Shown here: positions 1-64,000 of the stretch, piece after piece
Layout of the letters: each line of letters starts with the position of its first letter
Position numbering within the stretch: the first letter of the stretch is position 1
DNA from: Bugula neritina
Taxonomy: Eukaryota > Animalia > Bryozoa
DNA length: 64,000 nucleotides
Direction of reading: 5' to 3'
Assembly (NCBI GenBank): GCA_964035545.1
Contig: OZ037767.1
Location: 1,561,680-1,625,679 of the forward strand
Notes under the pieces: model-generated
Databases searched by the model: none
Told to the model about the DNA's origin: nothing
Seen by the model: only the letters and a program-made list of their open reading frames with translations
Made by a program: the position numbers and the translations under genes

Positions 1-201
1 AAGAGAGTATAAAACAAGATTTTCATACCTTTATAAAAATTTGTTACGGTATAGATTCAACTACACGAAATAATATAAAATAATAAAAGTAAAAATGCTT
101 CATGATATGTTGATACTGGATATATCAATTTTTCAGTGAAGAGTATTTAAAATTGAATCATTTGATAACCAGTAATATTGAACCGAAGGAAATGCTCTCA
201 C

Positions 202-402
202 ATGATGGGGGTTGGTGAGACACTCCCTCATATAGTCAGCAACAGTTAGTGGGCCAGTGGTTAGAATACGCCGTCGCAACGACTCAACTAAAGGAGTCTG
301 TACAGATTTGCCATATGCTCTTCTGCAGAATAGAAACTGTCTAGCACCAATGGACCGCATGAGAGATACATGGAATTGTCCTAATAAACTTTTTATCATC
401 AT
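202..402 (-). CDS. NDUFAF7: NDUFAF7/MidA mitochondrial protein arginine methyltransferase, first coding exon (gene continues past the left edge)
   Basis: MMIKSLL...RRRILTTGPLTVADYMRECLTNPHH then a GTGAGA donor at 201. GPLTVAxYMxExLTNP is the NDUFAF7/MidA N-terminal motif; Arg-rich presequence-like start. A TTTTTAG acceptor just upstream of the ATG implies a non-coding first exon. Confidence 0.85.
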
Positions 403-1029
403 ATTTTCTTATCTAAAAATGCAGGCATGACAAACAATTGTAATTGTCAAATTTTAAATTTATTCAAAACCTTCAATAAGCTAGTCTTAGTTTAATTTTA
501 TCTGCTCTGGCAGTTGAAAAACTGTTTCATTTTTCTAAATGAACTTTAGTTTTAGTAGACCTTAAAAATCAAAAAATGAGGTCTATATAAAGAGGGGAAC
601 AGAAAAGCTGAAACAAATGTATAATACTTTATTACATCCAAACTACTTACGCTGCTGAGATTGGATAAACATAACCACTATCATAGCTTAGAGTTAGTGT
701 TACAACCACACTTTTACATTATTATTAATATTATAACTATCATTATGACAATTATAATGATAATCATAATAATTAAAATTATAATGCAAATATAAAATAT
801 CAGATTCAGTATCAATATACATAAGAATGATGCTGCTACATTTTGTACTTGGCAACTTCACCTTACAATACATACCTAAGAGTAAATTTATTGCAGTAGA
901 CAATCACAATGAGTTCATTGAATCTGAATTACAATTACAATGAGCTATCAATAACAATTTGAATTAAATTATCAACATTATCATTATGGTCGTTAACTAA
1001 AACTAAAAGTTAAATTCTTAAAAGGCACC

Positions 1030-1500
1030 CACACTCACACTGTATTAGTATGACTGTTAGTGTTACTGTTAGTGTTACTCACAGTCACTGAGTGACTGTA
1101 AGTTACACTTACAGTTAGTGTTACTGTTAGTGTTACTGTAACACTAACTGTGTAAGTGCAAGCTCCTTCCAGAGCATTATAAAATCCCGGTAGTTGTAAA
1201 ATTTACATACCCTTTGGATTTTGTAGCATTAAGTTTAACGATCATTGCAGTTAAGTAACAAAGCAACCTTCAATATAATTGTAAGTGTTACTCACTTTCA
1301 TATATTTATAATGTATCTCAATCAGTCCATGAAAAAACCCCTCAACAGGATGCCATTTTAATGGATAAAAAGTCGAAAATGGAATCAGCTAATTTGTGGT
1401 AAAACTAATACCAACTTTGATTAGCTAAAGTTGAAAAATTGTAATCGCGATTCCTTTATTTTTTCAGTTATACCAGTTCCGGTATTGCACATTATTTTAC
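1030..1500. promoter_or_regulatory. Probable shared (head-to-head) promoter region of NDUFAF7 and TRIT1
   Basis: Divergent genes 2 kb apart, each with an acceptor just before its ATG (about 412 on -, 2393 on +). Candidate donors at 1210 (-, GG/GTATGT) and 1281 (+, GTAAGT); TTCCGG ETS-like site near 1477. Boundaries approximate. Confidence 0.35.
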
Positions 1501-2421
1501 TAATGCAAACCATCATTTCTCATTCAATTTTAATTTTATGCTAAAATTAATGTGGCAAACTACAAAATAATTAAACTTATAATTTGATTACGTTGGCTTT
1601 GTATTTACAATATATTTGTTACATTAAATATCATCGAGATTTGTTTCATATGGATGGTTATGAATAATTAATTATAATAATTTTGATAAAATTTAAAATT
1701 AAAGTAATAATTATAAATATTATTTAATTGTATGTTATAATTATTGTTATTTAATAATTATTTATTATTGTAATTATTATTATTGAATTTGGTTATTATA
1801 ATTATAGTTATAGAAGACAACCATAATATTTAAAGTGTGCAGTTGCCCATCATAATAATGGTCATAGTGATAGTGATGTAAACTCAGTAAAGGGTGTTAC
1901 TGTTAGTGTTTGAATGTCTGAAAAGATTAAGACGAGTCACACAATCACAATGGTGGACAATGACAAAATAGACAAAACAAATTCAAGTAAACTTAATGAA
2001 CTTGCTGCTTTGCTTGTAGTTAAAATTAATTTATTGCCTATAGCATATTTAAAGCATTTCAAAGTATTCTCAAGTAAGTTTAGCCACTTTGGGGCAGGCA
2101 AAGAATACAATTTTGTGTGTGTTAAATTCTGATGCTACACCATTAGTGCAATGTTTTTTTACAAAGTTTTCTTTTTCTCAATGTCAAAAATTTCATAAGC
2201 TGTGGACATTGGTTTAAATTAGTAGGCACTAGTTTAGAATTTGTCTAATTTTTGGTTTCTATTCTTTGGTTTTGGTTTGGGGCGTGATAGCTTTATTTCA
2301 CAGTCATACATTTATCTGTTTACTAAAACTAAGCCTTTTGGCAAAAGCTGCAAAATAAACTTACCTAATTTATGTATGTTGGTATTTATTTAGGAATGCA
2401 TACTCTCTGGAAGTAAGGTTA

Positions 2422-5400
2422 ATGGGAAACACCTTGAAGCCTATCTTTCTACCATCATCATCTATCATGACTACTAAGCCAGTCACATTCATTCTGGGAG
2501 CTACTGGTACGGGGAAAACTGAGCTGTCTATTGCGTTGGCCAAGAAGTTTAATGGTGAAGTCATCAACGCCGATGCTATGCAGATTTACAAAGGCCTTGA
2601 CATTGTAACTAACAAAGTAGGTGACAATCATCACATTTATTCTTACTAAAAAAGATCAAGCACTGTGCTCCATGTGCTATTTTGACCTGAGTGCAGGTAA
2701 TAGCCCTGGTGCGTTTGTATTAGACTGCGGTACTTGTAATAAGTTGAGGTACGGGTATGCAGTGTATCCGCTATTCTAAAGGACACTCAACTTTTTATGT
2801 TGCAATCTTTTTTGTAACTAATTAATAAAGTTTTTTAGGAATTATTTTTATGATTTACAATTAACAAAGTCACTGGCAAGCAATTTTCTTTTTGAAAAGC
2901 GTAGCATTATTCTCATTCATGAAGGAAAATGTCTTATGTTGGTGTACAATGTGTGTATTGAGATTGTTTTAATTCAACAAGGGGAGGCAACTATTACAAG
3001 ACTAACTGCAGTTGTATGTAGCCTCAAGTCAAGTGTATATTCCAGGTTACAGTGGAGGAGCAGGACGGCGTCCCTCATCATTTGTTAGATTTACTTGACT
3101 CTGAGAGCTTGTCTTTTACTATTCATGATTTCAAGAGACAAGCAACAGCCACAATCAATAGCCTACTTTCTGCAGGAAAACTTCCCATTATTGTTGGGGG
3201 TACTAACTACTACCTCGACAGTTTGCTTTGGAACTCTTTGATTCCCAGGCATGAGCCTGACACCGGTCCCAGGTTTGGTTGACATAACGTCATCTATTAT
3301 CAGCTTATAAAGACTCACATTTTGTTTCAAGTCTCCTGTGAGAACCCGTGATGTCACAGGGTTTAAAGACGAGTTTCTACTTCTAGACATCAATGACTTT
3401 ACCAAGACTTGAACCACTGACTTTGTGCTTACTAAGCCAGTGCTCTAACCACTAGACCACAGCTGCTCTCTATAAATCTGTTAGCTATTAGCTAATAATT
3501 TATTTATTAGTTTATATTAACAAATAAATAAAATAGGTTTAACAACCCACTTAATGTTTTCACTTGTTATTGCTTAGATCTATTATGCTACTTTGTAGTT
3601 TTATGTTTGTTCTAGTCACAGATTTGTACCTGCAGAGAACCTGCCCAGTCCAGTCACTGCATCATTTCTAATCACTTCCCTAGACGAAGGTGTGTCACTG
3701 GATGTGTCACAAGATGTGTCGCTGGATGTGTCACAAGATGTGTCACTGGATGTGTCACAAGATGTGTCACTGGATGTGTCACAAGATGTGTCACTGGAGG
3801 TGTCACAAGATGTGTCACTGGAGGTGTCACAAGATGTGCTGTCGTACTCAGATGATGAGCTTATTCAAGTATGAATTGTTTTTAATCAGTTTTTGAACAG
3901 TTAATATCAAGTTACTTGAGCTCATAGTTTTTCTGACAAATAAGATGCACTGATTCTGTTAACAAAGACGTACGAGACTAGAAAATTTAATTCATGTCAT
4001 AAAATGTCCTTTAAGTTACTTGTCATGAATTAAAGGTTGAATGATATTATTTTTTTAAATGTTGTTGTCTTTTTAGATATTAATTAGATCTGCATAGTGT
4101 GATGCATTACGTTGTTTATTATCAGTATTAGTGCTTTCCTTTTATATAAAGCGTGCAGGAATATTTTAAATATTAGGTTAATTTTGTGTAGTTTTGAAAC
4201 ACCAACAATTTTTCCTTCTCCCGTGTGACTAGTTATGGTCATGACTATGTGAAACTTACTCGTTATAGTGACATGCGATACACTTGACAGGGTCTAGATA
4301 CCAACTACCTCAGACTACACATAGACAAGGTTGACAGCTGGAAACTGCACACACTTCTCATGAGGGTAGACAAGGAAACTGCCATGACTATGCATCCAAA
4401 TACAGCTAGAAAAGTCATTAGAGCCCTGGAGGTGTTTATTTTTTGTTTCTTTTGTAGTAAAACCAGTAGTACTAGTAGTAGTACTAGTATTATTAGCGGT
4501 ACTAGTAGTAGTACTAGTATTATTAGCAGTAATAGTACTAGTAATAGTAGTAGTAGTAGCAGTAGTAGTAGTAGTAGTAGTACCAGTAGTAGTACCAGTA
4601 GTAGTAGTAGTACCAGTAGTAGTAGTAGTAGTAGTGGTAGCAGTAGTAGTAATAGTTACAGTAGTACTACTACTAAAACAAAGTCTAATCAAAGTTGTAC
4701 ACACACATCCAGGTCATAAAGCAACACGGCAAAACGCAGAGTGAATTCTTGGCACAGATAAATAAAAAGGCAGGAGATCAGAGTTTTGGTGCTGAGTTGA
4801 CGTATAAAAATAGTGTGGCAATATGGCTGCAGTGTGACCCGGATGTTCTAGGTACGTAAATCAATATTTTAGAAGAGCAGACAAATCCTATTGGCTTAAC
4901 ATAATTTCATGTTTTTAAAAATGCTGTAAATAATGCACAGCTTTGGGCTAAAGGTTTTGTATTAGTAAAATAAATGTAAGTACATAGTAAGTAGATAGTA
5001 AGTACATATTAAGTAGATAGTAAGTAAAGAGTAAGTATACAGTAAGTAGATAGTAAGTAGGTAGTAAGTACGTAGTAAGTACATAGTAAGTACATAATAA
5101 GTACATAGTAACATCGAATCTCCAACTGTTTCCAGCCAATAGACTGAACAGTCGTGTAGAGAAGATGATAGAAAGAGGTCTAATAGCCGAGTTGGACTCG
5201 TTCCACGTCCAACATAATGAGTCACTACTTTCAAGGTCATCTGCTGAAGGTCACGGCAACTATACCCGTGGCATCTTTCAGTGCATCGGCTTCAAAGAGT
5301 TTAATGATTTCCTGGTCTTGTCTTCAGAAGAGCGGAAAAGTGAGAGAGGTCTTCAGCTTTTTAACGAAGGTCTGTCATTTCTTCGTGTATATTTCTTCTG

Positions 5401-6095
5401 TCACTGTGTGTAGTTATCTCCTCTGTATTGTATAGGGATATCTATCTTTTCTATAGTTTTATGTAATTATCTCCCCTGTAACTGCTGTTCACTCAGGTTT
5501 GTCTGCCATGAAGGCAGCCACAAGACGTTACGCCAAGTATCAAAACAAATGGGTTAGAAAACAGTTCTTTGAGGAGAGAAATCCTGGATTTGTCCCTCCT
5601 GTCTATTCCTTTGATTCCAGTGAGAGGTCAAAGTACATGCAGAGTGTTGTGGAGCCGTGCATTGAGCTCTTAGGTACGTCTGCATTCGTACATAGTAAAC
5701 TCTGTAGCCCAAGTGAATATTTATATAGGATGCTTTTGTCGCTAGGGTTATGTATGCTTCAAATGGTCTTAGTATGAAAATGGTTTCATGCAGGTGAAAT
5801 AATACGGGGCGATGTGCCTACCCAGCCCAAGTATAGATTAGAGACTAAGCCCAAGACAGACAATCGAGTTGTATACGAGACCTGTGAAGCCTGCGGAGTC
5901 ACCTGCATCAGACTATGCGAATGGGAATCTCACATAAAGAGTAAAAAACATCATAAGAGGTTGTCTTCTCTCCGCAAGTCTAAACTTCGCCTTGCGAAAG
6001 CTCGCAGTGAACTTCTAACTACGTTGACAGTACACGGGAATAGTTTAAAGACATCAGAATGTGAAGATGTCATTGGGAGTGAAGGACACACCTGA
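2422..6095 (+). CDS. TRIT1: tRNA dimethylallyltransferase (IPP transferase), about 555 aa, 8 exons: 2422-2616, 3046-3272, 3616-3868, 4291-4431, 4713-4851, 5136-5369, 5497-5673, 5794-6095
   Basis: P-loop [75 protein letters not shown] and a C-terminal matrin-type zinc finger (CEAC...HIKSKKH). All junctions GT-AG, phases concatenate to 1668 nt. Second in-frame ATG at 2467. Confidence 0.93.
3290..3467 (-). mobile_element. tRNA-derived SINE-like copy in TRIT1 intron 2
   Basis: Minus strand reads GCAGCTGTGGTCTAGTGGTTAGAGCACTGG...GGTTCAAGTC: Pol III A and B boxes at tRNA spacing, followed by non-tRNA body with no closing acceptor stem. 3' boundary approximate. Confidence 0.55.
3691..3838 (+). repeat. 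Coding 24-bp minisatellite, (VSLD/EVSQD) about 6 copies, inside TRIT1 exon 3
   Basis: GTGTCACTGGATGTGTCACAAGAT tandem units in frame between acceptor 3615 and donor 3869. Confidence 0.9.
4464..4672. repeat. (AGT)n-type microsatellite, TRIT1 intron 4
   Basis: Directly visible; source of the poly-Ser and poly-Thr ORFs. Confidence 0.95.
4975..5110. repeat. Degenerate 12-bp AGTAAGTAC/GAT repeat, TRIT1 intron 5
   Basis: Directly visible; many GTAAGT words on the sense strand. Confidence 0.85.
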
Positions 6096-9000
6096 TACGA
6101 TGTGGACTCAGTTGTTTGACTAGACAATTAAACAGTGTAATGTCTTGAAAATATGTATAAATTGTGTAAATGTACAGATTAGTATCCAATAAATTAATTT
6201 ATGATTTACTGTATTTATGATCTGCCAGTTAAATTGTTAGAGAAGACAACTCTATGGCTTCATTTTTCTCTACTCCAGGTTTCACTGGATGACATATACA
6301 CAGTTTATATTTTATATATCCTTGTAAATATGGCATCATATTTTTAACATACTTTTAATTTTGTTTTTTTTTCTCATACGTTTTTTATTATATATATGTT
6401 GGAGTAGTTCATGAGTTAAATGGAATATTTTCCAGCATTATTTTACTTTAAGATAACAAAAAAGTTTATTCTGCCAAATAAATTGTTTATCTTTACAAAC
6501 CATCATAAAATTGAACCCCACCAGTATAAAGTTGGAAATAAGCATGTATGTTGAGAAAAACTAACATTTACTGCTTATCATAATATAAGTTTTTGGTCAT
6601 AATTATTTTGCAGGGTTAAAACTCTGCATATGGTCCATGCCACAGCTTATTGTATTTATTAGCTAGTTTATAATTTGTACCAAAGTTTAAGTAAATTGAA
6701 AAAAAAGATTTTGGATTAATTCATTTATACTAGATCTTGCTTTCGAAAAGGTTGCGTAATGTAGCTGAAGCCAACCATTTGAGTTATTTTCCCCTTTCCT
6801 ATTAGTGAAGTTCAAATTTAACTTCAGAATAGAAATAGAGTCTCCTTTTATTGCATTAGTTTTTTAAGTTATTGGCACAAATACAAGGCTGTTTTGTTGC
6901 TATAATTCAGCATAATGTAAAGTGGAGACAATCCCTTCTCACCTTATAATTATTCACCCTAATGTTGATGTTCATAATAAAGCAGCTATATATTGGTACA
7001 ATTATTTTGTGGCCAAGTGCCAAGATATTCTAAATAAACTGCAGCAGTGATTATTTTTCAACTGGTTAGGGAACTTTAACTAAAATCTATATGTATTTGG
7101 CATATGTATTACATAACATGCTAAGACTTTGGGTTATACTAACGCTTAAATTTTTGATATGGTAGGATATATAAAATTTTGTGTGACAATATCTTTCAAA
7201 AGAGTTTGTTTTTATAAAAAAATAATGAATAATTTTGCTTGTATCACAACAACAAGTAGGCTGAGGTTCAAATTATAGGGAATATTATAGTTTCATATCC
7301 GGCAATTCAACTTCTGTGAGTTATGTAAGTAAGATGTATTATATTTAGTGATAATAAATCTTATTTAATAACAACTGCAACATATTCTTGTATAGTTTCT
7401 TTATAAAAAAAAAATGGCATGATATGTCATTATTATGCATGAATGTATATAATATGCCATAGGCTATATAGCAGTATACCACAATCATATAATAACTGTC
7501 AAGTTACCTATTATATGTTAGACGTTGACAATATACAAGCTTAGATTAACTATATTGTATTTAATTGAGTTTTAAATTAAGATTGTTAATATATCTGGGA
7601 TTTTAGAGTAAATTAATATGTGGCAATATTCACCTGTAAAATGGTTTATTTTCTATAACATTATACCCGTCATTGCGTTACTGCTTTTATTTGCAAATTA
7701 CTGCGATATTATCAGAACTGCTGTTAGCCATACAAGTATTTTTATCCTCAACAATAATTAAAGCCATTCATTAAAAAATATGAACCTTTTACTGAAATTT
7801 TGCAAATTTATCAATTGCTAATGCATGTAAGTTTAATGCCAATAGTTGGCTTATTTGCTCTTTAAGGTAACAGTTATTGTTCCAGCTATTAATTAATTAA
7901 GTAATTGAATGTAATGAAGACTCATTAATGTATTGTCATTTATTTTATTAATTATGAGGAATAAAGAATAATTAGTATATAAACAATGTTTTGTATGGCA
8001 TCAAGCATTATAATTCTTCAGTTTAAGTTTTACTCAAGCTGTTTCAAGCTAATAATTTAAAATTTTGGATTTGACTTTAAAAAAAACAGAAGCTTGCACT
8101 TTTTAATTTATATAAAATAGCGTTCAGATAATTATCAAAGAAGCTGTTCATGAACCTCCTCTATTTTTCATCACAGTTCCTACTATTTCTGATTAAATTG
8201 TATTTTGCAAATCAATTATCAATTTTTTACCAAGTAACCGGTGCATATGCATATAATGTATAGGCAAATAATTGGTTCACATGCTTGTCAGGGATTTTGT
8301 TCTGAGGAAACTTCAGCATAAGGAGAATATAACAAACGCCTCAAGTCACGCTTAGCCTGCCATGATTAATATCCCTAATGGATCTTTCGAGCAATGATCT
8401 ATAACTACCCGCAACCCTAGAAAACGGCTGCAAAACCATCTACTTAATTAAACTTTAAACTTGTTTGAAGGAAATAACAACTCAGACATAATGTTTCATA
8501 TAAATAGTGGTACTAAATTCACATCAAAAGAATAACTGTTAAAAATTGCTGACATTTTAAATAAAAGTCTCAAATTTCGCATTTTAAATTTATTATAAAT
8601 GCATGCAAAGTTTCATAGGTTAAGTTTCATCTAAAACTGTTCTTTCAATTGTCACAGAATATAATATATATTATAATACAAGTGTAAATATTGTGTTTAT
8701 TTTTGGCTTGAACAATAAAAGACAGTAAATATAACAGATATATCTGTACAGTTGGTATATTTTTCAGTAAGGACACTAAATACTTTACAAAAGCCTGCTA
8801 ACATAATATCACGTCTTTTAAGACTATTTAAAGTTGACCAAAATAAAAATCATATAAATTAATGCAGAGAGAGTTTACAGTTCAGTCTCCACGATGAAGA
8901 GACTTGGTAACTTATTCGTCAAGGAAGAGTTTAGATCGTATATAAACAAATTGTAGAAAATTACGACACCGAGTCAATCTTAATATCATGTGTTATTGAT

Positions 9001-9420
9001 TGCTTATCACTCGCAAATGGGAAAACATAAAACACCAAACCAACTGAAAGAAAAAATAATTAGAATGGTATCATGGTACACAAATATCGTATAATTTAAA
9101 AGGTCAAAAATTCAAAGCAAATTATTCTTAAAACAAATATCCATAATGTCAAAAGAGCTGATTTATGCACATGAGCTACAGGGGTTAATTCTGGCTAATC
9201 TATTGCAGGGCATGTCCACGTTGACTAGATAGGGCATATTACACCAACACACAATGTCTTTAAAGTCTTTGGTTTGAGATTTTACTTGACAAATACGCGA
9301 ACATTGAGTATCAGCAGTTATCCAATAACTTAACTATTAATTTAAAACTATATTTCTTTGGTTCACCAGCTGAGTGAATGAACATAAAGATGTTAGTCTA
9401 ACACTAAGCTGGAAATATCT

Positions 9421-12400
9421 TTATGTGAGAAACAATTCGGGATGCGAATTGGGAGATGACCCAGTTCCGTGTTGAGGACTGAGATGGCCATTGACTGCCA
9501 TTCTAGGTGACTGGTGATAGACACCAGTGTTAGTTTGGTACATAGAGTGGGCTGAAGGCATCATAGGAACATTCATGGGTGGCAAATAGTCAGGAGGTGA
9601 GTAATAGTTGGGTACATTTGACGGTAGATTACTCATAACGGAGTGCATGCCGGATGAAGAGTACTGGTGTTGGGAAGAGTAGCTGTGAGGGTGATGTATG
9701 TTATGAACGTAAGAGTTGGACCTCTGCATGCACTGACTAGCCACTGAAGCTGAGCCCATTAAATCTAATGTCTGTGGCATGGTGGAGACTGCGCACCAGG
9801 CGTTTTGGCTGATGTTAGAGGTTGTTGGAGCTGATGACACACTATTAGCTAAAACAGAAGAGGTCACTGGAGGCAGTGCAGACATTGACACTGGAGTGGT
9901 GGGTGTGGCTAAGGTAGTCGCATTGGAGCTGCCTGCAGAAGGTGGGGAGCTCTTGGTGTACGGAGAACCGGGGCTAGAACTGGAGGCAGGAGGCGACTTG
10001 CTACCAGACTTACTAGATGACACTTTGGTTCGCGTTTTTGTGCTTTCGTTCCCCTTTTGCTGCTGCCTGCATTTTGCTCGTCTGTTTTTAAACCAAACCT
10101 GCAAATAGACATTTAAGACATGAGAGCCACAAAGATCAGGTCTGCAGTGTCAGATAAAATGACAACCCAGATTTCATTTTAAGCAAATAAATCTTGTGTA
10201 CAATGATGTTCCTGAGTATTCTTCCATAAAGAAGAATCAAATATTGACAAATTTTGTGAGTACAATGATATTTAATAGGTGTGAGTGACATCATTACAAT
10301 ACTGATTGCTTGCCTCAACAATAGACCATCTTTGTTCTCAACAAACCTACTTGGCCATGTAAGTTAGTGTTTGCTGATACACATATAGACTGAGTACAAT
10401 ACACATAGACTGAGTGCGTGTTAGCAAACAAATCAGGTTTAAATGAGGTGCTCTTACACGGAGTCAAGTATTGACTGCACATATGTCTACGGCAGACAAT
10501 CTTTCTTCCTCACTTCTATTATTGGCTCCAAGTCAAAAGAAAATCAAATATATCAACCTATCAAATTTCAGCTTGAGAAGGACTTCCAATAGCTGGCAAT
10601 TATCTCCGCAAAGTAATGACTCAATTTCAAATTTTAGTTTTTAGTTACTAACTCCGATGACATATTATTAAAAAAATTTCAATAAACAGGCAACTGGAGA
10701 GATGAAAACAACTACAAAGTGTTTATTATTATCCTCCATGATTTATTTATTTTAAGAAAACCGTATAGACATAACCTCAAATAACTACTGAAGCCTCTAA
10801 CTGTAGTCTTTCTGTCTACTCCTATATAGTGGGTAAAAATCTATACGACAATGTTTGAAATGTCGGCTTTGCATCTTATTAACTCCATCTCTCTAGGCTG
10901 GCATCCACATTTAGTGTTAGCATATACTTGTCAACTCAAACACGCTGCTTGTACTTTATGTACATTAGCCATTATTTTTTGTTGAATTAGTATTGTTTAA
11001 AAGAAGGTCAGTATCCCTAATAATAAACATTGCCGAGTGCGTCGGCAACCATGTTTATACAGGCTGGAAGATGGCGCCTCTTCATATTTGGTTCTGCTGC
11101 CCTGTATGTCGAAGGGGCTCCAACAATGTTTAGAGAGCTGAGCAATGACAATGTAAAAAAGTTTAAAAAATCTATAAAATTGCTCCCTTTTCTACTGTTG
11201 AGGAAACATTTTTTATAGGAATAACGATTTAATCTAAAAATTTGCAGATATGATCGGGCTGCAATGATTTCTTGATAATTTAGGATCAATTAACTAGGGG
11301 TACAAGAGTCAAAACCTTTATCTGTTTAGGAATGTAAATAAGTGATTTGCATATTTATATTATTATATGTTATCTCATTGAGTAATGGCCGTATAGCTTC
11401 AACATGGAGCCCTTAGTCTGCCATAAGATACTAGTATACATTTCACTGTATCCATCTATATTTTATATCAACTCGTTATCTGTATTTGTCAATATACCCA
11501 TAGACAGCTCCCTACACGGAGGCACCAAAACTATCTCTCTGTCGCTCAAAAACATTCCACAAACAAACGTAATGATACAATGGAAATTCTCAGTGTTCAC
11601 TATCCCCTTTAGTTTATTAAAAACGGACTATTCAAAAATCCTTATACAGGTATTAAGAGAAAATAATGACCAACATTAATTGAGATTTAATTGCCGTATT
11701 GCAACACCTTGATCTGAAGCAGTGGTGGATTGAAACCCTTTGAAATGATTTTAAAAAACAATATTACTTATAAAATATTTTATTACTTAGAGAAATTTAC
11801 TTAAGACTTGGGCAGCTGTTTACCATTCCGCTAATCCGGTGGGTTGCCAACCACCTGAAGAAGACTAATAAGTAAAGTTTAAGTTGATATGAAGTTAGCT
11901 ATAAAGTTGGTGGTTGATTTATAGGATATACTATAAAGTAGTGAACATTATAAAGTAGTAAGAGGGGTTAAGAAAGTATTGACGTAGTTGTGGTGAAGTA
12001 AGAGCTGGAAACCCATGTCAAGCAGTGCGCCACCAACTAATTACCAACAACTTATCAACTCTTTCTGTGAGAAAATGCTTTTCTAGTCTTAATGTAGAAC
12101 TTTCTCCAATTGTTTAAAAAATAAAGAAAAATTAACTATTTTTCCGCTGGTTGTTTAAAGACTGACCAGTAGACTCAAAATCTTTAATAAGACAAAGCCT
12201 ATAAAAATGCATTTTCAAAAAACCTAGTAAACCTGAGCTGTTAAAAAAATCACAAAATAATAAACAACTAGATTATTCAACAAAAAATTAAAAAAAATTA
12301 TATTTCATTTAGCATTCAACAATAGAAGGGATTTCCAAAGAAAATTATGAAATAGGGGATAACCTGTGGAATGAATGTTGACCAAAGTGTCACATTCACA

Positions 12401-14633
12401 CACTTGTAATAGCCAGGTCTGTGTTGTGTGTACATTGTAATGAGTATCTGTGGGTTTATCATGCTGTGTACACATTGGTTCAGCCATTATGGCTACAACT
12501 GCTAGGCTAACATCTATCTATTATAGATGATAGAAAGATCGTGGGCGTCTACCCTATCACCTATATTACTCAGTCCTATAATACAGCTAATTAACTATAA
12601 TATCTTATAAAATATTTTGGGGGCATCACTATAAAAGCAATGTTTAGTTTTTTGTATCGGCCATTTTTAAAAAAATAAGCTATTGAGTATTTTCTTAAGG
12701 CTGATAAGTGTGTGTATCAGAACTAAAGTTCTAACTGTTAGGAATTTATCTTTTTAAAATTGTTTTTACCAAATAATAACTACATATGTCATGGAAGCAG
12801 TTTTGTAGTAAGATCAAAGCAGCTCGACTCACAACTTCTTACCTGAACTCTGGATTCTGGTAGACTAATTTTGAGAGAGACCTCTTCTCTCATAAATATA
12901 TCGGGATATCTAGTCTTCTGGAACAGGTCCTCCAGTACGTCCAGTTGTGACCGAGAGAAAGTTGTCCTCTCTCTCCGCTGTTTTCTAGCAGGTGGTGCTG
13001 CAATTTAAAAGTTTTGTAAAATTTCTTGAAACATACACAGCAAAAAAACTAGATTTTATACTTTGTTTTCTCTTTTTAAGCACAATTTCGAGATAAATTG
13101 CAAATTTTAATAATAAAAACATAACTAGAAATTGGTTAAGAAACTTTAAAATACAAAACATTCAAGCAAAAGTTATACACAATAGAAGTAGAAGTTATTA
13201 CATAAAGGGAATATACCAAAACGTACAATATTTACAACTAGAAGTCATTAAATGCATAGTACAGCAAATTAGTTTAAATAACACATTTATATGCCTGTAA
13301 CAAGGTTAACTTTCATCTCCGTTTGAGGGTTAAAACAGCATTATAAGGTTTGAACTTATTCCTAGGGGAGAATGTCAGAGTTTAGTAATTCAATATTTTG
13401 TAATTTTATTACAATTTCTAAGCTCCGCCAACTACTAGGTGAGATTCAGCTGTATGCTTGATTACCAGGTGAGAAAAGGAAGGTAATGGCATGAAGGTGT
13501 ACATTAGCTAGTGCCACCATTTACAATAATATTATAACTAAATAAGTTATTCTGCTTCATCAATAGTTAGAACTCATGCAACTTCTGCTATAAAATCTTT
13601 GAAATATTTAAATAACTTTGAAAAAATTTGCAATTCCCACACTTACTAAAATTTTGAACTAGCTAGGAGAGCTGTCCAATGAATTCACTCTTGAATATAA
13701 AAACTTTTTCAAACATTTGTAGATTATAAATATTCAAAGATTTAATTTCAGTGCAAGAAAACAATAAAACTGGAGTTTTTAAAAAGATATTTAGCCTCAG
13801 TTTGTTAAAATAGCTAAACCAAAACTAAAAAATATTTTTACTTACATTAAAGTATTGACTTCAAACATGCTTTTCCAGCAATAGCATTAGTTGATTTACC
13901 CAACCCACCTTTTTTTTATAAGTAGTGAATAAAATAATTTCATTTTCTACGACATTATTTGTAGCCTTATCTGATTCTCTCACTTTAGCAAATATTTCAA
14001 CTCGATTTAAAATCTTGAGGACATTTCAATGGTTTCTTTTTACCAGATTGTTTAAAAAATATATATTTGTTATTTAGCACATAATTCTACAGGATGTAAG
14101 TGTCTGAACCAGAAATCTTTGAAACAAGTTAGAAGATGCACCACGCCCTGTGCCTTAACCACTCATTACAAGTCCATCAATTAGCCTCCATGTCATTCAG
14201 TGCAAACATATTAAATGAAAAATAACTGAACATAACAACAATAAATCTTTCAGGCAAGAGGCAAACCAACATCTTAATGTGATAGAAAGAGAATAACTAA
14301 AGGAGAAATAGCCAGAGACGTCTCAACCCTGTACGTAGAGAGCAATGGTTGACTGGTTTGGCTGTAAGATAATCTCCACTCTAGAAGTTACATCTACAGG
14401 AATTTACGGTGGCCTTGTAACCACATATAGCAGAAGGCTAGAGTTTGGTTTCGGATCAGGAGTGTAACAAACTACTTACCAGGAGTATAGGGGTTCATCC
14501 CTGGGTGCAACATGTCCATCCCATTAGCCCCCAGACCAAGTCCATTCATAGGATAGGCTTGGGCATGGTTCGTGGGTGGGTGAGGGTAAGCTATGTTGTG
14601 CATACCATAAGGGTAATTATTAAACGCAGCCAT
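9421..14633 (-). CDS. Otx: Otx/orthodenticle K50 paired-class homeodomain protein, about 328 aa, exons 14633-14480, 12997-12843, 10098-9421
   Basis: N-terminal YPMNGLGL...MDMLHP motif; homeodomain [62 protein letters not shown] with K50 and the usual Q/V intron. Phases sum to 987 nt. The first two exons are absent from the ORF track. Confidence 0.96.
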
Positions 14634-17600
14634 CCCCCTGCAACATAAACTTACAATTTTAGTAGATGATACTCAAATTTTGCATTCTACGAAGTCCTTG
14701 AAAGCTATTTTGACTAAGTGACTCAAAAGCTTTTAAACCACTTGCGTTTGACGCAGATGGCGAATTGATTTGGTTATTTACTGGCCGAACAATTAGCAAA
14801 GTATATCTTCATGCATTAAACTCTAGCTGGAAGGGATCTTGCTACCAGTTTAGCGTGTCACTCATTGCTTTACAGTAAGATACATGCAATAACTAAAATA
14901 GAATGATGGATGCAACAATAATAATGGTAATAAAATGTATAGTTTGAGATACTATATTAAAGAATACGCGTTTTGATACAACCATTTAGCTATTAATACC
15001 CAAGTTTTTAATATTTACATTTTAAAAAGAAAATAGTTGTAAGTTTGTAAAACTAAAGTGTATTAACTACTACAGCTTATCTCAAATGTTTGTCTAGAAG
15101 TAAACATAACACTATAGCATCAGAAAATTTATAGTAAATACTAAATAGTAGCTTAAATATTGAATTAATATAGATGACTATAATAGAAGCTGCCAGACTA
15201 ATAAAACTGTAGTTTCAATCCTTAGTATTTCTTAGTATAAAAGAGTCAGGCTGGGTTAAATACATTATAATGATACTATTCATCTATTACACCAGATTAT
15301 AATGTTATAAAATGTAATCCCTTATGTACACCCCTTACTTACTCTTGGTGGTATATTTCTGGTACCATGTTGTATTCTATTAATAGAACGTTCAGAAAAG
15401 CTTGCTCAGCACCAGCTGGTCAGAATAAGTGTGAAGTAGCAAAAATATAGCCAGCTAGGTAACTGATCATAGCCAGCCAATCAAAGGTTCAATTTCCTTG
15501 ATACTTAGTTTCAATAGGCTCTTTTATAAACAAAAGTTACAAGTAAACAGAGTGAATTTTGACACTTCAGTCAGTGAAATAACTGAAAAATCAGGAACTA
15601 GATTGTCAGTTGGAATATTTCATAATGAGAATTATATTATCTACATTCTGTAGTAACACGGATTGCCACTGTTGAAATGCAAGGCAGTGTAGGTTACAAA
15701 CTCTGAATTTGCCAAAACCTTCACTCATTTAAGCACTAATTATAAAATTGACAGTAGCTGTCACATACAAATACTCTCGACTACAACTGTAAATATAAAC
15801 AGGTTCAGATATATGACAGCAAAAGGAGTGTATAGAGCAAACTAAAAGTACCCCCTCATTGAATGGCTCAAAGCATAACTGCTTGAAAAAAATATTTTGA
15901 CAAGGGCAATAAACATTCACACAGTAAACCCATATTTTGACCTAAATTATTTTTAGAAATAATACATTTAGTAATAGCTTCCAAAATAAAATTTCCCATC
16001 ATAAAATATGCATAATTTCAATAACAACAATATTTTATAAAATCTATATGAGATTAGAAAACTTAAAATAATTTTTAAAAATTGACCCCAACAAGGTTTA
16101 AATTTTATCCACTCCTTTTTAGGCAGTAGAATCCCTTGTTTTAAGGGACTGATGCCTGATGATGCCGTCAATTAAGATGTGCTGTTGAGGTTTAGCAAGC
16201 CTGTAGACAGCTTGTCTGTACATTGTGTGAAACCATATACAAATATAATATGTCAGCAATGCTTAACTACCAACATGAAAATCTACCCCTTACAACAAGG
16301 CTATTTACAAAACATTAGTTAATGGTATATATTTATATTATAATTATGATGAACTACTTGCCTTTGTATACATAGCCATTTCTAATAAACATTTTTTATA
16401 CCTGGCTACGAAGTTTTAGCCTTCATATATAGCCCAAGTTTGGCGTCTAAACTACAGGCAGTTGCATGCTCATTACATTATATAAACTAATTTGCTCCAT
16501 ACTGGTTATTAATATTATTATGTTTTACTGAACTAAAAATTTTGGTCAACTCAGAGTGATAACGTTATATAAATTAGAAAGTTTATGTATTATGAAAAGG
16601 AATGTGAAAAGAAAGCTAGCGTGCTCCTTCGTAATGGCAGAAGAAATTTGCTCAGTAATGTGTAAAGTAGCATGATAGCTTGTAATATCTATTTGATGAA
16701 AGGGTGGTCGTGTTATAATCATCATTTCGTGACAGAAATATGCAATATACCATATGGCTTGGCTAGTTTCCTCAATAGAGTATAATTGTGGTAAGAGACG
16801 TTACGTATTGTTACGTAGATATTATATTCATGTGTACAACTTTGCCCGGCTCCGTAGTATTGATTCATTATTAGATTTGCTCAAAATAAAAAAAATAATG
16901 AGAGTTGTTGACAAACTATTTTAAAAACTTTAAATTATGTTAAATTAAATAATTAATATTTACTTAACATTTGGATATATATTTTATAGAGAAGAGCAAG
17001 GAGTGGTGAAGTTAGAAAATATCAAATACAAACATCACGTATAAGACACTTACTTCAGTAATTCAATTATATTTCATAAAATTGTCAAAGTGTCAGATAT
17101 ATTAGTGATGCTAGAAGCTGATTGGTTAATCAAGCACTAAAAGCTGCATATGTTATGAAGCACCTACACCTTCACTGTCACTTGTTATAACTATTGTCAA
17201 TTTAAACCATAACTTATTTCAAATCTGCCACAAAAACTGAAGGGTAGTGAATGTTTACAATAACCGTTGAATCAAGCATGAGCAAGATAGAATAGACTTT
17301 TGAAAGCAGCACAAAAAGCTCAGGAAAGTGGATGCAACCACATGTGGCTAGCACCCACCTCAAGGTAATAAGGAATAAAATGGAATAAATATTTCAATTG
17401 TCAATTTTACACCCTCAGCGCTATATTCTACTACAAGTAGAGAGATGAGGCCTGTAAAGTATATTATAACACGGAGTGAAATTCTACACCTCCAATCACT
17501 GAAATACACTAACAAAGCAACTGGTTTTTGTTGAAAATAAATTACTCTAGTAAACTTATAGCTTGAAGGCATTGCAGTTAAAACCAGCTTTAATTAAAAT

Positions 17601-18660
17601 AGTTTAAATTCACTTTTCCCCTATACCAATTACCATACCTTTTAATAATTATATACTGCTTCTTAAATTCTGTTAGACTAGCACAGAACTCGGTGTAAAT
17701 TACTGTTTGTTTGTGTACAGACACCACTCTTGGACACCATAATTGCATAACTTCAATGTTCTCTGTTTCAATTTTCCCACGGTTAAATATTACAGTAAAA
17801 GAAATATTCATGCACACCTGTACCAGCAAATAATTTATTAGTTGTTACTGCATGCCATAAAAATTATATAAATTACCAGATAATTATAGTTCTGAAAAGA
17901 TTCCTGCCTAGGTTGAAAAGCAGGTTTTTCCTAATTTCTTTTGCTGTGTAATTCAATTAGATGAAATTACAACTATTAAAATACATTTTGTTCAAGCTGA
18001 CATGTGGCTTAAACAGTCTAAATTTCAAACATGTTTTTACTTTTGCAACTGATACATTTAGCTATCCTAGATCCTTGGGTGGTTAAAGCAAGGAAAGCTC
18101 TAGTATGAATGTAGGAAATGTAGCTTATCTAATCTTAGCTACTTAAAAAATTTGTTAATAAATATAATTTATTCTTTACTCTAGCCTAAACCAGCACTTT
18201 ACATACTCAAGCGATAAATTAAGATAAAATATAGTAATTTTAATACTAATTCAAATTAAGTTATATTAATTTTAATGTGCCTAACAATATCATTAACGAT
18301 AAAAACAGAAATAAAAGCTTTTAGTTTTACTTTTAACAAACCAAATAAAACTACTATCACGCTTTAAGTTTATTTGGTTAAAAAGGGAATAAACATTTGT
18401 CAGCCTAATAAATTATACTTATATTAGATTAAGAAACCCCAGCTAACAAACTTGTAAACTCTGGAAACTTCTGTCCCAGGCTCATTACTTTATAGAAACA
18501 TGCACCAAATGACCTTATACTTAGAGAAATGAGTAAAATATAAAATAAATTAGCTATGGCTGTGCCACGGATTATTTAATGTTAAAGTTAAACAAGACTA
18601 ACAGTAAGTAAAATATTTTATTATGATTTGAAAGTGTTGAAAAATTGAGTCTATACTTAC

Positions 18661-19200
18661 AGGTTACCAAAATCTGATATTGCCTTGTTGTTATCCAGTT
18701 TGAGGCTGTAAGATACTCGATGTGACACTATCCAAACGTGTAGGAGAAATGCATATACGCCTGCATAAGATATACTCCCAGCACTGCGTCGTGAAGCTAC
18801 TGCAGTATACCTGTATTATATAAGTATGCCAGGTAAACACACAAACAAGATGTACTATAGCTGTAGGCAGCAGGTCAGCTGTGAGCTCGGCAGCACCATC
18901 AGGGTGAGCCGTGGCTGAGGAGCCGAGGACAGCTTGCATGTTAAAGGATGAGTGATGAAACTGAAACTATATTGATGCCGAGAGATGTTAATACTTCGTA
19001 ATAACATTAACATTTGTTGTTATAAAGTGCTAGTTTTATTCCATCTTATACTTGTATAAGCTTACCTTAGCTAAGTGAGTTTGAGCCGAGTTAAGCCTTA
19101 TCTATCTCCAGTGAGACTTTACGATACAATGTCTACTAATCCTCTAGATCACTAATAATGTACTCTATGCTCTATACTGCACTGAATATATATCATTGAG
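18661..19200 (-). other. Probable Otx 5' non-coding exons (about 19200-19066 and 18960-18661)
   Basis: Donor AAG/GTAAG at 19065, acceptor TTTCAG at 18961, donor GTAAGT at 18660; the Otx ATG exon begins with a TTGCAG acceptor at 14638. No in-frame ATG upstream in the Otx frame. TSS not determinable. Confidence 0.5.
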
Positions 19201-21907
19201 AAATGCAGTTAAAGCACCCTGTAAGCCCCTTCTGATCCTTTGCACACACACACAGGGTATATATATGCCAGTCACAGTTCCTAACTTAATTATCCAATCG
19301 AATGGCTAGCTGAAGTAGCACAGGTAAAGGTAGTCTAACACTACGAACTCTCGTCAAAAACGTGTAACAGAAGTAATGGTTAAGACTATACCTCGGGCTG
19401 AAGGTTGCGTAACAACCCTCTGGTATACAAATATTCTATTTGAATGAATGAAAGTCACAAACAGTAACTAAAATATTGTTATTTAACTACCAACTAAACA
19501 AGTCATAATATTGGCATAATGTTTTAAATTTTCAATAAAGGAAAAGAAAATATTAACTACACTCTACCCCAAGCAATAAATGTTGGTTTAAATTTAATTA
19601 TTTTTTATTATATTCATCAGGACTCTAGCAATAGTCGACTGAGGCTGGCTATTCAGAATATACTGTAGATGCATTTCTCCAACTAAGTTGATAAATAAAT
19701 TACGGTTAGTTGCTGCTTTGCAAATTAAACAAACATCTCATATTTGTTCAACCGTTACAAAGTTTGACAGAGTAAAAACCTACAGTTTGTTATTTAGCAA
19801 TACTTTTACTAATTTTCTCAGCTTTTCCTGCAATTTGGTTGCAGGGCCATCTACATGGGAACACTTATGTGTCAATTTGTGAAAATGCATCCTTACATAA
19901 CATTCTAAAAATATTGTCAGTGGAAAGAAAATATTATGGAATAGTGTGTGCTTACAAATAAAGGTATTCCTAGTTGCTGAAATTTTCCCACACACTGAAG
20001 CACTGTTATAATTATAATATAACTGACCACATGGCGGGAGTTTACCAACGCAATAATTTACCATATTTGCTTTATCAATTTTGTTTAAATTATACGTAAA
20101 ACTCAGTCCCTCTGTTTGCGTTACTGAAAGTCTCATCTGTTGGTTTTGAAACAACAAATATTACAGAAGCTGCTCTTCTTTATAACATTTCTTACCAGTT
20201 CCAGTGGTTATCTAAAATTATCTTGCATGAAGCTACAGGACATGTTTCCAATCGCCCCTTCCCACAATATTTATATATTATACTACAACACTATGCATAA
20301 CATTTGCTACAACAAGCATTGGGTGTATATTGCAATACGATGCCTGCAATAACAGGAGAAATAGAAAAATAAATATTTTTTCAAGAAGGTTATTTACCAA
20401 TGTGCAACGTAATTTTTGGTTTGCATCTACAAAATAATATTCTAATTTATATGCTTTATCTCTTTAAGATATTACATCATGTGACCAGCATTATTAACAT
20501 ATGGCTGTAAGTTTTTTGAAACTACATACAAAATATAAATAGCAAAACAAAAACGGTTATATCCACATATCATTTTATATGTTGATGTTTCAAAATTGTT
20601 GAATCAGAAAGATATGTTTTCCATCAGAATGCAAATTGGTTTTGGTTCAATTGACAAACTAGACGAATCATTAAAGTTCTAATGAAAAGCACATTAAAAA
20701 TAAAAAATTAATTATTTCCCTCAAGTTATTCTGAGATAGATACGTTGAAGATACATGATGATAAAACACAAGTATCTGAAGATGGTTTCCAGCTACTTCA
20801 TTAGTTGTCATAATATAAAAAATCTATATCCTTGCATGTCTAGCTGTAGAGAAATTGCAATCAAGGGAGATTAGTAGGGAATTAATTCACGTAAATCTAT
20901 CTAATACTGTCTAATAGAATAGTAAGGCCTTGTATGTGCATGTACTTGACTATATTCGTACGTATGATGCTCCTTGCTTGATCGCTTATGGCCATTGCCT
21001 TTACAACTAGCCGCCTTTACTTCAAATATCTCTATATACAAACATTTTATATTTCTAGGAAAGAAATCTATAAAAACTGCTATTATTGACTTGAAGATGG
21101 CTATTTGAATATATTTTAGTCATCAATATGGTATAATTTCATTTAACTATAAGGCAAATCATAACTTATTTCATCATGTCCCAAGAACAAATGTTGCTTT
21201 TAATGTTTAAAATGATTTGCTAAATTCTGAATTACAGAGCCTGATGTAAAAGTAATTTTAGATGTTATAAATAGTACTTACTGAAAGCAGAAATGACTAC
21301 TTCACAACACATTGGCGAATGTGTCAATATTGTCTACTTGCTACATCACAAACAGGCTTGAGTTTTTCATTTATTGAACCAGGATTTACTTATATTCAGC
21401 TTTATTTTGTTTTGAGACAATAAAAAGAACGATACTATAAGGAAGAGCACCATATTTTTATTCATAATATTCAATAGCATAGCATGTGTACCACAGCAAC
21501 AGGAAATACTAACAGATTGTCATAAACAGGCTATAAAAATGAAAGCCTAAGTACCACAGTTGAGTTTAGCCGACTATAATATTATGGCTATAGCAGTTGC
21601 CTCCTCCGCACATATATACAGCAGTAATTTAGCAACACTACTTATAATAGGAAAATAAACTTAAATTTAGCATAAAATGTAAAAAGTCTAGAAAAAAATA
21701 TCACTAATAAACATCTGAGAATAGGTGCTAAATAATGTAAAAATGTAACAATAACAATACTACAATACTAAAAAGCCTGACAAATTAGCAGTGAAGCAAA
21801 TAATATCAAAAGAAAAAAAAACAGATTGCGTTGAAATAAATGCTTTTTGTTTGTTTTTTGTTTGTTCAAAAAGCCAGAGTATTAATATGTATAAAAGTAG
21901 AACTTAT

Positions 21908-21990
21908 ATAGCACCAGCATGCACACTTGAGTTGTCCCCCTTGCATACATAGCACCAGCATGTACACTTGAGTTGTCCCCCTTGTATACA
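21908..21990. repeat. 41-bp tandem duplication in the probable EHBP1 3' UTR
   Basis: ATAGCACCAGCATGYACACTTGAGTTGTCCCCCTTGYATAC twice. Confidence 0.85.
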
Positions 21991-22144
21991 CACCAAATTC
22001 TCATTATGTAAACTGTTTGGCATCTGTAATATTGTGAAGAATTGTAGTAAATAAGAAATCAGGTGGAATTAAGTAGACTAGTGAAATCTGTTCCATACAA
22101 ATAGAAGACAAGCACACACCCACCAATGAAATAGCACCTGGTAG

Positions 22145-25100
22145 TTATTGTATTAAACACTGTTTCTCATTGGTTGATTTTTGGCTGCCTTTCTGGAAGG
22201 TTTCTTTCAACTCTTCTTCTGTGGCTTCATCTCTATCCAAACTACATAGAGAAATTAATAACATTATATTATCATACGTCATCATATATTACAAGAAAAT
22301 TAATATATATTACAAGCTATATAATGTTACAGACAATATATTGCATCATGTATGACATAATATAACATAACTATGATATCTTATAAACGATAGGCCTACA
22401 TCACAACTACATAATATAATATTATATAATATGATTCAATGTAATCTACAGCTATAACAATGCGTTAAAGCTGTTACATCATGGTAAAATGCCATTAGTG
22501 CTGTTGTTATTATTTTCAAACTTATTTGCTATTCTAAACATTAAATATTAATTTTGAAAAATTTGACATCAATGGCTTGCAAAATCAACTGCATATTATA
22601 CTATACCATAATGTAATATAATATAATATAATATATCATATTATATGACATATTATACTATATTGGAGATTCTAATACACATTATTATATTACGCAACTT
22701 CACATCATGTAAAATGTTTGATAAAAACAGAAAAAAAACGCCAAAAAAGCCAGGCTACGGGCTACAGTGTGACGCACTACCTAAGATCACCCAGAAATTC
22801 TGATAGTAAGAAAAGTTAAAGAACTTGGGTAATTGAAATGCTTCCATTACTGCACATATGTAACTGAAAATGTGAGAGAGAGAGAGGTCCAACTTTGAGA
22901 CTGTTCTCATTGGGAAGGTGACCAGCTGACAGAATATTGGCTAAATTTACTGAACTACAAGATTATCGAGGAGAAGATGTTGACAGCAAGTAAATTCGTG
23001 ATGAAGGTGAATGAAATCCTGGCACATGGCAATTTGATGACGTCAAATGCACCACCTTGTCAGACTTGAAAAGAGATTACCTACGGTATTATGTCTCAGA
23101 TCTACAGTATTATAACTTAAGCCAGTGAATGTCAACTAAAATTGTTTATTTTCATTTGACATGAAGTTGAAATAAAGCAAGTGTAATACAACACCTGAAC
23201 AAAAGTAAGCTGCATGGAAACTATTTATTCTCTAAATTCTAAAACAAAATAATGTATCAATTTTCTTGATTTCTTGCAGAAGTTTTACTCTTAAATTTTG
23301 AATAATTAGATAGAAACTTTTATAAAATACTAATTAAAAAACTAAGTATTTAAAATTATGTTTATATTTAAATCAACTATAAACACTTCAGGAAGCAGAG
23401 AAATAATGGTGAAAGTGGGCTGTCTAGTTCATATTGTTGGACTGTAAAACGAGTAGCAATAAACAACCACTCCATCCATGCAACGTGTTTATTCTAAAAG
23501 AAAACAGAGACCCATCAAATAAAAAAAGTCGAAAAGTTAAATCACTTCACAAACACGAATCTAGAAATCTAGTAACAATGGCATGGGTAAGGTAGACGAT
23601 TTGGTGTGAATTCAAACTAATATATTTCTGATTATATAATGTCCACTTAAAGCATAACATTAATTTATCCATTAATTGTTACAAAGTGACAAGTCAAATT
23701 AAACACCTGACTAAAATGATGAAATACAAATTAATGATGAACATACTAATATGGCAGATATCCTACAAATGCTCGTCTTAAGCCTTCCACCATCCTTCAC
23801 TTGACATCAGACACAAATTATTACCAGAGAATCATTGTTGATTCAGTAGAAATATTTGTTGCAGTTACTTTTTAAAGTCTACTGTGTCAACAGTCCTTCA
23901 TGTTTCATTCCTCCACATTTACACAGTACATAAACCGCATTTGAAAATGGTTGTACACTTTATTCAAATTTTGGAAGAAAAATAAATCTGTCAAAATTAT
24001 AAACTTGAGTTGAAAGTTCAGAGAAATAAAAATGAATAAACAACAAAATTTGTTGCTTATTTAGCCAAAGATAATCTACAAATTCAAATGAAAACAAAAC
24101 CTACCAAAATGCTGAAGAAATTTAATGCATAATGAAATACTCAACATATTTTCAGAATAAGTAGATATTGCAAAATAATAAGAGAGAAAAAAGGCCAAAA
24201 CAATAATGATGAATTCACTATTAGCACGGCAATGCTGCAAACCTTCTGACCAGAAACTAATCTCCTAATCCACTCTGACACCATTTCAACGTAGTGTTGC
24301 AACACTTATACAGACTTACACCAGAGAGTTGGTAGGTGGTGCTGGAGATAATATATATAATAAATAATACAATATACCTAGTATAATATATATTTTCAAT
24401 AAATGGATGTTCCATTAGTATATACCAACATTGCTACCCATGCAACTAGAAGAAAAAAGCTGACTTCCATAACCCCCAAGAAATTTGTCCTGAAGAAAGT
24501 AAAAACTTACCAATATCAACAAGAAAAAATGACAACATTTTAGGCAGATTAGAAACACAAACTAATTTGGACTATGCTCTTATATGTAGAAGGTAATATT
24601 CAGACACTGCTAATCCTCTAAAGAGATCACTTGTAACCACCAGAGAATACCAGCCAGTGTCTACTAGACTATGACTCACAGCGGGGTCAACTAGGTGACT
24701 CAAAAACCTGGATGAAGATAGCCCTGGGTGGCTACCATGTTTTGTATGGTCATTTCTCACAACTGGCTCATACACACCAGCTTTTTACTCCCCTATTTGG
24801 CATAAAACACTGTGCTATTCATTCATAGCAAGACATGACAATATTTAGGCCTTTTACCTGTACAAACTTTTTACAAGACGGTAACATTTTTGGCGTATTG
24901 CTATTGGCTAATTAGTATGACTGGAATGGCTGTAGGCAGTATAGGAGTGCTGTAATACAAACACAGAGGTTGCCAGTATAGTACATGGTGCAGCAACTAT
25001 AAGTCTAACACTGTGACTCGGCCAGCACCTGGTACAAAATAGTGGAGAGACGCAGTAATGGGGAGAGATGTGATGGAGGTTGCCATGGGACAGCCAGGCA

Positions 25101-28100
25101 GAGACTAATCAATCATATTTAGTGTCTGCAGGGAAATAAAGGTACCAACCACCGGCCCTGTGCCCTGCCATCAGTCACATGTCTTGCAGTAAAACAGTCA
25201 TAAAACCTTGCAGTGCATTTATATAAGTCACTGGGGCATAAAAACAGCAAATTTGAAATGCTTACATTCGTGAAGAAAACTGCAAGAATTTCTGCACCAG
25301 ATTGACAGAATTTTCCAGAATTCAAGTTTCAATAGTTCATTACAAATTCAATCGCCTCAATATCGTGGAGCCGTATGCTACCCACAGCTGTGTACTGTAG
25401 GTGTAAAATTGCAGTAGCTTTAGTGCTGCTTCAACTTGCATATATAACTATACTGATATAGGTTAGACCACTGAGGGTTAGACTATGCTAGAAGTGTTAC
25501 CTGGAAAGAAACCACCAAATCACAATTCTGAATGTACACTCTCGTATACATAGACTTACAATCACCTAACGAAAGGACCTCTGAGAACATTTAAAAACAC
25601 CCATCTGTCTGTCTGTCTGTCTGTCTGTCTGTCCAAACACAGCATGGCTCAACATTGCATGGTATAGTCTTTTAGACAGAGCCTGCTTTATTGTCCATCT
25701 TAAACTACTGCAGCTCAGAAACAAGGAAAGAATAAATATTCTTCAATCGAATATTTTAACAATGGCCCAACAAATAACTGAAAATAAATATCATAAATCT
25801 GTCAAAAGGTATATTTACAGCTTTTATATTAGATTTATTTATATCTTCTCCGATGGGTATGTGTTGCAGGTTAGGCTGGGATAAGATCTTTCACTTGCTG
25901 TCACATTACATAATAATGAAGCCTAAATCATCCCACAATTCTACAGAGTCCAAGAGTTGTATAATCAAAGTTCAACTACAAGATTTTATTTTTCAACAGT
26001 TGAAATTTCTAAAAAGTTGATTGGTTCAAAATCTCTCAACAATCACCACGATGGTGACCAGCCATTTAGGAGTCTGTCTGTGTGTCATTCAACATGACAG
26101 ACAGATATATAAAACATCATAAAAACAGTTTTTGAAAAAGCCTGATGATAAAACATTCACAAGCAACTCGGAATACCGGAGGCAAGCAAAAAGAGGTAAT
26201 AAAACATGGATTAGTATTACCACAACCATCATATATGACTTTTCCATATGATCCTTAATTTTAATTTATTCAAATTCAAAAACGTTTAAAACATACATTT
26301 CAGAATACTTCAATAGAAAAATACCAAAATGTTAAAAGCACAAGAATTATTAAGTTATAGTATTATAAATGAAGGTTACATATTTTCTTCTTTTCAACCA
26401 TGTTTAAAAATTAGTTTCAAGTCACATGACTGCATACTAAGTCACATGACAAAGTGTCACATTGTTTACTGACACTTATACTACAAGTGTTAGTACTAAT
26501 ACAATGTTTGTACAGGTTAGTTGTGTATGTTTAACATCTACAACTCTTCCATACTCTTGTCAACGACTGCCCAACACCTAAATTGACAAATAGCTTTTCT
26601 TATCTCAAGTTGTTGAATTTAACCAAATAAACTCTAGCTAAGGGTGCTAATTACCGTTCAGCTTTTCTAGTGCAGTCAAAAGTAACTTCACGCCGTTTTA
26701 TACAAGTTTATTGAGTCAAGAATTCATTTCCAACTATTTTCACTTTTTGGAATACATTTTATACACAAATTGGTGAAACTACGTGTTTTTAGAAGTAAAC
26801 TAAATAATATTGTTTCATCTTCAAAGATGGTAGTCAGTAGCAATGAGCTTTAAGACAGCATATCATAATTTCATCTAAAACAGTGTCAGACACTACAGTT
26901 TTATATTATAATATAAACTCAACCAATTGGAACTGATATACATCTATAAGATTATGACAATATTTAATATATGTAATTAAATATTCAGAGTATTTTAAAT
27001 GCAAAATACAATTGAAATACGATAAGAAGCTCTCACACTTCATAGCCTACAGCAAAAAAACCAGCAGTACAATATTGAGCGCCACCCCCACCCTCCCCAC
27101 CTCGCGAGTATGATTTCAATAGATTTTTAGCAAAATTGTCTTGCAAATGATGATGACTATCATTAAAGTAAAATTCGTTTGGGTAGAATTCTGTCTATTT
27201 TCTAGGTGTGAATGTAATACTAACAGAACAATGGGAGAAATTGAAGAACCAAGCAGGTTGTTTGTCCAGAATTCTTAGTAGACAGTTCTGTCCTGGACAA
27301 TTCTGTTCTGGGTCCTGTATAATTAGGGTCTCGTGTGGATACAGTACTATAATTATAGCTAGTTTGTCTGAAATACTAACAGCTGTTCCAACCGTCTTTA
27401 GCTACGGAGTGCTAAAAATTAGTTTCAACTTGGCATATTTTAACCAGAATCTAAGCAATGAGTTCTCCCAGTTAAAGACGGATTCGAACAGCCAGGAATT
27501 TAATGGCCTGGTCCCTTCTGTTTTTTGAACTGCTATTCAGGCCGAGTTTATTTAATATTAAATAGAGTTAATTTTTTAATATTAAATCGCCAGATTTACA
27601 TCCTGGCAAACGAAGGAATAAAAATCCTACTTCAGTATTAATATTTAGTGTAAACCATTTCAATACTTTGATTGTGCTGAACGCTAACTGGCATAAAATG
27701 GAAAGGGCTTGCTATTCAACTTACATTAAATACAGTTAGAGAATAGGTAAAATAGGCAAAAGGAAAACCCTCAACAATAACTCAAGTGAAATAATCCTAA
27801 GAGCTTAAGTAACTTTACCAAAAGCTATTTAAAATCATGGAACAATGAAACCGCCGCTAATGAATGCCATTGGGTGCAGAGTCCAGGCTTGTAATGCTAC
27901 GAATGAATGTATGAATTGCCGAGGAATAGGAGAAAGGCTGACACTGTATGGTGACAGAAGGGTGAATAGAGCATGTCATACAATGAAATCTTACAATACT
28001 TTTATATACAAGTGTATTTCTTTTATTGCAAACAACAAGGAGAAATTCTCATAAGTAGAGGGATTAAACTGCTAGACACAGCGATATAGCGACGTGTAAA

Positions 28101-31100
28101 CAGGCTCATGTGTGTAGAGTAGAAGATTAGTATGGGTTGTTTTAAATGATGTGTTACATTGTTAATATATTTAGAAATGTAAATAAATACAAGAATTATT
28201 GTTTTAGAATTCAAATATTTTCTTTCATTTAGCAATTTTTTTGTAAAATCATTAACTTCGTCAAAACAACATTTGGTAACTTAAAATTCAGCAAAATATA
28301 TGTATAATTTTTCATCAAGTATTAAAAAAGAATAGACAAAATATTGCATGATTAGCTGGTATATTCCATAACAATACAACTATTATATGTTTGTTTAATA
28401 TGGTGGTAGCTATGGACTTAGGAAAAAAGTGTTAATTAGAATATACAAAGCCACAGTATACAATATTGGGTAAATCCTATTTATTTAAGGCTATAATATT
28501 AGCTTTAATATTAATAACAGAGAAGTTTATGTACTGTATTATGTCATACATATAATAATATACACACATATACATATTATAATATCATACATATATAATA
28601 TATATACATATATATCATATATACACATTATAATGCTTATTATACACAAATTATTATTAATAAAAACTCTATTTTATTATTCTAATATTAACAAAACATC
28701 CAATTCTTTTTATTCCCTTTTTACTAATACTACATATTTATACAGCATACTTAAATGTGTATGCACAAACATATTATACAAAGGTCTAGATGTTAACTTG
28801 ATTATTGTATTATTATATATTATTACTATATTATTATATATTATCATTATATTATTATGGTATATTATTACTATATTATTATATATCATACTCGCTGCTC
28901 ATAGGTTGGGCAGCTGTTCACCAGCTCATACTCTGAATGTTGAGGCCATGAGGAATTTGTAAATTGACTAAAAACTACGAATATATGCTGTAACATTCAC
29001 CATAAAACTGTAGTATGACAACAACTCCTCTCTGTGAGCACTCATCTGAGAGCTGGGAAATGTTTATATAAACAGTTGGTATTATTCTAATACGAAGACA
29101 TATTTAGTTCCTAACTTTAGAAATGTTAGATGACATATACATAGATAGGCTACACATGCATAGATACTGTATATCTTAGAAATAGAAACTTATACAGTAT
29201 ATTCTGAGAACATTTATCAATATTTGCAGTAAAATTAACTATATTATCATTTCATGTGTTATGGTCACAACTTTAGTTTGCTTTGTTGCAACAATAAGAG
29301 AGGGGACAAATCCAAAAAACTGTTGAAAATCCCAAGTCATTATTAGCAGTGCGTAAAAAATAAATGTGCTTTACTGAACCATATTAGCTAACATAACTCT
29401 GCAATTGTGATAGTTTAATGTAAGATAGCTAACTTCAGTTGAGCTCAGTGTCCAAGGGAGAAATGAATATGAAGAGGGAACAGAGTACCTAGCTCAAAAA
29501 TAAGACGAAACTCAAAAAGAACAGTTTTTTGCAAAGAAATAGACTACGAAACCTCCGAATGACCCCAGAATGACCTTCTGTAACTGATGAATGTTAAAAT
29601 TCTACGAGTCAACAGAATGAACGGGTAGAGATCGTGGGAACGCAATCACTACAAATATCTCAGACGATGAAGCATTCTCGGAATAGTTAGTACTATCAGT
29701 TCCACATACTTCACCGGAAAGCACCGATTCGCCATGGAAAACTTCAGGCTAAAAGGTTCCCACGTTAAAAAATTACGTAACTAAAGATGTCTGGAACGTA
29801 TATGAACAAAAATATGTCGTGATTCCAAAGCGGCACAATTTCAAGTCCGTAAGAGAATGCTAGTTGAGAAATAAGAAAGTGGAGCTAGTGAAAATACCCC
29901 ATGTTATTCAAATACTAGACTGTTACCAAAATACTGAACTGATTAATAAACTCCTAGCTCATATGTTTTAGTTTACTTGTGAAATTGATTGTTTTATACA
30001 CTGAATGTATATGTTTTGATTGCATTTTTATTATGTATTTACAAACAATAATAACACAGTCAAAAAAATTTAATTTTTAACAATTATATTATTCATTTTT
30101 AACAGTAAGCCGATAGTGACGGAAGCTATGGTTAGAGTATAAAATCACATTTTCTACTCTATCCCAACAAGTTGCCATTTTCTGTTATATTGTGCGCACA
30201 AAACAACTTTAAACTGTTATAAAATCTGCTAGGCGTGAGAACAAGACCTGAGGGAGGATAAGTAGCCCATAAGTCAACCTCAGTGTAACCACCAAATCAA
30301 AATCACATTCAATAACTCAAGTTTACAGAAATTTCCAGAACAAATGAAATCCATTGCATGGTCGAAGTAATCCGAACTAAGAATCAAGGAATCAGTTTGC
30401 AGTAAACCAAAGTTATGTTTCAGTTACAGGATGATAACAACATTTTTCTAAGTGGTTAGAAAAAATTTTGTAAAGAACAAATTTTAGAGGAAATAGGAAA
30501 AAAACTTAGAGAGTTGGGAGAAATGGTATCAGAAGCTGACACAAAACACTAAAACACACCCAAACTCTACAACTTCATATCATTGACTTTCAGAGTACTG
30601 CAATGCAAACCTTTCCCTCTAGAACACAGTAATGAGCGGTGACCACACACACCCCTTGTAATCCTCCTATTCAATCTACCCCTTCAACACTTACCTCTGG
30701 TTTTGCTGCTCCACGGCAGCGACTAAGGCATCTCTCATGTTCACCACACTGACCAGCTGCTCCAGAAGAGCTTGCTCTTTCTGCTTCTGGAAAGCGCTTT
30801 TCTCCCATTCTAAAGCATAATATTATACACAGCTTATACACATCTTGTATATAAGATGCCCATACAAGACAGCCTGAAACTGAAACGAAGTAAACTATAT
30901 CCAATTTTTTATTTGTTGCTCTACTTTATTTCTTACTAGTATACATAGCAACTGATGTTGAATAATTTAAATTGTAAAGAACTGCTGTTTATAAGTCCCT
31001 GGGTGACTGTGACTATGAGTCACAATGAGTAACTAAGTCACTATGAACAAGACAGTCTAACTATGACTAACGACTATGAGTGACTCGCTAACCTTGTAGT

Positions 31101-34100
31101 GAGATTATCTGACGCAATTCCCGATTGAGTAGATCAAATCTTCTACTCAAATTCTCTTCCTTCTCTCTACAGAATATGTGGGACCTCAGATATGATAGTT
31201 AATATACTACCTACTATGCAGTAACACGTACATACTATACAGTAACACGTACATATTACACAGTAACACGTACATACTATACAGTAACACGTACATATTA
31301 CACAGTAGCACGTACATACTATACAGTAACACATAAGTACTATACAGTAACACGTACGTACTATACATACTACACAGTAAAACATAAGTACTACACAGTA
31401 AAACATAAGTACTATACAGTAACACGTACGTACTACACAGTAACACGTACGTACTACACAGTAACACGTACGTACTATACAGTAACACGTACATACTACA
31501 CAGTAACACGTACATACTATACAGTAACACGTACGTACTATACATACACAATAACACGTACATACTATACGTTCTATACAGTACACAATGACCTGTACGT
31601 ACAGTAAGTTAAGCTGCTCTTGTCTCTGTATTAACGCATTCTTTTTATTCACCAACATAAACCACCTCTCAGTAAGTTGCTCTTCCTTCGCAGAGTTCCC
31701 TGAAGTGTATGAAGGATACTAACACAGACTAAGCAGAGGATTGAAAAACTTGAAGTATTTTGGAAAAGCCGTGAAACTCGTAACTGAAAATATTTTACAG
31801 AAATATTCCGCGCACCTTCATTCATAGCCCTCCTAAGTTGTACCTCCAGCTGGGCGGCTTCCATGTCAAGGTCATCTCTTTCTCTCTCAAGGGAGGCCAA
31901 CTCCATATACACGTACTCGTTGACATCATATATCTGTTTCATTGCAATAGAGTATAAGATGTGGAATGGGTACGTTATATGCACATACTAAACCTACTGT
32001 ATACACATTTCATTAAAAACTGGTGAATTAAAATTTTAATTTGTATTTATAATTTAATTTCTAATTGATTTTCTATTACACACATGCATGAGAATGGTGA
32101 GCACCACATGGTCCAGATCAGCTGAAGTATATATTATATGAACTTGACTCCATCAGTTTTGAGATACGAACCTTACGAAAGCGTAACTTGGTTACCAGGC
32201 AACAGCGAGAGGAGTATAATGACATTCTTACCTCACAAACCGGGGGATTCATCTCCAACTCCTTTGATGTCTCCTCAGCCTGTGAACTAGAACTGATTGC
32301 AGGGGGTGGAGTTATTTCTCTTTTTGTACTCAGTTTATCCCCCATCCTAACACTAGTTGTTTGAGATCCACCCCTGCCTGGCATGTAGAAGAATACGGTA
32401 GATCCATTAACATTAGAAATCTTAAAGGAATTCAAATATTGCAGTAATATTCCGCTTTCAATGTGTAAATATATAAAGTGATATATATTTTATGAAATGC
32501 TGTAGGATTTACGTTTATTAGCGCCCCTTGCTTGCTCCATGAGGGCCCTAGCCCTCGCATGCAGCTCTTTGCGTCTCTGCTCTTCGCTGTCAGCAGACGT
32601 TTCAACATTAGCCTGGGGACCAGTTTGAACATTTTGTGAGTTGGAGGAGATAGTCGCACGCTCTGTGCTTTGTTCTTCTGACGAGCGAGTTTTAGTGTTA
32701 GGGACCGATGCCTGTAACGGATATGAGAAATGTTATGAGCAACTAAGCGTAGGGCCACACAACGCGATTTACTCACACTTTATGAGCGAGAAAACCCGTT
32801 TGGCCCAAAAATGGGACGTTGTGTGCGTATTTTCATGCGTCTAACATGCTGAGCGAGAAGTGCGACAAGCTCGTGCGTGTTTGATCTAATTGGCTTATTA
32901 CCAGTGATATTTAGCGAGCACACTTTTTTATTTTAATTTACAGTTTAGCTTTTATCGAACTGAATTAAAACAGTTTCATATAGTTTGCATATAATAGCTA
33001 AAGTCACTTTGCTGATGAAGTAGTTTTAAAAACCAACGCCTGTAGCGGTAAAGTTTAACGCTAACATCATTAGCTAATAAATTTCTGCACGCGAAACACA
33101 CGCATTGTGTGTGGCATGTCTAAATGGGTTTTCTCACACGTCACGTCACTCGTCATGTGGCCTACGCTATTAAGTAGCAGAGGAACTACCTCAACCCACC
33201 ATTACCAAATTTTAAACTCCAACATATCTAGAGCCAGTTACAGAAAATTATTTGGAAATATTTAGTCCTGGTTTGTGAAGTGAACTTTAGCCAAACTACA
33301 TTAGGCCATGGAAACATTCAGCAACTAATTAAAAAGTGTTTAAGGGAATTTGGTACACTGAATGAACTTATAAATCTGGCAAATAAGTCAAACTATTTAA
33401 ATACTGAAGAGAAACACAAAGCAGCCAGCCTACCCTGTGTCTTGACTGAAAATTTTCAGCTTGAAATGCTAAAATACCTTAATCTAATAACTAAAGTTAT
33501 GCCTATGTTATAAAGAAATTTACTCTCAATTGTTCAAAAGTTCTTGCTAATTGGTAGCGACCAAACTCAGTTCTATTATCAAATATATATTTCTGCCAAT
33601 GCACTGAGTATCAACGTGTATGGACCATGTATACAAAACGTGTTATTATTATAATCGTATTACAGAATAATCTCACCAATTCACTTGATTCTTCTCCAGG
33701 ACAACTCTCTGCAAAAAATGGTCAGTTATTTCAACGGCAGCTGTTGGTGAAAACTTAGTAATAGTCAATTCAGAAATGATGAACCAAAAACTGTACACAA
33801 TATAGATTTGCATTACCTCTACATTACGAAATAATAAATACCTTTACTTTCTAAGACTGCGGCCTGCAACAGATTGTCTGAACCAGACATGACTTGGGGA
33901 GAATCCCTTACTGAATCAACAGAGGCTTGTGGGGAATCCCCTGTTGAAGTAGGTAGAGCTAGTGGGGAATCCCCTGGTGAAGTAGGTGGAGTTAGTGGGG
34001 AATCCCCTGTTGAAGTAGGTGGAGCTTGTGGGGAATCCCCTGGTGAAGTAGGTGGAGCTAGTGGGGAATCCCCTGTTGAAGTAGGTGGAGCTTGTGGGGA

Positions 34101-35829
34101 ATCCCCTGGTGAAGTAGGTGGAGCTAGTGGGGAAACCCCTGTTGAAGTAGGTGGAGCTTGCGGAGTTGGAGGTGAAGGCTGCCTAATAAGGTCAGCGTAT
34201 GGGTCATCGGCATCATCATCAGAGTCAAAGGGGTTGAGAAGCTCTTTCCGAGTCATTAGAGGTTTCTTTGGTGCCTGAAGGTACGAAATGATGAGTTTCA
34301 ACATATATTGTGATGCTTCACTACTAACTATGATGGCAGCCTGGTTCATCATACGACTCATGTGATATAGCAGTAGCAATGCTATCTAGACTAAGCTTTG
34401 TCGCATCAAATCGTCTAGCAACAGGGAGTAATCCCCACCTCACTCAACTGAGGCTAAAGGTGCTCAAGCTACACCCTGCAGAGCTTCCCAGACTTTCTAT
34501 GAGCACACATAGTAGGTATGGTGGACAGTTACTAGAGGGTCTGCTACTCTACAGTTAGTGGGTTTCACACTTTAACTAAAATACCACATTGTAAATACTT
34601 TATGTGAACAGACTCCAAACTCCGCCAAATACCCACACCAATGTTATTACCTTGACACGAATACCCACACCAATGTTATTACCTTGACACGAATACTCAC
34701 ACCAATGTATTACCTTGACACGAATACTCACACCAATGTATTACCTTGACACGAATACCCACACCAATGTATTACCTTGACACGAATACCCACAGCTTTC
34801 TACGACAGAATCAAACTCAAAAAGAAGTTATACATGTTGCTTAATCCACAAGCAGGTTAAGCAGAAAATATTAGCCTCAATTCTAACTTTGTCAGCTGCA
34901 GAATATCCTCCCGCAGTACCCACCTCAGGTTCCCTGGCTATGTGAAGGTCATGCAGCTGTTTCTCCGAGGAGGATCTAGACTGAGTGCTGCTGCGAGACC
35001 GGTCAGCTGAGAGCCCCTCCAGCACATCCTCCATGTAAAGCTCAGGCTCGCTACTTCCTGTGGGCGGAGAGAGCCTGGCGTCTCTGAGCAGGATAGCCTG
35101 GGAGTCCGCCACTTGCTCTACGGTCATGTGATCACTGGTGGAGCGAGTGGGCAGTATGTTGTGTATGCTGGGGCCGCGCGTGGGTGGTACGGCAGACTTT
35201 GGGGGCGTGTACTCCACGTCCCCAAACTAAGGAGTGAAAACACCGACTATACACTGACAGAAATTAGACACATTCAAGAAGAACTTTTAAATTTACAGTT
35301 GCATAAAAAGAAGACAAACTGTCTAAACATAATATTTAAAAACAGTTTAAATGTGAAATACTTGATTTCTTGTTAGTAGTGCAAACAATAGTTGAATTAG
35401 GAATTGTCCTTCCAAAGTGAAAAAGAATTGATCTACTAAATTACAGTGACCAGAGAGAGTGTGATACTCATACCCTACTACTACTCAATATAGTTTACAA
35501 GTCAAGTATATGGTGCTGAGGCTATCACTAACCACATAGGAGCTGAGACTAGGAGAGTGACCCACTGACTTCAGTTGGAGTTGTCGCCCCGTGAAATGAG
35601 TCCTGAGCTCATGCAGGTAAGTTTTTATCTGCAGCTTGTCTGGTATCTTCATGACAACCTGCAGGACATGAACTCAGACTATGCAAGAAAGTAGATATTA
35701 AGACTACTGCAACTGCTACTACTACTACTACTACTGGTACAACTGGTACTACTACTACTACTAGCACTACTAGTACTACTACTACTACCACTACTACTAC
35801 TACTACTACTACTATTAGTACTACTGCTG

Positions 35830-35865
<36 letters not shown>

Positions 35866-35884
35866 TTACTACTACTACTACTAG

Positions 35885-35960
<76 letters not shown>

Positions 35961-36001
35961 GCTACTACTACTACTAGTACTACTACTATTACTACTACTG
36001 A

Positions 36002-36067
<66 letters not shown>

Positions 36068-39000
36068 CACTACTACTCACCATGTCAACTGGCTCTATAA
36101 CTCTGGTGATTCCGAGAGAAGCCGCAGCATCAAACGCAATTTTGTTGTTAATCTTTATTTCTCGAGAGTTCAAACTTTCGAAATCTCTATAATATAACAT
36201 TGCAACAGTATAAAACTACACTACAACAATACACTACAGTACACTACTACACTACAGTACCTATATACACTACAGTACTACACTTCACTACAGTACTATA
36301 TACTATACAACACATGACACAGTAATGCCCTCACATAAGGTCTGGTCTGTAGTGATGAATGATTGCGCAAAAAGCCATTCCATTTCTCCAGGAAGTAGTG
36401 AAATTAGTGACCTTCACCCCATCGTATGCAGACGTTATCTCTTGAGCCCAGCTGAGCAAGTCAGAACTAGCGTTACTCGCTGTCATGACGACCACTGACT
36501 TCTACATATACAAACCGCTGTGCTAGACAGTATTGAACACTAATAGCAAGTGCCAGAAGTTGTAGAAAATCATATTCAACAAATATCTAGATTATTCGAG
36601 AATAACAACAATATTTATTAGTGTAATTAAATTTGCTAACTAACAGATTAGTAATATTAGACCTTAAGGCACGTAGAGAAGATGACTCCAACTGCTATAT
36701 GAAAATAGTATATATAACACACCATAGTATCAATATGAGATAGTAAGTTATTGGCATCAAAGGCAGTAAGTTACGAGAGAGAGAGAGGGGGGGGAGAGGG
36801 AGAATGAGTCATAAAACGAGAACTTTGAAAATTGTACCTTTACAGGTGTAGGAGTTACAGTGTCTGAAGGTGTAGGAGTTACTGGTGGTACGGTCATTGA
36901 TTCGTCAGGCAAATCAGAACTCTTGTGTTGGAGGAAGCTTGGTGGTGTCTCTTGCGTTGACATAGGTTTACGTGATGGTGGGGGCGTAGAAGGGGGCGTC
37001 CCTATAATGCAAGAGACATTGAAGTGTCACCCGACTCAATAAAATCTTCAAACTATTCGCATATTATTTATTCGTAAAGTATGAGTAAATTATTTGATTA
37101 AAATTAAACTTTAAAACGCTTTTTATCTAGACTTAGCCACTCCACATATAAAACTTTATTAAAAAGTCAATGCAGTATCAACAGAAGTGATAGACTGACT
37201 GAAGTAAGAAGTATAACTCTGGATAAAGTTACATCAGTGAGGAACAGGAAATAATTATTTCATAACTTATACCGGGAAAAATGTTTACAAGTTACTGCAA
37301 ACCTACCAATGTACATTTTAGCGAAAGCACTCTCACGACTACCCATTTCTTTCTCCGAGTCCACTCCATTAAACCGGGTTGTTTCCGCACTATCCACAGG
37401 CATCTCTATAGAATATATCATGGAATGAAATGAGAAACGCATCCGGGCTTCACCTTTCTAGTAAAAGCTAGACTAAGAATGTGAGGAAAGTGATGGAAAA
37501 TATTCAGAATGTGTGTACACTAATAGCTGTTCATCAACACACGTTATTCTCTCCATCATACTCATTGCTGGTGATATGCTGTATGTACCGAGAGTCCATT
37601 GCTAGTTGTATCATTTTTAGTTGTAGTCATGAATGTCACAGTAAACACATAACACTGTTAGAGCAGATATACATGTAGTAAATAATCATATAAATGAAAG
37701 AAGACTCGTGTTTCTGTAATGTAGGCAAGGGTAAGTGGATGTAATGTAGGTCAGGGTAAGTGAATGTAATGTAGGTCAGGGTAAGTGAATGTAATGTAGG
37801 TCAGGGTAAGTGGATGTAATGTAGGTCAGGGTAAGTGAATGTAAACACGTGTATGCTAATAATTATAACTAACAAGTACCCAAAAAAGAGCCCATCTGAG
37901 CTGTAAATGAGGCGAAAGAGCTTGCAGTGTTCTCCAACCCTTCAAAGTCGGCCATGTTGCCAATATCTAGGTCAGCTCCGCCCCCAGCTGAGTCACAACT
38001 CATGAGAGAAGCCACTGAAATCATGTCATCATCTCTGGAAGATATAAAACATAGTTACGAGATAACATCATGACAATATGCTCAAGAGGGAACATGCCGG
38101 AAAACTGGGGATTAAGGGTTTCAACCTGAAGAGAGTGGCTTGTAAACGAGAAACGTTTCAATTGGTGACAAAGTTTTTAAAACACAGACCCAATAAGAAA
38201 ATGAATGAATAACTTGCCACCAATAAAACCTCACCCATCTATTGCATAAATTATTTACAATTTGCTAGCGAAGAAGGGTTATTGTAGATTTTGACAGAAT
38301 TTGATTAGAAAGAGACTTAAAAGTATATTATATAATACAATTGTATTTCAAGACTAAATGAAAATACAGCAGAAAACTTGTCACATGATAAGGTCACATG
38401 GCAAGGTCACCCAGTAAGGTCATATTACAAGGGTCACATGATAAGGTCACATGATGAGGGTCACATGATAAGGTCACATGGTAAGGGTCACATAGCAAGG
38501 TCACATGATGAGGGTCACATAGCAAGGGTAAGATACAGCGCATCAACTTACGTAGCCAGTCCCTCTTTCACCAGAGTGCAGGAAATAGTGAAGGAGAGTC
38601 TAATATACTCGTACTTGTCCGGACTGCATTTTAGCTCTAAGTCTACGTGTCTAGGACTGTTGGTTATGTTGGCGTAATTCTTCATATTCATTTTCATCAT
38701 TGCAATCTGCTTCCTTTTACCACCTTGATCAACCTTAAAATAGAACAGGGTTAACCTTACAATAGAGCAGTCAGTCTTAAAATAGAACATAATAATTGTA
38801 TCACACATATGAAGCATAAGAACCGGTTCCAATATAACACACCCTCAGCCCACAACATATAAATATATAAATAATGTAAGTATATAATACCATATGATAT
38901 ATGATACCAAGTATAATGTTACAACTACAAGCTAGCAATGTCTTATCTCCATAATACTATTAGTCAATATCATTCTCACCGACTCCACATAGAAGGTCCA

Positions 39001-40034
39001 ATCTTTATCTTCAAACTCCTCCTCTCTAGGTTGGCGATACAGAGTAATAGTACTGGACACATTCTCAGGGGTGCTGAAGTCTACCCTCCCTAATGTACTG
39101 TCATTAAGTGAGGAAACCCAGCTATGCTCCTTCAACAAGTGAAACCCACAACTAACAGCAAAGTGAGAGAAGTGCTTAATAAAATATATCAGTTAAAAAC
39201 CAAGGTTCATGCAAGTGATACAAGGTTCTTACTTTGGTTCGGATGTTACGATTTCGTCGAGTCCAGTTAATACACAATTTTGACGGACGCCTGCAGTCAA
39301 CAAAGTAAAATTAAAAAGCAAACAGATGGAAACAGAATGGAGAAGTGGGAAAGAAATACTTGTTTTCCTACAGCTGAGTTTAAACCAAATTACTGAGAAA
39401 TGTCAGCCCCAATGCACTACCAGACTAGCCTATAAATTCAGAGGAATACTTAGCTGTATTTCTACTTAGTAGTATATTATATAGATCAGGGTACTCTGTA
39501 CTCCCAACCAGCTCAACACTCCATCACTTAGTGGTACCTTAGTCTAAGATATATTTCACATCACTGACTATTTAGTGTCAAACCCTATTGTAAGTAAATG
39601 GTAATTCAAATGAACGTTCTAATAACGTGAAACATAAGGGTTTAGCAAACGGGGGTGATATAAATCAGGAAATCAACTGTTAATAACAAGTATAGCTAAC
39701 AGCTAAATATTGGGCATTAGTTTTAGCTGTAAATATATACTTTGTATTTACTAAAAACTGGCAGCTGAAATAACTTAGTATAAGTCTAAACTTACATTTA
39801 AACCTATTTTACCTTTCTAGCATTAGTATATAGTATGATTGCTCAATCTTCATATCCCAATATTATAATGAAAATATAAATGCAAACATAAAACACAAAT
39901 TAAGATCCAAAATTATAACTAATAAACTACCATTTTGACTTGCAACACTTCACTGTCAAATCATGATAGGAGATGACAAAAGAGAATTTAGAGGCATGTT
40001 TGCCTCGTCTCTGTAGTCGTTTCCACACACCCAT
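22145..40034 (-). CDS. EHBP1: EH domain-binding protein 1 (NT-C2, CH, NPF, bMERB, CaaX), about 986 aa. Exons 40034-39931, 39290-39233, 39129-38980, 38733-38552, 38034-37880, 37405-37307, 37001-36838, 36501-36335, 36186-36081, 35658-35533, 35226-34888, 34274-33842, 33708-33677, 32711-32513, 32377-32232, 31933-31816, 31699-31603, 31166-31093, 30809-30695, 22241-22145
   Basis: [17 protein letters not shown] start; [11 protein letters not shown]; [13 protein letters not shown]; CH domain (LLSWAQE...[25 protein letters not shown]); LNPFD; bMERB ([15 protein letters not shown]); terminal exon [31 protein letters not shown] ending in CaaX. Phases sum to 2961 nt. Boundaries in the low-complexity middle are less certain. 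Confidence 0.93.
31212..31570. repeat. Intronic 21-bp minisatellite (CAGTAACACGTACATACTATA)
   Basis: Directly visible; fills most of EHBP1 intron 31602-31167. Confidence 0.9.
32746..33168. mobile_element. MITE (non-autonomous DNA transposon, possibly PIF/Harbinger-like) in an EHBP1 intron
   Basis: Imperfect TIRs AGCGTAGGGCCACACAACG / CGTCATGTGGCCTACGCT; subterminal inverted GAGAAAACCC / GGGTTTTCTC; CpG-rich relative to flanks. TSD not clean (TAA vs TAT). Confidence 0.7.
33895..34160 (-). repeat. Coding 33-bp repeat (66-bp higher order), PPTS(T/P)GDSP(L/Q)A about 7 copies, in EHBP1
   Basis: In frame within exon 34274-33842, just after the NPF motif. Confidence 0.9.
34628..34793. repeat. Intronic 31-32-bp minisatellite, about 5 copies
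   Basis: AATACCCACACCAATGTTATTACCTTGACACG units. Confidence 0.9.
35703..36076. repeat. (ACT/TAG)n microsatellite filling an intron of the EHBP1 CH domain
   Basis: Directly visible; starts at the GTGAGT donor (36080). Confidence 0.95.
37716..37844. repeat. 25-bp intronic minisatellite, 5 copies
   Basis: GTAATGTAGGTCAGGGTAAGTGAAT units. Confidence 0.9.
38380..38527. repeat. 12/24-bp intronic repeat (AGGTCACATGAT)
   Basis: Directly visible. Confidence 0.85.
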
Positions 40035-42240
40035 CACTCCTTCCTAGCCTCAGAACTGGCGCTTCATTTAGACTGTACTAAAAATATAACACATTGTTAG
40101 GAACCTTTCACAATTGGTGAGAATTGCTATATATCTGTACACTTATTACATCAAATTACATATTTATTAAAACCAAATTACAAGTTACTTTAACAATTAG
40201 TAACAGTACTAGCACCAGTACTAGTAGCTTAGTAACTCATAAAATCTGACTAAGCATAATACCATTAGTTAACTTGTGAGTAATGACTTATATCTACAAG
40301 TACAACTTATAGCCATAGTTGCATCATCATATCATTGATTGCTGCATGATTATAATCAATAAATTTAAATCCACAAACTTCAATTATATTAATTTAATTA
40401 TTATCAATTATTTTGATTTGGTACTTATTTTACACGTACTATCAGTATTTTAGACTAACATTTTTAAATTCACAGTCATTACTATCAATACTATGTAATT
40501 ATAATTTAATTTGATTAACGTTTTGGAAAACTATTCAATTATTTTTATCATCTAAAATAAATAGCATAACAGAAGTCCTTAAAATGAAAACAATTTATAA
40601 TTAACTATTACCAATGGTGCTGTTTATATCATTTACAGTCATAATCTCAATTAAAATGAAAAGGGTCTTTAGGTGAGCTCACTGAATGTGCCTTAAATCT
40701 TGCTGGGAGCATGGCTTGGGGCTAATTGATATGACACGGGCAATTACAACTGTGTGTTTTTCTTAACATGGGACAACAGAGGCTCTTTTTAACATGACCT
40801 GTTAAATTCAATCACATTTTTCAATACTGTTGTAGCTATACTACTTTAACTAAGAAGTTTTACAACTTATCAAGTTCAAGATGAAGATCAAGAAGTAAAA
40901 GATGATTAGTATCACTATGAATATCATTACCAATAATTATCATTATAATTCACACTTAATCTTATACAATCACCATAGGTAACAATAATTATAAAGCCTA
41001 TGGGCTATGGCTATGCCTATTCAATTGTCATGCTATAAAGTTAAACATGTTGATTCTTAAATATAGCCATAAGTATATTACATAATGATAATAATATTAT
41101 TATTAATTATTATAATTTACTTTTACTTACTAACAGGTTTAGTGATTCAAATTAGTATTACACTTTACAAATATTTAGTTTTACAGAGCTGGAGGTAAAA
41201 GTACTAGTAGAACTAGAACTAGAAGAGTAGAAGTAGAACTACATATTAAAATCCAACATGAATATTCAAAAACATCTATAGGATTTTATTTCAAAAGCAC
41301 TCAGAAAACATTGAAGTGATAATAAATGTTTTCATTATGATTGTAAAATAGAATCCTTTGAATAATTCGATTATTACTATTACTATTACTATTACTATTA
41401 GCACACTATGATTATCATAATCATCATAATCAACATCGAGTCCGATGTTTATCAATATAATTTTGAAAATATGGAAACAAGAATCGTAAAAAAATAGCAT
41501 TAAGCTATCGGAAGAACTTCGGAGATTTCAACGCTACTTCTTCAACATGTTCTCGAAATAAGTCTTCAACTAATTTTGACAACACGAGCTTGGACTTTTT
41601 CAAAAATTAGAATAGCTTTTTAGAATAGCTGGCTGTTTTTAATTTCATGCTAAATTACTTAATTGGTTCTTAAACACAATAATTATAATGTTACATTGAA
41701 ATTCAACAGACTTTAAAAATCATCATCTGTAATTGTTATGATTAGCTGGCAGGAGAAGTATTTTTCTTAGTAATAATTGCAAAATCATTACAGCTTGAGC
41801 TATAACTATAACTATAAGTATAACACTCACACTGTTAGTGTTACTGTTACTCAATTAGTCATTAGTGTTATACTTATATTATTAACAGTAGCTTATAAGC
41901 CATACGCTGATAAGGTAAATTTAATGCATTCCTTCACCTTGAGTTTGAAGTTATTGAATAAGTTATTGTAATTTTTAATTAAAGTTAAATTATAATACTA
42001 ATACTAATAGTAATAGTAATAGTAAATGTAATACTAATACTAATAGTAATGGTTATACTTATAGTTATAGGGATAGTATTACTAATAGTAATAGTAATAC
42101 TATTAGTATTACTATTACTATTAGTAACAGTATTATTAATAGTAATACTTATAGTTATACTAATACTTATACTTATAGTTATAGTCATAGTGATAGTGAT
42201 ACTTATAGTTATAGTAAAACTAATACATTAACTTGTACTT

Positions 42241-42522
42241 AAATGTATTCATAATCGCACTAGTAACTTTTCATATTTTCAGCTTTCACTTACTTTATTA
42301 AATTTAGGTTGATTCCGGGTGGATCAGTGTGAGTATCAGTAAATATAAATATATGACTAAGTATTATTATAAGTATAACTAACCTATGTTTATAGTAATA
42401 CTTAGTCTTATACTTATATTTAGTAATTTGCTGATACTCACACTGATACACTCGGCATCAAATTAAAGTTAATAGAAAAGCTGAAAATATGAAAAGTTAC
42501 TGTTACGATTATGGATACATTT
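42241..42522. mobile_element. About 280-bp fold-back (long inverted repeat) element, MITE-like
   Basis: AAATGTATTCATAATCG..AGTAACTTTTCATATTTTCAGCTTT pairs with AAAGCTGAAAATATGAAAAGTTACT..CGATTATGGATACATTT; inner ATCAGTGTGAGTATCAG with CTGATACTCACACTGAT; GACTAAGTATTA with TAATACTTAGTC. Confidence 0.75.
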
Positions 42523-42568
42523 TTATATACCTATGTTTCTCATCTTTATAGATAGAATTTTGTAGACA

Positions 42569-45500
42569 ATGGAGACTCGGTCAGGAAGAAAGTCTCAAAA
42601 CCAACCTCCTGGGTAATGAATTATTACTTAACTATTGAAAAATCAACAATTTCCTAAACTTGATAAAGTTTTTTTCTTTACTGAATTGTGCTTTAATGTG
42701 TTTTGTATTGTTTTAGTTCAAGCAAAAAGGAAAGGCGAAGTAGATCAATAGCAAAATCAGCTTCAAGGTCACCCACAAAATCAGCTTCAAGGTCACCCAC
42801 AAAATCAGCTTCAAGGTCACCCACAAAATCGCCTTCAAGGTCACCCTCAAAATCAACATCAAAACCACCAAAAGTGCACAATGTCTCTAATGCAGCAAAC
42901 GAAGAAATTTTTGCACAAGGCAAGTCAAAATATTAAAAACTTTTAGCAAGACAAGTTCGGCATTACTTTCAAACCCTCGTATGTTGAATATTTAATATAT
43001 TCAACCTTCATCAGTTTTATGCTTAAATATCTTTTCTTGGCACATTAGAAAGTTTTCTTGATGTAGTTATTTTCATAAACTTTTCTACAAATCACGAAGT
43101 TCGGGTTTTTCAATTGTAGCTGACAACTTTACGCCTAAGCGTCGGCGTTCTTTACATCCTGAAGCAGGTAAAAAGGGTAGATCTCAGTCTAAGATCAGAT
43201 CCAAATGATTTTTCATTCTATCACTAGTAACTAGGAGTGCTTTCAATATCTCTGTGTACATAGAGAATATGGTTGTGAGCTGTTTGGTAACATCATGAGA
43301 GAGGTTAAAAGGTCAAGTAGTCCATGACTCAACCCAGCTAGTCTATGCATAGGGATTGTGAAAGTGCTCTAAAGTTTTTTCTAATTTTGCATGTATTTAA
43401 TGTCACATGCTTTGTTGATTTACAGTTGAAATTTCGCAGTGTACAATTACTTATAAAATAGCCACTATTTTGAGTACCATGCAATGACTGTTATCCTCTG
43501 CTATCAGCTCAACTAGTTGCTCATTTCCTGGCACATCTCTAAATTCTTCCTGAATGAATCACAGTTAATCCAATTATTAGAATTAATTTTTAATTTTGCT
43601 AAAATCAATTCCAGCTGCCTTCTTGCTGATTGGCTGCCTTTCAATGTTATCTCAGAATAAACACTTACTCTCCCAGTACACTTACTCTTCTTATTCACGT
43701 GTAAGTATAACTTACTCTCTCCGTACATGTGTACACTGTTCTTGTTGCGTTTTAGCTTCTGATAGTTCCACAGACCGTAGTGAAACTGCAACCACGTCTG
43801 CAGTGTCCACGAAGGTCAAGGACTCTCCGAGCTTGGCAGCAAAGCTCTGGATGACGGCAGCAAAGCTCTGGATGACGGCTGCAAAGCTCTGGATGACGGC
43901 TGCAAAGCTGTCACCTTTAAAGCACTCCGTTTCAACATCCGTAGTCATCGTAGTCATGGCCATAGCTGTAGTTCCCATCACAATTGCCATCATCATATTT
44001 ATTCCTCAGTAAGTTCAAATTTGCGAGTGAAATTGAACTTTAAGTTTGAATAGAATTATCATTGCCTCATGGAAGTCCATCAAAGATTGTTATTAGATTT
44101 GATCAATTGTTAAACTCAATAGCATAAGTTTCATGGCTAATTTTGTTTACTTGACATATACTAAACTGTGGCAAGATTGTTGGTTATTTTAGACCCATGT
44201 TTACAGGTAGCCCCCTCTCCCCACTATCTATGGGTGGAGATTTGCTATACTATTTCTATGTAATAGAGTAGATACAGTTATATAGTATGTCATGGTGACA
44301 TGGGGTATTATGATTATGCTGAAGTATTTCTTTTATATAGAGAAGATTTATAATTTATATTGACATAGTGTATTTGTTGGTGAATGCCTTATTATATAAA
44401 GAACTGTACTAGTCTCCGTCTGTTCTAGGTTGGCCTATCCAGCACCAAAGGAAATCACTCAACCGAAACACTCAATAGAAGAAATCAAACGCTTGAGTGA
44501 AAGTTTCTTTCCTCCCCAATCTAATAGATTTTGGAAAATAATAACGTCAAGTGTAAATAGTTTCTCTTTTGTTAATATGTAGCTGGGTGGCTTTTGTGTC
44601 TTTATTTATTTTAGTCTAAGTTCTACTTGATCCCAACCTTTTCATTTAACTCTCAAATATTTGAATAACTGAGGGTTCTGTAAACATATATACATGCAGT
44701 ATATACAAATTATATATATGCAGTACATGCAGTTTACATGTTCTGTAAACATGCAGTATATACAAGGCATGTCACTGTTTGTACACTAGAACATTGTTTA
44801 ACTCTAAATATTAGATATCCTAATGCTTTATCTTATTGGCATAGTATGTATAGTAGATAAAGTAAGTACAATAAGTGCAGTAAGTATAGTAAGTACAGTA
44901 GTTTTTATATAATAAGTATAGTAGGTATAGTAAGTATAGCATTGATAGTGAGTATAATATAGTAAGTATAGTACTTATAGTATAGTATTTTTGGTATAGT
45001 ATTAAAGTATGTATAGTACGTATAGCATGTATAGTGTGTATAGCATGTATAGTGTGTATAGCATGTATAGTATGTATAGTGTGTATAGTACGTATAGTAG
45101 GTATAGTGTGTATAGTACGTATAGCATGTATAGTGTGTATAGCATGTATAGTGTGTATAGCATGTATAGTGTGTATAGTACGTATAGTAGGTATAGTGTG
45201 TATAGTATGTATAGTACGTATAGTAGGTATGGTGTGTATAGTACGTATAGTAGGTATAGTGTGTATAGTACGTATAGTATGTATGACTTTAGGTTCGCAG
45301 TGCCACAAATCCAAAAGGAAGTGGTCGGCCATCTTGTATTTTGTTTACAACCGACTCTGAAAGTATGGCCACAGCTCAAGGTGTAAATTCTCTTGCAGAC
45401 GTAATTGAGAATATATTTGACTCTGGCAAGGCTCTTAGTATATACGGTAAGTAATAAGTAAGTATATACTGTAAGTAATAAGTAAGTATATACTGTAAGT

Positions 45501-46354
45501 AATAAGTAAGTATATACAGTAAGTCCTCCCACTGTGAAATTAAGACATTATGAATTAAATGGTGTCCCAAGTTTAAAGGAAGTCTTCTTGCCATGTTGCT
45601 GCAGGGGCGGATCATAGAGGGGGTGGTCACAGAACTGCTGTAGATGAGAAGCTATCTGAGTGGTTTGGTGGTGGAAACAGAGTGGCCGTGTTACATGATA
45701 TAGACATGTTCACTGTGGAGACGGCAAAGTTATTTTACAAGTTAGTTCTAATAGGAATGTCTTGTTTTGGGAGTTGTGTTCTAGCAGGGTGGGGGCTCTA
45801 GATAAATGTGGTGCCTTGGCTATATCGACTAAATCACAATGAAAGGTTTCAAATAGTCGAGCATTTTTATTGAAACAACTTCAATTTACTAGTCAATAAT
45901 TTGATAGATTAAATTCCTTCTAACCATAGACTGAGCTCTACATTGGAAGAGGTACTAAAAGTAGCATAACTCCCCAGTGTTTATAAGTCATGTTAGAGTT
46001 TAGAGCACTCATCTTTGTTTTACTGAGTAGTAGTAGAACTAATGGCAGCAGCAGTAGTAGTAGTAGTTACCATGCTGCTATAACTATGCTGTTGTCACTA
46101 TGCTGTTGTTACTAAGCTGCTGTCACATGTATTTTTGCAGATTTTGTGATGATAATCCCGACCCGGTATTCCCCGGTAGCGTGCTCCTTCTCACTGTCAG
46201 CTATAAGCCTGGCTATACTCTGGACAAATACTGGATAGACAATGTACTTAGAGATCATTGGTCTAATGAGGAAGACGTGGTGGGCCCATTGCTCTCTAGA
46301 GTTGGTAACAGTGTTAATGTGATAAAGAGTGCTAATGCTACTGAAACTCAGTGA
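42569..46354 (+). CDS. TOR1AIP1-like: Torsin-1A-interacting protein (LAP1/LULL1 family) paralogue A, about 391 aa. Exons 42569-42612, 42717-42919, 43120-43167, 43756-44008, 44429-44552, 45293-45446, 45605-45740, 46141-46354
   Basis: Basic N-terminus, one TM helix (VVIVVMAIAVVPITIAIIIFI), then FPPQSNRFW, RPSCILF, VAVLHDID, LFYKFCDDN, VLLLTV and GPLLSRV, matching the LAP1/LULL1 luminal motifs FPGQ..LW, FYKYCDHEN, LVLTV and GLWSRI as recalled. Phases sum to 1176 nt; requires one GC-AG intron. Confidence 0.78.
44990..45285. repeat. 9/18-bp intronic repeat (GTATAGCAT/GTATAGTGT)
   Basis: Directly visible; source of five spurious ORFs. Confidence 0.9.
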
Positions 46355-47988
46355 CTTGTTAATGGGAGTAGATAGTTTAGCCAAATCTTGTAAATTAATA
46401 TAACATGATAGTAATAATATAATGATGTAGTTATGTAATAATGTAATGAGTTAACAAAAGTGTCATAGCACTGCTTGAGTAAATAGTTTTTTTAAAATTT
46501 ATTATTTTTGTAATCGAAGCAATTCTGCCCATCTTCCTTAGGGAATAAGGTTCAATTTGAAGGTCATAAGTATAAATAAAATGATATCTGGTATTTTTGT
46601 TGGATTTTCATGTTATACAAATAATTATAGTACAAGAAGCTGTATTTTTAAAAACATTTGTTAACTTTTTGAAAATGATTTGAAAAATTGCAGTGACTTT
46701 GATATGATTTGTTTAATTATCTTTCCCTTATCTTTGAAATTGTAGCTTCACTTGCCAACCTGTACGCTGCATGATTCTCTTCTATATAATGCATATTATT
46801 ATTATTGATATATTGAAGATATTATTCCTATTCTGTAAATAATATACATTACTCTTTTACTGCCCATTCTCCTACACAAACAATGAACACCTGATTTTAC
46901 CATCAAAATGTTTTATCTTTTTAGAACTACTAGAAATTATTATGTTTACTGTTTTTCTACAATTTTTACGTTTGTTTCTCTTAAATTTAGTTGACTATTC
47001 TAAATAAATGCATAAACTGGATGAAAATTGAGCTGCATTTCTCCGTTACTCTGCTTATATCGCCTCTCAGTGTGTAGTTGAAAGCTTTTGAAGATGTTCA
47101 GTTTTATTGAGCCACCTTTGATCAACCTAATAAATGTTGAGATAGTTAACTAGTTTGTGGTCTAATACGTGTTGAACAGCACCCAACCCGTAATCTGCTA
47201 ATTATCTTGTGGTTAAAGTAAGTTAAGTATACAAGGTTAAGTAAATGTTAAGTATACAATCGGAGTGATAAGAGTTAATAATTCACGCCGCTCGACTGTG
47301 GGCTGATAGGTGTGATGTTGATAGTTTACACGGCAGTGCACTCCCTTTGCTCGCAGTCTATGCAGTAAGTAGCCTTGCCTAGACACAACTTCAACTCACT
47401 CTAAGGTAAGTTCTATATTCTAGTCTTTCTAGATAATTAGTAGCGCCTCTTAGTCTTATTATTATATTTGTTGTCTATTTATGATGCTGCATAGTTACCG
47501 AAGTAAATAATTAAAATAATTCAGTGTATTGGTTAGCACGCTGGGCATGTGCGCGGTCTATAATGTGCTGTTCATTTAGTAGCAGTAGTGGAGATATTGA
47601 GATAGCCTAAGCTCTTTAATTTTCTTTACAAATTTTGGTTTGGTGCCATTACGGCGCCTACCTCGCTTTACTTCCTGTATCACAATGGTATTTTGCAAAT
47701 TTAAACTGCACAGAGCTGCTAGCAACTGTTGAACAAATTAGCATTACTCCTCAGTTATTAGAACCCACATTGAATTAATAAATAAAAGTTGATAATTGTT
47801 GGCCTATACATAGTAGAGTGGTATCTGATAGCGTAAGCGTGCCTGTATGCTGCTACTACTAGCGCTGTAGTAGTACTGGTACAAGCTCTAGTAGTACTAC
47901 TACTAGTCAAGTAAATTCAATGATATTATATATTCTTACTTTAACATAAATGTCGTAGCTCTTTTTCATGGCAGACTGAAGGTCAAAA

Positions 47989-50900
47989 ATGGAAGCTGCT
48001 GACACTACAACTAGCAGTAGTAGCATTAGTAGTGCTGGCATTGTACCCTCCATCAGTAGTACTGACAGTGACATTGTAGCTACTAGTACTAGTAATACTC
48101 ATACTGACACTGCAACCACTAGCAATACTGACACTGCAACAACTAGCAATACTGACACTGCAACTGTGAGTTGTACTGACACTACAACTACTAGCAATAC
48201 TGACACTGTAACCGTGAGTTGTACTGACACTCCAACTACTCTTAATACTGACCCTGCAGCTACTAGTAGTACTGACACTACAACTGCTAGTAGTACTGAT
48301 ACTGCAACTATGAGTAGCACTGACACTGCAACTACTGGTAGTACTGATACTACAACTATTAGCAATGATAAAATTACTCCAGCAACTGGTGCTACCACTG
48401 TTTCTAATGCTGCCACTGCTGGTGATAATGGTGACACTACTGGTGATAATGGTGACACTACTGGTGATAATGCTGCCACTACTGGTGATAATGATGACAC
48501 TGCTGGTGCTAATGGTGACACTACTGGTGCTAATGGTGACACTACTGGTGATAATGCTGCCACTACTGGTGATAATGGTGACACTACTGGTGATAATGGT
48601 GACACTACTGGTGATAATGGTGACACTACTGGTGCTAATGGTGACACTACTGGTGCTAATGGTGACACTACTGGTGATAATGCTGCCACTACTGGTGATA
48701 ATGGTGACACTACTGGTGATAATGCTGACACTGCTGGTGATAATGGTGACACTACTGGTGATAATGCTGCCACTGCTGGTGATACCGCTAATGGTGATGC
48801 TGCTCCCGCAACTAATGCTGCCGCTGATACTAGTGATACCACAGCTGGTGATAATGCTGGTGCTGCTCGCGCAGCGAATGCTGATGCTGAACACAGACCT
48901 CGGGATGAGAGATACAAGATGTGGATATTATTGGCAGCACTCATTTTATTATGCGCCTACACCGCCCCCACCCTCTTTATGTATGTTGAGCAATTGCCAA
49001 ATAATTTTTTCAAAATGTTTATTATGACGTCGAGCATTGTTTGAGAAAAATCTGTAAGATTACATTGCTGGTGTTGCTATTTCTACATATACAGTTCATG
49101 TCCAGATGTGCATTTCATACTCTGTAATGGTTCCATTTAGGAGAGCTGACAAAGTTGCATGTGGCGCATTCGATAATCCACCCAGAGAAATACGTCCAAC
49201 CTTAGAAAAATCTTTACCTCCTCAAAGCAAAAAATTCTGGAACACTTTAAAAGCCACGGTTTGTTGTTTATATGTATAAATTATTATTATTTATTTATCT
49301 ATATAAATTATTGTTATTTGTTTATTTATATAAATTATTGTTATTTGTTTATCTATATAAATTATTATTATTTGATATATTGTAGTAACTTGTGGGTTAT
49401 TGAATGCAATCAGGCAGAGAACATAACTCCTTGTAAGAGAAGAGATAAGAGAGTGTAGAGTAGTGTGTGCTGTAAGCCTTTATTAGTGTAGTTGATCCTT
49501 CCAGTCTGAGCTCCTGTCTTCAACTGACTGGAGCTCAGAATGTGCCTCCTTTTATAGTATTTGAACAAAAGGATTATAGAACCTTCGACCGACAGCTGGC
49601 CGAAGTTCGGCAGGGCGCGCCGTTATTCGAAATGTTGTAAACCGACACTCGGCATGTTGGCAGCTGCAAGCTGAACCTCGGTCAACTGTCGGTTTACATG
49701 AAGGAACAAAATTGACCCCAACCAAGTGCATGGGTATTATTCAAAGAATAAAGGGGGAGGGAAAATACTAGTCACTGGATAAATAGTATACTATCGTTAA
49801 GATATTAGTTGATGTTCTTGAAGGGGCCTGTAAAGGGGGGTAACTCTGATATTTACCACAATATCTGCTAACTTCCTGATAAATAGCGCATGTCTTTCTC
49901 GAAGAAAGGATCACTATCAACATGTATGTTATGCCTTAAGGTGTAGAAATATCGTGCAGACGTACAAATCTAGAATTAAATTGATCACTCAGTGTTCAGT
50001 TCCCTTGCAGTTGAGGCAGATGTCAAGGACTGATAGGCCATCTTGTGTTGTTCTTGCTGCTGACACAAGCTCTGTCTATGATAAAGATGCTATGATAGAT
50101 GCCGTGGAAAAGATATCCAACGCAATGTCGTGTGTATCATGTAACTCTGAACACTCGCTGGTGCTTAAAGGTTGGCTACAATTTACTAGTTTCAGTGTAA
50201 CTTACTTTCTACTATGCAGTATTTATAAATACACTAACCAACCAAATTCTTTCTATAGATTGTATAGGTTATGTGTTGAAAATAAAGCAGTTTTGTGTGT
50301 TACCTATAATCAATTACTTAGCACTTATTCTCTATTACTTATTGCTCCTTTTTATGGTTGATTGTTACTTGTTGTTTATTTTATTTAACTTATCGTTTCT
50401 TATTTATCACTTGCTGCTTTTTATGTTCTACCCATATATCTAAAATCGCCACACTACAGTTGTAATTAGCAGACAAATATATGATATTCAGTTTTATTTC
50501 AAAGAGACTATCTTTTTGAAAACTTTGCAAGCTTATCGTCAGAGTTTCATTGGCAACTCAATAGACTCCATATACTGCTGGACTTTCATCCCTAAAGATA
50601 AACGTAACTGAAAAACCGATCCCCTTTTACTTTAACAGGGGGGGATTTTGTGGCTGATAAGCAAGGACTCGATGAAAGGTTATCTCACTGGTTTAGTGGT
50701 GGAAACAGAGTGGTTGTCATACACGACATAGATAAGCTCAACGTGGATACAGCAAAGTTGTTTTATAAGTAAATCTTATCACTTTCATTGTGTAACTATA
50801 ACTAGATTAGGTTTTCCTGTGAATTATATCAAACTGTACTTTGAACTTGTCAGTAAAACCTAAAACTTTATTCAATTCTGCTACTTTTTCATAAGGGAAA

Positions 50901-51405
50901 AGCTCAATAAATTGAGTTTCACCAGTTGATAGTTATTTGAGCTCATCAAAAGTTATACATAATATTATTTATTCAGTTTAATGTGGTAGTTATCTGCACA
51001 TTTCTTCTCTGTGGTAGTTGTCTACTCTTTATAAATTTAATAGTTGAAATGTCCTTAAAATGTTGTGTTCTGGATTTATCTACTCTTGCAATATTTTTTT
51101 CATAAACTTACTGTTGTAGAGTGTGTGAAGACAACCCCAACCCTCAGTATCCCCACACAATATTATTCCTGACTGTAAACCAAAACCCTGACGATGAAAT
51201 TGATCAATACTGGTTGGGGAAAGTGCTTAGAGATCATTGGTCTGATGAGGAAGATGTTATTGGCCCATTGCTCTCTAGAGTTGGCAATTATGTGACTACA
51301 ATAAAGTTGCCAGAGGAATCTACATCCTATTGTTACTATCTCATAGTTGCATTTATTATTCTTATTATTATTTTTGTGAGTTTCGTTTTATATAAGATGA
51401 GATGA
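47989..51405 (+). CDS. TOR1AIP-like: Torsin-1A-interacting protein (LAP1/LULL1 family) paralogue B, about 561 aa. Exons 47989-48980, 49141-49258, 50011-50170, 50639-50768, 51120-51405
   Basis: Thr/Asp/Gly repeat N-terminus, TM (WILLAALILLCAYTAPTLF), LPPQSKKFW, RPSCVVL, WFSGGNRVVVIHDID, LFYKVCEDN, GPLLSRV, then a second hydrophobic helix. Same four intron positions and phases (2,0,1,2) as paralogue A; phases sum to 1686 nt. Probable 5' UTR exon ends at the AAG/GTAAG donor near 47405. Confidence 0.78.
48060..48800 (+). repeat. Coding minisatellites: 24-bp (TDTATTSN-type) then 21-bp (TTGDNGD/TTGDNAA/TTGANGD)
   Basis: In frame in the first coding exon of paralogue B. Confidence 0.9.
49381..49860 (-). 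mobile_element. Solo LTR (480 bp, Gypsy-like), antisense within an intron of paralogue B
   Basis: TG...CA termini with inverted ends TGTAGTAA / TTACCACA (7 of 8 match); 4-bp TSD ATAT at 49377-49380 and 49861-49864. On the minus strand TATAAAA (near 49555) precedes AATAAA (near 49482). No internal coding sequence. Confidence 0.75.
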
Positions 51406-51620
51406 TAGATTTATTTGTTCTTTAAGATATTTTTAGCTACTGAGAAGTATTCTAGCTTCCCTTCTTAATGTTCAAAGAAAATATATTTGTATTGTTATGT
51501 TGGAGTTATCCCGCTTGCTTATTTACAAACTCATCAGTTTTTTACACTAGCATGTTGATCAATGGCAAAATGGCTTACAATAAAACTTTATCAAACTTTA
51601 ATAAATCAGGTTTGTAGTGT

Positions 51621-51845
51621 CTCACCTGTGACATATAATACCTCACCTGTGACGTATAATACCTCACCTGTGACATATAATACCTCACCTGTGCCATATA
51701 ATAATTCACCTGTGACATGTAGTACCTCACCTGTGACATATAATACCTCACATGTGACATGTAGTATCTCACCTGTGACATGTAGTACCTCACCTGTGAC
51801 ATATAATACCTCACCTGTGACATATAGTATCTCACCTGTGACATG
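51621..51845. repeat. 21-bp minisatellite, about 10 copies (TACCTCACCTGTGACATATAA)
   Basis: Directly visible; downstream of paralogue B. Confidence 0.92.
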
Positions 51846-52849
51846 GTGGAACAACTGCAAGATTTAAAATACAAATACAATGCATATTGATTTTAATTTT
51901 TTAACTTGGCATTTATATAAAAACTGATGCTTTACTTCAACATAGAACCAACATACGGTATTTATAGCCTGTGCTTCATGCTAGCTATTAACTCCTATAT
52001 GCTCTTTGGTATGATACATTATATCTTTATGCTAGCTATTAACTTGTATATGCTCTTTGGTATGATAAATTATCAAATATTCACACATCAATAAAACATA
52101 TTCTCTCAAGAGATAAAAACTGTCACATCTCAGTTATTCTATTTATTTTGAAAAGCAAGAGTCAGCTGCCGGGAGTGTTGCTACGAGTTCTCTAGACGCT
52201 GACTTAAAGAAACCTAGAGCTCTTTAGCTAATTACTGAGGTCATACCTAGGTAAAGTGCAGATGTAGGGTCTATATTTGTTTGCTGAAGAAGTAGATATA
52301 GTTAATACTTGAATATAATAACAATAATGTAATATAGTTGTATAATAATATAATATACTTGCATAATAATAAAATATAGTGATGTGATGTAGCTATAGGT
52401 ATTATGATATAATATAGTTGTATAGTAAAATATGGTTGTAAAATATAATTTAAATATAATAGAATCTGTTTATATAGCTTAATAATATAATAGGCTATAC
52501 AGTAGTTTTATGATTTAATATATTATAGTTATATATATATACATATAATATAATGTAGTTCTATATACATAGTATAGTTATATAATAATATTATATAATG
52601 TAGTTATATAATATAATATAGCTACAAAATATAATATAGTCATATAATATAATGCAGTTATATAATATAATATACCTAGTTATATAACATTATGTAGTTA
52701 TATAATATAATATATTTAAATAATATAACATAGTTATATAATGTCATAAAGCTATATGATATAATGCAGTTATATAACATAATGTAGCTATATAATATAA
52801 TATAGATATAGTTATATAACATATTGATAAAATATTGCTTCTTCAGGAA

Positions 52850-53602
52850 ATGAAGTGCCTGGTAACTCTCTTCCTCATAGCAATGATCTGTGCTGAAAGC
52901 AATGCTCAGCCCTTCTCTATGTTCGGCAGAGGAAATACAGCCGTAAACTCAGTACGACTCAATCCTGAGCAGGTAAACTCTGTACATGTTGATATATCAT
53001 ATACAACCATTCAGTTAGGTGGAAGATAATATAGAGTGCTTGTAGAAGTTGTCTTCACACAAGGGATCACCTCAAACTAGTTACTTATTATTATTGGAAA
53101 CTCCCTAAATGTGCTCACACTATAGAAATACAATTAATCATAATTTCAAGCTATAATATTTCATTTGTTTATTGAATGTATAGAAGAAAACAAATATTGA
53201 ATAATAGTAATAATGTGTATAATTATCTCAAGATCTGCATCTTTAATATCGCCCATCCATCAAATGAATGAAGTCTTCAACACACACTCCCAAGTATTCA
53301 TAACTAAGCAGTATGCTAACCTTCTCAATGAATATTTTTCATGAAGTGTCCAATAGGAAGCCATGGTTTTTGCATCAGCCAATGAGAATTGCCTTTATTT
53401 TAGCTAGACCTGCTGATTTGCTAGATTCATGTTATTGATGCACTATAAAATGCTGTAGGCAGCAGAAAGATGCATCCAGATGGGTATTGAGTACAACTTC
53501 AGCACCCAACAGCTGCTTGACTGCATTAATGCACAAGAACTACCTGGGTCTGATACATTCAATGTGTACAGAAGATGGGGGCCACCCAGACTGCCCGCAT
53601 GA
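52850..53602 (+). CDS. Small secreted protein, candidate neuropeptide precursor, 88 aa; exons 52850-52972 and 53459-53602
   Basis: MKCLVTLFLIAMICAESNA/QPFSMFGRGNTAVNSVRLNPEQ + AAERCIQMGIEYNFSTQQLLDCINAQELPGSDTFNVYRRWGPPRLPA*. Signal peptide, phase-0 GT-AG intron, acceptor at 52846 with an upstream donor at 52251, AATAAA at 53811. Confidence 0.75.
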
Positions 53603-53810
53603 TATCAATTTATTCACATTTTCAAGTTCGAAGGCTACCAACAACTAAGCTGCTATAGAATAGTTTTTCTGTTTTGATGCTTATGATGATGAATTATTAA
53701 TATTGCACTGCATTTACATTGTGTTTACTCATGTCATTTCATTGTTAAAGTTCACATAAATTGGTATTAGAAAGTTGATATTGTAATACAACTGAAATAT
53801 AGATATGCTA

Positions 53811-53845
53811 AATAAATGTAATGTTAGTCAACTTCTTGGTTTATT
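53811..53845. terminator. Convergent poly(A) signals: AATAAA 53811-53816 (+, peptide gene) and 53845-53840 (-, ATP13A1)
   Basis: Canonical hexamers about 210 and 250 nt after the respective stop codons. Confidence 0.5.
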
Positions 53846-54096
53846 GAGAGAAATTCACAAAAGACAAGACATTAGCTGTTGCATAAGCAAATTACTTTCT
53901 GAATGAAATAACAAAGAATCTTATTATATGCACAATCATTCAACAAACTGACAATAAATTAGATCAACTATTGCACAAGTAACTAATTACAAGCTTCCTC
54001 AAAAGTTGCCATCTAGTTTTCCCCTCGACTCAGAAACTTGGGAGATGGCAACTCCGATTTTATTAGTAAGTACGCGTGTAGCCAGCATTTGTTGAC

Positions 54097-57000
54097 TCAG
54101 AGCTTCCAAATAGACTTAGGCTTAGTTCTCTCAAATAAGAACTGACAAACTCTGTCGGCCAGCCACGCCCCGATGAAGTCAACAAATAGCACCATGACCA
54201 GTACGTTACGGAACTGCAAATACACACAAGAACTGAGTCTATTGTGTTGAAAGAGATGAGGCTATTTCCTTTTTTACTATACAACAATAGCTTCGGCTAA
54301 ACTATGCAATTGTAGCAAACTGAGTAAGTAGAGGGAGTAAGTGCGAGGAGTAAGTACGAAGAGTAAGTACACCAAGATAACTTACCTCACTAGGAAAAGG
54401 AACCAGTTCAATATACTCAGCTAGCTCAGGCATCAACCCACTGGCCAGAGAGAATATAACAAAGGTAGAGACTCCTATACTATAAAACAGAAGCTTATTT
54501 TCTCTCAAGCTTTGCATGAATGGCCGTCCCTGTAAGCAGAATAAACCGAATCACACACACAGTAGACACCAAGATATGCCAGTTTCCTGTTACGGCTTAT
54601 ATTACCTTATAGTTGACTGCTACAGTGGACACCTGCAGGCTCATAGATATTAAGTACATGGTTACCTTATAGTTAACTGCTACAGTGGACACCTGCAGGC
54701 TCATAGATATTAGGTACATGGTTACCTTATAGTTGACTGCTACAGTGGACACCTGCAGGCTCATAGATATTAGGTACATGGTTGTATTCAACAGGTCTGG
54801 TGAAAACTTCTTTTCCAAGTCTACAAATTTTTCTTCTCTAAAACACATGAGAGTAAAGATAATTTTACTAAAAACTGAAGTAAGATAGTACATATAAAAC
54901 ATATAAAATGGTCCACAAAAAAGAGCCTAGAAATTGATATGATTATTTATGTTGTACAAATTGAACCAATGTTGATACTTAAAATCACGAAAGTTACAAT
55001 TGACTAACAGTAAAATCCCTTTCATTTCACGACATTGGGACCAAACCCACCTCACCACAACTCACCTGGGAGAAGCCTACCTCACCACTACACTCACCTA
55101 GGAGGCATCCTCGTCTGAGCCTCATTTGCGAGGTATATAAGACTAGCAAAGTGGATGGAGAACTGGAGCACCACTGAGCATATAGTATAGAGATTAAATA
55201 TGTTGGTTAAGGGCCTCTTCTCTGACAGGGTCTTCAATGGCTACAAATTGAACAGTAAACTTCTGCTTCTACATTGCTTCACACGAGTTATGAGTACGTA
55301 ATTCATTGTTACTAGCATCATTACCTCTTATAGAGACTTAAGCTTAAAATCACAACTAAACCAGGTGGCTGTAGATAATGCAGCATGTACAGCAGAGATA
55401 GAGCTACGTAAGATACATGTATTCATCAGTGTACATTTACCTGTGACCTAGTTATAAACAGGAAACAGCCGGCCAGCAAGAGACCTTGAACTGTAGCCTG
55501 TGTATCACTAAACTTGATGCCATCCAGAAAGAGCACACTTTGAGTATAGGCTAAGATGAGAGCATTGAGAGCCAGTATTTTAAACATCTGTAGAGTTGTG
55601 ACAAGAGTGCATCTGCCTTGCTTGATGATGTGACACACTAGAATATATTATTATAGAGGTAAATAGAGAGAGTCTATAGTAAACACATAGAGGTAAATGA
55701 AGAGTATATAGTAAACATATAGAGATCAAGGAAGCAGGTACCTGACTGTATGGTAGAGTACTTAGAGGTAAATGGAGAAGCTATGCTAGCATCTCCCAGT
55801 TTAACCACAGTACTTTCTGCCTCTTCCATTTCCTTCATCATTTTCTCCATCTTTTCCATCCTCTGTCAGACACAAGTGTATACATATGTTACCATGGGAA
55901 CTGACGCGTTACCATAGCAACCATAAGTGACATTTAGCAACATTTCACCAGGTAAACCCCAACACATTCATACAACTAAATGAGGCTTACATTAGCTGAG
56001 TTTCAATATGTTGAAAAGTGGAGACTATAAAACAGATATTTATAATGTGCGGTTACTTAGAATACAAAGTAAGTATATACACTACCTGGTAAGTATATAG
56101 ACTACCTGGTAAGTATATAGACTACCTGGTAAGTATATACACTACCTGGTAAGTATATACACTACCTGGTAAGTATAAACACTACCTGGTAAGTATATAC
56201 ACTACCTGGTAAGTATATAGACTACCTGGTAAGTATATACACTACCTGGTAAGTATATACACTACCTGGTAAGTATATACACTAGCTGGTAAGTATAAAC
56301 ACTACCTGGTAAGTATATACACTACCTGGTAAGTATATAGACTACCTGGTAAGTATATAGACTACCTGGTAAGTATATACACTACCTGGTAAGTATATAC
56401 ACTACATGGTAAGTATAAAAACTACCTGGTAAGTATATACACTACCTGGTAAGTATATACACTACCTGGTAAGTATATATAAAACCTGTACAGTAGTAAA
56501 CACACACACGTACATTAGCAAGCTGATTTGTCTCCCCAGCTCTGGCAGCGGCAGCTCGTCGACTCGGTGCCCGGACAGCAGGTGATGGTTTGATAGCCTT
56601 AGCTGTAGCGCCGTTAGCAGAGAGGGTGTCAGTGGAGGACTCCCCATCCTTAGGAGCCTTTGGTTTGTGGACATGAGGCTTCTTCATAGCGGAGAGTAAG
56701 GCCACACCCACGTGGGCGTGTTTGAGAGCCGCGACGTCATTGGTTCCATCTCCACACATGAGTGTAGTGTAGCCCAGTTCCTGCGTAGAAAGGAGATCTG
56801 ACTCTATCAGATATTTAATGTGAATATTCAAAGCTTTGCATCTATTCACACGGAGATATTAACATCTGCTTTACAAAACAACCCACCATCCAGGGAACAA
56901 GACAACCAAATTTATAATATAGCAAAAAGGAATCTAGCTTTCCCAGCACACAGTAACGTGATAGCTGTTTCATATTTGAATATACGTTTAATATATAAAT

Positions 57001-60000
57001 CACACTGAGTTTACGCTGTCCAAGAGATGAGCTACCTTCTATTGAACGATGAACTTATAAAGATTCCATAATTCATTCCAAATAATATATCAATTGAACA
57101 GCATCACTGCTTAGTATAAGTATGCATATGTATAGCTTATAATATACATATATAAGGTGATATCTACAGCTTATAATATACAGATATAAGGTGATATCTA
57201 CAGCTTATAATATACAGATATAAGGTGATATCTACAGCTTATAATATACAGATATAAGGTGATATCTACAGCTTATAATATACAGATATAAGGTGATATC
57301 TACAGCTTATAATATACATATATAAGGTGATATCTACAGCTTATAATATACAGATATAAGGTGATATCTACAGCTTATAATATACAGATATAAGGTGATA
57401 TCTACAGCTTATAATATAGAGCTATAAAGTGATATATATATAGCTGCAGAACGCACCTTCATAGTGGTGATAACCAACTCCTTCTGTTTAGGTGTAACTC
57501 TGGCAAATACTGCAGTGCAAGGGATAAGTTTCTTAGCCAGTCCGAGGGATTGCAGGTGAGTTAGACCCTGTAACATATGCATATGATATGATATATATGA
57601 TAGTCATAGAGTAATATATACACATTATATGCATATATATGATAGTCATAGAGTAATATATACACACTACATGCATACATATGATAATCATAGAGTAATA
57701 TATACACATTATATGCATATATATGATAGTCATAGAGTAATATATACACATTATATGCATATATATGATAGTCATAGAGTAATATATACACACTACATGC
57801 ATATATATGATAATCATAGAGTAATATATACACATTATATGCATATATATGATAGTCATAGAGTAATATATACACATTATATGCATATATATGATAGTCA
57901 TAGAGTAATATATACACACTACATGCATATATATGATAATCATAGAGTAATATATACACACTACATGCATATATATGATAGTCATAGAGTAATATATACA
58001 CACTACATGCATATATATGATAGTCATAGAGTAATATATACACACTACATGTATACATATGATAATCATAGAGTAATATATACACACTACATGCATACAT
58101 ATGATAGTCATACTGGGTGAACTCAAGTTTCAGTGCAGTTGTTCACTTAATGACTTTACCATAAACCTAGCCTCAGGGAATCACATTGCACCTACGGGGC
58201 GTGCATAATTCATCACAATACGCAGTCAAGGAGAAGAGGATTCAAAAGCTAATCACAATGAAATAGTTCACTGTTCAACCTATACAGTCTATGTTAGAAC
58301 AGAAGTGGACAAACAGACACAATCCACATGATAACCTTGAGATACAACTACTGCATGAAGTAACATGTCTTCTTATAAAACACAGCAGACGTAATAGCAC
58401 CACAAACCTCTCCAGTGATACATAAATCATAGGACTTGAGTTTAGACAGAGTTTCCGTAGAGACATCAAACACCTCTGCACCATCTACCGACTCCCACCT
58501 CCAGCCCTGAGACTTGGAAGGTTCAGTGGTGATGAGGGTGTGGGGTTTCACCGTCATCTTCAACTCCTTCGCTATATGACAGGCCGTCAGCGGGTTATCA
58601 CCGGTTATCATGCATGTCTACAGAGCATAGCAAACAGTAAATAGAATTGATATATCAATACATAGGACTGATATATCAATAAATAGGACTAATATACCAA
58701 TAAATAGGACTAATATACCAATAAATAGGACTGATATACCAATACATAGAACTGATATATCAATACATAGCACCACTGATCATGACCAGCTCTGACACTC
58801 ACATAATGAGAACTCTCTTGTATCTCCTTTATGGCGTGTTTAGAGTCGGGTTTCAGCGGACAGGAGAGGGCAATAAACCCAGCAAACATGAGGTCCTTCT
58901 CCACATCACCTCTACTCAACTCCCTTATCTGCTCAGAGAAGACGAGTCATTTAGTTTTAAACTATTTACAGCTAGAAATATGTGAGCTGCACTTACTTTT
59001 TTATCTTATCTGTTATATCTTTGCTATTGATGTAAGATAAACAAAATATGTAAAATCATTCAAATTTCAAATATTTTAACCTTTTTTATTTATATAGAAT
59101 AAATGAAATAAAAAACGAAACATTTTTTATAGCAGAGTTGACTTAATAAATGAAATAGTATAAAACCTTCAGAGAGATTGCTATATTAACACCAACTCTA
59201 TCAACACAAAAGACAAAGCACTTCTCTCACACTCAGTAGAGTACAAGGTACACACACCTGGGAGTGAGCGAGACGCCCCAGTGGTTTGTATCCCAGGGCT
59301 ATAACTCTGGCACCGCGTCTTGCTAGAGACAGGTAAGTCTTTTCATAGTACGTAGGCAACTCCTTGAACTACAAGTAAACACAATAAGTCTATCCTTGAA
59401 CTACACAAAGTATTTGAATAAAAATAATTTATTGGACTAGATTATAAAATAAACACAATAAACTTCAGACACATAAGAAACTCACTTGAAGCTCTAAATA
59501 AAGCCCTAGGCCCTAGACTAAACAAAGCCCTAGGCCCTAGACTATACAAAGCCCTAGGTCCTAGACTATATAAAGCCCTAGGTCCTAGACTATATAAAGC
59601 CCTAGGCCCTAGACTATATAAAGCCCTAGGCCCTAGACTATATAAAGCCCTAGGCCCTAGACTAAACAAAGCCCTAGGCCCTAGACTATACAAAGCCCTA
59701 GGCGCTAGACTATACAAAGCCCTAGGCCCTAGACTAAATAAAGCCCTAGACCCTAGACTATATAAAGCCCTAGGCCCTAGACTGAGAGACTCACCATGTG
59801 TTGGAGGGTCTCCGGAGCCCCCTTAACAGTCACCAGAATCTCATTCTCAGTAGTCCCCGGGGGCTGGTACCCCGCCACTACACTCATCCTCTTCAGGGCG
59901 CTGGAGAAGTGAAATCTGTGGAAGATCTTCATAGCGTTTGCCTTGACCTTCGTAGACTTGTTGGGACACACCCCATCATCTGAAACGATTGTATCAGTGG

Positions 60001-63000
60001 TTAAACTTACACAGCTTCAAACGTAAAATACAACTAAAATCACAAAGAAATGTCACAAATAATGTTACACAATAAATCATTACACAATCAGTTATATGAA
60101 AAAAATTTTCAATGTAGAAATTCTGAGTCAATGTGATATTAATAAGCAGTATAAATGTTACTGTTGTTGACTTAAAAGTAGATTAGTAAAAGCTTGTTAG
60201 TTTACCTCTTTCATCCTTTTGAGGTGAAACAGCCAGAATGATGAAATAAAATATAATATAATATTATGCTATAATGTAATAATTTAATATACCATATTAT
60301 GTTATAATGTAATATGTTATAATTTAATATACCATATTAGAATATAATATATTGCAATGCACTATAACAATATATAATAATGTAGTATACCCTATTATAA
60401 TAATATAATGTATAATAATATAATGTATAATAATATAATGTATAATAATATAATGTATAATAATATAATGTATAATAATATAATGTATAATAATATAATG
60501 TATAATAATATAATGTATAATAATATAATGTATAATAATATAATACAGAATATACACACTTTTCGTGGGTTTCCAGTTAATAGCCTTGAGAGTTGCCTTC
60601 TCCAGAGGGTCACCTACCAGTTCCCCATCATCCAGCACCACCAGCGCTTGACAACTGGCCAACACCTGAATAGTCTCAACAGGTGCCCTCTCTACACTCT
60701 CCAGTTGGCTGGGATTTTCTCTGATAACAGAAAATCCACAAAAACTCAGTTAAAGAAGATACGTCATCACCTTGTATGACGTCAGACCGGCTATACAGTT
60801 ACCTGGTAATACAGTTACCAGGTAATACTGGTATGTGTTACCAGGTAATACTGGTATGTGTTACCAGGTAATACTGGTATGTGCTACCAAGTAATACTGA
60901 TATGTGCTAACAGGTGGTGAAGGACATACAGTACTTCCAGTTGCTCAGTACTGCATCAAACAAAGCTGCTAGAAGCTACATAATTAATGGCCCCCAGCCA
61001 TTCCGACCCACTCAACTCAGCAGTGCAGTGATTATTCAACTGAAAACTCTGCAGTCATTTGGGAATTCCTTACAGCACAAGAACATTGACTTTTGACTCA
61101 ACATCTAAAGTTGTATGAGCATAATTTAATAAATATATCAATTGAATAAACAATACCCTCCCAGCTGCCTGCCTGGTATGTAAGTACAGCAGTGAGTTAC
61201 TTCTTTAGCTTATGCTTCTATAGAAGTCTAACTTAGCTGCTGTATTTCACAAGTAAATATAAAGGTTACTAGATGTTTTTATTTTGGCTGCTTTAAAAAT
61301 TTTTTAAGATACTTTAACTGTAGTCAAATACTTTGCCTCAATAATTCAACCAATTTTTATTATTATTTCAATAATAACTCAATGATACTCTATTAATATC
61401 TCAATAATATTCTATTAATAACTCAATGATACTCTATTAATAACTCAATGATATTCCATTATTAACTCAATGATTACCCGACTCCTGCAATTCCCTCCAC
61501 AATGAGGTCATCACTGGTGAGAGTGCCAGTCTTGTCAAAGCAGCAGATGTCTATTTTACCAGCGAATGGGATTCTGAATGGCTCAGTGCAGTAAACACCT
61601 AAAGTATTATATTCAGTACAGTAAACACCTAAAGTATTACATTCAGTACAGTAAACACCTAAAGTAATATTAAACACATGGAGTATTGCATCCAGATAAT
61701 GCCAGTGATGATGCAGGCTAGAAAGTATGTTACCATACAGTAGAAGCAAAGAGATGAGTGGCTGAAGAAATGTGATAAACTCCAAAAAGTCTGTCGAGTT
61801 TAGAAGAGTTGGGAGTTGTCAGAGCATGGCATTAAGAAGGAAATAGTAAGGGAATACTCACATAGCTTGACAAGAGCCATGAGAGAAGAGTTGACAGCCA
61901 ATGAGAGTTCAATGGGTAATTCAGGAGGGACAACTGATGTTAATATCAGAGTACACTCCAGGAACAGTTTGTATCTGTTTCTGTTTGGGTCTTCTGTGCC
62001 TACATAGGAAATAATAGCTCTCTCACACAAATGAGTATAGTTGGTGTTGAATTCACAATACAGATCTGGCATATAGCATATAGTCTCATATCTCTATATA
62101 ATATAAAAAAATACCTAAAATGTGAAGAACAAAAACAGAACAGAACTTTCAACTGCTGGGTTTCGTGGCTGAAACATTAGTTGTTCTTGTTCTACCATAC
62201 TTTATACGACATATGCTCAAATTTCTTTTGCAATTTTATTTCCAATTAAAAACATTTGACCTTCACCTTTAATCCAGACGTAGGAGGAAGCAGCTACTGC
62301 AAACACGAGTAAGAAGAGAATGAAGAGGAAGGCCTCCAGGTTGTTAGCCGTGACTCTCTTCACACTGAAGAGGATGGTACGTAGCAGAGTGCCCTGCGAG
62401 GAGTTGAACCCTGTCTTGAGAACATAGCCTATGCAGCCGTTATCTGGAGCTGTGGACACTGCGTAGAGATACAGCAGAAAAAAGTGCTAAACCTTATTAA
62501 ATGTTGTACGTTGTAAATATATACGAGTTGAGATTTTAATCTAAAAATTCAATTCATTTGAAAATAAACTTTCACTAAAAATTAATTTATTATATAATAT
62601 TCTAACATTTCAGCAAAGTTACAAGTTATTATTCGAGTAAAAGAGATTATAACTTAGGACTATTAAAACATCTCTACAGAATAAACAAAGCAAAAATTTA
62701 TCATTAAAGAAAACATACTCTATGATTAAACATGTTGTAGCAATGACTCCTTTACAGAACAATACATGTTAGGAGGTCATGACCTATTATTAGCAGCAAC
62801 AGGTGAAGCCCTCGAGAAAATATAACATTGACTTTAGCAAATCTCATGCGTTGATAAAAATCCTTAGCCAAGAATAACTTCCAACAATGAAGGACAGAGT
62901 AGCTGAGGATATTAAGGGCTAACCTTTGGTGATTGATGTGGCCTTTGGAGGGGGGCTGTGCTGAACTATCCTGGTGCCCCCAAACAACACTCTCAGCTTG

Positions 63001-63814
63001 CTGTCAGACGCTAAGTCTAAGTTATCGTTGGCTGCAACGTATTCAGTTAACAGGAAGCATTAGTAACTCAAACTGAATTTATGTTTTCATATCTGTTATA
63101 AATTCAACTAAGATACTTTAGTGAATTCAATAGTATATATTTACATGTCGCATAAGACAATAAAACACAAACTTGACTGCAATTTTAAACACCAAGCAGC
63201 GTGGAGAGCACAAATCCTATTTTAAATAAATCTTAAAAACCCTCCTGCCTTTTTTTATTGTTTTGAAGTTGAAAAAATTCCTTTCCATATATTATATAGT
63301 AGCAGTATTTATATAAACTCTTACCACAAGCACATAGCTTTTGCTCTAAGCAACGTGTGTTTATATTAAAATATAGCTGAATCATGTTCTAACCAGTTAA
63401 TAGAAACTTCTGAGTTATTTGGGAGTTGCCCACTCAGCATAACGCTTACTCTGTATATAACACAGCTGTTACAGCTGCACATCTACATATTAACATATAA
63501 ACAGCAGAAACAAACTTCTACCTTCCAAATCTTCAACAGACTCCTTCATCACTGGAACGGATTCCCCGGTGAGCATAGACTCGTCTGCTATACACGAACC
63601 TCTCACCAGCAGCACGTCACACGGCACCGGTCTGTCATCCTTACTCCGACCTGCAGGGTAAAGTTCAGCTAGATGTCAGCGCCCGCTCACAATGACTCAT
63701 TCGACAGCAGAAGTAACAACAACTTAGAAGAAAGGAGAACTAACCTATGGAGACCAGGTCACCCGGCAGAAGGTCAATTGTGTTTATAGACATCCACTTC
63801 CTGTTCCTGTATGC
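54097..63814 (-). CDS. ATP13A1: P5A-ATPase ATP13A1/Spf1 (ER TM-helix dislocase), 3' part; 5' end beyond the window. Exons 63814-63745, 63650-63522, 63031-62924, 62449-62267, 61999-61862, 61598-61478, 60720-60560, 59979-59795, 59368-59258, 58928-58803, 58617-58408, 57567-57457, 56780-56514, 55862-55742, 55637-55441, 55240-55098, 54837-54726, 54529-54386, 54213-54097
   Basis: [10 protein letters not shown]5A signature [96 protein letters not shown]; terminal exon ends ...KPKSIWKL*. Confidence 0.96.
54602..54783 (-). repeat. 60-bp triplication spanning an ATP13A1 exon 3' end and its donor
   Basis: Three near-identical units encoding [20 protein letters not shown], with possible exon ends at 54726, 54666 and 54606. 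Confidence 0.95.
56069..56479. repeat. 20-bp intronic minisatellite, about 20 copies (CTACCTGGTAAGTATATACA)
   Basis: Directly visible. Confidence 0.95.
57134..57435. repeat. 34-bp intronic minisatellite, 8-9 copies
   Basis: CAGCTTATAATATACAGATATAAGGTGATATCTA units. Confidence 0.93.
57592..58112. repeat. 39-bp intronic minisatellite, about 13 copies
   Basis: ATGATAGTCATAGAGTAATATATACACACTACATGCATATAT-type units. Confidence 0.93.
59495..59783. repeat. 24-bp intronic minisatellite, about 12 copies (AAAGCCCTAGGCCCTAGACTATAT)
   Basis: Directly visible; starts about 10 nt after the donor at 59794. Confidence 0.93.
60395..60545. repeat. 15-bp AT-rich intronic repeat (TAATAATATAATGTA)
   Basis: Directly visible. 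Confidence 0.9.
60795..60915. repeat. 23-bp intronic minisatellite, about 5 copies (GTGTTACCAGGTAATACTGGTAT)
   Basis: Directly visible. Confidence 0.85.
61583..61666 (-). repeat. 30-bp triplication spanning an ATP13A1 acceptor and exon 5' end
   Basis: TACTTTAG/GTGTTTACTGYACTGA three times; possible exon starts at 61658, 61628 and 61598. Confidence 0.92.
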
Positions 63815-64000
63815 CTGCAGCAGATGTGAAACTCTCCGGAATTATTATTACATGTATATTATTAATAACTATAAGTATGATAATTCCTTTATAATATATT
63901 ACTTGGATTATACAGTATATTGGTTAGACGTTCTATATCTGTGACAAAGCAATGATGACTAATAAGAGACCAACACTGCAGTTACTTGTTGTAGTATACT

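Follow-up and report, generated by a model that had tools for sequence, protein, structure and literature searches.

The locus described here raises the question of whether a bryozoan has acquired, independently of the vertebrates, one torsin activator for the nuclear envelope and a second one for the endoplasmic reticulum (ER). LAP1 (TOR1AIP1) and LULL1 (TOR1AIP2) are encoded by adjacent paralogues that arose by duplication; they have a conserved luminal AAA+ activator domain with an arginine finger and divergent extraluminal N-termini (PMC2171781, PMC4358337, PMC4999309), and the two genes studied here, termed A and B, resemble them in all of these respects. In mammals, the extraluminal domains decide between the inner nuclear membrane and the ER (PMC5350507). 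Why vertebrates need a second, ER-wide activator (LULL1) is unexplained, and flies manage with one, the nuclear-envelope protein dLap1/Torip (CG14103), which is their sole activator (PMC8408595).

Genes A and B lie head-to-tail on the plus strand at positions 42569-51405 of the window, that is, the whole stretch of 64,000 nucleotides that was analysed, which shares about 85% identity with the draft assembly GCA_010799875.2 of B. neritina. Every exon is open (Table 1). Gene A comprises 8 exons and 391 amino acids, and gene B 5 exons and 561 amino acids. The introns follow the GT-AG rule throughout, with a single GC-AG exception, and in both genes four introns follow the membrane segment, with the phases 2, 0, 1 and 2. 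The initial annotation had reported the head-to-tail arrangement, four common intron positions and the motif GPLLSRV in both genes; all three were confirmed, the motif being located in the last exons. The identities between corresponding exons were 34, 24, 57 and 53%, with the 5' luminal exons accounting for the 24-34%. The B. neritina orthologues, EB796_003432 and EB796_003433, are adjacent, with the same order and neighbours as in the window, and the luminal exons are 89-96% identical. The dN/dS ratios of 0.26 for A (p 8e-5) and 0.35 for B (p 0.007) point to purifying selection on each copy. A and B are both real genes.

Table 1. Positions of the parts of genes A and B, counted from the first nucleotide of the window
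Feature	Position	Strand	Content	Match
A exon 1	42569..42612	+	start codon, basic head	start of B. neritina P0003
A exon 2	42717..42919	+	K/R/S-rich; 24-nt repeat x4.6 (42752-42862); five S-P-x-K/R sites; GC donor	
A exon 3	43120..43167	+	TPKRRR (B. neritina: PKARR)	
A exon 4	43756..44008	+	Ser/Thr linker; 21-nt repeat x3.6; transmembrane segment ~43941-44006	
A luminal exon L1	44429..44552	+		
A luminal exon L2	45293..45446	+	strand 1, helix 1; no Walker A	
A luminal exon L3	45605..45740	+	degenerate Walker B position	Pfam LAP1_C, E 0.042
A last exon	46141..46354	+	conserved Cys; arginine-finger codon 46298-46300; C-terminal N-x-T sequon; stop	
B first coding exon	47989..48980	+	acidic Thr/Asp/Gly/Asn repeats, then transmembrane segment ~48922-48978	
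Relic in B exon 1	48072..48121	+	relic of A intron-3/exon-4 junction, same frame	
B luminal exon L1	49141..49258	+	Cys common to Watersipora and L009, lost in A	
B luminal exon L2	50011..50170	+	helix-1 Cys common to other bryozoan-type copies, lost in A	
B luminal exon L3	50639..50768	+		Pfam LAP1_C, E 0.099
B last exon	51120..51405	+	arginine-finger codon 51277-51279; hydrophobic C-terminal segment ~51337-51393; stop	

To assign the family, the window genes were compared exon by exon, and Pfam scores against the cutoff as well as folds were obtained for the B. neritina orthologues. With the Pfam profile LAP1_C (PF05609), these scored 43.1 bits (P0003) and 27.4 bits (P0004), both above the cutoff of 26.8 bits. 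Single window exons stayed below the cutoff, yet LAP1_C was the only family that they matched (E 0.04 and 0.1), and they gave no match in the PDB sequence search. PDB sequence matches of the family were LULL1 (8e-9) and LAP1 (2e-8). AlphaFold models of both orthologues (pLDDT 81) had LAP1/LULL1 as the top Foldseek hits, with TM scores of 0.73-0.76 to the human proteins and E values of 1.6e-11 for the A and 3.1e-10 for the B orthologue, four to five orders above the Clp ATPases; the best structures were 4tvs and 5j1s_B (TM 0.71-0.76). Membership in the torsin-activator family, as initially proposed, was thus borne out by Pfam, PDB sequence matches and both models. A word search with the first ORF of B, covering lengths of 0.55-1.75x, yielded no match, exact look-ups of the window ORFs found none present, and metagenome scans for transcripts or further loci found none.

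The models contain an AAA+-like alpha/beta domain without the C-terminal small domain. Judged by the Walker A and Walker B criteria for the activator domain (PMC4358337), a P-loop is absent after strand 1, and the Walker B position reads hhhhHD, not hhhhDE. The arginine of the presumed finger is invariant in 13 aligned rows and sits in the helix that precedes the last strand. The profile aligns PLLSR onto the arginine of LULL1 GLWSR, although this stretch by itself scores weakly; the numbering (LAP1 R563, LULL1 R449) was checked against the residues named in PMC4999309. The most conserved cysteine (LAP1 C496) lies in a YK-F/V-C stretch that aligns with YKYC of both human proteins. The membrane segment before the luminal domain reaches a KD19 of 3.25 in A and 2.06 in B, no N-terminal signal peptide was seen by eye in either protein, and a conserved C-terminal sequon in A is consistent with a luminal C-terminus.

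The N-termini of the two genes had been regarded as unrelated, and this turned out to be incorrect. Within B exon 1, positions 48072-48121 match the A junction at 43748-43797 at 31 of 50 bases in the identical reading frame. No other non-self match on either strand of the window is as good (runner-up 26); none of 2000 shuffles of bases reached it, and 29 of 2000 shuffles of codons did. These data indicate that B is a partial tandem duplicate that lacks the basic exons of A and has an expanded acidic linker. The ancestral single gene would have resembled that of Watersipora, with a short basic head, followed by an acidic Ser/Thr linker and then the membrane segment. The single A-like Watersipora copy (XP_067942485; head pI 11.9, linker pI 4.2) lies at the syntenic site with the exon layout and downstream neighbour of Bugula, and in contrast to A and B it has the basic head and the acidic linker on a single protein; no head-less second copy was seen within 41 kb. 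The duplicated block presumably began inside A intron 3, and B therefore would never have received the three basic exons. Translation of B would have come to begin at a new start codon, some 30 codons before the former acceptor, and tandem repeats would have inflated the acidic linker; the in-frame relic is the basis of this scheme, and the order of events is conjectural.

The duplication most likely occurred inside Bryozoa, on the line to Bugula. Further word searches led to bryozoan-type sequences only, and the trees drew on these. The expected sister relationship of A and B was recovered in the last-exon tree (99/99; AU test against A plus Watersipora, p 0.004), and derived sites in the two 3' exons favoured it by 15 versus 4 versus 3. 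The two 5' luminal exons, by contrast, carried no such signal (8, 8 and 7 derived sites). The L1 tree joined A with Watersipora, and the penultimate-exon, L1 and L2 trees were unresolved or distorted by long branches. Because the A plus B signal comes only from the 3' exons, the duplication could also be an older bryozoan one, followed by 3' gene conversion. A claim of gene conversion was dropped, as the only site at which the copies of one genome agree with each other and not with their orthologues is the Val/Ile that follows the Arg.

The heads of the two proteins differ strongly in charge. For A, the Lys/Arg/Ser-rich composition with repeats was confirmed; the 21-nt repeat of exon 4 is absent from the B. 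neritina draft. PKRRR is present in A exon 3, as annotated, but its reading as a nuclear localisation signal was rejected, as the motif is not conserved in B. neritina. The acidic repeat region of about 300 residues, scarce in basic ones, was likewise found in B: its first 310 amino acids contain 52 acidic and 6 basic residues and 88 Thr (pI 4.05), and S/T-P-x-K/R sites are missing from the B head in either Bugula genome. The repeats consist of a 24-nt unit (x11, 48101-48366) and a 21-nt unit (x18, 48405-48784). The exon-1 ORF is open in L001 too, and 6 of 6 indels are multiples of three, compared with 9 of 25 in introns (p 0.007); the alternative that the repeat is an intronic satellite was disfavoured.

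On balance, we lean towards the view that A and B are two working LAP1-type torsin cofactors that arose by partial duplication, with A at the nuclear envelope and B in the ER. Both would be membrane-anchored in the ER/nuclear envelope, with a nucleotide-free AAA+-like domain in the lumen that docks on torsin and supplies the arginine finger triggering ATP hydrolysis, an activity ascribed to them by family. The basic, RS- and S-P-x-K-rich head of A may bind chromatin or the lamina, holding the protein at the inner nuclear membrane until it is released by mitotic phosphorylation, whereas the polyanionic head of B would contain no retention signal, and B would spread through the ER. Losing the retention head would thereby have produced a LAP1-like and a LULL1-like protein in the simplest way. 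The split itself is plausible, slightly better than an even chance; the convergence is read from the charge of the heads only. A pair of separate origin, whose history can still be read, suggests that a two-compartment system is easily reached and that selection can keep it, and the heads could be grafted onto mammalian luminal domains as a test of retention rules. The reach of these results is limited: the family and the way it works are known, tandem copies commonly diverge in their disordered ends, and few genetic tools exist in Bugula. The original term "undescribed system" overstates the case: this is an ordinary partial tandem duplication, UniRef already gives both B. neritina orthologues the activator domain name, and the copy number of the family varies freely among bryozoans. 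We found no paper discussing EB796_003432/EB796_003433, or bryozoan or other invertebrate torsin-activator pairs.

Alternatively, what preserved both cofactors might be specialisation in the lumen or by tissue, for different torsin paralogues, partners or life stages, with the B head a loosely constrained spacer and its likeness to LULL1 incidental. We regard this as possible but doubtful. It would fit the low identity of the 5' luminal exons, the loss from A of two cysteines retained in B and other bryozoan-type copies, the presence of at least four paralogues in another probable bryozoan, and the finding that the luminal domains of mammalian LAP1 and LULL1 cannot replace one another (PMC5350507). 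The repeat head also differs in length between the two Bugula genomes (310 versus about 250 amino acids), with varying repeat number and sequence. However, in both genomes it is devoid of exactly those basic residues and phosphorylation-type sites that are the expected nuclear-retention elements, and the torsin-facing last helix is the best-conserved stretch between A and B. As more than half of the luminal residues, including cysteines, have diverged, the choice of partner may be as important as location.

A feature that had been overlooked is a second hydrophobic segment at the C-terminus of B (KD19 3.0), which could alter topology. If B were made without the repeat head, starting near Met311, the hydrophobic stretch could be a cleaved signal peptide, and the protein would be anchored by its tail in inverted orientation or be soluble in the lumen. 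Met311 is conserved right before this stretch, which ends in signal-peptide-like small residues, the C-terminal segment is strong and also occurs in P0007, P0014 and P0011, and the repeat is open in several frames and omitted from the GenBank model of B. neritina B. Nevertheless, this reading is improbable: the long ORF starts at a conserved ATG, its frame is kept through six indels, the head descends in frame from a coding exon of A, and the frame of the C-terminal tail differs in L001. The first ATG of the GenBank model is not conserved in the window, and the model is fused to a small downstream gene; our analysis corrects this public model. We offer only as a speculation that an ER-wide torsin activator evolved anew in bryozoans through loss of the head, separately from the vertebrate one, and that a C-terminal membrane segment was acquired by several copies (the B copy of the window, two of the four paralogues in a further species, and a copy in one additional species). 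Such an activator would be anchored twice or inverted, a form not described for the family. If true, this would show that selection has favoured a torsin activator outside the nucleus more than once, and it would provide a natural experiment on the purpose of LULL1.

Two further readings are very unlikely. A and B could form one transcription unit, in which A exon 3 is spliced to the relic acceptor in B, placing two luminal domains under one basic head and both at the nuclear envelope. The relic AG at ~48079-48080 is indeed in phase 1 like the A exon-4 acceptor, as is an AG in L001, but the pyrimidine tract is poor, the A stop is normal and followed by a 1.6 kb spacer, and B has its conserved ATG together with a conserved upstream donor near 47406, which suggests its own 5' UTR exon. 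Equally remote is a decaying, functionless B: the shifted tail, the unstable repeats and a dN/dS above that of A would fit, but the ratio still indicates constraint, and splice sites, Arg finger and fold have all been retained although B has diverged from A by more than 50%.

That A and B are true LAP1 and LULL1 orthologues, from a duplication predating the protostome-deuterostome split, can be virtually dismissed: both pairs are tandem with basic versus non-basic heads, and our trees were of bryozoan-type sequences, but the identity between A and B (43-50%) is twice that of either one to the human proteins, a single copy is present in Watersipora, L009 and Drosophila, and the junction relic is still recognisable in the DNA. 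A is 22/23% and B 20/19% identical to human LAP1/LULL1, without any A-LAP1 or B-LULL1 preference, which makes an independent duplication, as the initial annotation had it, well supported by sequence comparison. The A-B luminal identity is below that of the human pair (about 60%; PMC5350507), and the four introns contrast with mammalian LAP1, in which the membrane and luminal domains occupy a single exon (PMC2171781). Unlike LAP1 and LULL1, B has a 300-residue tandem-repeat head derived from the A linker and may have a second membrane segment. A and B also carry different cysteine sets, likewise previously overlooked. The vertebrate disulfide that links helix 1 with the C-terminus (C424-C582 / C310-C468) is absent from both: A has neither cysteine, B lacks the helix-1 position, and its tail cysteine is Phe in L001. 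L009 retains both cysteines, so the disulfide was lost on the way to Bugula. LULL1 R276, the partner arginine of TorsinA-E303 (PMC4999309), aligns to Ile in A.

Genes A and B were rebuilt exon by exon from their coordinates. All exons contained an open reading frame, and all introns followed the GT-AG rule, with the sole exception of gene A intron 2 (GC-AG). The four introns downstream of the membrane segment had the phases 2, 0, 1 and 2 in both genes, and identities across the corresponding luminal exons were 34, 24, 57 and 53%. The rebuilt models agree with the anatomy proposed in the initial annotation, i.e., two genes with a common luminal domain and four common intron positions. The proposed contrast between the heads was also borne out by residue counts: that of gene A is basic and serine-rich, and residues 1-310 of gene B include 52 acidic and 6 basic residues. 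The conserved segment upstream of gene B is likely its promoter and non-coding first exon.

Features of the window around the tandem gene pair
Feature	Position	Strand	Description
tRNA dimethylallyltransferase	4300-6095	+	IPPT and zinc finger; ordinary neighbouring gene
Otx-like homeobox exon	9421-10104	-	ordinary neighbouring gene; named by motifs only
EHBP1-like gene	~27000-40031	-	N-terminal C2, CH and bMERB domains; upstream, head to head with gene A
Gene A	42569-46354	+	8 exons, 391 aa
Heptapeptide repeat	43835-43909	+	21-nt repeat, 3.6 copies, with Trp/Met, directly before gene A membrane segment
Residue after Arg finger	46301-46303, 51280-51282		Val in genes A and B
Conserved segment	47260-47407	+	GC-richer; ends at conserved splice donor near 47406
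Gene B	47989-51405	+	5 coding exons, 561 aa
Small RWGPPR gene	52850-52973, ~53460-53602	+	two exons; signal-peptide protein of ~90 aa ending RWGPPR; downstream of gene B
P5A ATPase (ATP13A1-like)	54000-64000	-	downstream; named by motifs only

A large protein search with the last exons of both genes retrieved EB796_003432 and EB796_003433 of Bugula neritina as top full-length matches, followed by a protein of Watersipora subatra. The EB796 genes adjoin on one contig, and UniRef names their products torsin-1A-interacting protein activator-domain proteins. A word search with the first ORF of gene B (targets of 0.55-1.75 times its length) gave no match. Because the window and the draft contig are ~85% identical, introns and neighbouring genes included, the animal is a close Bugula relative, and it probably also belongs to the species complex described for B. 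neritina (PMC11480708). The heptapeptide repeat of gene A is a single copy in the draft. The starts of gene A and the EHBP1-like gene are ~2.5 kb apart. The small RWGPPR gene, exon 1 of which had no Pfam match, has conserved counterparts at the equivalent position in B. neritina, Watersipora (locus L008, 38250-38399) and a related locus, L009 (10288-10404); one activator copy lies directly upstream of it in Watersipora (41 kb seen) and L009 (17 kb seen). We consider the GenBank model of gene B to be wrong, because it leaves out the repeats, starts at an ATG absent from the window, and terminates in the second exon of the small gene.

The spliced window models were searched as single exons, which gave only weak matches to Pfam LAP1_C; whole-domain tests used the draft proteins. 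With these, the family membership expected from the LAP1 C-terminal profile was confirmed (A, 43.1 bits; B, 27.4 bits; cutoff, 26.8). A PDB search, the sole source of the human proteins compared, matched the luminal domain of A to LULL1 (8e-9) and LAP1 (2e-8), and that of B to LAP1 (2e-4). With AlphaFold models of both orthologues (pLDDT 81), LAP1/LULL1 ranked first in structure searches (E 1.6e-11 for A, 3.1e-10 for B; TM 0.71-0.76), well above Clp ATPases. The PLLSR Arg in the last helix was present in 13 of 13 alignment rows and aligned with LULL1 R449, a stretch that is weak taken alone. Walker A was absent from both luminal domains, Walker B read hhhhHD, and the Cys equivalent to C496 was retained; these are family traits (PMC4358337). 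In contrast to this shared fold, Arg finger and Cys, the vertebrate disulfide from helix 1 to the C-terminus was missing from A and B, as was, in the alignment, the equivalent of LULL1 R276, which pairs with TorsinA E303 (PMC4999309). From sequence and modelled structure, we file A and B as members of the activator-domain family rather than as LAP1 or LULL1 orthologues. The single-copy relatives L009 (3519-7976, +) and L012 (524-811) still have the C-terminal Cys, and L009 also has the helix-1 Cys; therefore, the vertebrate-type disulfide survives in L009 and was lost in Bugula and Watersipora.

A duplication on the Bugula line is most likely. In a last-exon tree restricted to bryozoan-type sequences, A and B were sisters (99/99), and grouping of A with Watersipora was rejected (AU p 0.004). 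Summed over exons, A and B shared 23 derived sites, versus 12 and 10 for the alternative pairings (p 0.01). This signal is confined to the two 3' exons, and the 5' exons are uninformative; the predicted sister relationship holds for the 3' part, and an older bryozoan duplication followed by conversion of that part is possible. Ancient one-to-one orthology is excluded for practical purposes, and the proposed separation from the vertebrate duplication upheld, by luminal identities of 43-50% between A and B versus 22/23% (A) and 20/19% (B) to LAP1/LULL1, which are themselves ~60% identical (PMC5350507). The residue following the Arg finger is Ile in both draft genes; this difference could reflect short gene conversion or parallel change.

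The N-termini, initially described as unrelated, turned out to be connected. The intron-3/exon-4 junction of gene A matched gene B exon 1 at 31 of 50 bases (48072-48121) in the identical reading frame, its top non-self match in the window, a score reached by 0/2000 base and 29/2000 codon shuffles. Judged from this in-frame match, the first exon of gene B is the membrane exon of gene A, lengthened by ~30 codons into the former intron and expanded by repeats. The single Watersipora protein combines a basic head (pI 11.9) with an acidic linker (pI 4.2). Gene A would have retained and enlarged the head; gene B would never have possessed it, and its Ser/Thr/Asp linker would have been expanded by repeats. 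Gene B also retains two Cys (before the first helix and in helix 1) common to Watersipora and L009 and lost from A, which possibly form a disulfide.

Judged by their conservation, A and B both appear functional. Comparison of the luminal exons between the two Bugula genomes gave dN/dS values of 0.26 (A, p 8e-5) and 0.35 (B, p 0.007), and the repeat exon of gene B is open from the same ATG in both. Its indels kept the frame in 6/6 cases versus 9/25 in introns (p 0.007), with the caveat that the repeat units have lengths divisible by three and that two of the six indels reflect altered repeat number. Metagenome scans for transcripts gave no match.

The gene A head contains 11 RS/SR pairs and, in exon 2, five S-P-x-K/R sites; B. 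neritina has three such sites, Watersipora one, and gene B none. This head resembles the RS domain of the lamin B receptor, a likeness that suggests mitotic release by CDK1. The NLS-like PKRRR is present in gene A but reads PKARR in the sister genome, and is therefore a weak NLS candidate. Beyond the demonstrated fold, Arg finger, selection and source of the gene B head, each luminal domain would, by family analogy, complete a torsin active site. Because the extraluminal part sets inner nuclear membrane versus ER location in mammals (PMC5350507), LAP1 contains a chromatin-binding region (PMC7773337), and the fly has a single, nuclear-envelope activator (PMC8408595), A is predicted to be held at the nucleus and B not. 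By this analogy, a LAP1/LULL1-like division of compartments is likely.

In the window, the C-terminus of gene B is strongly hydrophobic (KD19 3.0). Read-through into local non-coding DNA would yield a comparable tail from 1.7% of starts, and similar segments end three other database fragments; in the draft and an independent JGI fragment, however, the tail is read in a different frame (KD19 1.4). A second pass through the membrane is a lead rather than a result.

The pair is a real, independent tandem duplication of torsin-activator genes, its origin can be traced, and it is apparently undiscussed in the literature. It is made less surprising by four distinct metagenomic paralogues (P0006, P0007, P0009 and P0014), which were placed outside the Bugula pair. 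They occur in the same marine samples, have intron sequence in common, and likely come from one species, a probable bryozoan. If so, the family expanded repeatedly in bryozoans, and the two-copy state is one of several such cases. These LAP1-type paralogues, at least four in number, stem from the database loci L002-L007 and L013-L023; two of them have a hydrophobic C-tail and two lack it. In the last exon, P0006 and P0014 share 93% identity over 157 bases but differ in their ends.
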